A stretch of DNA of 64,000 nt from Chiloscyllium plagiosum (taxonomy: Eukaryota): assembly GCF_004010195.1 (NCBI RefSeq), contig NC_057719.1, positions 33,841,981-33,905,980 of the forward strand. Direction: 5' to 3'. Shown here piece by piece: positions 1 to 64,000 of this stretch. How positions within the stretch are numbered: position 1 is the first letter of the stretch; every line of letters begins with the position of its first letter. The notes beneath the pieces are model-generated. The model saw only the letters and a list, made by a program, of their open reading frames with translations, had not been told where the DNA came from and did not search any database. Made by a program: the position numbers and the translations under genes.

Positions 1-1520
1 CAAATCCTCCAACCCTGGCAACATCCTTGTAAATCTTTTCTGAACCCTTTCAAGTTTCACAACATCTTTCCGATAAGAAGGAGACCAGAATTGCATACAA
101 TATTCCAAAAGTGGCCCAACCAATATCCTGTACAGCTGCAACATGACCTCCCGACTCCTATACTCAATACTCTGACCAATAAAGGAAAGCATACCAAACA
201 CTTTCTTCACTATCCTATCTACCTGTGACTCCACTTTCCATGTCCTTTTCCACTGTAAACACTGACTCAAAATGCTCTTTTAGCATCCCCCCCACCTCCT
301 CTTTTTCCACACAAAGGCCACCTTGCTGATCTTTGAGGGGCCCTATTCTCTACCCTGCTGTCCTTAATGTATTTGTAAAAACCATAAAATTTGCTTTCCC
401 AAAATGCAGCACTTCACATTTATCTAAATTAGACTCCATCTGCCATTTCTCAGCCCATTGGCCCATCTGATCAAGATCCCATAGTAATCTGAAGTAACCC
501 TCTTCGCTGTCCACTACACCTCCAATTTTGGTGTCATCTCCAAACTTACTAACTATACCTCTTATGCTCACATCCAAATCAACTATATAAATGATGAAAA
601 ATAGTGGACCCAGCACCGATCCTTTTGGCACACTATTAGTCACAGGCCTCCAGTCTGAAAAACAACTCTCCACCACCACCCTTTGTCTTTTGCCTTTGAG
701 CCAGTTCTGTATCCAAATGGCTAGTTCTCCCTGTATTTCATGAGATCTAATCTTGCGAAGCAGTCTCCCATGGGGAACCTTGTTGAATGCCTTACTGAAG
801 TCCATATAGATAACGTCCACCGCTCTGCCCTCATCAATCCTCTTTGTTACTTCTTCAAAAAACACAATCAAGTTTGCGAGATATGATTTCCCATGCACAA
901 AGCCATGTTGACTATTCCCAATCAGTCCTTGCTTTCCAAATACATGTACATCCAGTCCCTCAGGCTTCCCTCCAACAACTTGCCCACCACCGACATCAGC
1001 CTCTCTGATCTATAGTTCCCTGGCTTGTCCTTACCACCTTTCTTAAACAGTGGCCATGTTAGTCAACCTCCAGTCTTCCAGCAACTCACCTGTGACTAAT
1101 GATGATACAAATATCTCAGCAAGGGCCCCAGCAATCACTTCCTTAGCTTCTCACAGAGTTTTTGAATACATCTGATCAGGTCATGGGGATTTATCCATTT
1201 AATGTGTTTCAAGACATCCAGCACTTCCTCCTCTGTAATGTGGACATTTTTCAAGATATCACCATCTATTTCCCTACATTCTATGCCTTCCATGTCCTTT
1301 TCCACTGTAAACACTGACGCAAAATGCTCTTTTAGTATCCCCCCCACCTCCTCTTGTTCCACACAAAGGGCACCTTGCTGATTTTTGAGGGGCCCTATTC
1401 TCTACCCTGCTGTCCTTAATGTAATTGTAAAAACCATCTGAATTCTCCTTAACTCTATTTGCCAAAGCTATCTCATGTCCCCTTTTTGCCCTCCTGATTT
1501 CCTTCTTAAGTATACTCCTA
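1..1520 (-). mobile_element. CR1-clade LINE (HER1-like) ORF2 reverse-transcriptase fragment, decayed, runs off the window start
   Basis: ORF 350..898 has RT motifs VDVIYMDFSKAFNKVPH, VPKGSVLGPL and KFGDDTK; ORFs 1135..1528 have CR1 ORF2 motifs (HFASVFT, KKEIRRAKR); frameshifted. Confidence 0.95.
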
Positions 1521-1522
1521 CT

Positions 1523-3058
1523 GCACACATCAAGAAATGGTTGGAGACAATGAAAACTGCAAAGTCTATGGGCCCTGATAACATTCCCACAATAGTACTA
1601 AAGGCTTGTGCTCCAGATCATGTTGCTTCCCTCGCCAAGCACCAGTACAGTTACAATATTGGCATCCACCCAACAATGTGGAAAAGTGCCCTGGTATATC
1701 CTGTACACAAAAAGCAGGACAATCTAACAAAGCCCCACCAATCTTCAATTGGAGGGTGTCATCAATAGTGCTATCAAGCAGCTCCTGCTCAGGAATAGTC
1801 TGCTTAGTGAAGCCCAGTTTGGGTTTCATCAAGGCCAATCAGCTCCTGACCTCATCACAGCCTTGCTTCAAACACAGACAAAGGAACTGAATTCTGGAGG
1901 GGCGGTGAGATTGACAACCCTTGACATAAGGCTGCATTCAAACAAATGTGGCACCAAAGAGCCATTGCAAAACTGGAGTCAATGTATATCAGGGACAGAC
2001 ATTCCACTGGTTGGAGTTATAACTGGCACAAAGGAAGATGGTCGTGGTTGTTGAAGATCAGTCATCTCAGCTCTCGGACATCTCTGCAGGAGTTTCTCAG
2101 GGTACTGTCCTAGGCACAAGCATCTTCAGCTGCTTCATCAATGACCCTCCCTCCATCATAAGGTCAGAAGTGAGGATGTGTATTGATCATTGCACAATGT
2201 TCAGCATCATTTGCATCTCCTCAGATACTGAAGCAGTCCATATTCAAATGCAACAAGATCTGGACAACAGCTAGGCTTGGGCTGACAAGTGGCAAGTAAC
2301 ATTTGCACCACACAACTGCCAGGCTATGACCATCTCCAATAATTGACAAGCTAGTTTCCACCCCTTAATATTCAATGGGGCTATGATAACTGAAACCCCC
2401 ACTATCAAAATACTGAGGGTTATAACCAGAAACTCAACCAGACTAGTTACATACACAGTGGCTACAACCACAGGTCAGAAGCAAGGAACAGCATGGCGAG
2501 TAACTCACCTCCTGACTCCCCAAAGCCTGTCCACCATCTACAAGGCACAAATCAGGAGTGTGATAGAATACTCTCCAATTGCCTGGGTGGTTAGAGGACC
2601 AACAACACTCAAGAAGCTTGACATCATACAGGACAAAGCACCCCACTTAATTGGCACCAGATCCACAAGGATCCATTCCCTCCACCAGCAATGATCAGTA
2701 GCAGTAGTGCACACTATTTACAAAATGCACTGCAAAAATTCACCAAACATCCTTAAACAGCACCTTCCAAACCTATAAGCACTTCCATCTGGAAGATCAA
2801 GGGCAGCAGATACATGGAAACATCAATTCCCCTCCAAGCCACTCACCATTCTGACTTGGAAATATATCATCATTCTTTCACAGGCACTGAGACAAAATCC
2901 TGGAATCCCGTCTCTAACGACATTGTGGGTCAACCCACAGCAAGTTGACTATAATGGTTCAAGAAGGCAGCTCACCATCACCTCTCAAGGCCAACTAGAG
3001 ATGGGAAATAAATACTGTCATCCAAAAATACCCACATCCCACAAATGAATAAGAAAAA
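1523..3058 (+). mobile_element. CR1/L2-group LINE, 5'-truncated, with RT and 3' tail (second family; tail shared with SacSINE1-like SINEs)
   Basis: Broken ORFs with KSMGPDNIP, WKSALVYPVHKK, QFGFHQGQS, GVSQGTVLG, IYKAQIRSVIEY; ends ...cccacatcccacaaatgaataagaaaa. Confidence 0.9.
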
Positions 3059-3560
3059 TCTGTCTCTCCACATTCATCTAAATAGAGATCACTGAAGAGC
3101 TCCCCCCACCCCTTCCCAGTACGGATAATGACAATGAACGTTAAAAGTTTCACCATCATTACTACTGCACAATCCAGACCAATAAGTTTAATTTGCTTGA
3201 ACAGAATTGAAATCAATGTAACACAAAATAATTTTAGATAAATAGAAAGAAAATTAAGACAATAGACATAAATCATTTAACTTGAATTTGACTATTTGAA
3301 AATATAGTTTGAAAATAAGTTTATGGAAGTAATTTCCATCAAAATATTCTTGCAAACAAGTCCTGAGTGATATATCGATCTGCCAGTGGACCTCACTTCA
3401 TGCTCTGTAAAAACAAATATGAGCCTCGTACAAAACTGGAAAATGGTCACCAATCTATAAATGGCAAGGACTTGTGTGAACTATAAATTAGCATTTCCAC
3501 TGAGTAAGGCACATACTGTCTCCCATACAAAGTTTAAATATCTGTTGTTATTTACAATAC

Positions 3561-4343
3561 TGTTAAGGAGCACAAGGCATTCGGAGATAAAAGGCCTAGC
3601 ATCTATCTTGTGTTGATGGGTATATGTGTGAGGTGAGACTGCAGTTTAAAATGACTCAGCTATTGCAGTGTAATTATATAGTCCATAGCTCTTCACTATC
3701 ACAAATACTGAGGTTTTGTTTTATCCAGATAAAGGAGCTGCTTATATGTCGACGAGATAATTAAATAGCAGAAATAAACATACTAATTTAATTGGCTAGT
3801 TGGTGGAATTATATGTTGTGAGGCTAACATCTGGGAAAACCATTAGTTATCCTTGTGCTACAGGTGAGAAGAAAGGAAATCTCTCTCTCTCTCTCTCTCT
3901 TTCACTCTCTTTGCTGAAATCAGCCAACATTAAAAGGAAACAGGACAAAAGATTTTCCACTAACTTGTTTTGTCAAGAATCTCAAAATCAACTCAATGAA
4001 CAATGTCAGTTCCATTGATAATACTCAATGTAAAGGCTGTAATGTCTCATTGTCTACTCTTTTCAGAAATCAAAGATCTATATGTTAATTTTAACTTTTC
4101 TGGGGACTCAACTCTTAATCTGTGTGGATGTGTGTTGCATTATTAGTTCTTCTTGTGTTTAGTAACCAATGAACTCATTCTTCTGTTAACTCAACAGCTT
4201 GATTACATTAGCTCCTTAAAACATTTATTTATTTTGTCTGAATGAAAAAAATCCTTTCAAAATGAATCTTGTTGTGGCAAATGAAGGGGCCATTTGAATA
4301 AAGAAGGGAGACTGTTCATCTCTCCTTACTCAGATGTTTAACA
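3561..4343 (+). mobile_element. Putative LTR (ERV/Gypsy-like) followed by a degenerate PBS-like sequence
   Basis: Begins TGTTAA and ends TTAACA (inverted 6-mer termini); internal (CT)n and AATAAA near the 3' end; followed by aaTGGGTATTCTGTCTGGAA, loosely resembling a tRNA-Pro PBS (TGGGGGCTCGTCCGGGAT). Confidence 0.45.
3880..3910. repeat. (CT)n microsatellite
   Basis: tctctctctctctctctctctttcactctct. Confidence 0.9.
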
Positions 4344-6120
4344 AATGGGTATTCTGTCTGGAACGGCAAGAAATTGGGGAACATCACCGAAAGACTGATC
4401 ATCACAAAACCCTAATATGCAGGTAGTTCCTCCAGCAACCTCAACTCTAACTGTTTCCGATCTCGACGCCATGCCCCATTCTGCTCCTCCTCACTCTGCT
4501 GTCCCACTTTGTTGACCATTGCTAGTCTCTCCACAGCCTTTTGCTCTTACTGTTATTAACAGCCACACTACTCCTTACCCAAGATCCAACCAAAAGCAGA
4601 CCATGGTACCAGCCATCTTAATTTTGAGTGTCAATCTTAGTCCTGCTTTAGGCTCTCATTCCAATTATTCAAATAACTCCCTTCCCAATGGAAGATAATG
4701 TGAGTCCTCGTCATCAATATATATCTATATCTATCTATCTGACTTAAGTAATTCAATAATTTGCTGTTGATTCCTTTTGGTTTTTGGTTCAATGAACAAT
4801 TTCCAGAAGCTCAGCAAACTTGTGCGTGTCATGTTAATCAGTATAAAAATTTTCAATTTTCCAAATTTCAATTTCATATTCACTGACCCACTTTTCTGGA
4901 GGAGTTTACAATCTTGTATTAAAATACTCCGTAGTTAGATTCAGAAGTCAGTGCATTGGATCAAACATGCTGTTTATTATTAAAACTCCTCTTCCTTGAA
5001 TGAGAATATTGGAAATGCATTCTAAGGGGAAGAAAGGAAGTTCTGAAAACAAATGAATTAATTATTGGAAGTAAACACAATGGAGACAGAAATAAAATTT
5101 AGCTGAATCACTGAACATCCAAATTATTTCAAGGTTTACATAAGGCCTCAATGCGAGTGCTGAACTGAATAAAATGTTTATTTTGGTTATGTATTTCTGA
5201 ATTTTAATGAGTATAGAGTCATACTGACATACAAAATTGTCCTTACACATACAGATCATCTATTGATCAATCTGTTATGCAATAATCAGACAAAATGAAA
5301 TCCTCAGGACAGACAAAAAGTATGTGAGTAGAAATTATATTAGGCATTGATGTCAGCATTTATATCAATGAAGGCAAATGTATTTTTAGCTGATCTGCTG
5401 AAATGTAATTTATTGGCTTTTCTGATATTATTGCATGAATAAATAAATTAATTTAGAGCTACAAAATGTTGAAAACTGTCACCACTAAAGGCTGTGATGA
5501 CAATGCCCTCATAGTTGAATTGTTTAACTATCCACTTTATTATAATACTGCAATTAAAAGAGGTCAAAGTTATTTCAAAGCCTTTGATTTAAATAAGATA
5601 TGATTTTGATTATTTTTCAATTTTCAAGCCAATTTTCCATCTTGTTTGGCTATTCAGCCATCAGACTTGGTTGGCTGCATGAAAGAACAAAAAAAATTAA
5701 TCTATCAGGCATCCTCCGATACTGCCTTAAAGACTGCAGTGTGGAAATGTAAAATGAATTTACTGCTGGAAGGAAATAAGAATCCTCAGCTTACTGGCTT
5801 TGAAAAATATTATCTGGAGGGCTTTCTCTCACCTTGGGCACCTAAGCTCCGACCTTATATTCACCACCCAGACCGGGGCCTTCAACATAGCATTGGAAAA
5901 CCTGAGAAGCCAGATTAAAAGTCTTGCAAATTCTTGCAATGTTGAGTGTTGCTTTTCTGTACTTGGTCAGGTACAACTAGTGACTGCCAATAGGTTATGC
6001 CAGAGAAGCCTGTTTCCCAGTCTGCCCTAACAGGCTATAGTCATTGAGTAACAGAGGTGGCACTAGCTGGATGCATGACCTGTTAAAATGAGCCACCTAA
6101 ACTAATTTCATGATATCCCT

Positions 6121-6345
6121 TGTAGTGATTGTAATGAGATCAGCCCAGTAGACCTCATAGAATATGAGTTCCTTTACTGGAGCTGTTAACCTGGGTCAAT
6201 CAGGGAGCACTGGCTGTCAGATGTAAACAGGAGTGTCAGACATCTTGTTCGCTCTGAGAGAGCTGGATCAGTGTCCAGGACTCTCCAGTTGTGTCTGGAA
6301 GGGGACTGACTCTGAGCTGGCTGGTCCATAGTCAGTGTGTACTGT
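6121..6345 (+). mobile_element. LTR-like segment (5' portion) of a shark LTR-retrotransposon family
   Basis: Starts TGTAGTGATTGT; CAAT-like and TATA-like (gatgtaaa) motifs; about 6222-6287 is homologous to about 7834-7905. Confidence 0.6.
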
Positions 6346-6489
6346 TGCTTTTAGTTTCTGGGTTTTTTGGGGGGAATCTGATTCCTAAATTGGCTGAATT
6401 ATATAGCCAGTTGTTAACTGGTATTCCTCTTTATTGAGGACTGATTTCTAAACTGACTGATCTACACATTCAATGTGTTGAGTTGTTCC

Positions 6490-7570
6490 TGTGTGGGTAG
6501 GACAGGCCCTCTGTGAATGGACTAGGCCTCTGTAAAGACTGAACACCTGTGCGTGTGCTGGGAGGTGAGCAATTGCTGCGTTTGGGAGTGGACCAAACCA
6601 CTGTGAGTTAACTGCAGCTTCACAATACGCTGTGTTCCTGTGAGTGGGCCTGGTTCTCTATGGATGGGTTAGGCCTCTGTAGGAACTGAATACCTGTGCA
6701 TGTGCCATGGGATGTGTATTTGCTGCCTTCAGGAGTGGACTCTGCATACCGGAGTGGACTCTGCCTTTGATTGTGGACTCTATCTCTGACAATACATTCT
6801 GCTTACTGGAGTGGACTCTGTTCCTGGGAATGGACTCTGCAGTTTGAAGAGAACTGTTTATGGTAATGGACTCTGTGTACCAGAAAGGACTCTGGTTGTT
6901 GGTAATTGACTCTGTCTTGTTGCTTATTAGGTTTATCACATGCACTGTCTTGTGTGTCTCTGGGTCTGGTAGGCCTCACTGTGAGCTGAGAGGCTCATAG
7001 GTCATCCTGAAAGCTGTCACCCTGAGAGCTGGAGGGTGGCTAGGCCAGCCTGTGAACCGGAGGTGGGTAGGCCACCCTGATGCCAGTTGCCCCAAGAGCC
7101 GGAAGGTGGGTAGACTATTCTGAGCGCTGTCGTCCCAAGAAGGGGTAATCAGGACACGCTATCCTAGAGGTGGTCAGAAGGTGTGTCAGAGTGGCCGAGA
7201 ACCAGAAGGTGCATAGGGGCAGGCCGAGATCCAGAAGGCTTGTACACTGCCCTGTGCTCCCTCATCCCAGGGAAGGGGACGGGCTGTCATAGAGGTGGCC
7301 GGAAGGTGTGTCAGTGCAGCCCGCAGGCCAGATGGTACATCAGGGTGGGCGAGAGCCAGATGGTATGCAGGGGCAGACCGAGAGCTGGAAGGCAGGTAGG
7401 CCATCCTCAGTGCTGTCATCCCGAGCAAGTATCGGGGAGGGCTGGCCTAGAGGTAACCGGAAGCTGTGTCAGGGCGAACTGAGAGCCAGAAAGGACATGG
7501 GACGGAGCGAGAGCTGGAAAGGGTGTAGGGGCGGGCTGCCTTTGTGTGGCCGGAAGGTGGGAGGGGTGGT
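6490..7570. repeat. Degenerate GC-rich tandem-repeat region (about 19-bp GGACTCTG-core units, then GAGAGCCGGAAGG-like units)
   Basis: Repeated ggagtggactctg at 6732-6915; taggcctctgt..actgaa.acctgtgc.tgtgc duplicated at about 6523 and 6670; repeated gag(a/t)g(c/g)c(c/t)(g/a)gaagg units 6985-7560. Confidence 0.75.
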
Positions 7571-7833
7571 AGTTTGCTGGGTTGCCAGGGGTGTCTATGA
7601 TATATGCGCTGTTTTATTGCTCGGTTTTTCGGACTGTCTGTATATGATTGCGTTTACTGTTTCCTTCTTGATTAATGTCAGGTGGGATTTGAGGTTCATC
7701 CCCATTTTCCTGAGAGCTGGTTGTATGGTGGGGTTTGCTGCTCCTTTCCCCCGTGAATTACTGTTTCTTTTATACAGCTGTTCATGTTAATTGTTTGTTT
7801 GTAATTTGTACTGGTTAATAAAACATAAAAACA

Positions 7834-7960
7834 AATAAACAAGAGTATCAGACATTCTGTTGACTCTGACAGCTCGCTCTCAGATAACTGGATCAAGAAC
7901 TTTCCACGTGTCAGAAAAGGGTGACTTGGTGATGGGATACCAGCCTCAGTGGGGTTATCA
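7834..7960 (+). mobile_element. LTR-like segment (3' portion) of the same family as 6121
   Basis: Shares aaaca.gagt.tcagacat...gtt..ctctga with 6225-6260; continues aaagggtgacttggtgatgggatacc...gttatCA. Confidence 0.55.
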
Positions 7961-8102
7961 ATGAATGATCTCCCATAAGCACCGTCTGTTTTTTTTAAGT
8001 GTGAACAAATTCTAGGCCATGCTCTTAAAATTGAGTGTATATAATGACATTGGTGTAGAGAAAACATCATAAAGCAGCAACAAGATGGGATAGAACCTGC
8101 AG

Positions 8103-8468
8103 GGAGAAAGTGAGGACTGCAGATGCTGGAGGTCAGAGCTGAAAATGTGTTGCTGAAAATGCGCAGCAAGCCAGGCAGCATCCAAGGAGCAGGAGAATCG
8201 ACGTTTCGGGCATGAGCCCTTCTTCAGGAATGAGGAAAGTGTGAACTGGAGAAATCTGTGTTCATCCCTTGTGGTTGGAGGGTTCCTAGGCGGAAGATGA
8301 GGCGCTCTTCCTCCAGCTGTCGTGTTGCTATGGTCTGGCGATGGGGGAGTCCAAGGACCTGCATGTCCTTGGTGGAGTGGGAGGGGGAGTTGAAGTGTTG
8401 AGCCATGGGGTGGTTGGGTTGGTTGGTCCGGGTGTCCCAGAGGTGTTCTCTGAAACGTTCCGCAAGTA
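8103..8468 (-). mobile_element. Penelope-like element, 5'-truncated: GIY-YIG endonuclease C-terminal fragment plus pseudo-LTR
   Basis: Peptide LAERFREHL...HPMAQHFNSPSH...RQLEEERLIFRLGTLQPQGMN; exact 15-bp flanking repeat GGATAGAACCTGCAG at 8088-8102 and 8469-8483. Confidence 0.9.
8198..8229 (-). ncRNA. Minimal type I hammerhead-ribozyme-like motif (family A, intact core)
   Basis: Minus strand reads UC-CUGAAGA-A-GGGC-UCAU-GCCC-GAAA-CG-UC-GA: core boxes, 4-bp stem II, GUC triplet; stem I only 2 bp. Confidence 0.6.
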
Positions 8469-9502
8469 GGATAGAACCTGCAGCCTTTATATCAGGAAAT
8501 ACATGAAAAATCAATACACTGTGGACAGATGCCATCGTGTTATGCTGTGCTATGTATTGTTTCCACAGGCAGAGGTAGTGACTCACAAAAGCCTTTATGA
8601 AAGAACTGAGATTTTCGAAACACTCAATTGTGATGCCAGGCTAATTTCATATGTGTCACAGTCAATTCAAAATGAACACGGAATCCAAATTAGGGTTAAT
8701 TCATTCCACCCCTAGCTGTAACATCTAGAAATGAATAAGAGTTTAAACGAAAACTGAAGCCTGATATAAATGTGACTTACACAGTATGATCCAAAGTCCT
8801 CAAGGTCCTATTTAGATCAGTAATATCAAACATTGATGAGAGGGAACAGGTAGGTACTTATTTTGTGAATTCATTTTGCCATACACTTTTTGCGAGTACT
8901 TTATAGGGAACATCTTATCTCCTATGAAATTAAATTTAAAATTCACAGTTGCTGACATTCACTCTAGGTGTGCTCCTCTGAATATATTAGAGACCTGAAG
9001 CTTTTATCCATGGGCTAAACAGCAAGCTCAATAATTATGCCCTACATTTTCTGCAAAGGGATTAGTTTTTTCATGGAAATGAGCAGTGTATCACAGATAG
9101 TGAGCTAAGGTTTGATATGCCAAGCTTGAGGCGGGAGTGCAGCATTTATGCAGCTGTATTTTTTATATATTAATAACAAATAGTTCAGTAAGTCACAAGA
9201 TAAATTTTAGAAGCAATTTTTTTTACTGAGAAACTGCTTAATACAGCAATATTGTTCTTTTTTTCAACCCAATACCCAGGGGCAACAGAGATGAAATAAC
9301 AGAAATTGGATTCTTTCCACAGTTCAAACACATATCGGCAATATTTCCTTCACAGCTTCCACTTCTTTTTGTTATGTTGCAACAGCGTCACAAATATCCT
9401 CTTTCTACATCCAGCGTGATTGTCCGTAACACCAAAATGGCTGATCCACGTACACAGATGCACTGTAATGTCAGCTAGCTCTGTGTGTGTGTGTACAAAG
9501 GG

Positions 9503-9625
9503 CTCAAGGGTTCATGTGGTGCAATGATAGCATCCCACCTTTGTGCCAAGCAGCCTGGGTTCAAGTCTCACCTGGTCCTGAGGTATGTAATAAAATCGCT
9601 GAACAGGTTGATTAGAAATAGCTTT
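9503..9625 (+). mobile_element. Short tRNA-derived SINE-like fragment
   Basis: Box A-like tggtgcaatgat and box B-like ggttcaagtct; no cloverleaf. Confidence 0.5.
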
Positions 9626-9728
9626 TTTTTAACACTGTTACAATCACCAGGGTGGCGATGAGGGATTCAGGGAAGCTGGGCTGACAAATCTGAGCTTCCC
9701 TCTCTTGCAGTATCTATGGAATATTTTG

Positions 9729-11240
9729 CTACACTTGCTCCAGCCACCACACTGCCTGAGGGGGGCCCTTCCTGAGGTTTCCAGCAATGGAGTTTGTTTC
9801 TGCACCATTATGTCCCATCGGTTGCCAGCCATTGCAGATGCTGTCAGGGTGAAATGCAGTTTTTAAATGAAAAACATGTGAAGTACACTTCAGCAAATGA
9901 TTCCATGATGTGGAATTTCTTTTCAATTAAAACGATGCTTGTGTGTCCATTGACAAATGTATCATTCACATTGATACTCACTTCGCCCGGTTTAGTTGAC
10001 TTTTTAACCATTTAGCACTATCCATTACATGTGTCCCTGAGAGAAATTTCTTCCTCAATGTGTAAATTAAGTTCATTCTACACTCAATTTCAGTAAACTT
10101 CCACAGGGAGTTTAAAACCATTTCTTCAAGGGGAAACACTAGTTTCCCAGTAGCTAGAGGAGAGTATCTGTGGAATTTCAGTCCAATGGGATTGATTGCT
10201 GTGTCCTTCCCACTTTGTAGCTGTAGATTGTAAATGGCAATGAGCATAAAAAGAACACTTTTAAGACCATGGCAAAGGAAAGAAGGAATTGAACTATCAG
10301 ACACCTATTCCAAAGAGGGGGCACCGATATGATGGGATAAACTGTCCCTATATTTCATTTAATTCCATGTTTCCAGATGAAATAGTGGCCTCTGGTGCAT
10401 TAGAGTTGGTGCATGGATTAAAAATACCATTAGATGTAATAATCTTGCATCAGTGCTAATGGAAAAGTGTTAACGTTTTGGACTATAGTCCCAAATTTAC
10501 CCTGAGCACCAACAACTGTTAGTCTGCCATAACTGGTATTTTTGCTTTTTCATGAGTCCCATGAAATTATGAAATGATTCTTATAAGGTTTGGGATGAAA
10601 TGAAAATGTAGTTTTTGGAACTTAGCGTTGAAGTTATAACAACTAGAAGAATGACATAGTGTGTAAATCACCAAGAGTTACCAAGCTATTTCTAATAATC
10701 AGGTATGATATTTTCAGTCATGTTTCTGGAAAATGAATTGGACATTTATTTGAAAATATTTCAGAACAGACATGCATCAGTTAACTGCATTATGAATGAA
10801 AAAACAAAAATTGTAGAAAGTATGCATCTGGTTCAACAACACCTTCAAAGGACAATGATATAATTTTAGTAAAAACCCTTTCATCAAAGCTGACTTAGCT
10901 TACAACACTGTGTACAACTGCAATTGTATTCATTAGGTCAATTATCAAGGACTATTTGATTTGTCCCTGACATGATTGAGATTTTCTTTTAAATTACTAT
11001 ACAAAATACCTGCAATGAGTCAATAATTATGTATGGGCACGAATTACCACGGAACAAACCATGACACAAACTTTTTGTTCATTTATTGACTGCTTCATTG
11101 ATTATTATTCAATGGTCTTGACCTGTCACGCAGTGTAATCACAAAAGGGTAATATCAATTTTTTACAAGTTGGCCTCACCAACTCGGAAGTGCACCACAT
11201 GAGCAGATTTCACATTGATCCTGTCACTTTCCTTCACAGC
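9729..11240 (-). other. Candidate spliced exon chain (11180-11240, 9982-10036, 9729-9840), unidentified product
   Basis: Canonical AG acceptors and GTGAG donors with compatible phases; spliced peptide AVKESDRINVKSAHVVHFRVGTHVMDSAKWLKSQLNRANICNGWQPMGHNG...; not recognised. Confidence 0.22.
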
Positions 11241-11489
11241 CTGAATTCAATGAAAAACAAACTAAAAAAACTTAACGCATGAAACATAATTCAACCATAC
11301 ATAAACACTTAACCTGTAAGTTGCCAGCAGGGTCAGGCAATAAAAGCCTCCTTTGATTAACCGAAAATTTTACATGTGTTTTTGTCACAAATATCTAGGG
11401 TTATAATGATAAAAACGCGGAATGAAAGTATACCTTTAATGCTATTATGTTAGTCAGAAAATGTAAAATGAAATGATGGGAGCATTATC

Positions 11490-11690
11490 AGCTGCAAATT
11501 GCCTTCTAAGTAACCCACCATCCTAACTTGGAACCAGATCACTGTTCCTTCATTGATGCTCAGTCAAAATCCGGGTACTCCCTTCCTAATATCAGGTATA
11601 TGAAAGAATAGCTCACGAAAACTACAATTTAGGGTTGAAGAACAAATGCTGCACTTGCCAACAATCACATTCTATGAATAAAAAGAAGTA
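11490..11690 (+). mobile_element. Decayed 3' tail of the CR1/L2-group LINE
   Basis: Similar to 2820-3058 (accatcctaacttggaa...cagtcaaaatcc...aaatgctg...atgaataaaa). Confidence 0.7.
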
Positions 11691-12659
11691 AAACTAAATT
11701 TTCAATAAAATACTGTGAGTCCGTTTGCTTCTGCTATCTATTCTGTGGCCCAAATTTCTATTTCACTTTACTCCATCTGGTTTCAGTTATTCCACATCTT
11801 CTGTACCTTTTCTGATACAAACATTCAATTACTTTTCCTTTGTGTTGTCTTCTTGCTGTCAGGTGGAGCAGCTTCCACCTGACAGGTATTTGACTGACAA
11901 GTAAAGAAATTAGGAGTCTTGACTTTGAGCCTCTATACTGATCAAGGTGATCCTGGCAGATCTGTGACCAACTCTATTTACCCTGCACTGCATGCATTGT
12001 AAACAGTGGTAGTGGCATGCTACAATTAGAACTAAATGATCCTGTAGTCAATAGATTAGATCAAACCTCTGCTGTCCTGCCATATCAAGTCTTGAATAGT
12101 GATGGACAATTCGGAGGAAGGAAGATTCCTAAATGTCCCCAACCTCAATGATGGCAGAGTTCAAAACATTAGTGCAAAAGATAAGCCTGAATGCTTATAA
12201 TCATCTTAAGGTAGAAGTGTAAAATGGATGTAAAACTTCTTCAGATTTTTCACCTTTGCAAAAGACTGTTTTCAGCTACTTTGACTCATTTCATGTGATT
12301 TCTAACAAGAACTGAGTGCACTGTAAATAGTAAAAGCTCTGGATCATGAGCACATTCTAATCTGCAGTGCTGGCAGCCTACACTCCCGAACTAACTGTAC
12401 CTCATGCTGCCCCCTCCACTGAAAGGCAGCAGCTGTCAGCCATTCATTCTACAGCTGCACTGGAGTAGCACTGTGCAGCAAAACCCGCAGAGCCAAAGGT
12501 AAGGACTAAGGAAACAAACAAGAGTGAGTAGTTCTGTTTTATATGTATAATTGGATAATGTCTTGGATTAAGTTATTAAGGAGTGTTCACTTTTGAAATG
12601 TCCTTTATTTCAAGCTTTTCACACGATTTCAGAGCAAATTATTGCAAATGCAGAAAGTA

Positions 12660-12790
12660 TTACTGAAAACAAAAAATGCTGGAGATCACTTCAGGTCAAG
12701 CAGCATCCTGGAGAGAGCAAGTTAACATTTCGAATCTAGTTAACTTAGTCAAAGCTGACATGAATTGTGAAGGGTCAGCATTTATGCGAG
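12660..12790 (-). mobile_element. Old Penelope-like pseudo-LTR fragment
   Basis: aaatgctggagatca...ggtcaagcagcatc...gttaacatttcgaa, a diverged parallel of the 8103 and 38247 elements. Confidence 0.55.
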
Positions 12791-13199
12791 AGTATGGACG
12801 GAGGGAAGGGTGGAGTGCTGCTGATAGTGCAGATTAAGTGATCGGAATATATGATAGTTTTACATAATGTGATACTTTGTAGCTGAGGGGTTGTATGTCT
12901 GGAATTGTGAAGCAATGATGATCTAGGAATGTTTCTAGGAGACCAGGATTTGATGAGGTGCTCATGGACAGCCCACACTGAACAGATGTTGCACCTTCTT
13001 CTTCCTTTTTAGAGGAGCTTGCCAAAGCCATGTCAACAAGAACTGCACTCCCATAATGGTAAGAATGTGGACTATGCAGAAATTTGTAAAAGGCTTCTGT
13101 ACATGTAGAAAGCCACCAATTCCTTCCCTCCCATATTTCAGTCCTTGCAAATGACCATAGCTTCAAGACATCAATGGTGTCCTTCTACGATTCCTGGTT

Positions 13200-14800
13200 G
13201 CAGCAGAATTATATCATACCTTACTACATTAAATCCCATCTGCCACACTTTTGCCCATTTAACCTTCTGATATCCCCTTGCAGATTCTTCATGTCCTTAT
13301 CTCTACATACCCTATCACCTATTTTGATACCATCAACAAATTTGATTACATTACGCTCTGCACTCCTCCAAGTCATCAACATAGATACTAAATAATGAAG
13401 GCCCATGGCTGACCCTTGTGGCACTCCATTAGTTACATCTTTCGAAACTGAAAAAGACCCATTAAGCCTAACTTTCTGTTTTTTCTTTATGAACAAGCAC
13501 TCAATCCTTACTAAGGTTTTACCCACATACCATAAGCTCCTATCTTTTCAATAACCTTTTGTACAGCATCTTATCAAATGTCTTTTGGAAATCCAAATAC
13601 TTTACCTCTACTAGTTCCCCTTTAAACAACTCTTCTTGTTATATCTTCAAAGAACTTTGGCAAATTTGTTAAATCTGCGATCCCTTTCAAAAAACCATAC
13701 TAACTCTGTTTGATTGTAATAAGCCACTCTAAATGTGATGTTTTCCATTTTTCATAATGGGCTCTAACTTTCCTAATGAGCTGTTTGGCTAATTTGTCTA
13801 TAGTTTCCTGCATTACGTGAGCTGTTTTCCGATCTGCTAGATATCTCACAGTATCCAGTGAGTTCTGGAATATTTTGACCAATACCACTACTCTCTCTGC
13901 AGCCACTTCCTTTAAAACCATTGGTTTCAGGCCATTGTGTCCTGAGTGACTTGTATCACGTTAGTCCCATTAGTTGATCAAATACTTTGTTCCTTGTGAT
14001 AGAAACTATCACAAGATCTTTCCTCCAACTAGCACATTACTTATCTGTAATTTTGTGATTTGATAGTGTCCTCCACATGAATACCAATACAAAATGTTGG
14101 ATTAAATTACCTGACGTTTCACTGTCCTCCATCATTAATTTCCCAGATCCATCTTCCAAAGTCCTACACTCACTTGAGCTACTCTATTTCCTTTTACGTA
14201 CCCCTGCCGTTTGTTTTCGTGTTTCTTGCCAATTTATGTTCAGAATCAATTGTATCCTTCTTTATTAGGTTTTTTGTCATCTCCTGCTTGGTCCTAAAAT
14301 ATGCCTAGTCCTTTGACCTCTCATGAGTTTTTGCTACCTTGTATTCCTTTGACTTTGATTGAAAACACTACCTTGGCTATCTATGATTTGGAGATGCCGG
14401 TGTTGGACTAGGATGTACATAGTTAAAAAATCACACAACACCAGGTTATAGTCCAACAGATTTAATTGGAAGCACTAGCTTTCACAGCACTGCTCCTTCA
14501 TCAGGTGGTTGTGGAGTCCAATTAAACCTGTTGAACTATAAACTGGTGATGTGTGATTTCTAATTTTGGCTAACTATGAGTAGATCATGCTTTTCGATGA
14601 GTTCTGAACAGCTTCTCGATGTTTGTTGTCTCTGCCAAACCCCCACGTAATGCTTCAGGTCAAACCTTCAAAACTAGGAGCGAGTATTGTGCTTCTAAGC
14701 TTTTAGAATTTAGATAACTTATTCCAATGTTCTCTACTCTCTTTTGAATGAAAGAAATCTCATCTACTTCACTATCAGCACACTACCTCCACTTTCTCTG
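13200..14800 (-). mobile_element. CR1-clade LINE ORF2 fragment, decayed, interrupted by a Penelope insert
   Basis: ORF 13224..13526 has VTNGVPQGSAMG and KFVDGIKIG; ORF 13700..13921 has LKEVAAE...IFQNSLD. Confidence 0.85.
14387..14565. mobile_element. Penelope-derived palindromic insert (family B) with a hammerhead-like core on the minus strand at 14473-14507
   Basis: Inverted arms around aatcacacaacaccaggttatagtccaacag; TSD ttggcta(t/a)ctatga at 14373-14386 and 14566-14579; minus strand CAC-CUGAUGA-A-GGAGC-AGU-GCUGU-GAAA-GC-UA-GUG. Confidence 0.75.
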
Positions 14801-14815
14801 CAACAGCAAAAGGAA

Positions 14816-14994
14816 ATTAGATTAGATTACATTAGAGTGTGGAAACAGGCCCTTCGGCCCAACAAGTCCACACCGACCCGCCGAAGCGCAACCCACCCAT
14901 ACCCCGGCATCTACCCCTTACCTAACACTACGGGCAATTTAGCATGGCCAATTCACCTGACCTGCACATCTTTGGACTGTGGGAGGAAACCGGA
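14816..14994 (-). mobile_element. HE1-type SINE, 5'-truncated
   Basis: (AGATT)n tail then gtgtggaaacaggcccttcggcccaacaagtccacaccg; matches the 20136 copy. Confidence 0.92.
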
Positions 14995-16571
14995 AATTGA
15001 GAGTATCACATCAAAATGTTGAGTGGTGGTAACTTTAAATAACTCAGCAAGAGATTCCCCATGCATGTTAAGAGACCGTCAACAGGACAGCAAGGTCAAG
15101 CAAAACAGAATGAGCACTCACTGAAATGTAGACCCTGCACTGATGTCACAATGATCCCATTCCGCATGCTTCCTGCACACGCTGTCAGCATTCAAAGCAA
15201 AACAACTGGCACAGGCCACTCTGGAACTGCGTGTGAGCAGATCACTGTCAAATCTATCTCACTTTCCATTTTCAGCTGCACCACATTGTGAATTTTGTGG
15301 AGCAAAGTTTAGGCAATTCTATTCTGGTCAAGCCTTCCAATGAGAAGGCTTGGTATTGAACACCACTCCAAGCCTCATCATCAACAGCGGCACCAATTAC
15401 AACTTCAATTATTTTGGTTCTGTGTTTGCTCAGATGGAATATTTTATAAGGCCCAATTCATGTTTTCATACATCCTTAAAAAGCAAAGTTGGATTATACT
15501 AATACATTTATAGGATCCCCACATCACAGGCATAATGTACTTGAATTGAACTATTCATTATATTAATAAATACAATTAATCTCCCTATAACACTGTACAT
15601 TCTTCCTTTTTTAAAATAACAGGGTAACTTCCTTTTGAATGATTAAATCGAACCCACTTCCAACACAGGCAGTTGATTCTATGCCTTAACTTTCCAATGT
15701 GTGAAAACTTATTTCTTATCCTAAGCAGACTAATGTGCCCATTTATTAAAATCTCCTTTTAAAAAAAGCATGTTGACAGTGCTTAATACTTTCAGTTCTC
15801 AGACACTGAGAATCATTTTCTTGTTAAATAAGGTCTGTACAAATAATGAGTGAAGTTGGATTTCAGTAACAGTGCAGAAGAGATGATTGCACATTGGCAG
15901 CTGGTTTTACACTCTGCTCAATTCACCTCTCCATTGAAATAAGAAGTCCATTAACTAGGGCTCGTTTTGCACTGTTGTCCAGATTGGGTCTCTCTCCCAA
16001 TAAAATTGTCACATCAGATGAATGCTCCAACCAAAAGAGAGTTCTAGAAGCTCCATTTGCAATAATGAAAGGTCATGTGGAATTTTTTAAATTGCCTACA
16101 ACATAATTAATTATAGCAGCTATTCCCCATTGAGCTAAGTGCTGTAAGAAATTTAATCCACAGTGCTGAGGGCAGCTAGCCTGGAGTTAAGGCTCTGTGG
16201 ACATGTCCCAATTAGGTAGAAACTACATATGTAAGGCAACCATAAGACATATAATTATGGAGCTTAAATTCATGAAAAGATTTCTAACACTTGTAACAAA
16301 TGCTATTGGCCTATTTAATAATACAGAAAAGAAACTTGAGTTATTTTCCTTTTGAGCATAATTATATACTAAACTAAATATTGGGTTTTTAACCAAAGAG
16401 AACCATGTGCTTCATTCTAATGCCAGCACATCAATCCTCCCCTAACCCCAGGATTAAAGTAAATATCCTCATCCCTCAAGGAATGCAGGCTATAAAAAGG
16501 TTGTGACAAGCAACAGTTACTGTTACAAGCAACAGTTGGAGAAAATCAGATAGATTGTTATCCAAATGATA

Positions 16572-16735
16572 GCTTACTTGATTTGACTTGGGTTTAATTT
16601 ATTATTATCACATGTACTGAGGTACAGTGGAAAGTGCTGTCTTTACATGATTTACAGGCAGATCATGTGATACAGGTACGTCAGAGTAATAGAACAGACT
16701 GCAGGATGCAGTGTTACAGCTGCTGAGAAGGTTTC
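16572..16735 (-). mobile_element. Probable Rex1/Babar-type LINE 3' UTR fragment
   Basis: Minus strand ...cactgtacctcagtacatgtgataataataaat with a (CAAAT)-like tail. Confidence 0.45.
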
Positions 16736-17249
16736 CACGTAGCTGTATTAGGACTATGGATAAATGGTATCATGTTTAAGCATGACCATCAAAATGAGAC
16801 CCATAGAAAGAGTATTTGTTATGTGTAGCAAGGTATAAGAAAGCATGGATGAGGATAGATACCTCTCTAGTCTAATTAGAAAGTCCCCTGTAGTAAATAC
16901 TATGTATTTATTGCATTATTGCACTGATTTATATATTGCATGAATATGATGTACATCACTACAGTGATTGTTAGAGCACAAGAGCGTTACGTCTGTCTCC
17001 TACCATCTGCTGCATTACAGTGGCCAAATCCCTAAGAAATTATCACACTGAGTGGTGCTTAATGCATTCATTCATATATTTACCCTTGTTATTCGACCCA
17101 TAATTAGCATTTCTCTCCCCACTTCTATTTTTTCCCTTCATACTATTATTTTTATACATTTGTTTATGTATTCATATTTACCAATTTACCACTACCCCAT
17201 CTCCCCTCCTGCCCATACCCAAGTCTTTAATTTTATAAATTCAGATAAT

Positions 17250-17955
17250 CAGGACATCTTTTTATTCATCCTGAGCATATTATTTTCAGACATGGCAAAT
17301 TGGTAGTGGTGTGTTGGATAGAAGTTCATTGACATGGACAGACCTCCTGACAGTCTGAGGTCCATAGTCTGTCTTGAATTGGAGAGCCTTTAACATCTTG
17401 TAATTCGTTCACAAAAGATTTCACTGATGTATGTCCTTGGTTTATGGCTATCAGTGTGACCCCTGCTAAAGCAGATGATTTTTTTTGTTTGTAATGTCTT
17501 GGACCCTTTGCATGTTGTTAGTCTCTCATTCATGACACCTTCTGCAGAGTTGTATTATATCTCCAATTTGATTCAGTGGAATTTGCCTATCATTCCACCC
17601 GTAGATCTGTGCTGACCTAGGTAGACTTTTTACTTAAATGCCTTGAAAATGTTGGGTTTTGTGTTTCCTTCTTGGTTATTGAATATTGGTGAAAACAATT
17701 TGTTCACTTGTACATTTATATTACCGGGAGATGCATTCTTGCTGGTATGATACCCTTTCTAGTTGTTAGAGGACTTTCTTTGGAAGATAGGGCAGTCGGA
17801 CATTTTGGGTGAACTTGTCAATTCTTAATCACCTCGGTCCTTAGTGGCAGATTGAATTTGGAATGCAAAACTGTCTACAAAGCTGTGTGTAAATATGGCT
17901 CAATTCTGTTGACATTACTTTCATTGGCTGAGATAGTGGCGGTGAGAATCAGTTG
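17250..17955 (-). mobile_element. Highly decayed Penelope-like coding relic (probably continues at about 20760-21800)
   Basis: Minus-strand KVYLGQ at about 17612-17630 resembles the YIG motif of GIY-YIG; many stops. Confidence 0.3.
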
Positions 17956-17959
17956 TTGT

Positions 17960-18230
17960 CATCATCACTGAATCCCCCATTATCAACATTCTGAGTGTCG
18001 CCATTGACCAAGGTTCCTTGCATTGCACCTTTTAATCCTATGACCATTACCATCTAGAAGGACAAGGACAGCAGATGCATGGGAACACCAATACCTGCAA
18101 GTTCCATTCCAAACCACACACCATCCTATATTGCAATTATATTGCTTAGTCAAAATCCTGGAACTCCCTTCCTGATAGCACTGTAGATTACAATAATTCA
18201 AGAAGGCAGCTCACCACCAATACCTTAAAG
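17960..18230 (+). mobile_element. CR1/L2-group LINE 3' fragment, split by the hAT element (resumes 20701-20760)
   Basis: gaaggcagctcaccacc...|...gcagctggggacgg...aaatgctggcc reconstitutes the tail seen at 2960-3058 and 40630-40720. Confidence 0.8.
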
Positions 18231-18624
18231 CAGGGGTGGGCAATTAATTCTTCCAAAGGGCCACATGAGAAATCTGAGTTGTGTTGGAGGGCCAAACCAA
18301 CAATAAGTTGAACATAATTCTGCTCAGTATTAATTTTCTCCCATTGTAAAAAGTACAAAATTATATAGTTTTGCACTGAAACTTATAATCAAAAGAATAA
18401 GGATATTCTGTTACAATAAAGATATGAAATTGTGGAGTAGGTCAAATATAGAAGAAATAAACAGTAAAAACAATAATTTCAGTATTTCATTTTATTTTTA
18501 ACATTTTAATCTCACAAACCAATAATGAAAAGTTGTTTCATTATTGTTCAGTATTACAAACAGCAAACAACTCTGTACAAAAAGCAATAAGTGCTTTTGA
18601 TGTGTTTCAGTTCATTTTACTTGT

Positions 18625-20461
18625 TTAGTGAGAAAAATCCAGTCTGTTTTGGGCTTGAACAAGTGCACTGAAATCTGGTTGAATATCTGAGGTGGATATG
18701 TGAACGACAGCTGAGAGGTGATCGTCGGTGATAGAGGATCTGTATTTGGATTTGTTGAACTTCATCACTGAGAATATCTGTTTGCATATATAGGTAGATC
18801 CAAAGAGGACTAGAATCTTCTAAGCATGCCTCCTTATGTGTGGAAAGTTCTCCTCTTTGAGGGAAGAGTAAAAATCAAGCAGTGAGACTGACCTAAAGTA
18901 TTCTGCCAGGAGTGTGTCAGACTGCAGGTCAATGAGTTCAAGCTGAACATCACTAGGTGCATTCTCCACATTGCATGTAAATGGGGAAAAAATCATGTGC
19001 ATTTCATTCTCAACCTTTTTAAAGTCTTGAAATCGCCTTGAAAATTCACCATGCAGTGTTTCTAACATAGATGAGTATCTGTGGAGGTGATCAGCTGAAG
19101 GTGTGGCTTCCTTCAGTGTTGGCAAGTGGGTGAGAATGTTGTCCTCCATTTGGCTTGAGAGAAACTGCAACTTTCTCAGAAAAGCCTTCACCAAGTTGTA
19201 CATTTCATGGGCAAAAAGGTCCTTGCACTGCAATTTCATATTTAGTTCATTCATAAGTGCAGACACATCAACATCAAAACTAAGGTCTGCAATCTAGTCT
19301 GCATCTGAAAGCTGTGGAATGCCATTCCCTTTCTTCACACAGAAATCTTGAATCTCTTCTCTCAGGTCCTATACACTTTTCAGCATTTTGCCCAGGCTGA
19401 GCCACCTGACAGCTGTGTGGTAGCCTACGTCACGATATTCAGTCTCATTTTCCTCCAAAAGTGCAACAAACTGCCTGTGATTCAAAGCTCTTGCCCTGAT
19501 GAAGTTAACTATTTTAGTTACAACATCAAACACATGGTTAATTTTTAACACTGACTTACACAACACTTCCTGATGTATAATACAATGCAAAAATACCAAT
19601 TTCTGTTCAGGGTCAATTTCTGTCACTTTATCCTGCATTCTCTTTAAGAGTCCAACATTTTTTCCCATTAGATTTGGACAACCATCCGTTGTCACACCCA
19701 CCAGCTTGTCCCATTTTAGTCCCAACCTGTCCAAACATGCATTTACCTCCATGAACAAACCATTACCAGTTGTTGTTCCTTTCATTGACTGCATGGCTGC
19801 CAGCTCCTCCGTGATTTTAAAGTCCATAGTTACCCCACGGACGAAGATGAGTAGCTGGGCTGTGTCACGTATGTCGCAGCTCTCATCCAAAGCCAAGGAA
19901 AAAAAGTCAAAGTTGACCGCTCTGTGCTGCAGTTGAAGCTCCAGATTTCTCGCGATGTCCCCATTCCTTCTCGTTACAGTGCGTCGGGAGAGGGGCACAT
20001 TCTCAAATGCCTCCTTTTTCTCCAGGCATATTAGTTCTGCTGAGTCCAACAAGCATGCCTTAATAAACTTTCCATCAGAAAACGGTTTACTGTTTCTGGC
20101 GATTTTGTGGGATATGACATGTCTTGTCTTGTCGTGGGCGGCACGGTGGCACAGTGGTTAGCACTGCTGCCTCACAGCGCCAGAGACCCGGGTTCAATTC
20201 CCGCCTCAGGCGACTGACTGTGTGGAGTTTTCACGTTCTCCCCGTGTCTGTGTGGGTTTCCTCCGGGTGCTCCGGTTTCCTCCCACAGTCCAAAGATGTG
20301 CAGGTCAGGTGAATTGGCCATGCTAAATTGCCCGGAATGTTAGATAAGGGGTAAATGTAGGGGTATGGGTGGGTTGCGCTTCGGCAGGTCGGTGTGGACT
20401 TGTTGGGCCGAAGGGCCTGTTTCCACACTGTAAGTAATCTAATCTAAAAAAAAACTGACAT
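18625..20461 (-). pseudogene. hAT transposase pseudogene
   Basis: Motifs KPFSDGKFIK, FSLALDESCD, TTDGCPNLMG, HCIIHQE, VRWLS, FGSTYICKQ (catalytic E to K); frameshift near 19370, stops near 19296 and 18820; probable ATG at 20461 cut off from the rest by a SINE; stop at 18625. Confidence 0.9.
20136..20445 (+). mobile_element. HE1-type SINE, full length, inside the hAT element
   Basis: tRNA-like head gggcggcacggtggcacagtggttagc, box B ggttcaattcc, V-domain-like core, (AATCT)n tail. Confidence 0.95.
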
Positions 20462-22047
20462 TTTGAGGGCTAGCCAGCAAGCATCACTTTTAGCTGTTCA
20501 TGCACGTACATACACGTGTATGTGTGTCCATACGTAAATAAAAAAAACATTCTTTTCAAAACAAAAGCAACACAGTTGTATTGTGTGCATGGCATAAGTA
20601 CTTTTTCATTTATGTTCTAATTTAAGATTGACCTCATGCGGGCCGGACAAAGGGCCAGATATGGCCCGCAGGCCGTAAAATGTCCAGGTCTGCCTTAAAG
20701 GCAGCTGGGGACGGAAAAAAATGCTGGCCGCAGCAGCAAAAGGATCATCCTGTTGAATGACAATGAGACTTGTCTAATGTCACATTTGAAATTCATGAGA
20801 TGCCCCATTGACAGAAACGTCTGCCTGTGGAATATTTGGTCTGAGTTATTAATTTCCGTTAAGAAAGCTTTGGGATTGTCTGCTACAGAAAACTGAACCA
20901 CCATATTTATCTCTTTGTGTGTGTAGTTCATTGGACTTCTTGTTTCTCTATCCTGCTTCAGAACATTTTCTTTAAGTGTCCAACCTCCTAACATCAAAAA
21001 TATTTCATTTTTTAAAGCTAAGAACTGCTCATGGCTGTGTGATCTCTTTTTTTGCAGTATTGGTATGTACTGTTACTATTTGGTGTTTATCCCACCCATT
21101 TCATTAGCTTCTCTGATGTTCTTTCATAATTTTTATACCCAAACACATTAATGGATTCCATATATCATCCCCTCTTAGGATTCATCTGTTTGTTTCAGGA
21201 CCACTTACCACTTGAATGATATTTTCTAGGTTAGGTCATTATTGGACTGTCATAAATCTGACAGATTCATCAGTAATGTCCAGGACAATCCAGTCTCTTA
21301 TGAATTCTGCCTTAGCATCCAGTGTGGAAGTTACTCTATACCTCAAGAAATGTGTTCCCCAAGTTATCTAGTTTTGACCAATCTTAAAATTAAATCTTCT
21401 TAGCAACGTTATTTCAGATATTTCGGCTTCCTGATGTGACTTTATCTGCTTTAAAGGTTGTTTAATCTACAACAATGACATTTACCCATGCTTTCCCTCT
21501 GTATTGGAGTATTTTCCTGCTTTTGTTGGTACAGTGGAGGTTTTTCTAAATTTAGCAGCTATGTTGGAGATTTTCCCATGGTTTGAAGACTTGCTACGAC
21601 TCCCATAGCATTTGCCTTGTCTCCTTAAAAAAGTTCTGCCAGGCAAAACTTGCAAACATCTTGAAATTGCCCAATACTTACCTACTTTAATTGAAGACTT
21701 CCCCAGCTTTCCTTCCCTACAATCTCTGAGCTTTCACTTTCACTTTTCCAGCTCTGCATTTTGCTATCTGTGTGCTATGAGGGTGACATCCAATCAGAGT
21801 TACAACTTGTTTTTAAAATGATCACGACTGCTCACTCAGTTATGGCAGGGCCCCACCATACGAGTGTCCACCACACTACTGCTCACCATGCTGTATGTGT
21901 GAGTTCCTTCATGCCTGGAGTGGTCTAACCTGGATGAGGATAGCCACCAGAATAATCAAACAAGGGGAGGCTTGCTTGGTAAACTGTATAGTTTATTACA
22001 TTACTGCAGCTGTTTACAGATAATATGAATGTGACTTCAATTTTAAG

Positions 22048-22383
22048 AGCCTAGTGATATTGTAGCTAGACTGTCAATCTAAAGACCCTGTTGTGTTCTG
22101 AAGATCCATGTTTGAATTCCACCACAGCAGATGGTGGACTTTGAATTTAATAAAAACCTGGAATTAAGAGCCTAATAATGATGCTGAATACATTGCTGAT
22201 TGTTAATAAAAACCCATCTGATTCTCTAATGTCCTTTAGGAAAGGAAACTGCCATCCCCATCTGGTGCGGCCTACATGCGGCTCGAGATCCACAGCAATG
22301 TAGGTGGCTCTGAACTGACTTTTAGTTAAGAATGAGCAATAAATGCTGGCCTAGCCAGTGCTGCCCTCCTGTGAATGAATAAT
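22048..22383 (+). mobile_element. SacSINE1-like SINE
   Basis: tRNA-like head, gcagatggtgg...aacccatctg...ctaatgtcctttagg core, tail aataaatgctggcctagccag...atgaatgaat shared with the LINE at 1523-3058. Confidence 0.75.
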
Positions 22384-22992
22384 CAGGAAAACAATTACTA
22401 CAGAGAGTGTAGGAGAATAATTGCTTCCTGCTTTGCTCTGGCCAGGTTCCCCATCACTCCATCATAATGGATGGAGCTTAATGCATGAAATCAAGAATTA
22501 ACCATTTCAGATCCTTAAAAATTATGCATACTAAGCATTGGGCATTAAGCCATAGTGTTAATATTCAATTAAAACTTAATCAAACCCAATTATAAAGCGA
22601 TTCCAAGTCTTTCAGTATTGTTATACAATAGCAATGAATTAACACACTTTCCAGATAATAAACATTTAATGACTCAACACTTTTGTTATTCAATTGGAGA
22701 TTTTATCAAATGAAGCTGAAAATATTATTACAATTAAATCTAGGACCTATGTCTTTTTTGAGTATCTCACCTTTCTACTTGGTGATGGATTAGTTTAAAC
22801 TATAAATAGGAAGGTTATATCATTTTTTGAAATATTGTATATCTGTGTATTTGGGGACATGGTGAGATTAAATGTAAAGCTCGTCCGAGGCAAGGCAATA
22901 GAGTAATCAGGGGGCAAATATGCACATGAAGACTTTCACCAAGTGAGTAGTTCCTTCTTTTAGAAAGGGCCAGTATTTATCAGAACTGAAAG

Positions 22993-23265
22993 ATATAAAA
23001 GAGACCTAAGGGGCAACCTTTTCAACCAGAGGGTGGTACGTGTATGGAATGAGCTGCCAGAAGGAAATGGTGGAGGCTAGTACGATTGCAACATTTAAAA
23101 GGCATCTGGATGGGTATATGAATAGGAAGGGGTTTGGAGGGATATGGGACTGGTGCTGGCAGGTGGGACTAGATTGGGTTGGGATATCTGGTTGACATGG
23201 ACAAGTTGGACCAAAGGGTCTGTTTCCATGCTGTAGATCTCTATGACTCTATGACTCCATGACTG
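22993..23265 (+). mobile_element. CR1 (HER1-like) LINE 3' end
   Basis: Matches 50520-50785; (CTATGACT)n tail. Confidence 0.92.
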
Positions 23266-23541
23266 AAATTAACAATGGGTTCAATAGTATGACAAACACT
23301 TCTGACCCGTATTTGAATCACTATTAAATATACAATATTTCTGAATGCTATGTATGCATTTGATCAGAAACGTCATGGTGTAATAAGTTAGCTGTTCGTC
23401 TTTCACTCCTGGTTCGAATCCAACCTCAGTCGATTAGATGTTAGCTCTACAAATGAAAAATGAGTTAATACATTTTCAAATTTAGCTCCTCACAAGCATT
23501 TCTTTGCACACCCGATCTCTAATGGTCAATGCCTCTTGGAT

Positions 23542-23790
23542 AGAGTTGATAAAGTGTGGTGCTGAGAAAGGTACAACATGTCAGGCAACATCCGAGAAGC
23601 AAGAGAGTCGACGTTTCAGGTATAACTCTTCTTCAGGTTATTCCCGAAACATTGATTCTCTTGCTCCTCAGATGCTGCCTGACCTGCTGAGTTTTTTTTC
23701 AGCACATTGCTTTATTAACTCTTGAAAATGTATTAACTAATTTCTCATCATGACTCTGACTCTCCAGCATCTGCAGTCCTCACTTTCTCC
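23542..23790. mobile_element. Penelope-derived palindromic insert (family A), decayed
   Basis: Inverted arms 23542-23722; tail ctccagcatctgcagtcctcactttctcc as in the 8103 element. Confidence 0.8.
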
Positions 23791-26009
23791 TAGCCCCTCA
23801 GATAGGTCAATGAGAATGCTGATGGAGTGAGGCACAAACTTCAATGCACCAACCTTATGCAGACAATCTCCACTCCAGCTGCCATCTAACCACAGCCCAG
23901 CCGATCCCTCAATTGCATACATTTGCACTAACTTTGCTGATTCGTTCCTGTCTCCTGCTCTGTTCATCTTGGCAGCGACCAATAGTAGATTGAACTGTTT
24001 GCTGAAACTCACCAAATCCTTTCCGAGTATTGACCTTTCCATTTTAATCATGTAATTGTCATCCACATGTTACATTTAATTTATGTTCACCCTTAGAGCA
24101 TGTCTGCAGTTTAGATCCATTTACATCCAAATTTCTGATAATCTAAGAAAGTTGACCCAATGGTATTTCTAAAATAACATTGTAAAAATAAAATCCATAT
24201 TTGGGAGCATGTAATAGAAAGTTCTACTTTTTAGCAAGTTCTACTTTTTCAGCATTGGCATACCTCGTTCTTACCGTAAACATCAGAGAGAAAAAGTATC
24301 AAAGTGCTTGAAAAGGATTATATTCTCTTGGATTCTCATCTTGTTATCAATATCTTTTTAACTCTCAAAAGACATATCAATTCCTATTGAATCTGGGAGT
24401 ACGTTTTATACATTTAAATAATTATCATGCAATTGTAAACCAATACTTACTGTAAAGGAACAAATGGCTGTTTTTGTTGAAGGAGGAACTAACTTTCCAT
24501 TTGAACCCATCTTTGAGTTAGATTAATTATACAGTATCTTTTGTTGTGTGGTTTATTGCCAAACTGTGAGTTTGGGAAATTTACAAGTTTATCATAGTGA
24601 AGGCAAAGTCAAGAACTGTATCCAGACTTAAAATTTAAACTAACATTATTTATTATACATTAAAACTAAACACTTACACATGGTCATCATGGATATATTA
24701 GACTATGACAGACAGTTGTATTTGGTAATGACTGACATCTTTTTCATGTGTCCATGTTCGTGCTTTCGTGTGACTCTTCAGTGCAGTGCAGTGATGTTCT
24801 TCCAACGTTTTTTTAACTCTGTCCACTTTGTGCCATTTATACTCAGTGATGTGCAGTTCTGTGACAGCATTGCAAGTCTGCTCCAGCGTCCTGATGTCCT
24901 TTCATAACACAGCAGAGAAACTAATCAGAAGATGCACCACAATTTTTGAGTTGATTTCTCATTTCCCATGACTGAACAAACAGTTTAAAATAAAACATTT
25001 AGAACACCTGGAAACTTACAAAATGCTAAGGAGGCACCAAATAAAAAATAAAGGAATAAGAGCATTAGCATTAGCAAAGAAATATGCCTTTAGGATTTCT
25101 GCTGTGATATAGGTTAACAAAACAGTTGAGTAGCCAAGTAACTATAATGTGGGAAAGGAATAAATTTAAATTAGAAATAGCCGCACCTAAACTCTCTAAT
25201 GGATGATTAATGCACAACTGAAATGTATTTCAAGTTTTGGTCATCTTGGTAAAATGCAGTTATAGCCCATATTGCTTAATTTGTACCTTTTGATTGGTTA
25301 CTCATCCAATACTTTGTAAAACTGATATTAAATGTGCTAAATTATTTGGACTGTATGAGACTGTGGAGATCATGGTGCTTTTAAAACAATCACTGACAAC
25401 TCAGACTGACTTTTCCATTTCAGATTGTTTTCCTGCTCTGTATGCACTTGTTGATGGTCTGATTTAGGTGTCATGATTTAAGGCAATGAATGAATGTTTA
25501 TGTCATGGATATGTGTTCTGATTTCTAACGTAATAGTAATTCTGACAAAATTGGGAGGAGTAAGTGAGGCTTAATATATGATAAACGCTACAGGTAGGGG
25601 GCAGTTCCCTTGGGAAGCTAAGAGAACAACTCTGGTTTGGGTGGGTGTCTTGTAAGGGCCCATAAAATGCAGCAGCAGAGGTAGGTCATTCGGTTCACTC
25701 AGTCTGTTCTCCATTGATTGAGATCACGATGGACCTGATTATCTTCAACTGAACATTCCCATCTTTTTCCCCATAGCTTTGGATTCCTTTTCTGATTAAA
25801 AAATCTTCTCTCTCATCCTTAAATATTACTAATGACCCAGCCTTACCATTCTCTGCTGTAAAAAAATTCTGCAGAAATTTTACTTACTGGGGGTAGACAT
25901 TTTTCCTCATTTCTGTCTTAAATGGATATTCTTTACTCTGAAATTAAAACATCTAATCCCAGATCCTCCCACAGAGGAAATAGACTTTCTGCACCTACAC
26001 TATCAAACT

Positions 26010-26535
26010 CCCATTTTTAAAATATGTTCATTCATGGAATGTGGGAGAGCAGTTTACTTCCCTAAAGGGCATTATTGAACCTGATGGATGTTTCCAACAA
26101 GCAACAATGGTTTCATGGTCACCGTTAGATTCCTAATTCCACATATTTAGATTAGATTAGATTAGGTTACATTACAGTGTGGAAACAGGCCCTTCTGCCC
26201 AACAAGTCCACACCGACCTGCCAAAGCGCACCCACCCATACTCCTACATTTACCCCTTACCTAACATTACGGGCAATTTAGCATGGCCAATTCACCTTAC
26301 CTGCACATCTTTGGACTGTGGGAGGAAACCGGAGCACCCGGAGGAAACCCACGCAGACACAGGGAGAACGTGCAAACTCCACACACAGTCGCCTGAGGCG
26401 GGAATTGAACCCAGGTCTCTGGCGCTGTGAGGCAACAGTGCTAACCACTGTGCCACCGTGCCACCCAATTTAGTGAACTCAAATTTCACCATCTACATGG
26501 CAGGATTCAATGCTGGGTCCACAGAACATTTCTAG
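26010..26535 (-). mobile_element. SacSINE1-like SINE split by HE1
   Basis: ttccctaaagggcatta...caatggtttcatggtcacc...taattcca | tttagtgaactcaaatttcaccatct matches 41520-41645. Confidence 0.7.
26147..26466 (-). mobile_element. HE1-type SINE, full length
   Basis: Reverse complement of the 20136 copy with (AGATT)n tail. Confidence 0.95.
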
Positions 26536-29499
26536 CTATCACCTTCCCTTTATGAGTACAGGTCCAATTTACTGGACCTCTCTTCCCAATAGAATCCATC
26601 CATTCCTGTTAACAACCTAGTGAACTTTTTCTAGACTGCTTTCAATGCTAATTCCGATTTTTCCTCAGATGATGGGATTAAAACTGTTCACAATATTCCC
26701 TAAATGCTCTAACTAGTGCCTTGTATAGTTTTAACAAAACTTCCCTGCTTTTATACTCCATTCCCTTCCAAATAAAGAGCAACATTTTATTTGCCTTTTC
26801 TGTCACCCGCTGAGGTTGGATGTTAGTTTTGTGATGCTTGGACAAGGACTCCCAAATCCTTCTGTGCTATAGCTTTCAACATTGTTCTTCCCATTTAAAT
26901 AATATTCATCTCCTCTTTTGTTTCCTGGCAAATGCATAATCTTACATTTTCCCATATTATAGTCCATCCGCCAAGTTTTGTCTATATCCTCTATAGAATC
27001 ACAGTGATATCCTCACCATTTGCCTTCTCACCTGTTTTTGTGCTACTTGCAAGCATGGTCAAATTACATTCACTTCCCTCATCCGAGTCAGTTTCCTTTC
27101 ATCTTATTCTGCCCAATGGTGAAGGAACTGATGCCTCCAGTGGGATATTGTTTGTGCTGTTCAGGTTGTGGATAAACATGTGATGCCAACCATTCTCATT
27201 TTTTAACAGGGTCTATTTGGCCTAAAGTGTTAGAGGATTCTAACAAGAAAAGGGCCTTTTCATACACAAAACCATTTATTGCATGATAGCAATCACGTAT
27301 AAATTACATTAATCAGATTGAGATTATTACTTAGACTACTGGGAGATGTAGGATAACAGATCTGACCTTTTTTTTGCCTTTCTCCATGCAAGCACTTATG
27401 GCATTATCAGATTAGGTAAATCTAAGCTTAAGGCTTCAACAAGTTCAGAACCAACAACTCATATAAAATTTTCTGCCATTTCATGTTCTCTTTCCAGGTT
27501 TCTTTGTGTTGTAGCAATATTCCCACTTAACATGACCAATTACTCTCTCATACATTGTGGAGCTCCCAGTGGACCACTATATTTGACATCTCTGTTCCAC
27601 ATACACTAATGAACCCTGACTCAGGAAAATGGTTAGTGGGTTAAGGTCAATAAAACTGTGTGCAGGTTTTTGAGGAAACTGAGTCCTGTCTAAAACATCA
27701 GATACTTTCAACTATCCGATGATTTAAGACTCAATTTTTACTCAATCAGTTCAGCAATTGTCTGATAACATATCTGCACCGATGGCACCAACATCTTTTT
27801 TAAAAGTGACTTTGCATGTGTCCTAGTGAACCACTTAGGCCTTCAACCCTTTGTATATTGACCTAACGCGTGGTTCAAGATGCTCTTGTCAAATTGGACT
27901 GCCTTAACCAAATCAGTTGTTACACCTGCTCTATAGGTTTTCTGTCTGAGATGAAGAGTTTAAAGTGGAAACGATACACTCGTCAAGGGCCATGGCCCAT
28001 CAATGATTAGTTCTCTTCTCATTGTCCTTGTACCAGAGTATATCTGAAAGCCAGAGAATCAAATGTTCCAAAATTTATCTTATAGAAATGGAGAGGCTGC
28101 CTGTCTTGGCTTGAAAGGCCCTGGTAGCTCATGCAAATTATGAAACAAAGGCCCATTTTCTATGTGGGGTATTGGCTGTTCGTTCTGCACCCTGAAACTG
28201 GCCTGAAATAATCTCTGCCACCAACGTCTGTGGGTTCTCTTTCAGCTGCTGTACTACCTGCTTTCAAGTCCAATAGTTTCTGTTCATATTTCGGATTTTC
28301 ATTGGGGTAATTTTAAGCTAACCAAGTGATTAGGAAGTTCATGGAATCAGATCACCTGCAAGCTTTACACCTCATTGATTTGCTCTTGGTCAATGTTTTA
28401 TGTTAAAATTACATCTACTGCTTCATTACACAAAAATGTCTGAATGATCATCCAAGGTGCACTGATAATGGATCCAGAATAAATTTTCAAAGGGTAGTTG
28501 TATCTATGGTGAGGTCGAACTAATACACATTTACAGAAATATGATCGTCATGTCCCTTCATTTTAGTGGCAAGGGGACAATAATAGGAATAGTTCAAATC
28601 AGTAATTCCAGTATTTATGTAAATAGCAATGTTCTTTGAAACTATTACCTACAAGTGGTCTGAAGATGATTTATTACAGCTTTTAAACAAAAAAAGTGAA
28701 AACATAATTATAGGAATCAAAATAGTTGAACATTTTTTAACAAGGTTTTCAGCACAGTATGGTTCCTCAGCTGAATGTGAAAACGTTCACTAAGACTGTT
28801 GCTAGACAAGGAATGTTGAAATATAACATCATCAAGCTATCTTAATTTAGAGCAATAAAGAGACAATCACCCTGTATTTTTATAAACTGAGCTTTACTGC
28901 TGATGACTTGCAGAGGCTTTCCATTAACTGGGTCAGCTCTTGCATATCAATTGGAGGAGTAACTAGTATAAAAACTTTATGGTGTTGGAAAACTAAATTG
29001 CAATTTTAAAAAAATATATGTTTTAGCTAAAGCTTGGAATAGCTGACTATGCACTTTGTTATTAAGGAATACTGCTTGACTTACTCAGTTGACTATCAAT
29101 TAGCTTCACTGAATATTCCTTCACTCTTTCTCATTCCACTTTTGTGTGACACTAATACAAGGACACAAGCACATTCCCAGGGCACAGCAGAACAAGGAAA
29201 GATTACTGATGATGGCCTGCAAAACCATTTTGGATGAAACTGGTCTCAAGAGATACAGTCTGATGTCGAGCTTGGTAGAAATTCTGACAGTAATGTAGCA
29301 TGAACCCTATGAATTGTGGTGGTACTGACTCTGAGTGCAAATCCTTTTATCTATTAAACAGCAGACTAGTGCTGTAAGAGATTCAATGATGTGAGCAGGT
29401 CAGGCAAGGTAGTACACCATCAACTCTCCTGTTCCTTTTTTGTGTACCAGCTCATTGTTATGCTGTAAAACTAATTGTTATACAACAAAAAATACATTC

Positions 29500-30352
29500 A
29501 AATACAAATTTGTGAGCAAAGTTATGAAATAAAAGGGCCAGTGGATGAGTAGCAATGTGGATAGAAAGTTTGGCTAAGTGATAGGAAACAGAATAATGGT
29601 CAGTGGCTATTTTTAGACTGGGGGCAGGTTAGTAGTGAAATTCACCAGGGGTCAGTACTGGTACCATTGCTTTTCCTGAACTAAATTAATAATCTGGCTC
29701 TAGGCGTGTGAGGGCATTTTTAAAGTATGACACAAAACGTGCAAGTATTGTATACTGTAGAACCCAAGACATGTTGGTGGAGTGGGCAGATGGGTTGCAG
29801 ATGAAGTTCAATGCAGAGGAGAGTGAGATGTTACACTTTGGTAGGAAGAACATTATAAGACAATATAAAATAGGAGGTACAATTCTACAGTGGGGGTGGA
29901 ATTGTAAGAGCAAAGGACTTGAGTGTATATGTGCATAGATCATTGAAAGTGGCAGGAGAGTTAAAGAGAGCAGTAAGGGAAGCACTCAGTATGCCCATCT
30001 TTAATATTGAGGCATAGAGTTCAAAAGGAATGAAATGATGCTGAACTTGTATAAAACAGTTATTAGACCTCAGCTGGCATATTGTACACAGTTCTTGATG
30101 ACACATTATAGGAGGAATGTGAACACATTGAAGAGAGTGCAGAAGCAGTTTACAAGAATGATTCCAGGGATGAGAAGCTTTAGTTACGATGATACTGTGA
30201 AGAAGTTGGTACACACTCCTTGAAATGAAGGATCTCTTCTACATTTTATGGTTTTATGATTTTGTAGATTGGAGATTGGACAGAATAAGACAGAGTATAT
30301 AGGGAGAAGCTGTTCCCACATGTAAAACGAACAAGAGTAAGAGAGCATGGAT
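29500..30352 (+). mobile_element. CR1-clade LINE ORF2 C-terminal fragment
   Basis: EWADGLQMKFNAE..MLHFGRKN; LNLYKTVIRPQLAYC. Confidence 0.88.
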
Positions 30353-30697
30353 AATCGGCAAAACTAAAGAACTGATCATTGACTTCAGAAAGAAAAGAGG
30401 AGAACATGCCCCCAATTACATCAACGGGGAAGAGATTGAGAGAGTGGAGAGCATCAAGTTCCTCGGAGTGACGATAACCAACAATCTCTCCACCCTGCAG
30501 GCACTCTGCCTCTGTTCCTGATGAAGGGCTTTTGCCCAAAACGTCGATTTTCCTGCTCCTCGGATTCTGCCTGAACTGCTGTGCTTTTCCAGTACCACTC
30601 TAATCTAGAATCTGGTTTCTAGCATTTGCAGTCATTGTTTTTACCTATACAACCATCCTCAACTTGCCATGTAGATGTGATGGTCAAAAAGGCACAT
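30353..30697 (+). mobile_element. Rex1/Babar LINE RT fragment interrupted by a Penelope insert
   Basis: KTKELIIDFRKKRGEHAPNYINGEEIERVESIKFLGVTITNNLS, resuming as HVDVMVKKA after about 30650. Confidence 0.85.
30492..30647 (+). mobile_element. Penelope pseudo-LTR insert (family A) with a mutated hammerhead-like core at 30518-30547
   Basis: CTGATGAAGGGCTTTTGCCCAAAACGTCGA (GAAA to AAAA) followed by the family A 3' sequence. Confidence 0.8.
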
Positions 30698-31365
30698 TCC
30701 CAGCATCATTCTTGTAAACCTGCTTCCCTCTCCAGCAAGGCCCAAAATTGCTCACAATATTCAAAATGCAGTCTGACCAGAGCCTTATGCAGCCTCAGCA
30801 GTACATCCCTGCTCTTATATTCCAGCCTTCTTGAAATGAATGCGAACGTTACATTTGCTTTCCCAACTGTCAATTGAACCTACATGTTAACTCCCAAGAG
30901 AATCTTGAACTAGGACTCCTAAGTCCCTTTATGGCTTTATATTTTGAAAGTCTTTCCCCAATTAGAAAATAATCTATGCCTTGATTCTTTCTGCCAAAGT
31001 GCATAACCTCACACTTGCCCACATTATATTCCGTCTACCACTTCTCTGTCCACCATCCTTGCCTGTCAAAGTCCGTCTGCAGTCTCCCCTCTTTCTCAAC
31101 ACCATCTGCGCCTCCACCTACCTTTGTGTCATATGCGAACATATCAACAATGCCCTCAGTTCCTTCAATAATGTGAATAATTGTAGTCTCACCACTGACC
31201 CCCGTGGAACTACACTGGTCACCGGCTGCCTCCCTGAAAAGACCCCTTTTTACCCACTCTGTGTTCTGCCAGTCAGCCAATCCTCCATCCATGCCAGTAA
31301 TTTACTCTTAACACCATGGGCTCTTATCTTATTTAGCAGCTTCCTGCGTGACACTTTGTCAAAGG
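30698..31365 (-). mobile_element. CR1-clade LINE RT fragment
   Basis: ORF 31035..31292 has MFAYDTKVGG...LQTDFDR..W.EKW. Confidence 0.85.
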
Positions 31366-31599
31366 AACTGAGAGCAGGAAGATCTGATTTTCAATGTGGC
31401 AATATTTCATGCATAATCAATAAAGCACATGGTTAACAATGTTAAACCATACCTTTGTGATTAAGTTAGCAGCAAATGAACAAATGTCTTCAGATTCACA
31501 ACTGTTTAAAGTTGGCAGCAGCAGATGAGGTAGTCCTGCTGGTCGGGAGGAGGAAGGAGCAGCTCTTGTTTCTCACAGGGATCTGGGAAGGCAAATTGT

Positions 31600-31795
31600 T
31601 TTGTGTCACCATAGTCTTACTAGACCATAGGGACTGCTCTCTCATTAGAGAGAAGCAACTGGTGGTGATTTAACCTGAGGGCCACCAGACCTCAGGTGAG
31701 AGAAGCAGTTAAGAAGGAGAGTCCTTCATGGTAATCTCAAACTGGTGATGGGAATTGAACCCATGCTGTTGTCAGCCAATGGAGCTAAACCAATG
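31600..31795 (-). mobile_element. tRNA-derived SINE (third family)
   Basis: Minus strand head tggtttagctccattgg...gggttcaattcccatcacc (box A/B-like). Confidence 0.55.
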
Positions 31796-32269
31796 TCCAC
31801 TGGAAAGAAGAGATTGCGCTATTGCATTGACCTTAGGTGATGGCTGTTTAGGGAGTTGGGTCATGACTTTCCTTAGGAAGAGTTGTCTTGATAAGAGCTT
31901 CAAAGGTCCAAGTATGGCAGCAGTACCATTTCAAAATGCTACACAGACATGTAAACTAATGCTGCTGGCTTTCAGGGAGTTGGTGCCTTTTCTGACACCA
32001 TTTAGGTATGGCCCTCATGTCTTTGACCCCATAAGGTAATGATGGGGGTCCACTGCTCTGCACTGTTCCATCGAAGGAACTTAGGATCTAAGCCTTTTAG
32101 TGAAATAGAACTCAAGACACCTCCTCCTTTCAGGTAGAGTTTACTGATTATTCAGTCACCCAGTTTCTACACAGTCACTTAATCAATTAACCCCAGTCAG
32201 AAGCTTTAACCCTTGTGATCCTGCATGCAAAACTGATTGGCCTCCTTGAATATGCATAGTCAATTGGCT

Positions 32270-32650
32270 ATTAGAATGATGAGAGTGAGTAAGGAAGGTA
32301 TTGCAGACAATAGCAACAGTGAGAGTACGTGAGCCTTGGTGAGAAGTGGGTACAGTAGCAGAGAGAGAGTAAGTGTGAGGTCTTGGAGATAAGATGGTTG
32401 CACTTGCCCTGGCTGAAAGGAGAAGGACATTACTCATTTTCCTGCAGTGCCAGGCTTTCCTCAATTGGCTGAGACTGCTCTAACCCAGGGGGTAACTATG
32501 ATCCAGGCTGGCATGGCATCTGGTATTCTGGTCTCCACTACTGATCCTGGGGGAGGAGAAAGTCCAATGCAGTACCACACATCCAACAGGTCTTCCAGGA
32601 GCCTGCCCACAAGGCAGGGTGCCAAATTCCCCCTGATCACCATCTCTCAG
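32270..32650 (-). mobile_element. Probable PIF/Harbinger relic (Myb/SANT-like ORF)
   Basis: Peptide LAPCLVGRLLEDLLD...DAMPAWIIVTPWVRAVS resembles Harbinger Myb-like N-termini; related to 43225-43440. Confidence 0.45.
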
Positions 32651-32944
32651 GCAGATGTCAGAGAACCATGCAGGGCAGCTCCAGATTGAGAATGCTTCTC
32701 CAAGTTTACAATGGGCTTTTAAGGATATTGCAGGTGCAAGCTATGTCAGTGATCCATCAGATATCCACTAAGTAGCCAGTTGTTCCAGGAACAGGATATG
32801 GTAAGATTTGTCAGACATTAGTTGTGAGAGACTCTGTGCAGGTGTGGTAGGTAATTAATGAGATACATTTGACAAGATATGTTGCGAGAAATTGCTAGGT
32901 CCTGGCAGCAAAGTCCCACTAAATAATTCAAAAAGACTCAGACA

Positions 32945-34005
32945 TGGAGTCATAGAGCTAAAGTCATACAGCACAGAAACAGAGCCTTCGGTCTAACTCA
33001 TCCAGGCCGATCAGACATTGCAATCTGTCCCAGTCCTGTTTGCCAGCATTTGGCCCATATGCCACTAAACCTTTCCTATTCATTAACCCATCCAGGTGCT
33101 TTTAAACCTTACAATTGTACCTGCCTCCACCACTTCTTCTGACAGCTCATTCCATACATGCAACAGCCTCTGTGCGAAAAAGTTATCCCTCAGGTCCTTT
33201 TTAAATCTTTCCCCTCTCACCTTAAACCTATGTCCTCTAGTTTTGGATTCTACCACTCAAGGGAAAAGACCTTGGCTATTTACTCTGTCATTCCCTTCAT
33301 AATTTTATAAGCCTCTATAAGGTCTCCTCAGTCTCTGACGCTCCAGGAAAAAAAAAGCACCAGCATATTTGGGCGGCACGGTGGCACAGTGGTTAGCACT
33401 GCTGCCTCACACCGCCAGAGACCTGGGTTCAATTCCTGCCTCAGGCAACTGTCTGTGTAGAGTTTGCACGTTCTTCCTGTATCTGCGTGGGTTTTCTCCG
33501 GGTGCTCTGGTTTCCTCCCACAGTCCAAAAATGTGCAGGTTAGGTGAATTGGCCATGCTAAATTGCCCGTAGTATTAGGTGTAGGGGAATGGGTCTGGTT
33601 GGGTTGCTCTTCAGAGGGTCGGTGTGGACTTGTTGGGCCGAAAGGCCTGTTTCCACACACTAAGTAATCTAATCATCTTCAGCATCCCTCTGTGCTCAAA
33701 ACCTCCTGACCTGACAACACCCTTGTAAATCTTTTCTGCACCCTCTCAAGTTTAACAACATCTTTCCAATAAAAGGACAACCAGAATTATATGCAGTTTT
33801 CCAAAAGTGGCCTCACCAATATCCTGTATAGCTGCAATATGACATCCGAACTCCTATACTCAATGCTCTGACCAACGAAGGCAAGTGTGCCAAATACCTT
33901 CTTCACTACCCTGTCTGCCTGTGATTCCACTTTCAAGGAGCCATGCGCCTGCACCCCTAAGTCTCTTTGTTCAGCAACATGCCCCAGGACCCTACCATTA
34001 ACTGA
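32945..34005 (-). mobile_element. CR1 (HER1-like) 3' portion interrupted by HE1
   Basis: ORF 33787..34032 has EQRDLGVQAHGSLKV...LYRILVRPLLE; 3' UTR is the reverse complement of 50470-50785. Confidence 0.9.
33371..33674 (+). mobile_element. HE1-type SINE, full length
   Basis: Same head, core and AATCT tail as the 20136 copy. Confidence 0.95.
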
Positions 34006-35949
34006 GCCAAATATACACAAGGTTGAACCCAAAGTTTCATGTCTGTGACCATCATATCATATGATATAACTTATGCCATTACTAAAACATTTTCATGCAT
34101 TTCAGATTTCACACTGGAGAATAAACCAAAATTAATTCTGACAAAGACTTTTCAATAGATTGAAAAATCAGTAGAGTTGTAAATAATTCTGTAACAAAAG
34201 GGCCATGCTTTGATGAATTTTAAATGAATCTGCTGGAAAAAAAAAAGGTGTTTTGCAGATTTAAAAGAACATAGAATGTCAGGTTCCCTTTCAGACAGCC
34301 CAAAGAACCTGAGAAAATAACAGTTCTATATTTGAAGGTTCAGACAAATAATAAAATTGATGACTCATCTGACTCATCCAATTGAATGTCAACATTTTGA
34401 CAAAATTGTTAGTGAACAGAATGGATAGCGTATGGACTAGATAAAGTTGGTTTCATTTCGAGTCAAGCTTTTTTGCAATAGTAAGCTGTTACTTTTTATC
34501 TCTTTGAGCCATAAGGAAGACTGATGTCTCCACAATGGTGGTTTTTCATGGTGTGGCAAGATAGCTAATAGAATGGACGAAAGGTATTGCTAGTTCTCTT
34601 TGAGACAGATTGACAACATTCAATGATGGATGATGGTGCAAAAAATCATAAGGTACATACGGATGAGGAAGGCTACTGAGTTTGTGCTAGCTATTCAGAA
34701 GCTATTCAGATTTACAGACCTACTGTTAAAGCATGCAACTGGCAACAAGGCTCCTTTGTTCTATCCGGGCATCAAACTAAGTGTTGATTGCTCTTTTCAT
34801 GAGAATGTCACCCTGCCATAACTTCCCTTTCCCCCCGTTTAACCTATGGCCCCTTGTCCTATTTATCAAGAAGTGAATTTAATCTTGCCAAATTGTTTCA
34901 GTTTTGGAATTAAATGTGGTCACCCTTTCCAGATACCTCAAAGAAAGATTCCCCACAATGAACTGCCCAAAATGTCTTTTTAACTCCAGTGGACAGCAAT
35001 CACTTTGTAAGTTTTGGGAGGAATGTCTTAATATAAAATCTATTTAAAAAAAAAAGATTCAGAATCCTAACTGCATTCTCACTATTAGTTGGTGATAGTT
35101 TTGATTAGTTTACAACAAATTGGTGACAGATTGGTGAAAAATAATAATGCAAAATCCTCAGTTCACATCTCATATCAATAAAGAGTTGTTTTTGTTTTCA
35201 AGGCAGGGCTTATACAAAAATGATTTCCTTACAGTTTTGGTGTCTTCACCACAACCTGAACAGAGGTTTGGCAGAAACCCTGGGTGGGCTGTTGACCTCA
35301 GGAATTTCCATTCTGAACAAAAGATGGCTTGGGTGTGGATGAATTGGGGTTTAAGATTTTTGATTTGCACAGCCAAATGCAGTTCAGATCAAATTGTTCA
35401 CTTTATTTTACAGAGTGCCTTTGAATGACAGGGCGAAGTGATGTCAGAGATTTAATTAATGCGGGCAGGAAGGTACTTATTGTCCCAATTAACATCAGGA
35501 GAAGATGGTAATAAAGTCTTTGCAAATATGTTTTAACCTGGTTTGAAATTTAATGTGTGCAACACAGGTTCCTCGGGGCTTGGGAAACTGAATGGAGAAC
35601 CAGTGTTGAGTTTAAGCAGTAGTTTCGATGGGTTTTTAACTTCATCTCTGCCTCTTTGAGATAAAATCTCACTTATAGAAACCTTTGGCTCCAATTCCTC
35701 TGGCAAATACTTGGAAAACAATGCTTGTGTGGATGCAGCTTTTATCAAGGACAGAGGCTTCAGGATACAAGGTGCATAAGGAAAGAAAGATCATCACCAT
35801 CCATAACAGTAGTGACATGTAGCAGTGGGATTAGCAGATTGTCAAGAAAGAGAGAATTGCAATGGAGTGAAGTGCCCAGGCAAGAGTCCAGGACAGAATT
35901 GTACTGAAATCCTGAAACTCACTTTGTAACAGCGCTGTAGGTCCATTTA

Positions 35950-36900
35950 CATACTAACATATGAATTAGCAACAGGCAAGATTAGGGTGTTCAACCCTTT
36001 GAGCCTTTTCTGCCATGCAATAAGATTATGACTGATCAAATGTAACCTCAAATCTGAATTTCTCAAATCTGCAAATTTACCTCAGATAACTTTCCACACC
36101 TTTGTTGCTTGATAAGAAACTATCTACTTCTGCTGTGCAAAATGTTCAACATATCCACCACATTTTCCAAACAAGATATTCAAAAGTTCAGGACCCTCGA
36201 AGAGACAATATTTCATCTATACCTATTTTAAGTGGACAATCACTGATTTTTAAACAGTGATCCTTAGTTTCAGATTCTCCCCTATCGAGGGATTTCACTT
36301 GAGTCACCTCTTATTCCTCTAAACCCCAGTAGATATGAACTGAGAATGTGGTGCTGGATAGCCACAGCAGGTCAGGCAGCATCCGAGGAGCAGGAGAATC
36401 AACGTTTCAGGCCAGGGCCCTTCACGTTGGGCCCGAAACATCAATTCTCCTGCTCCTCGCTTGCTGCATAGCCTGCTGTGCTTTTCTAGCAACATACTCT
36501 CGACTCTTATCTCTAACATGTGCAAACTTCACTTTTTCCCAGTAGATATGAACCTGGCCTGTCCAACCTTTCCTCATAAGATAACATTTTCATTTCAGGC
36601 CTTAGTCCAGAAAACTTTCTTTGGAACACATGTACTTTATTCTTTAAATAAGGTTATTGATGCTGCGCTCAGCACTTCAGATGTGGTCTCATCAGTGTCC
36701 AGTACAACTGAAGCATAACCTCCCTACTTTTGTAGTCAATTTCCTCCCTCAAAAAATTATACTCTGTTAGATTTTTTAATCACATGCTATACCTTGTATA
36801 CTAATCTTCTGTAATTCATGTACACAACACTAAGCTCTATTTGCTTTTTAGAGTTGTGAATCTCTCAAAATTTAGACAATATGTGTCTTTGCTATTCTGC
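35950..36900 (-). mobile_element. CR1-clade LINE 3' portion, decayed, interrupted by a Penelope insert
   Basis: Similar to 25670-27100. Confidence 0.7.
36341..36537. mobile_element. Penelope-derived palindromic insert (family A)
   Basis: Inverted arms; exact 16-bp TSD CCCAGTAGATATGAAC at 36325-36340 and 36538-36553. Confidence 0.88.
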
Positions 36901-37169
36901 CATCTTGGTTTCCTGAACGTAGGGCATCCTTCAATATTGTGATCATCCAACATTAGCTAAGAGAGCCATCCTTCCACCTTATTCCAGTTTCCTGTCATTC
37001 CTAAATAACCTATACCTTTCTACATGACAAAGACTGCAGTAGTTCAAGAAAACTGTTCACCACTAGCTTCTCAAAGGCAATTAGGCATGGTTAACAAATG
37101 CTGGCTTAGCCAGCAATACTACCATCAGATGGCAATTTTTAGATAAAGAATGTCTTTTTATTGTTGCCA

Positions 37170-37227
37170 CCTAACCCTAACCCAAACCCTAACCCTAACC
37201 CTAATCCTAACCCTAACTCTGACCCTA
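37170..37227 (-). repeat. Interstitial telomeric sequence, about 9.5 (TTAGGG)n units
   Basis: cctaac cctaac ccaaac cctaac cctaac cctaat cctaac cctaac tctgac ccta. Confidence 0.92.
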
Positions 37228-37364
37228 TTGGGCCACCATCATATTCCAGGGTCTGCTTGGCCTATTGTGGTATAGGAAAACCACTTGGTAGTCTAAGAAG
37301 AAGATCTTGTCTTAAAAATAATGTAGTTCATTGCACGATGGCAACTATGTACAAGTTAAACTGA

Positions 37365-37645
37365 TAAGACAGACATTGCCTTCCTTGGTCAGGGCATTGA
37401 AAGAAAGGTTGGCAAGTCATGTTACAGCACTTCGGTCAGACCACATTTGGAGTCCTGTTTGCATTTCTGATCACTGCACTATAGGAAGGATGTGAAGGTT
37501 TTGAAGAGGGTAGAGGAAAGGTTTATGAGGATGTTGTCTGGATTGGAATGTATTAGATATAAGGAGATGTTGGACAAACTAGGATTGTTTTCCTTAGAGG
37601 CTGAGGGATGACCTGAGAGAAGTTTAATTAATGTTATGGAACTGT
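37365..37645 (+). mobile_element. CR1 ORF2 C-terminal fragment
   Basis: Similar to 50140-50430. Confidence 0.8.
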
Positions 37646-38246
37646 CAAGCTGCCATGGAAACTGTGAAGCTCTCATGATATTTAATCTCATTTTCTATCA
37701 ATTTAAAAATAAACTGCTGGCAATGCAATAAAATCAATGTTTACTTTTGACTCCATCTGTTAACAATTGGGATGGCTGTCACCATTTCATTTATGATACC
37801 TGATTGATTTCACAATCTATCATTTGTACAATGGGGCACCTGTCACTTCAATTTAATTGACATCTCCAAAAGCTTGTAAAGTCAGTGGATTATGTCAATG
37901 AATACAAATGTTCATTTTAATAAGGTATCAAGTAACTTAAGGAAGTTAAACACAACAAATGGGTTTTTATCAATGAGAGAGTGTTGTTTTTAAACAGTAA
38001 AATCACCAATCGACACTTAAGTTCTTTAACTTAATTCATCACATGAGCTGACGTGTGTCATTATGGATATTCAGCGCATTAGCATAAAGCATGTTTGAGC
38101 AAAGATAGGAGGGCAATTTTGGAATTGGATGTTGGGACTATGTTGATATAGAGTCTATAAAAAGACCCTGGTGAGTAAAGAGGCAATGTAGACATGGAGG
38201 GGATGAGTGGCCTCCGAAACAAAATAGCCCAATGCACTTTCTCGTG

Positions 38247-38346
38247 AACAAAAACAGAAATTGTTGGAAAATCTCAGCATGTCTGGCAGTATCTGTGGAA
38301 AGAAAGCTGAGTTAACATATTGGGTCCAGTGAGCCTTCCTCAGAAC
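38247..38346 (-). mobile_element. Penelope pseudo-LTR fragment (family C) with a decayed hammerhead-like core at 38311-38346
   Basis: Minus strand GUU-CUGAGGA-A-GGCUC-ACUG-GACCC-AAUA-UG-UU-AAC; related copy at about 53240-53365. Confidence 0.65.
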
Positions 38347-38554
38347 AGGAATTTTGTCTTGAGTCTGAGTTTGCAGATTCAGGAATTTTGTCAAATCTGT
38401 GTTCAGACACAAATATAATCTTGGTTTACACTTTCCTGTTATGTGTGAAATATTTTGAGCTTCCCATCAGACTATGTCTCCTATTCATTCTCCACTTAAT
38501 TTTATTTTTAATGAGATGTGGGTCTCACTAGGCCAGACTTTGTTATGCATTTGT

Positions 38555-40725
38555 TGAATGGAATCCTCCGCTATCAACATCTTGCAGGTATCTATTGACA
38601 AAAAACTGAACTGAATTAGTCATAATCGTAATTGCAGTGGCTACAAGGGTAAGACAGAGGCTAGAGATGCTGCAGCATGTAACTCAACTTATGACTCCCC
38701 AGGGCCTTTCTATCATCTACAAGGCACAAGTCAGAACTGTGACATACTATTTCCCACTTTCTGGATGAGAGCAGTTCCAATAACACTCAATAAGCTTGAC
38801 ACTATCCGTAATTGATTGGCATCCACAAATATTTACACCCTCCATAATGGAAGCTGCGTAGCAGTAATGTGTACCATCTACAAAATGTACAAATCTATGC
38901 AGAAATTCATCAGGGATCTTTAGAAAGCACCTTTCAAGCCGATGACCACTTCCATCTTGAAGGACAAGGCCAATGGTTACATTGGATTACCACCACTCCC
39001 AAGTTCTCTTCAGGAATAAAAGAATGACGAGGGTAGGAATAGGACCAGTCAAGGATAGTAGTGGGAAGTTGCATGTGGGGGCTGAAGAGATTGGGGAGAC
39101 ACTGAATGAATACTTTTCGTCAGTATTCACTCAGGAACAGAACATTGTTGCCAATGTGAATACTGAGTCACAATTAAGTAGAATGAATGGCTTTGAGGTA
39201 TGTAGGGAAGAGGTGTTGGAAATTCTGGAAAGGGTGAAAATAGATAAGTCCCCTGGGCCTGATGGCATTTATCCTGGAGTACAGGAGGTTAAGGCGGTGA
39301 CCTTATACTTTTATAAAATCATGAGGCATTGATAAGGTAAATAGCAAAGGTATTTTCCCTCGGATAGGGGAGTTCAAAACTAGATGGTATAGTTTTAAGG
39401 TGAGGGAAAAGATTTTAAAGGCACTCGAGGGGCACCTTTTTCACGTAGAGAATGGTCCACATGTAGAATGAGCTGCCAGAGGAAATAGTAAAGGCATGCA
39501 CAGTTACAACATTTAAAAGACATTTGGACAGGTAAATGGGTAGGCAAAACTAAAGGGATATGAGCCAAGCACAGGCAAACAGACTTGCTCAGTTTAGGAC
39601 AGCTGGTTGGCTTGGATAATGTGGGCTGAAGAGTCTGAATGTGCTCTGTGACTATGACATTTTAACATTGTTGTTTTAGGCAGTATATAGAAGACTAATA
39701 TGCACTGAAGTGAAGAGAGTTCAAACCATTGGAATCACAGCAAACAATGCTCACCAATAATTCTGAAAGCTAAATCCTTCAACCATCAATCCCCAGGACA
39801 TCCAAAAGGCAAGCAAAAATTCCTCATTTACATTGCGTATTGTGCAGTTTACCTTCCCTAAAGCTGTTTAAATAGGAACAATCTTGGCCAACTGCTGTGA
39901 ACAACAAATGTAAACAATTTGCATCGGTCAGGTGGACAAGAAAGTGGTAAACGGAATCCAACCCGGAGAAGCATAAGATGCATTTGGGAAGACCCAACAA
40001 GTCAAAGGCATACACAATAATTGAGAGGATCCAGAGGATAGAGAGAGGAAGTGAGGGACTTGGGTTGTTAAGACAAATTGAACATATTCCGTGATTAACA
40101 GGTATTGAATGTAAAAGAGCAGGAAAGTTAGTCAAACTGTTAACAGAGTAGGTTTGGGGTTGTTTTCATTGGAGAAAAGAAGGTTTAGGGGTGACTTGAT
40201 AGAGCCGAACAAGATGGTTCGGGGTTTAGATAGGGTTGACCGTGAGAACCTTTTTCCACATATGGAGTCAGCTATTACGAGGGGGCATAGCTTTAAATTA
40301 AGGGGTGGTAGGTATAGGACAGATGTTAGGGATAGGTTCTTTACTCAGCGAGTCGTGAGTTCATGGAATGCCCTGCCAGTAGCAGTGGTGGACTCTCCCT
40401 CTTTATGGGCATTTAAGCGGGCATTGGATAGGCATATGGAGGATAGTGGGCTAGTGTAGGTTAGGTGGGCTTGGATTGGCGCAACATCGAGGGCCAAAGG
40501 GCCTGTACTGCACTGTATTCTTCTATGTTCTATGTTCTAAGCTATCTGTCATCCTGACTTGGAAAAAAGTTGCCATTCCTTCAGTGTCTCTGGGGCAAAA
40601 TCCTGGAACTCACTCCCTAGTTTTCAAAGCAACTCACCATCACCTTCTCAGGAGAAATTAGGGATGGGCAACAAATGCTGGCCTAACCAGCGATGCCCAC
40701 ATGCCATGAATGAGTAAGAAAAAAT
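38555..40725 (+). mobile_element. CR1/L2-group LINE 3' portion split at about 39010/40538 by a cluster of CR1 fragments
   Basis: 38555-39009 and 40538-40725 match 2390-3058; the insert contains LNEYFSSVFT...DKSPGPDGIYP, LFSLEKRRFRGDLIE and a (CTATGTT)n tail. Confidence 0.85.
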
Positions 40726-41049
40726 ATGGCGCTGAATATTGTTCAATCAGCAAGAGGTTTTTTTTGTCCAAGTATGAACTGATGCAGTGAAATTTCATAA
40801 GGTACAGTCAAATTTAAGGATTTGCAGTGAGCTCCCTCCTAACTATATACTACAGTGTTGCCATTTTTCATGGGTCTATGGGGCCAGTGGGACAGAATAT
40901 ACACAGGGGCAATGATGACGATGTCTGGGACATTGCCTGAAAGGTATAATTCTACTAAAATCACTGTGTTAAGTTGTTGCTTGACTGGTGTATGGGACAG
41001 CTCTTAGATTTGTTAGGGGGGGATGTAAGGTGGGGGGAGGAAAAGTCAT

Positions 41050-41295
41050 CTAGAACTACAGGCCAATGGTTGAGGACATGGGTTCAAATCCCACAATGGA
41101 AGATGATAACATTTGAATTCAATAAAAATTTGGAATAAAAAGCAACCTCATGATGACCATCTAATCAATTATCATATCAGTTCATTTGGTTCATTACTGT
41201 CCTTCAGGGAAGAAAATGTTACCTGGTTTGACCTACATTAGTTATGGACAATAAATGCTGGCCTAGCCATCAATGCTCACATTTCATGAATAAAG
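41050..41295 (+). mobile_element. SacSINE1-like SINE
   Basis: gggttcaaatcccac...atttgaattcaataaaa...aataaatgctggcctagcc. Confidence 0.7.
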
Positions 41296-41429
41296 AAGTC
41301 AAAACACAATTGGCAGAAACCCTCAGATATTCATACGGTCAATTTTTCAGGATTGATAGGGCTGTACTTGATGATGCTTCTTGTATCTTAGTGCAGAGTG
41401 ATCAAACTGGTTTCATTCCTTTGTAGCTG

Positions 41430-41725
41430 TTAGATACAACTGAGGGAAGTTAAGAGTCAATCACGTTAGTGTGGGCATGGAGTCACATGTAGGCCAAACC
41501 AGGTGAGGATGACAAATATTCCTTCCCTAAAAGACATTAGTGAACCAGAACAGATTTTACAATAAGCAATGGTTTCATGGTCACCATTAGAGCAGTTTTT
41601 AATTCCAGATTTGTTAATTGATATTTGTCAATTTTACCATCTGCGATGGTGCGACTCAAATGTATGTCCCCAGATCATTAGCCTGGGTCTCTAGATAAAT
41701 CGACCAATGACAATACTGTTGCATC
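41430..41725 (-). mobile_element. SacSINE1-like SINE
   Basis: Reverse complement of the 22048 copy (ggagtcacatgtaggcc...ccctaaaagacattagtgaaccag). Confidence 0.75.
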
Positions 41726-43129
41726 TTCCCCACGTTTCCAGCCTCAATTCTGAAAACCTAATTCCTGACAGTGCAAAGACAAAAAGAAATGTCATGAAAG
41801 TGACAAAATCTTCCCATTTTAGACTGTGAAACACATGCACTTTATGAAAGTCTCACTGTATGTTAAACAACACTTCCAAGTCCAGTGATTAAAATATCTC
41901 TAATTGGAAAAGAAAGTGATGGAGATACACAGCATGTCAGTCACATCTTCAAAAAGAAAACATTATTAGTGTTTTAGACTATAATTCTGGCTTGGCAGGT
42001 AACACAAAAGATGTTCTTTGCTTTTCTTTCCAAATTGTCATTCCCAATATCATGGGAGGAATCTTACAGGGCCTACAATAAGAAATGTGATAGAGTGATG
42101 TGAGAAGTTCAATGAGGCCTAGCTCTACATTGGAAACAACTGTCCTCATCTTTTAACTGTGTTCTGGACATAGAGGCAAAATTTTCTTTCAGCAGTAGTG
42201 AGTTGCCTATTAGCAGGAATAATTATTTGTTAATGACCTTAAAACTGCCACATTACTATTCAGTTTCTACAGTACCATCTATTGCAAGCAAATTCTTGAC
42301 ATGGGAGTCAGAGACAACTCTAGCTCACTGCTTGTTCCAAAGGACCACCACATTGGTCACCAGGATCAACACCTCAGGGCACACTTGATGGGCACCCCAC
42401 AATCAATGATATTAGTGACTGACACATGATGGCTTTAACAGCCATCATGATACATCTCCAATCCACTCACAAAATACTTCCGCACTTCAATATTGCACTT
42501 TGGGGTATAATGGTAAGGATCTTTCTAACACTGCAGCAAGGACACTTTGTGCTCAGTGACACCCAGTGCATAGGCTGGATCAGGTTACATCTCCAGGCTG
42601 TTCACTTGTTCTTTTAGCACACACCTGCATTGAGCTACCCTGGATTTCACAGCAATTCTGCCTTGCCTTGCCTTTCTGCACCTTGCCCCTTACCCAGAGA
42701 TACTAGGCTCACAATACTGCTGTATTGCCATGCCATTCAGCACAGGCACTAAGGAAGCTTGTCATGCCCATCAATAGGTCTCAGTCAAGTAAAGGGAGAT
42801 AACCTTCACACAGAAGGACCTGACACAATAAGTCAAGTGCAGTCTCCAATGACAGAATCAGGAAGCTTGTCATGATTGCCAGCAGTCTTTAGTCACGGTT
42901 TCCCAGTGCATTGCAGGCAGCCTCTGATCAATCCTGGCCCTATTTGAGGTGCTCAGGATCCTCTCCTCATAAGTTAGAAGCTGAATGATGGGCAGCCTAC
43001 CAACCATCTGGGCTCTTCCTGCAATGAGAGAGAGGTAGTTATTAACAAGAAATGAAAGTGTTATGCAGGGTTACTGATATTCAGGGGTTAGAATGGTGAG
43101 AGCAACTGAGGAAGATGTTTGCAGGCAAT

Positions 43130-43500
43130 TTTGAGAGTAAGAGCATGAGCCTTGGTGAGAGATGGGGACAGTAACGGCAACAGAATGAATGGAACGTATC
43201 AAAGAGAAGATGGTGTCACTTACACTGGAGGAGTAGAGAAGGTCATTGACCCAGGTGCAATGACCCAGGTGGTAACCTCAGACCAGATTGGCATGGTCTG
43301 ATGTTGTGGCCTCTACTGCTGTACCTGGGGAGGAGGATGAACCACCTTTGCACCAGCCATGTACCAGGACTAACAGGTCTTACCATGCCTGTGACAAATG
43401 CCAAGAACTGTGCACAGCAGCTCAAGCTGTCTGGTTCTGCAAAGATCTTTTAAAGATAGTGTTAGGGATTCCAGTCCACTCTAGGATATTCTAGCAGTAG
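43130..43500 (-). mobile_element. Probable PIF/Harbinger relic (Myb/SANT-like ORF), may extend to about 42300
   Basis: Minus strand RPQHQTMPIWSEVTTWV...VNDLL; similar to 32270-32650. Confidence 0.45.
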
Positions 43501-43929
43501 CAAGGTGTTCTGGATCCAACAAATGGTAGAACGGGACTGAGTTGCGAGGGGCTCCATGCATGGAGTAGGTAGTTAATGAGGCTATTTTGATAAGATGTGA
43601 AGAGAAATCTAGTTGAACCTCATGGAGGAAAATCAATGAAACTGACACTACCAAAAAAAAGAGTAGGAATTAGTTCTTTGTGTTTCCATTTCAACATTTG
43701 CAAGATTTTTTTTCTTTTCATGTTAACATATGCATTGTTATTCACTACAAAGATCAGTACATTTTCATGAGAAAGGATTCAGACATTTTTGCTTAACACT
43801 GATCATATCAATAAAACTGTGAAAGCTATTTGTAGGGGTGAAGTTTCAGTGAAGCTTCTGCATATTAATAACTTATTAAAGAACATGAATTCAGAAGTCG
43901 AAGCTTCTGTCTGCAAAATCTTCTTTAAA

Positions 43930-44530
43930 TCTTTGAGGAGGTTATAGATAGAGTGGAGTGGATATATTTTATGTGAGCTCGTTCAATTTCTTTGATTAAG
44001 TCCCACGTGATAAGTCTCCAGTGAAACTGAATGCTACAGTGCCAGGGATGGAAATCTTGGAAATGGATCAGAAATTAGTTACAGATAAGAAACTGCACAC
44101 TTAGAATTGGAAGAATGTTGAGTGGAGTCCCACAGAGACGACTGCTTGAATCCTTGTTGCTTCTGTTCTATATTAATAACATAGCGATATAAGTTACATC
44201 TAAGCTTGTCATATGTATTAGCCTAATAAAGTATAATCTAGAAAGGACCAATTGTTGCATCAAAGGATCTAGGGTAAGACTTAGATTGGACAATTCAGCA
44301 ACTGCAATGTGAAACCTAACGCTCATGAATATTTTAAGATTTGCACATCAATAACTGTTCTCAAAGTGATAAATCCTTGGAATAAGTTTCCAAGGAAGGT
44401 TGCAAAGGAAAAATATCAAGAACTTTATATATAAGGTTGAGGCTATACTGGGAAAGTTGAAGTACTTAAACGGATGAATTTTAATGAATCAAATACCCAT
44501 TAGCGTCCTTGATTTGACAATGTTCTTAAA
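43930..44530 (+). mobile_element. Very decayed CR1-like LINE fragment
   Basis: gtggagtcccacag (GVP), aaatccttggaataagtttcca (WNKL-like). Confidence 0.5.
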
Positions 44531-45001
44531 GAAGGCATTAGATTTTGAAAAGTCTAACAAAGTTGAGGCTTTTGTTGTGAATTAGGTTTCTGCTCTAGAG
44601 GAGGAAACCTAATTCTCCATGATGTTTCTGACAGCTGTTAATATTGTGGAAATGTTCTCAGGATCATTCTTCTATATTAATCTCAACTTTGATCATTAGG
44701 ATAGGTTTGCCTGGTCTGCTTAAGCCTGCAGGAAAGGAAGGTAATCTCTGTGACATGTCAACTGAGGAAGGGGTGGAGCTGTATGACACTGCTGGTCTGC
44801 AGTGTTTATCAACATTTAACATTTGACAGGACTAATTAGAAAAATCTTTTTAGTCAGCTTTATTGCTAGGAAAATGTTTGCGCCAGCTGCCCTGTAGTCA
44901 TTTCACACAAGAACATCTCTCCCTCTCTCTAATGGAATCTACCATGAGCATTCCCATATTTTTTCATGGCAAAACAAGAGGGAGAAGAAGTGATAGGATA
45001 A

Positions 45002-45159
45002 TTTGGATATGCCGGTGTTGGATTGGGATGTACAAAGTTAAAAATCACACAACACCAGTTCATAGTCTAACAGGTTTGATTGGAAGCATGAGCTTTTGGA
45101 GGGCTGCTCCTTCATCAGGTGGTTGGACTATAACCTGGTGTTGTGTGATTTTTAACTTT
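45002..45159. mobile_element. Penelope-derived palindromic insert (family B)
   Basis: Same sequence as the 14387 insert; imperfect 12-bp TSD g(t/c)gat(a/g)ggataa at 44990 and 45160; minus-strand core with GAAA to AAAA. Confidence 0.8.
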
Positions 45160-46317
45160 GCGATGGGATAAGATAAAATCAAAGGTGGAAAAGAGCTCTT
45201 TGGAGATAACCTTTCATCATAGCATGCAGGCGTTTTTCTTGTTTATTCACTCATGGGGTATGGGAGTCATTGGCTGGGCCAGCATTTAATGCTTATCCCT
45301 AGCTGGCCTTGAGAAGGTGTTTGTGAGCTCCTTTTTTGAACTGTTGCAGTCCGTAGGCTGGAGATACATCAACCAATCCCTCGAAAATGCCTCATGAGAG
45401 ATCAAATTAACAAGGCAACAGTTCAACAACGAGACTTAAAAAGGCCAATGCTCACTTCCAAGTCTTTGTGTAAAAGATGGGGAACTGATCGCTGTATGCT
45501 CCCTCTCAAGTAAGCAGGTGTTTCAGGAGCCTGGTTAAAAATTAAAGATTCCAAGAGCTGTGACCAAGATCAAGGAAAGCATCATGAAGATGAATTCTAG
45601 GCCTGTCACTTGTGCTGGACCTTAAATTTATGTTGGAGACCCAATTGTATCAGATGCAGACCCTGAAAGATATTATTGCAAATTATCTGCTTTTGTAAAG
45701 GGCACTTTCATATTTCTTCCTGTAAGATATCAACCAACTCCCTTCTGGAGAAGTGACTGACAGCCTATGTGCCTGCTTTGGTACTGAGCACCACAAGCAC
45801 CCTCTACTGGCACAGATGCCTGCCATTGGGTTGGAATGAAGAAGCCTCACTTCGTCTGAGGAAGGTCAAGAGCATTCTGACCTTGCAGGTCTATCCGAGC
45901 ATTTATATTGGGATGTTACTGGCGCAGACTTTCAATCTTATGGGAACCTGTGTGAAAATAGCTTCAGTGTTTGGCAGCATAAAATCACTGCACTTCAAAA
46001 GGAATTAATTGTACAGGAAAACATTCAATATGTTTAACCAATCTGCTAAAATGTGATATAAATGCAAATGATATTTACTTTTAGATATCCCAAAGCAGGA
46101 TGGAAAGGAAGTGCTGCCTTTGAAAATCATTTTGAACAGAAATAATTAATGCTGAATTCACATTGTCCAATTCTGGGTTCAATTTAGATTTGCCATCAGT
46201 CCATCTCTAAAAGTTATTATGCTTATTGTAAGTGTGTGACCTACAGAAATTTTACATAGCCCCCAGCCTCTAAAACATTCTTATAATAATGTTGAAGTTA
46301 GACTATTATTTCTACTA

Positions 46318-46480
46318 GGAGGAAGTAAAGACTGCAGATGCTGGAGATCAGAGCCAAGAGTGGTGCTGGAAAAGCACAGCAGGAAGGGCTTGCTGATGAA
46401 GGGCTTATGCCTGAAACGTCGATTATCCTGCTCCTTGGATGCTGACTGACCTGCTGTGCTTTTCCAGCACCACACTCTTG
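46318..46480. mobile_element. Penelope-derived insert (family A) with a plus-strand hammerhead-like core at 46393-46422
   Basis: CTGATGA-A-GGGC-TTAT-GCCT-GAAA-CG-TC-GA; inverted arms gtggtgctggaaaagcacagcagg / cctgctgtgcttttccagcaccac; flanking tttctacta repeat. Confidence 0.85.
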
Positions 46481-47243
46481 ATTACTGTTTCTACTAACAT
46501 TATAGGCTAAAGTTTTAGAGTATTGAATTGAGACTCTGAAAAGATTTTCCATGTAAAAGCACTCCAAAAGGAATGAATGTTCATTACAACAGCCTAATTC
46601 ATATCATAATAACTTTCTCAAAGTTAAAAGCTGTCTACCTCACTCAATCACCTCTTCATCCACCTCAGATATTTTCAACTTGGCTTCTATCTCAAAAAGT
46701 AAGTTTTGCAAATGATAACGCTTGTGGGCAGATCAATACATTATATAATCTTCATTATACTGGTTTTGTTTTATATTAAAGTTTATCCAATGAAGAGAAA
46801 TATTGGGCAAAATGTTTCAAATACATCTATGAAAAGTAATGTAAATAAAGCTGTAACTGTGATATGTCACTGAGCCAATGTGCTGATTCATCATTCTACA
46901 AGTTATTGTAGAAAGATTCGGTCTCCATATTAATTTCAGTATGCACAATTTCATCTACATATTTCATCATTTTCTTGTTGATTTGATTTATTTTGTTTTC
47001 TCTTTCATGTTTTGTACCTTTCTCTCTGGTAAACCACCAATAATTTCTTAATATGGAAAAATTAGACAGTAAAGGAAATGGTAGCAAGAAATGAGAAACC
47101 TGCATTACTTTTAATACTGCCCTTAATTAATGGCTGTCCCATGATTGAGAATGAAAAGTGAACATTGAAAGCAGGATTAGCACAAAGCACCATTGGACAG
47201 GTAGTCAGAGCTGGAGAAATTAATTAACAACAACAAATATCAG

Positions 47244-47394
47244 ATGGTGGAGATTAGAGTCAAGATGAGAGTGGTGCTGGAAATGCACAGCAGGTCAGGC
47301 TGCATCCGAGAAGCAGGAAAATCGACATTTCGGACAGGAGCCCTCCTCGGATGCTGTCTGACCTGCTGGGCATTTCTAGCACCGCTCTGATCTT
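47244..47394. mobile_element. Penelope-derived palindromic insert (family A)
   Basis: Exact 15-bp TSD AACAACAAATATCAG at 47229-47243 and 47395-47409. Confidence 0.85.
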
Positions 47395-47829
47395 AACAAC
47401 AAATATCAGTATAAATGTCTCGTACTGGTATTGTAGTTCATCCTGACAAATATGAAATGAGGTTCTGAGAGGAAGTGTATGGATTAGCATTATAGAATAA
47501 GTCATTTGCTCTTGTTGAAAGAAGGTTGTTACCATTTAGTTAACTGTGACCAAACTCTGATAAGATCACATAACCTTTATGATTAAAATTTAATTCAGTG
47601 TTGGACTTTTCATTCATTGAAATATAACTGTCATCAGTGGGATCAAATGGCAAGCTTAATTAAAAATTGTTGCATTACAGATTAATACTTAATTGTAAAA
47701 GAGTTTATAATTTTGTCACACCTAACAGGGAGAGAAAACAAACAATCTTGGATGTTTTAATGCTCAAGGCATTTAGGATCTCTGGCTTGGGATGTACAAC
47801 ACAAAGCTGAAGATGTTCCTATTTTGTCA

Positions 47830-49145
47830 TTACTTTTATTCATTCATGGGATGGGTGTCACTGGTTAGTTCAGCATTTATTGCCTGTTCCTGGTTATCCC
47901 ACTTGAACCACTATAGTCCTTAGAGGCATCAAAGTGTTGTTATGAAAGGGTTCCAGAATGTTGATGGAACAACAGTGAAGGAACAGCACTATAGAATCAA
48001 GTCAGGATAGTGCGTGCCTTGCGGGTAAACTTCCAGATAGTGGTATTCCCTTATATCTGTTACCCTTGTCCTTCTAGGTGTTATAATTCTTCTAGGTTTT
48101 GGAAGGTGCTGCTCGTGAAACCTTTGTGAGTTACTGTCATGTATGTTCTAAATAGTACATATTGCTATCACTGTGCATTGAGGTGATCTTGGGGAGATTC
48201 AGGGCACCAATCAAATGGTTTGGGGTCAGGATTTTTGAGTGTCATAGAAGCTGCACTCATTCAAATAGCGAGTATTTCATCACATTCCTCACTTGTACCT
48301 TGGAGGTGGTGGACTGGCTCTTGTAACCAGTGTACTTACATGGCTGGTTCAGTTCACTTTCTAGCCACTGGCTTTACCCAGGATGTTGGTAGTGGAGATT
48401 CAGTGAAGATATTACCATTTAATATTAAGGGGCAGTGGTCATATTCCCCCTTGTTGGAGAAGGCTATTGTCTGGCACTTGTGTGAGTTGAATATTACTTT
48501 CAACTTCAGTTCAGGTCCTTGACATATAGATACAGACTGCTTCATTATCTTGAATTATGTTGAACATTGTGCAATTATTAGCAAGCATCCCCACTTCTGA
48601 TTTTATCATGGTGGGATTGTCATTAATAAAGCAGCTAAAGATGGCTAGACCTAGGACACTACCTTATGGAACACCTGCAGTGATGTCCTGTGGCTTAGAT
48701 GATTGACCACCAACAAACACAACCATTTTCATTTGTGTTCAGCATGACTCCAACCAGTAGAGAGTTTTCTCCCTAATTTCCATTGACTCCAGTCTTGTTC
48801 CAGCACCTCGATGACACATTCAATCAAGTGCAGCCTTCGTACCAAGAACAGTCACTCTCACCTCATGTCAGGATCTTCAGCTCTTTCTTCCATGTTAGAA
48901 CCAAATCAGTAATGCTTCAGGATCTGAGTGTCTCTGGTAGAATACAAACTGAGAGTCAGTGAAAAGGTTATTCCTTTGCAAGTACAACATGGTATAATTG
49001 TCTACAATCCCCTCAATCACTTTCTTGATGATTGAGAGTGGACTGACAGGACTGTAATTGACTGACTTAGATTTGTCCTGTTTCTGTGTGAAGTATATAG
49101 ATGGGCAATTTTCTATTTGTCAGAGAGAAGCCAGTGTTGTAGCCA
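47830..49145 (-). mobile_element. CR1/L2-group LINE, decayed (family of 1523-3058)
   Basis: Reverse-complement similarity to 1650-3058; ORF 48354..48545 has VIFNSHKCQTIAFSNK. Confidence 0.82.
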
Positions 49146-49889
49146 TTGATGTGTACTGAAATAAATACACACGAGCCCAAAAATGCAGAACAATATTCTT
49201 TTCATCCCTCATTCTAAAGTGAAATATGCTTAATCAATTCACTACAAAATCTGAAATTCATAGTCACCAGGATCGAGAATTGATAACAAGGAAACCTTTA
49301 AATTGTTACATCTGAGGCACAAGAGAATTTGGGAAAGGACATGTAGGCAGTTTCAGGATTCTGGGTCACTAGCAGCAAATAAAGGACGAACAAAGACAGC
49401 TGGGGGAACTGGTGAAGGTTAGATGGTCGTGGAATAGCATTTATTCAGGAAAGGGAAGTGATTACGAAGGCATAAACCTGGAAAGGGAGAAGAACAGAAA
49501 GTGAGAGAATGCCAGAAAAAGGACAATACTTAGAATTGGTCAGTTATGAACAGGCAGTGTGTTTCTGGGTTGGGATGAGATCAGGAAGGAAATTTAGATT
49601 AGAATTGAGATAGTAACCAGCACATTGGGGCAGTGATCAGGAGAAAGATCCAAACAGGTGACCATAGTGGTGATTAGAACAGGGATCTAACAAGGGATCA
49701 AGACCTTGATCAGGACAAGAGATTGAGGAATTAGTCAGGGAGGAGATTAAAGTAATTGCTCGGACAGGAATCAAAGTAGTAATTGCAACAGGAATTGGGC
49801 ATGATAAGAATACAGGTACAAAGCAGCATTTGGACTGGGGCTCAAAGCAGTAATCAAGAGGAAGGTTCAGCCGAAACCTGCAGTATCTC

Positions 49890-50785
49890 ATACAGGGAGA
49901 ACTACCATTTGGATACAGAACTGGCTCAAAGGTAGAAGACAGAGGGTGGTGGTGGAGGGTTGTTTTTCAGACTGGAGGCCTGTGACCAGTGGAGTGCTGC
50001 ATTTTGGGAAAGCAAATCTTAGCAGGACTTATACACTTAATGGTGAGGTCTTAGGGAACGTTGCTGAACAAAGAGGCTTTGGAGTGCTGGTTCATAGCTC
50101 CTTGAAAGTGGAGTCGCAGGTAGCTAGGATAGTGACGAAGGCACATGGTATGCTTTCCTTTATTGGTCAGAGTATTGAGTACAGGAGTTGGGAGGTCATG
50201 TTGCAGCTGTACAGGATATTGGCTAGGCCACTGTTGGAATATTGTGTGCAATTCTGGTCTCCTTCCTATCAGAAAGATGTTGTGAAACTTGAAAGGGTTC
50301 AGAAAAGATTTACAAGGATGTTTCCAGGGTTGGAGGATTTGAGCTATAGGGAGAGGCTGAATAGGCCGGGGCTGTTTTCCCTGGAGTGTCGGAGGCTGAG
50401 GGGTGACCTTATAGAGGTTTACAAAATTATGAGGGGCATGGATGGGGTAAATAGGTAAAGTCTTTTCCCTGGGGTGGGGGAGTCCAGAACTAGTGGGCAT
50501 AGGTTTAGGGTGAGATGGGAAAGATATAAAAGAGACCTAAGGGGCAACATTTTCACGCAGAGGGTGATACATATATGGAATAAGCTACCAGAGAAAGTGA
50601 TGGAGGCTGGTACAATTGCAACATTTAAAAGGCATTTGGATGGGTATATGAATAGGAAAGGTTTGGAGGGATATGGGCTGGGTGCTGGCAGGTGGGACTA
50701 GATTGGGTTGGGATATCTGGTCGGCATGGACAGGTTGGACCGAAGGGTCTGTTTCCATGCTGTACATCTCTATGACTCTATGATT
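49890..50785 (+). mobile_element. CR1 (HER1-like) LINE 3' portion with an internal deletion
   Basis: ORF 49946..50458 has RPLLEYCVQFWSP...LFSLECRRLRGDLIEVYKIM; the RT core between PVTSGV and LHFGKAN is deleted; (CTATGACT) tail. Confidence 0.95.
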
Positions 50786-51144
50786 ATATTTAACATGGTT
50801 TCAGCAAAACCATGTCTTTTATTGTAATTATTAGTAGGTCATTGATAGTATTTCTGCTTTTATACTTCTACCAGTCACCAGCTTTAGAACACTTAACAAA
50901 AATTTAACAACATACGACTTGAGAACATTCTTTAAAAACAATCTTAAAGAGGATCAACTGAAACAAGACGATACTGAAAATTAATTATTGGAATTGGAAG
51001 TTTCAGAACCCCAAAAGTGAAGTTAGTTAAATCATTATTATTTCAATTGTCTAAGTGAGAAGCATAATTTTTTTTTCATTAATTAACAATTTTCATCTAT
51101 TTTAATTGTAGTTTCGAACAACATCAGAGACAAAGAAAACAGGA

Positions 51145-53010
51145 CAAAAGATGGAGTTTAATAAAGGTAGTTGTGAGGTGTTGCATTGTGGTAAGGCAAC
51201 CCAGGGCTGGACTTATACGGTTAATGTTAGCGCCCTGGGCAATGTTGCTGAACAAACAGACCTAGGCATGTCAGTGCAGAAGAGAGAGTGAGAGAAAGAA
51301 ACCCACTCTGCTAACTGACACAGCAGTGAACCCGCACAGTTACTGCCTTTGCTGTTTGAATTCATGGATCACTGGACATCGGAATGTGTCTGGGAAAATT
51401 AACAAACACTGAAATTCACAACTGGTCTTGGAGGAACCTATTTGGGAGCGGTCACAGCACAGAAACAGATAAGTGGATATTTTAAGCATGGCCTTACAGT
51501 AAGTCTGCAGTAGTGAGTAGAGTGGGTTCTTTCTTGATTATATGTTTTATCGAGACATGCCTCTTGATTAAACTTAAAATATAAGCCATAAGTACTAATT
51601 TAACCTGGAGCAGTGTTTTGTAGAGGAATAAGACAGTGCTATATTCTGGGTCTGTAGATTGAAAGAAGCAAAAATGGCCTTTAGTAGAGTGATATGCTCT
51701 TCTTGTCGGAAGTGGAAGTTTAGGGAGAGTTTACGGGTTACTGAGGATTATATCTGCAATAAATGCCATTGGTTGCAAATCTTATCAGATCAAATGGATT
51801 AGTTGGAGAGACAGTTAGAGGCAATGAGGAATTTTCAAGAACAAGGGGATGTGATGGATGGCAGTTATAGGAAGGGGGAAAAGTTACAAGTACAATCACA
51901 TAGATGGATTAACTCCAGGAAGGGTAAGAGAGGTTAGGCAGGTAGTGCAGGAGTTTTCTGTGGCTATTCCCATTTCAAACAAGTATGCTGTTTTGGAAAA
52001 TGTAGGGGGTGATGGATTCTCACGAACAGCCAAGTTTCTGGTATTGAGACTGGCTCTAATGAGGGGTACATCGGGTTCCAAGTTTTTCACACAACGGGTG
52101 GTATGTGAATGGAATGAGCTGCCATAGGAAGTGGTGGCAGCTAGTACAATTGCAACATTTAAAAGGCATCTGGATGGGTATATGAGTAGGAAGGGCTTGG
52201 AGGGATATGGGCTGAGTGCTAGCAGGTGGGACTAGATTGGATTAGGATATCTGGTCGGCATGGACAAGTTGGACCGAAGGGTCTGTTTCCGTGCAGTACA
52301 TCTCTATGACCCTATGCAGGTACATAGTTCCTTGAAAGTGGAGTCACAGGTAGACAGGCTGGTGAAAAAGGCATTTGACCCAGTTGCCTTAATTGGTCAG
52401 TGCATTGATTGAAGAAGGAGTTAGGATGTCATATTGTGAATGTACAGGATATTGGTAAGGCCACTTTGGAGTCACATGTATACTTCTGGTTGCTCTGCAA
52501 TAGGAATGATATTGTTAAACTTGAGAAGGTGCAGAAAAGATTTACAAGAATGTTGCTGGGACTGGAGTGATTGAGTTAGTGGGAGTGGCTGAATAGGCTG
52601 GGGCTATTTTCCCTGGAGCATCAAAGGCTGAGGTGTGACTTGTACAGGTTTATAAAATAATGAGGGGAATGGATAGGGTGAAAAGCCAAAGTCATTTTCC
52701 TCGGGTGTGGGAGTCCCAAACTGGAGGGCAAGGTTTAAGGTGAGAGGTCAAAGATTTAAAAAGGATAAGGGGTAACGCTTTCATGCAGAGGATGGTGCAT
52801 GTTTAGAATGAGCAGCCAGAGAAAGTGGTGGAGGCTGTTACAATTACAACATTTAAAGGGCATCTGGATGAGTATATGAATAGGAAGGGTTTAGAGGGTT
52901 ATGGACCAAATGCTGGCAAACGGGACTAGATCAGATTGGGATATCTGGTTGACACGGATGGATTGGACTAAAGGTCTGTTTCCATGCTGTATGACTCAAT
53001 GACTCTGTGA
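51145..53010 (+). mobile_element. CR1 3' portion split by a nested internally deleted CR1
   Basis: 51145-51270 continues at 52315 (gacctaggcatg|caggtacatagttccttgaaagtgg). Confidence 0.85.
51272..52314 (+). mobile_element. Internally deleted CR1: 5' UTR and ORF1 N-terminus fused to the 3' end
   Basis: ATG at 51674 gives MAFSRVICSSC...ICNKCHWLQ (CxxC...CxxC); IPISNKYAVL motif; jumps at about 52082 to FFTQRVV.EWNELP and the 3' UTR. Confidence 0.85.
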
Positions 53011-53234
53011 TCACACATTATTCAGTTCAGTATGAAACTAACTCATGGACTCAGAAATCATCGCAAAGATATTATGGTAGCCATCTTTGATCCAGTCACA
53101 AAGTCAATGAATCTTATTGATTGAAGCCATTTAGAGAAAGCTTCTACTCACAAATCCTTTAGACTGCATTCAGCTATGTTGGAAAAGAAATATGACTTTA
53201 TCAGCTGTGGAATAGATTAAAAGAGTAGGGAGAA

Positions 53235-53600
53235 AAAATACCAAAGAATTCCGATGCTGGAAATCAGAAACTAAAACAGAAATTGTGGAAAAACTCAACA
53301 GGTCTGGCAGCATCTGTGCAGAGAAAGCAAAGTTAATGTTTTGAGCCCAGCAGCCCTCAGTAGACCCCAGTGTGAGCAACAAATGCAGTAGACTAGATTG
53401 AGTGAAGTGCAGGTAAGTCATTGGAAGGTGTGTCTGGAGCCTTGGAAGATAAGGAAGGAGGTATTACATCTTCTGTGATTGCAAGGGAAAGTACCATGGG
53501 GTTAGAGGGAGATATTGGAAATGGAGGAGGAGTGGACAAAGGTGTCCCAGAGGGAACAGTCCCTTTGGAAGGCTACAGTGAGATGCCTCCAGCAGACACA
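53235..53600 (-). mobile_element. Penelope-like fragment (family C), decayed
   Basis: aaaacagaaattgtggaaaaactcaacaggtctggcagcatctgtg matches 38247-38300; followed by decayed coding sequence. Confidence 0.6.
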
Positions 53601-53609
53601 ATTCCTGTT

Positions 53610-54200
53610 TTTGTATAAGAGAATGGAAATTATGTTGGAGCTATACAAAACTTTGGCTAGGCCACAGCTGGAGTACTATGTGCAGTTCTGGTCAGCACAC
53701 TATAGAAAGGATGTGATTGCACTGGAGGGGATGTAGAGGAGGTCTGCCAGGATGTTACTGAGGTCAGAATATTTTATCAATAAAGAAAGGCTGGGTAAGC
53801 TTAGGTTGTTTTCTTTAGAGCAGAGAAGGTTGAGGGGGAAACTTGATAAGGCTAAGTGGGGCAGAGATAACGTGGATAGGAAGCAGCTGTTCCTCTCAGT
53901 TGAAGGGTCAAGAACAATAAGGCACACTTCTAAGGTGAAAGACAGAGATTTGAAGTGGGTTTGAGGGAAAATGTTTTCACCCAGAAGTTGGTCAAGCTCT
54001 GAAGGGTACTGCGTGTGAAAGTAGTTGGGATAGGTAACCTCACAATCTTGAAAAATACTTGGATGATCACTTGAAGTTTTAAAACATTCAATGCTATGGG
54101 CTTAACACAGGAAGTAGGACTAGTATAGGTTATAGCATATTTTTGGCAGTACAGACACAAGATGTGGAAAGGTCTTTTATGTAATGTATGATTTTGATTC
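53610..54200 (+). mobile_element. CR1-clade LINE 3' portion
   Basis: MLELYKTLARPQLEYYVQFWS; LFSLEQRRLRG. Confidence 0.88.
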
Positions 54201-54849
54201 AATGGTCTCTATAAAGATGCCACATTAGTAAAGGAAAACCATATTTTTCATTCAAGGCAGCAATTAGAACAGCAGGAACTTTAACAGCTTTCAGTTTTAG
54301 CACTAAACAACCATCTTTACAACAGAGCTTCAACTACAATTTTAATCAATAAAGAATGCAACAAGGCAACAAAATGAATGTAGTGCAAGAAAATCAAATT
54401 CCCAATAACTACCACCTGATCCAGATGCTAATGACAGACAAAGAAACTAACTTCCCATACATTTTTGCAATTCCATCAAATAAACATAACTGATCTAAAG
54501 GAAAATAGCAGAGAAAAATAAAGCTCACCAACTTGACCTGAAGTGTTTCGATAACATGTCATAAACTTTTCTGACCTATCTACCACACAGGTGAACCAAA
54601 ATTAAGATTTGGGGAGCAATGGAAGAAGTAAAGAATGAAAATACATTAGATGTCTTAACAAAGAAGACAAGGTTACACCACGCTGAGTTGGTGCATTGGA
54701 AATCGATCCACACCATCCCTATGGTTCTTCAAGATTTTTTAAGGTATGCAAAATTGCCCAAAAATCTGTTTCTAAACCGAGGTAGAGAGAAAGCATGAAC
54801 CAGGCTTCTGTACTTAACACGATTGACTATTTATGACAAAGAAATACAT

Positions 54850-55095
54850 TCTGGAGTTTGCACAATCTCCTCATGTCTGTGTGGGTCTTCAACTAAGTGC
54901 TCCGGTTTCCTGCCACAGTCCAAAGATCTGCAAATTAGGTGGATTGGCCATGCTAAATTATCTATAGTGTTTAGGGATGTGTGGGTTAGCTATGGGAAAT
55001 GCAGAGTTATAAGGATAGGAAAGGGGGATGTGTCTGGGTGGGTTGGTGTGGACTTGTTGGGCCAAATGGCCTGTTTCCACATGGTAAGGATTATA
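54850..55095 (+). mobile_element. Older HE1-related SINE, 5'-truncated
   Basis: ggagtttgcac...tgctccggtttcctgccacagtccaaagat...ggattggccatgctaaatt. Confidence 0.85.
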
Positions 55096-56424
55096 GGGAT
55101 TTTAGCTGCAGATGAACAATTATGAACTATTGCCATATAACCCTACTAGTTAAAACTCTCACCTACACATTACACACATAAGGAAAGAAAGTGACAGGAA
55201 AATGGTCATGGATGTGATGAGCAGAGGGAAAGACAATTCAGTAGTCCCTGTGTGCTGAGTTCATTAATATGGTCCTTTTGGTTTGTGGGATGTGTTGTTT
55301 CTTGATTCTCCGTTTCCAGATGCTTTCACTTGCAGAAGGTGTTCGGTTTGCACTTATGAAGTCTTCGGCTTATTGGTTAAGAATCACAGAATACAGCAAC
55401 TGCTGAGAGAAAAATAAATTGCCTTTCTTCAAGTTTGAGATGCTTTTGACTACAGAGCATAAACAACTTCTTCCCTTCCAGAGGTCTTATGGTTTTTGCC
55501 CAAACATTCATACTCCTAAGCTGCTCAGCCAACTGGAACCCAATCGCATAGTTGTTGGTAAGTAAGAGGTCTTTGTCAGTGATAACTGGTCCATAGATCA
55601 AGTTGACTTGTAGCCATCCAAATCTCCATTCATCTGCAGCCCCCTGGCCCGTGTATCTGTTATAAGGCTTCGGCTTCGGCTTCTGCTTCTGCTTGAACAA
55701 ACAGCTGCAAAAACAGCACTTACGATGTTTGTCAGCTTATTTACTTTTAAAAAGTAAATCCTTCAACAATCCTTGCCTTTGAAACCGGTTACTTTCCTAT
55801 TTCAGTCCAGAATCAAAAATTCTGAAAAATAAAATGATACAGCCTTTTCATTTTCTAAGTAACTCTCTTGGAAATCCACATCAATGTTTATGATAAAAGA
55901 GAAACAATTTGGGAAGTGTGCTGTGTAAGGGCTTTAGGATTTTTGGGCAGCCTTGCAGTGATGCTCACTTTGGGCATTAACAAAACAATGTTGACCGAGA
56001 TGGTTAGTTAATTAGTAAATGAAAGATCGGTGGAATTCAGAGACTGTACTCTTAATAATGCAAGATTAGAGCCTGGTAAATTTCAGATTACCATATACAT
56101 GTATCTAGCATGAACACAATATAAAGACTTCTAAAGTAGCTGGACATTAGTCTCGACATAGATTTTGACCTTGTCTTCTCTTCAACGAGTGTGTCTTGAA
56201 GGTAAACTCATGGATATGGACATAGAACTGCAGAACAAAATAAAAGTCACTTTAACAAATATAAAGTTTGCAATAGCCCAGCTTGAAACTTCTGCGTCAA
56301 CGTGACTCATATTTCCACAACATTGAATTGCTAGCTTTAGTTTGGATCTAGATCTTGAGTGAGGACTCAGTTCCAGGAGAGGGAAGTGCCAACTGGGTGA
56401 GTCAGGGAACTGGTGACGCTGAAA

Positions 56425-56610
56425 TTTGGAGATAAGTGAGCGTAGAGAGGCACCAGTTTGGAGATTGGAGTTGGGAGAGGTTCTAAATCAGAGTTTGGAG
56501 TGGGGAAAGATTCCAGCACAGAGGCTGGAGTTAACAGGGGGGTCTAACATGGAGTTTGGAGTTGGGAGAGGTTCCAGTTGGAGGATGGGTCATAGAAAGA
56601 GTCTACAGCC
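56425..56610. repeat. Degenerate ~30-bp purine-rich minisatellite
   Basis: Units gag(a/t)ttggagttgggagaggttc.. at 56461, 56491, 56521, 56552 and 56581. Confidence 0.65.
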
Positions 56611-57436
56611 TGATGGTTGGGGATCTGCAAAGAACACAGTTAGAGGTCAGGGCATGGGTCCATTCAATGGCAAGAGGCTGTGACTTGGAAGTCATAGAGT
56701 GAGAGAGGCTATGACTCAGAGGTAAGGAAATGGGGAGAGGCAACAACTCAGAGATTGAAGAGTGGAGGATGCAGTAAAGAGTTCTGGGTGAAGTTCTTGA
56801 CATTTTTCTTTAGTTTTTCTAGGAATTGAATCTTGGTCAGATTTTCCCCTGGAATGTTGAATGTTTCACTTTACCTCTGGAAGAACTTTATAAGCAACAG
56901 GCAATGAGCCTTCAGGAGAATATAGGTCAGAATTTCCAGACAGTTGCTTCATGAGTTTTGTATATTTCAAGCTGCAAAATTTAAAGTTTTCTTTCTTTGA
57001 CCACAAAGCTGGTGATTCTACAGAATGCAGTTCTATTCCTGAGAAAATGGCACAGCTTATTTTTTAAGCAGCTTTTCTTGCCCCTCCACCATTTAGTATC
57101 CTGAAGAGAGCTGCTCAGTCAGAGATGCTTCTGCCCAATGCACCTCTGTGCATCTGTCATCTATGTGCAGACTGTTGACCAGGGGCTCCCCATTCATAAC
57201 TCTGTTCCTGTTTGCCTATTTACGGCAGGACTTGGCATATAGAGCCTGGTGGAAGCCTTAGCATGTCTTTGCTTAACATGGGACCTTAGAGAGCCAGCAT
57301 TGTCCTTGCAATCTTGACTAGTTGGCAGTCAGACATAAGTGACATGTTGAAACATAATTACCATTACGTTCTTCTTGTATTAGTGGCCAGTGAGATCTAC
57401 CCTTCTCCTCTTCGATTATTGAATACGTTTTTTTTA

Positions 57437-57638
57437 ACATTACATTACATTACAGTGTGGAAACAGGCCCTTCGGCCCAACAAGTCCACACCGATCCGCC
57501 GAAGCGCAACCCCCCCATACCCCTACATTTACCCCTATACCTAACACTACGGGCAATTTAGCATGGCCAATTCACCTGACCAGCACATCTTTGGACTGTG
57601 GGAGGAAACTGGAGCACCCGGAGGAAACCCACGCAGAC
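57437..57638 (-). mobile_element. HE1-type SINE, 5'-truncated
   Basis: (ACATT)n tail followed by the HE1 3' half. Confidence 0.92.
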
Positions 57639-59387
57639 CTCCCCCTGACTTTATCACCATGAATGACCTTACCAGGAGCAAGGAGCACCTGAAAGCAGTA
57701 CTCAAAGACTCATTTGAATGCACACGCCTCTCCATCACATCAAAATGGTGATCCACTACTGGAAGTAGAATTTCAAGAGGTTTATAAATTGACTTTTATG
57801 CTGCTTCCTGTGATGTTCAGGACCTTGGCCTTCAAGAGAGAGAGAAGGAATGTCAGTGAATATGCTATAATATGTTTGAAGGATGCACTGTCATAACTGA
57901 ATATCTGAAAGCTGAAAGAGTTGGATACCAGTATTGCTGCTGGATCAATGAAGGGGCCATGATACATTGAGCAACTTGAAAGGTAGGGAGATGGGTAGGA
58001 AATGTAATTTAAAGATTCATTTTCTGACCATGATGACCTGTGTGAGCTCATTGAACTTATTGTTAGCAATACAACCATGTCTTCTGAGCTAGACTGCAGA
58101 AATTGACTGTCACAGCTGCCTGCTTCTATTCCCTTTGGAAGATATGTCATGAAGGCTTCCTGACCCATACAGAACATCCTCCATCTCCACCTCTCAATCT
58201 CCTGCACAAGGTTTCCAGCATGACTTCCCAGATGATGGGAGCTGACCTTTTTGCCTGTTGCTCCTTTGGCAGCCTCCATCCTTCCCTCAAGCACTTTTAA
58301 ACACAATTTCCACAACTGAAACAACACGTGTGCAAAGCCCCTTTTATAAGAGATGGACTGGATTGAATAAGTGCCGGTTGACAATAACTTATGTCAGTCA
58401 TGCATATACCTGTACCCCTGCTGTATGTACAACCAGTAAACCGTGTGGTTCGGACTGGGCTGTATGCTACATTGAGATGAATATGTAGCTCAAAGATTGC
58501 ACGTTCCCTATCTCAACGTGATCTGGTGCAAGGTCATCTCACATTGAGACCTTCACAGCATCTGACTGGTTAAAGCAAATATTCAGCCCAAGATTACTGA
58601 TCATAAAAAGCACAAACATAGTCCATGACCAATTTACAGTGTTCTGAACATTTTTATTGAGATAAATAATATGGTGTTCCAATTTTATGTTTTATTCACT
58701 AAGTTAGTGAAGTTGATCTCACGACGTTTCAGCATTTATTTTTCTGCTTAGTTGAAACTTTTTCAAAATGAAATATCCTGATCACTGTCATTAATCCTGA
58801 TGTGCGTTTAATGCCTTTTCATTTTTGTTCCTTTCTGGTAGAAAAATCAAGAATTTAATTAAAATGATAATTATATGGGTCGCCTTTCTTATGTGCTTCT
58901 CAGTCATAATTTAAATGAATTAAAGATTTAAAATAAGCTGTAGAGGTCTAGAAATATAATTAGGAATTTGATGCTTCATCTCATATTGTATGATGAAATT
59001 CTGTACTCTTCAAAACAGAATGTTTGATCAAACTGTGTAATAACTATATAATCTTATTCCTTCCACTTTCTGAACCAACTGCTCGAGTTACACAATAAGT
59101 AACAACAATGTCACTTAAAACTTGTGTGGTAAATACGATTTGTTTTAATGAATACAAAAGAGAATGTGGAAGGTGGAACAGGTCAATGCAGTTGGAAAAC
59201 CAATACACCCTCATGAATTCTACTACCCAGTAATTCATGAGGTCATTTGGAGGATGATTAACCTGTTATAAAGTAAATTAATTTAAAACAAACCTCTGTT
59301 TTCACACAACTGATTGTGATTAAATTATCAGTTCATTGCTTCAAATTCAATACATACCCAACACCCCACAATGAAGAAATAAAGACC

Positions 59388-59481
59388 ATGTCAAAGAGTG
59401 TGGTGCTGGAAACGCACAGCTGGTTAGGCAGCATTTGAGGAGCAGGAGAATCGACATTTCGGACATAAGCCCTTCATTAGG
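59388..59481 (-). mobile_element. Short Penelope pseudo-LTR insert (family A)
   Basis: 10-bp flanking repeat AATAAAGACC at 59378-59387 and 59482-59491; decayed core. Confidence 0.8.
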
Positions 59482-61654
59482 AATAAAGACCGCATGCTTG
59501 ATTCATCTTTGGGGGGGGGGGGGAGTGGGCCGGGCATCAAAGTAGTGTTCACACGCAAATGGGTCATCTCAATCCTCACAACTCTCCCCAATGTCTATCT
59601 CAGATAAAAGTAGATCTCATGAATCAAGTTTTTTTTATCTTCTCTGACTCCACCCGATCATTCACATCTCTGACACACCTTCATAGATTAATAAGTACAA
59701 ATTGTTATAGATTTATAGACATTTGAGTTAAGGACATGAGTAATTTTACACAAGATTTGATTACCATTGTTGATATTTTTAAGTAAATTTGTGCTTCATT
59801 CTGAACTGTAGAATGTAATGTGACCTCAATAGACAAGTGACCCCAATAGACAAGATCATAAGACTGTGATTTTGCTTCAATTCTGATTTTAAAAAAGCCA
59901 TATCTTGAAAGGGGTTCTGAAGACTTTATTAATGGATGATCATATAATTAACTGAGCAGTGATCACACTGGCTTTCTGTATATACTGAACACAGATGTAC
60001 AATCCTCCCATATACATTATGGCTACTTAGAGGATAAAATGCTGACCAAAAAAATAAGTGGAAAAGATAAGACCATATTTATTAATGTTTACTAAGTGAG
60101 TTTGGAACAACAGATAAAAGATAAATTGAATTGGATGCAGTACAAATGTTGTAATTCTGTGGCAATCCCCAGTTGAGTATGTCTGGCAGCTCTTACTTGG
60201 CTGATACCAATGGGGAAGCAAATTACCACTTGATTTATTGCTTAAAACATACATAAGGTATCAAACCCCCACTTTGAGTTGAACTACAAAACCTTTATTT
60301 TTTTCCCAAAGTATTTCCTTTGTGACGCCATTGACCTTTCGAAATATGAAATACCGTGTGTGCTCTCTACCACATACTACTTACAAGGCTATAATCAGTT
60401 CACAGATCCTCTCTCTGCTAGCATTGCTAAAGCAAAGGTTTAAGGTGTGAGGTGCTGATAAATTGAATCCCTTTTTCTAACCAATCAGACAAAATATTTT
60501 GAACACATGTCCCAAAGCTAAATAAAGCCACTTCCATTTTCACACTGATAGTGTTAGTGTTTGAGTGAGTGCTTCAAATGACTGATAAAGAAGAAAATTA
60601 ATTGGTTTTGCTTCTGATTTAGTGATTTGGGATGCAATGTGTTGTGTTGTATTGTACCCAAGGAAGATTTGGTTCCATTTTTGAGGCAAAAAATTAACAA
60701 TCTTGCTGCCCAATTGGGTAACTGAAAGGTCAACGACAAGACCAGAACCAAGAAAACTAAAGCATTTTGTTCAACGGCAAGAAACAAAATGTTTATTCCC
60801 CAACTTATTGTTGTGAGATAATTTTGTGTCTGCAGGGTTCTGGTTTTCACACAGTAATTTGCTAATTTTTAGGTGATTCGAAACATCCCTAGATCCCTGG
60901 TTCTAGACGCTGTACTTATTTAGGGAATGTGAAAAGAAGAAGGCCATAAATAGGTGTTTCAGGGCTAAAGAATCTCTGCATTATTTTAAATACAAAAAGG
61001 TAAGTATCTACAAGAAATAAAAGTAAAAGCAACAAACAGTGAAATTAATACTATCAATTAAGAAGAGGTCGGTAATGAAATCTGAAATATTAAATTAAAT
61101 ACAGATTAAACAGCGGTTTTAATCACAGAAACTTTAATCAGGAATCCTAACCTTGGGGTCCCATGTGCTGTCACCACCCATTTTCCTATCCCAGCTAGCT
61201 AAGTCTTGGGAGTTTAAGCACACCACTGTGGAAAACGGGATTGCGAAATACAGCTGGCTGTTGAGGGTTTTCCTGTAGGTCCTCTTGTTTCAGAATAGGC
61301 CAGCGTCTAGAATCTGTTGTTCGGATAATGCTCAGTTGACTTCCCCCTTCTCAGATTTCCTTTGTTGCGATGATGCCCTTGCTGTAGCTTCCTGATTCAG
61401 TTTCTCTGTTCAGTCTCTGTGGTCCTTGGTTGTGAAGCTGCTTGTTGAGGCTGGAAGCATGTGGGGAAGCTGTTTGTGTAGAAGCTTGTTGTTGAAAAGG
61501 ATCTCTGCTCTGGTCAGATCAGGGCTAGCAGCTACACAGACTGTGTGCCCCATTATCTCCCCTCAAATCTGTGTTGTCCATTGTGTTTCTGGTGTTTTCT
61601 TCTGAAGTCAATTGTATTTCAGATGGTTAGAGTATGTGTGAATGGATTTTAATT

Positions 61655-61733
61655 AAACCTGTTGGACTATAACCTGGTGTTGTGTGATTTTTAACTTTGT
61701 ACACCCCAGTCCAACACCGGCATCTCCAAATCG
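61655..61733 (+). mobile_element. 79-bp Penelope 3'-terminal insert (family B)
   Basis: Reverse complement of about 14385-14465; exact 12-bp flanking repeat TGGATTTTAATT at 61643-61654 and 61734-61745. Confidence 0.85.
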
Positions 61734-62592
61734 TGGATTTTAATTGAGGTTGAATGTCCAGTATCTCTGTCGGCCTCATGTCTGTACCATGTAGCCAGAG
61801 GTGTAAAAGTTAGTTTCAGTTTAGGTTTGGTTAATTATTCTCTTAGAGTGGAGGTGTAAATTGGAGTTCCACGCTGAACAATAGTTCCAGACATAAATCA
61901 TTCTGTCCCTGCCTGTATTTGTTGCAGCCTGAGTTCAGGATTTTGTCCAGTGTTTTAGATATTAGAAAAGTCCAGTATTTTAGATGATGGGGATTTTTGC
62001 TCAATCCTACATGAGAATGAAAATATAGGCAGTCTTACTAGAAATTTGCAGGGTAGAATATGGAGATAACAGAATATGTATATGTATAATTCAGGGCTTT
62101 TTAACGATGGTAACCATGTGCTTTTCTGTTTATTGAGTAGCATTTTATTTTCAACATTGTTCCATTTGTGTGTGAGATCATGTGAAATGCATGGAATATA
62201 CAGAGCAGAAAAAAGTTGTTCAGTGCAACTTGACTGTTTTGTGATATACCACACCAGTCTCTTCTACCTGCTTCATCTTAGCCTTTCTGCTAAAAGGTAT
62301 GCTTACACTAGAAAGGGTGCAGAGGGGATTTGCAAGGATATTGCCCAGACTCAAAAATGTTAGTGGATAGGGTATATTTTTGGCTGCAATAGAGGAGACT
62401 GAGAACACAACTAATTGAACCTATAAAACTGAGGACTCCAGATAGAATAGATGGAAAAACTTCACCTTATCCTGTAACCAGGCAAATATTTATAAAATGA
62501 GGAGGTTTTAAGGCAAATTGAGTTAATTTCTTTCATCAAAGGGTTACAGCACTTACTGCCTGAAGGTGTGGTAGACACAGATTGTTCACAGT

Positions 62593-62810
62593 GGAAAGTG
62601 AGGACTGCAGATGCTGGAGATCAGAGCTGAAAAATGTGTTGCTGGAAAGGCACAGCAGGTCAGGCAGCATCCAAGGAGCAGGAGAATCGATGTTTCGGGC
62701 ATAAGCCCTTCTTCAGGACCTTAAGAAGGGCTTATGCCCGAAACGTCGATTCTCCTGCTCCTTGGATGCTGCCTGACCTGCTGTGCTTTTCCGGCAACAC
62801 ATTTTTCAGC
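62593..62810. mobile_element. Penelope-derived near-perfect palindrome (family A) inside a decayed CR1 3' fragment (about 62300-62985)
   Basis: 92-bp arms 62626-62717 and 62719-62810 with 4 mismatches; imperfect flanking repeat cacaga(t/a)tgttca. Confidence 0.9.
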
Positions 62811-62995
62811 ACAGAATGTTCAGTGCCTAATATGTACTGAGACAGGCAGCTGAAGTGCTGTAACCTTTAAAACTACTGAGTGGTAGCTGGAAAGTGGGGA
62901 TAGGCTGGATGGCTACCTATTGATCTACGCTGCCATGATGGTTGGAATGACCTCCTGCCATGCTGTAAATGGTTCCATGATTCAATGAATAAACA

Positions 62996-63300
62996 ATTAG
63001 ATTAGATTAGATTACTTACAGTGTGGAAACAGGCCCTTCAGCCCAACAAGTCCACACCGACCCGCCGAAGCGCAACCCACCCATACCCCCACATCTACCC
63101 CTTTAACCTAACACTACAGGCAATTTAGCATGGCCAATTCACCTGACCCACACATTTTTGCGACTGTGGGAGGAAACCGGAGCCCCCGGAGGAAACCCAT
63201 GCAGACACGGGGAGAATGTGCAAACTCCACACAGACAGTCGCCTGAGGCGGGAATTGAACCCGGGTCTCTGGCGCTGTGAGGCAGCAGTGCTAACCACTG
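62996..63300 (-). mobile_element. HE1-type SINE, near full length
   Basis: (AGATT)n tail, HE1 body, box B on the minus strand. Confidence 0.95.
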
Positions 63301-63814
63301 CCCACGGCAGGTTCAATCAATTGAAAGAAACCATGAAGTAATTTTCACAACATGTCAAAGCTGCTCAGATGCATGAACAACTATCATTTTTTTACTGGAG
63401 GCTTAAACTTGCATTTATTTTTCATCCTTCTATCTCTTGTGCTTTTGTCTGGTCTTCAAAGTTATTTTTATTTAAGATAGCATGCTTTGTTGTTATGTCT
63501 AAAAGAGGTATTTGATTTCATGAATGATTTTAAATAGGATTTTACTTGAGTGAGGAAAATGTATTGAAGATGATTCTAAATATAACTATCCTGCAACATG
63601 AGGAAATGCATGAATAGATAATCTATTTAAAAACATTCCATTGATTCAGATTTGTTCTTTTCCTCTATCAGATTTCTGATAGTCTAGAATAGCAGTGAAT
63701 CATGAAAAAAATTCCTTAACCACAAAATAAGCCAAATTAAATGAATGAATTTTGGGTGGCGGGGGGGTCCACTAATTGTAACATCATTTTGGACATATTT
63801 TAAAAATTCTTCAC

Positions 63815-64000
63815 CACCTAAGCCTTTCACATTTAGTCTATTCCATTTAATATCAGGGAAGTTGAAATCCTCTACTAATATTCCTCTGTTATTTTTACAC
63901 TTCCCTGAGAGTAGCCAACACCTCTGTCTTTCTATCGCTCGCCTGACTGTCTGAAAATCTGTGGTACACCCCGAGCACAGTGATTGCCCACCCTCCTTTT
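63815..64000 (-). mobile_element. CR1 APE-endonuclease-region fragment, runs off the window end
   Basis: Minus strand GVYHR...ggatttcaacttcc, resembling the GVYYRPP and GDFN motifs. Confidence 0.6.

Follow-up and report, generated by a model that had tools for sequence, protein, structure and literature searches.

A 366-bp Penelope-like insert, 5′-truncated and internally deleted, lies on the minus strand at positions 8103-8468 of the window, the 64-kb stretch of DNA that was analyzed as a whole. The insert is bounded by a 15-bp target-site duplication (TSD) with 0 mismatches (left copy 8088-8102, right copy 8469-8483, plus strand), and depth in the DNA runs was confined to 8102-8470, with loose ends at 8103 and 8470. 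Read along the minus strand, it carries the C-terminal half of a Penelope-like element's (PLE's) GIY-YIG endonuclease domain (8244-8468), a hammerhead motif (8198-8229), and a 3′ 'tail' of ~33 nt (8103-8135) that is present on one arm alone in each of the family-A hairpins described below. Another high-copy repeat fragment sits beside the insert at 7886-7957, where depth was raised in both DNA runs.

The coding fragment at 8244-8468(-) is 87% and 75% identical to P0001 and P0002, respectively, two proteins labelled Chiloscyllium punctatum at source that contain reverse transcriptase (RT) and GIY-YIG domains. In both of these close relatives the RT is followed by a C-terminal GIY-YIG domain within a single ORF, while the window has a fragment only. 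The Pfam domain scores of P0001 and P0002 are below the curated cut-offs, RVT_1 passes in P0156, and longer relatives of up to 1,058 amino acids have the same domain set. The window fragment starts after the YIG motif, so that neither the GIY nor the YIG motif is inside it, and for this reason a Pfam search with it returned nothing significant. A CX4CxxC linker is present in P0002, and a CX2-5CxxC linker precedes the endonuclease in 43 of the 89 relatives of at least 300 amino acids when a strict pattern is used. This linker is described as a mark of the Neptune and Nematis clades of PLEs in the available part of the source (10.1101/2021.04.23.441226). Because no full-length element of the family was seen, the clade and the position of the motif in a pseudo-LTR are taken from the relatives, which suggest an element of Neptune/Nematis type, the two clades being treated together here. 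Related loci were found neither in viral contigs, by protein search or by tail pattern, nor in metagenome contigs by tail pattern.

The junction between the ORF end and the hammerhead module, at 8243/8244, is a deletion specific to this copy. In DNA run X9, 63 contigs depart from the reference before 8244 and continue alike (agreement 0.83), into sequence consistent with the C-terminal extension of P0002. The hammerhead and the endonuclease fragment are in contact only because the 8103-8468 copy is internally deleted, and it is also because of this deletion that the frame of the fragment meets its stop codon inside the hammerhead, at the UGA of CUGA (8226-8224). The motif had been described as lying directly 3′ of a GIY-YIG fragment; this is true for the 8103-8468 copy, and for that copy alone. 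A natural fusion of ORF and hammerhead at 8244 was rejected, the junction being the copy-specific deletion.

Contigs span the insert edges by 23-27 bases in two organisms (left edge in run X1, both edges in X9), which falls short of the 31-base crossing threshold, and the X9 unique flank differs from the reference at 11 of 459 bases. No empty-site joint was present among the 15 joints listed, with 115 further. Since the edges are spanned in both organisms and none of the listed joints is an empty site, the insert is probably older than the split of the X1 and X9 organisms.

The minimal hammerhead motif

The minus strand at 8198-8229 had been read as a hammerhead core in an earlier note made from the sequence, and the letters are as stated there. 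The motif is a minimal type I hammerhead (min-HHR), assigned here to family A, with the order 2-bp stem I, CUGAAGA, an extra A, a 4-bp stem II with a 4-nt loop, GAAA, CG, and GUC. C3 is at 8227 and the extra A at 8220; stem II is formed by 8219-8216 and 8211-8208, GAAA occupies 8207-8204, and the stem III CG is at 8203-8202, where it makes the palindrome ACGU. The cut is predicted between 8200 and 8199. This is the sole family-A copy of the window in which the core, stem II, the palindromic stem III, and the 2-bp stem I are all intact.

The conserved boxes CUGANGA, GAAA, and UH are present in type I order. With its 2-bp stem I the motif does not have the canonical Rfam type I traits (a 6-bp helix I, contacts between loop 1 and loop 2, and an Rfam score), and an Rfam scan that gave 11 matches up to E 10 included no hammerhead family. 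Minimal hammerheads of this kind were described in the pseudo-LTRs of metazoan PLEs by Cervera and De la Pena 2014 (PMC4209133), where, in the parts available, the consensus has an extra nucleotide, a G10.1-C11.1 pair, and a palindromic 15.2-16.2. The motifs of that study share with those of the window the type I topology, the boxes, the extra nucleotide, G10.1-C11.1, the palindrome, and a short helix I, while helix II is 4-5 bp here and 7-8 bp in Schistosoma (PMC4209133). In family A, the equivalent of the extra A at 8220, between positions 9 and 10.1, was present in 9/9 arms covering the position, as was G10.1 (9/9), and C11.1 was found in 8/11, the remainder being CpG changes. The palindrome at 15.2-16.2, which stands without a monomeric helix III, is ACGU in family A and AGCU in a second family, B. 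The extra A and the 2-bp stem I had been noted as caveats, and both are there; they are, however, published features of PLE hammerheads and not defects, a 2-bp helix I being described for D. virilis (PMC4209133, as far as its available parts go). The naming of the motif as a minimal type I hammerhead from a PLE was borne out. The motif at 8198-8229(-) is real, correctly named, and an ordinary member of the known hammerhead class of PLE ends.

It could be that the motif is a non-catalytic look-alike, such as a protein-binding hairpin, or a product of chance. In line with this idea are the lack of an Rfam hammerhead match and the predicted folds. The minimum-energy fold of the monomer retains stem II alone, although folding of this type takes no account of the hammerhead core, and the predicted homodimer favors a 6-nt palindrome across the cut site (-21.9 kcal/mol) over the stem III register (-18.9 kcal/mol). 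Against it, a strict min-HHR descriptor gave two matches in the window, at 8200-8227 and at the family-B motif with C3 at 14504, both with all descriptor fields, compared with a mean of 0.003 and a maximum of 1 in 300 dinucleotide-block shuffles, and a chance occurrence was rejected on these figures. In addition, stems I, II, and III are not the same in families A and B while pairing and palindrome are kept (judged by eye, with few copies), so that the boxes have been retained in two families whose stems changed in compensating fashion. In the homologous motif of the anole, moreover, core mutants abolish cleavage and a double mutant partly rescues it, according to the portion of the study available (PMC11167929). 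The probability that the motif is a look-alike or a product of chance is therefore close to negligible.

Hammerhead families of the window

In a profile search, the 64-kb window yielded 13 arms of family A, distributed over 8 loci, as well as older relatives. The loci comprise 5 head-to-head hairpins and 3 single arms. Core sequence is present on 11 of the 13 arms, in agreement with the 'roughly ten' whole or partial cores counted in the earlier note, and core and stems together are intact on 1 of these 11. A TSD of 9-16 bp was identified at 6 of the 8 loci, the one at 23.6 kb being doubtful and none being found at 30.5 kb; at the hairpins, a clear TSD is present in 4 of 5. Since the TSDs bound the loci, a hairpin generally stems from a single insertion event. 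One arm of every hairpin (5 of 5) is longer on its 3′ side, reaching 80-97 nt past the cut site compared with 49-65 nt for the other.

The best-preserved family-A hairpin, at 62589-62809 (both strands), has 97-nt arms that are 94% complementary and a 13-bp TSD with 1 mismatch. Its cores are at 62716(-), with G16.2A and a broken palindrome, and at 62720(+), with G5U. The hairpin at 46318-46487 (both strands; 9-11-bp TSD) has intact core boxes on its plus arm, at 46393(+), where the first stem I pair is lost, whereas the cores are truncated at 36341-36537 (both strands; both cores, 16-bp TSD) and at 47244-47394 (both strands; 15-bp TSD). In the hairpin at 23542-23790 (both strands), where the TSD is doubtful, both cores are damaged, and in the core at 23636(-) stem II is broken and stem I reduced to 1 bp. 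The tail of this hairpin includes, at 23722-23748, a 27-nt inverted copy of the flank at 23453-23479 that is 93% complementary, which suggests a template jump onto target DNA during insertion.

Besides the 8103-8468 copy, single family-A arms are located at 30490-30640(+) and 59388-59481(-). The former, whose left edge is approximate, has other upstream sequence and G12A in its core at 30518(+). The latter has a 13-bp TSD with 1 mismatch that overlaps the front edge of the motif, and its core at 59480(-) has G5A and C15.2U. The five further sites that had been listed as related cores, at 23636(-), 30518(+), 46393(+), 59480(-), and 62716(-)/62720(+), are thus indeed related to the 8198-8229 motif, and every one of them is damaged.

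Beyond what had been noted earlier, the window contains three loci of family B, two decayed modules of a family C, and one older module. Family B has the AGCU palindrome, a CUA triplet, and a 3-bp stem I. Two of its three loci are hairpins joined at short microhomologies: 14387-14565 (both strands; 14-bp TSD with 1 mismatch), with a min-HHR whose C3 is at 14504(-) and a G.G mismatch in stem II, and 45005-45160 (both strands), with a min-HHR whose C3 is at 45118(-) and which carries G12A. The third, at 61646-61733(+), is an arm truncated 3′ of the hammerhead with a 12-14-bp TSD; family-B TSDs were thus found at 2 of 3 loci, with one weak case. The family-C modules, at 38232-38343(-) and 53244-53576(-), have decayed min-HHRs with C3 at 38343 and 53360, respectively, and a TSD was not found at either locus. 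In the module at 53244-53576, the front edge of the motif is joined to PLE linker/GIY coding sequence (tblastn with P0002 residues 288-366, E 5e-9). In the older related module, at 12641-12732(-), the GAAA half alone is recognizable, and this could represent a fourth family. The parts of PMC4209133 at hand likewise describe PLE min-HHRs as occurring in several families within a genome, for the most part as single copies that come from truncated PLEs, with some opposite-strand pairs.

Other sequences were noted in the window as well. An LINE reverse transcriptase remnant is present at 350-1009(-) (RVT_1, E 2.5e-18), and the stretches at ~1442-2694, 38961-40459, and 49808-50458 were judged by eye to be further such remnants. 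Two long frames at 18820-20157(-), for which Pfam gave a weak DUF4371 match only, are presumably a decayed hAT-type transposase. An interstitial array at 37170-37227 is telomere-like, with 9.7 copies of a 6-mer that we take to be the vertebrate telomere repeat in a rotated register. No host exon was revealed when 5 unexplained ORFs of the window were scanned with Pfam.

The density of family A in the 64-kb window is 125 loci per Mb. This looks far above the ~4,000-9,000 motifs per genome given for coelacanth and Xenopus (PMC4209133), although the counting criteria differ. If the window density is typical, TSD-bounded loci on the order of 10^5 can be inferred genome-wide; 92,190 and 88,949 contig records from the two DNA runs matched a 1,051-base stretch, figures that are not a copy number. 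The earlier note had proposed a very large genomic population of potentially self-cleaving motifs. The motifs are indeed very abundant, but a self-cleaving potential is weakly supported at best, with 1 of 11 family-A cores intact.

Decay within the motif has affected mainly CpG positions, where 12 of 66 are changed, compared with 8 of 169 at non-CpG positions (p 0.003). Non-CpG positions of the core vary less than the next 60 nt, the tail (3/90 vs 68/687, p 0.049), which goes against pure neutrality and could mean some constraint on the copies. As the tail differs between subfamilies, the lower core variation most simply reflects selection on the source elements.

Retrozymes and RNA cleavage

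The units of the window had been regarded as mostly non-autonomous and retrozyme-like, and this part of the earlier interpretation was not supported. Non-LTR retrozymes would be transcribed, cut by dimeric hammerheads, circularized, and re-inserted by PLE enzymes. As described for animals by Cervera and De la Pena 2020 (PMC7229834) and Li et al. 2026 (10.64898/2026.07.22.740005), in the parts available, they resemble the present units in being short, non-coding, and PLE-derived and in carrying a type I hammerhead. Retrozymes derive from PLE pseudo-LTRs and have been counted in one chondrichthyan genome, to judge from the accessible part of that source, and most units of the window are without coding sequence. 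Retrozymes are, however, defined by tandem repeats (PMC7229834; 10.64898/2026.07.22.740005), with canonical motifs and circular RNAs (PMC7229834), and no locus in the window is tandem. The module forms no tandem array there, and none of the 8 family-A loci has a tandem repeat with at least two consecutive complete hammerheads; the loci are truncated insertions and head-to-head hairpins. Further points against such an origin are that the copies do not begin at the cut site but ~30 nt upstream, that arm lengths differ and tails are one-sided, and that two copies are joined to ORF sequence. Retrozyme arrays were therefore rejected for the window. Rare tandem joints from 8235 back to 8103 do occur family-wide (1 contig in X1, 5 contigs in X9), which would allow a small retrozyme-like fraction; as an account of the units in general, a retrozyme origin is very unlikely.

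A separate matter is whether dispersed intact copies influence the processing of host RNA by cutting host transcripts, as trans-dimers or aided by protein. The family is represented in poly(A) RNA: sample X21, one poly(A) single-cell run of which ~2 in 100 was covered, gave 2,652 reads matched at 85% likeness. The 8198-8229 motif is also still intact, even though its junctions occur in a second organism whose flank differs at 11/459 bases. The same reads, however, gave no indication of cleavage. Depth at 8214 relative to 8189 was 660/845 in one orientation and 424/551 in the other (0.78 vs 0.77, p 0.65), a difference of 0.012 with a 95% interval of -0.033 to 0.056, and there was thus no strand-specific loss at the cut site. 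Because one orientation alone can cleave, a large cleaved fraction would have shown in these depths. No place with many read starts or ends was observed in X21 either. Note that X21 is a weak test of both points, being a single sample of fragmented cDNA that derives mostly from dead copies and in which 5′-OH products may be lost. A second run of this sample, X22, yielded 0 matching reads and has no bearing on either point. On the unique flank of the insert (8498-8900), X21 gave 0 reads.

The state of the copies also argues against cutting of host RNA. Damage or truncation affects 10 of the 11 family-A cores, the intact 8198-8229 copy has no tandem partner, and in the hairpins the motif is masked. 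All five family-A hairpins pair the motif with its own antisense; the fold was computed for one, the 62.7-kb hairpin, which is predicted to form a near-continuous duplex (-64 kcal/mol over 81 nt), so that the motif is hidden. The published biochemistry is consistent with this. A single Schistosoma min-HHR did not cleave in vitro and dimers cleaved weakly (PMC4209133, parts available); cleavage by the anole motif required the protein of the element, mutation of the motif left in vitro insertion unaffected, and the cut site of the anole element was not the end point of any RNA reads (PMC11167929, in the sections at hand); and cleavage was seen for 1 of 9 dimer elements from Xenopus (10.64898/2026.07.22.740005, part available). 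Taken together, the data point away from host RNA cleavage by the window copies, which probably do not cut RNA, and an effect of dispersed copies on host RNA processing is highly improbable.

Copy ends and insertion

The best explanation of the locus is that the motif is the pseudo-LTR min-HHR of a shark-like PLE and that the window copies are decaying by-products of PLE insertion, a reading to which we give a probability of about 0.88. As expected of insertions by endonuclease-containing PLEs, the copies combine 5′ truncation, a TSD, an inverted copy, and a one-sided tail, the tail being one-sided in 5/5 hairpins. Head-to-head inverted copies, a one-sided tail of 30-40 bp, and a TSD, together with microhomology junctions and deletions, were likewise described for PLE insertions by Arkhipova et al. 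2013 (PMC3846280) and Craig et al. 2021 (10.1101/2021.04.23.441226), as far as the available parts of both papers go. Unlike the insertions described there, most of those in the window are 90-250 bp long, with no ORF between the arms and with junctions at or within the hammerhead.

Family-A copies begin ~30 nt upstream of the cut site and not at the cut site itself. At 6 of the 8 loci the longer arm starts within -4 to +8 of C3. Over the 13 arms, 9 ends fall in the 300 arm-nucleotides of the motif zone and 2 in the 509 of the tail zone (p 0.003, to be read with the provisos that the zone was chosen after the data had been seen, that paired arms are not independent, and that the shortest arms would be missed). 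Loose ends at 8230 (208 contigs) and 8231 (306) in run X1 rank with the 3′ terminus at 8103 (293), a part of those at 8230/8231 coming from subfamilies with other upstream sequence. Recurrent X1 joints connect 8230/8231 with 8197, 8188, and 8203, at a summed depth of 35-101 compared with ~12 on unique flank, and these may be short tandem duplications of the motif or inversions; the three well-supported ones, which run to 8197, were left out of the assessment. At 53360, the family-C module joins ORF-internal sequence at the same front edge of the motif. On the other side, the 3′ ends of family A lie ~97 and ~61-65 nt past the cut site.

Two readings fit the ends at the front edge: this edge may be the start of the RNA template, or the enzyme may be halted by the folded motif. 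Starting from the motif, the TSDs, the PLE origin, and the architecture and decay pattern of the copies, we infer the following course for cleavage in the active element and for priming. Two motifs in the active element would pair through the 4-nt stem III palindrome and be cut after C17, weakly and perhaps only when bound by protein, as the homologous systems suggest. Staggered nicks by the endonuclease would then account for a duplication of 9-16 bp. Reverse transcription would begin at one of two sites, ~97 and ~61-65 nt 3′ of the cut site, and would usually end near the front edge of the motif, the outcome being a short single arm or, often, two head-to-head arms, one of which bears the tail. 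Once inserted, the copies have decayed, mostly at CpG, the structure of the motif being kept in active lineages and not in the window copies; 8103-8468 is one dead insert in which the motif is still intact.

The closest system with biochemistry is Poseidon of Anolis carolinensis, PAc (Frangieh et al. 2024, PMC11167929; the comparison draws on the available part of the paper), while the window motif is known from its sequence. In PAc, too, the hammerhead lies ~85-100 nt 5′ of the element end, there are two 3′ end positions that bound a tail, and the absence of RNA reads ending at the cut site is shared as well. The distance from the PAc cut site to its 3′ ends, computed from PMC11167929 as ~85-92 nt, resembles the 97 and 61-65 nt seen here. 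Unlike PAc, the shark relatives have the Neptune/Nematis linker. In PAc the ORF starts inside the motif (PMC11167929); a search here for proteins starting in the open frame of the module found none, which is weak evidence.

With regard to the hairpins, the PAc protein introduces nicks in both strands, extends both, and has two start sites (PMC11167929, part available), and two-ended priming in the window copies would fit this behavior. As a rival to two-ended priming, hairpins may instead arise by self-priming on the antisense template, a route put forward in the consulted portion of PMC3846280. Our proposal, which is tentative and which we would put at somewhat below an even chance, is that the front edge of the hammerhead and not its cut site sets the copy ends, either since the RNA starts a few bases before C3 or since the folded motif stops the reverse transcriptase, and that a protein dimer primes from each of the nicked strands, using the two start sites of the tail, so that one event could mass-produce stubs of ~100-130 nt and perfect hairpins.

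As a ribozyme finding, the motif extends a class known since 2014 to a shark-like host and alters little. Sharks are absent from the text parts and two supplementary files of PMC4209133 that were searched, file 1 lying outside the search, and a literature search returned no title on shark PLE hammerheads or on 5′-end clustering at the motif, with bioRxiv supplements, one PMC4209133 supplement, and most subscription papers outside its reach. The ends of the stubs are of wider use. They could show at which places PLE reverse transcription begins and terminates and decide between the models for head-to-head repeats, and such mapping bears on what the PLE hammerhead is for. If the front-edge proposal is true, the genome would be a very large fossil record of PLE RNA starts, priming sites, and template jumps that is readable without experiments, and also a large source of long double-stranded RNA. 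The near-perfect 97-bp hairpin at 62589-62809 would give long double-stranded RNA if transcribed, and the matches to Rfam miRNA families in the window, all below gathering scores, are hairpin inserts.
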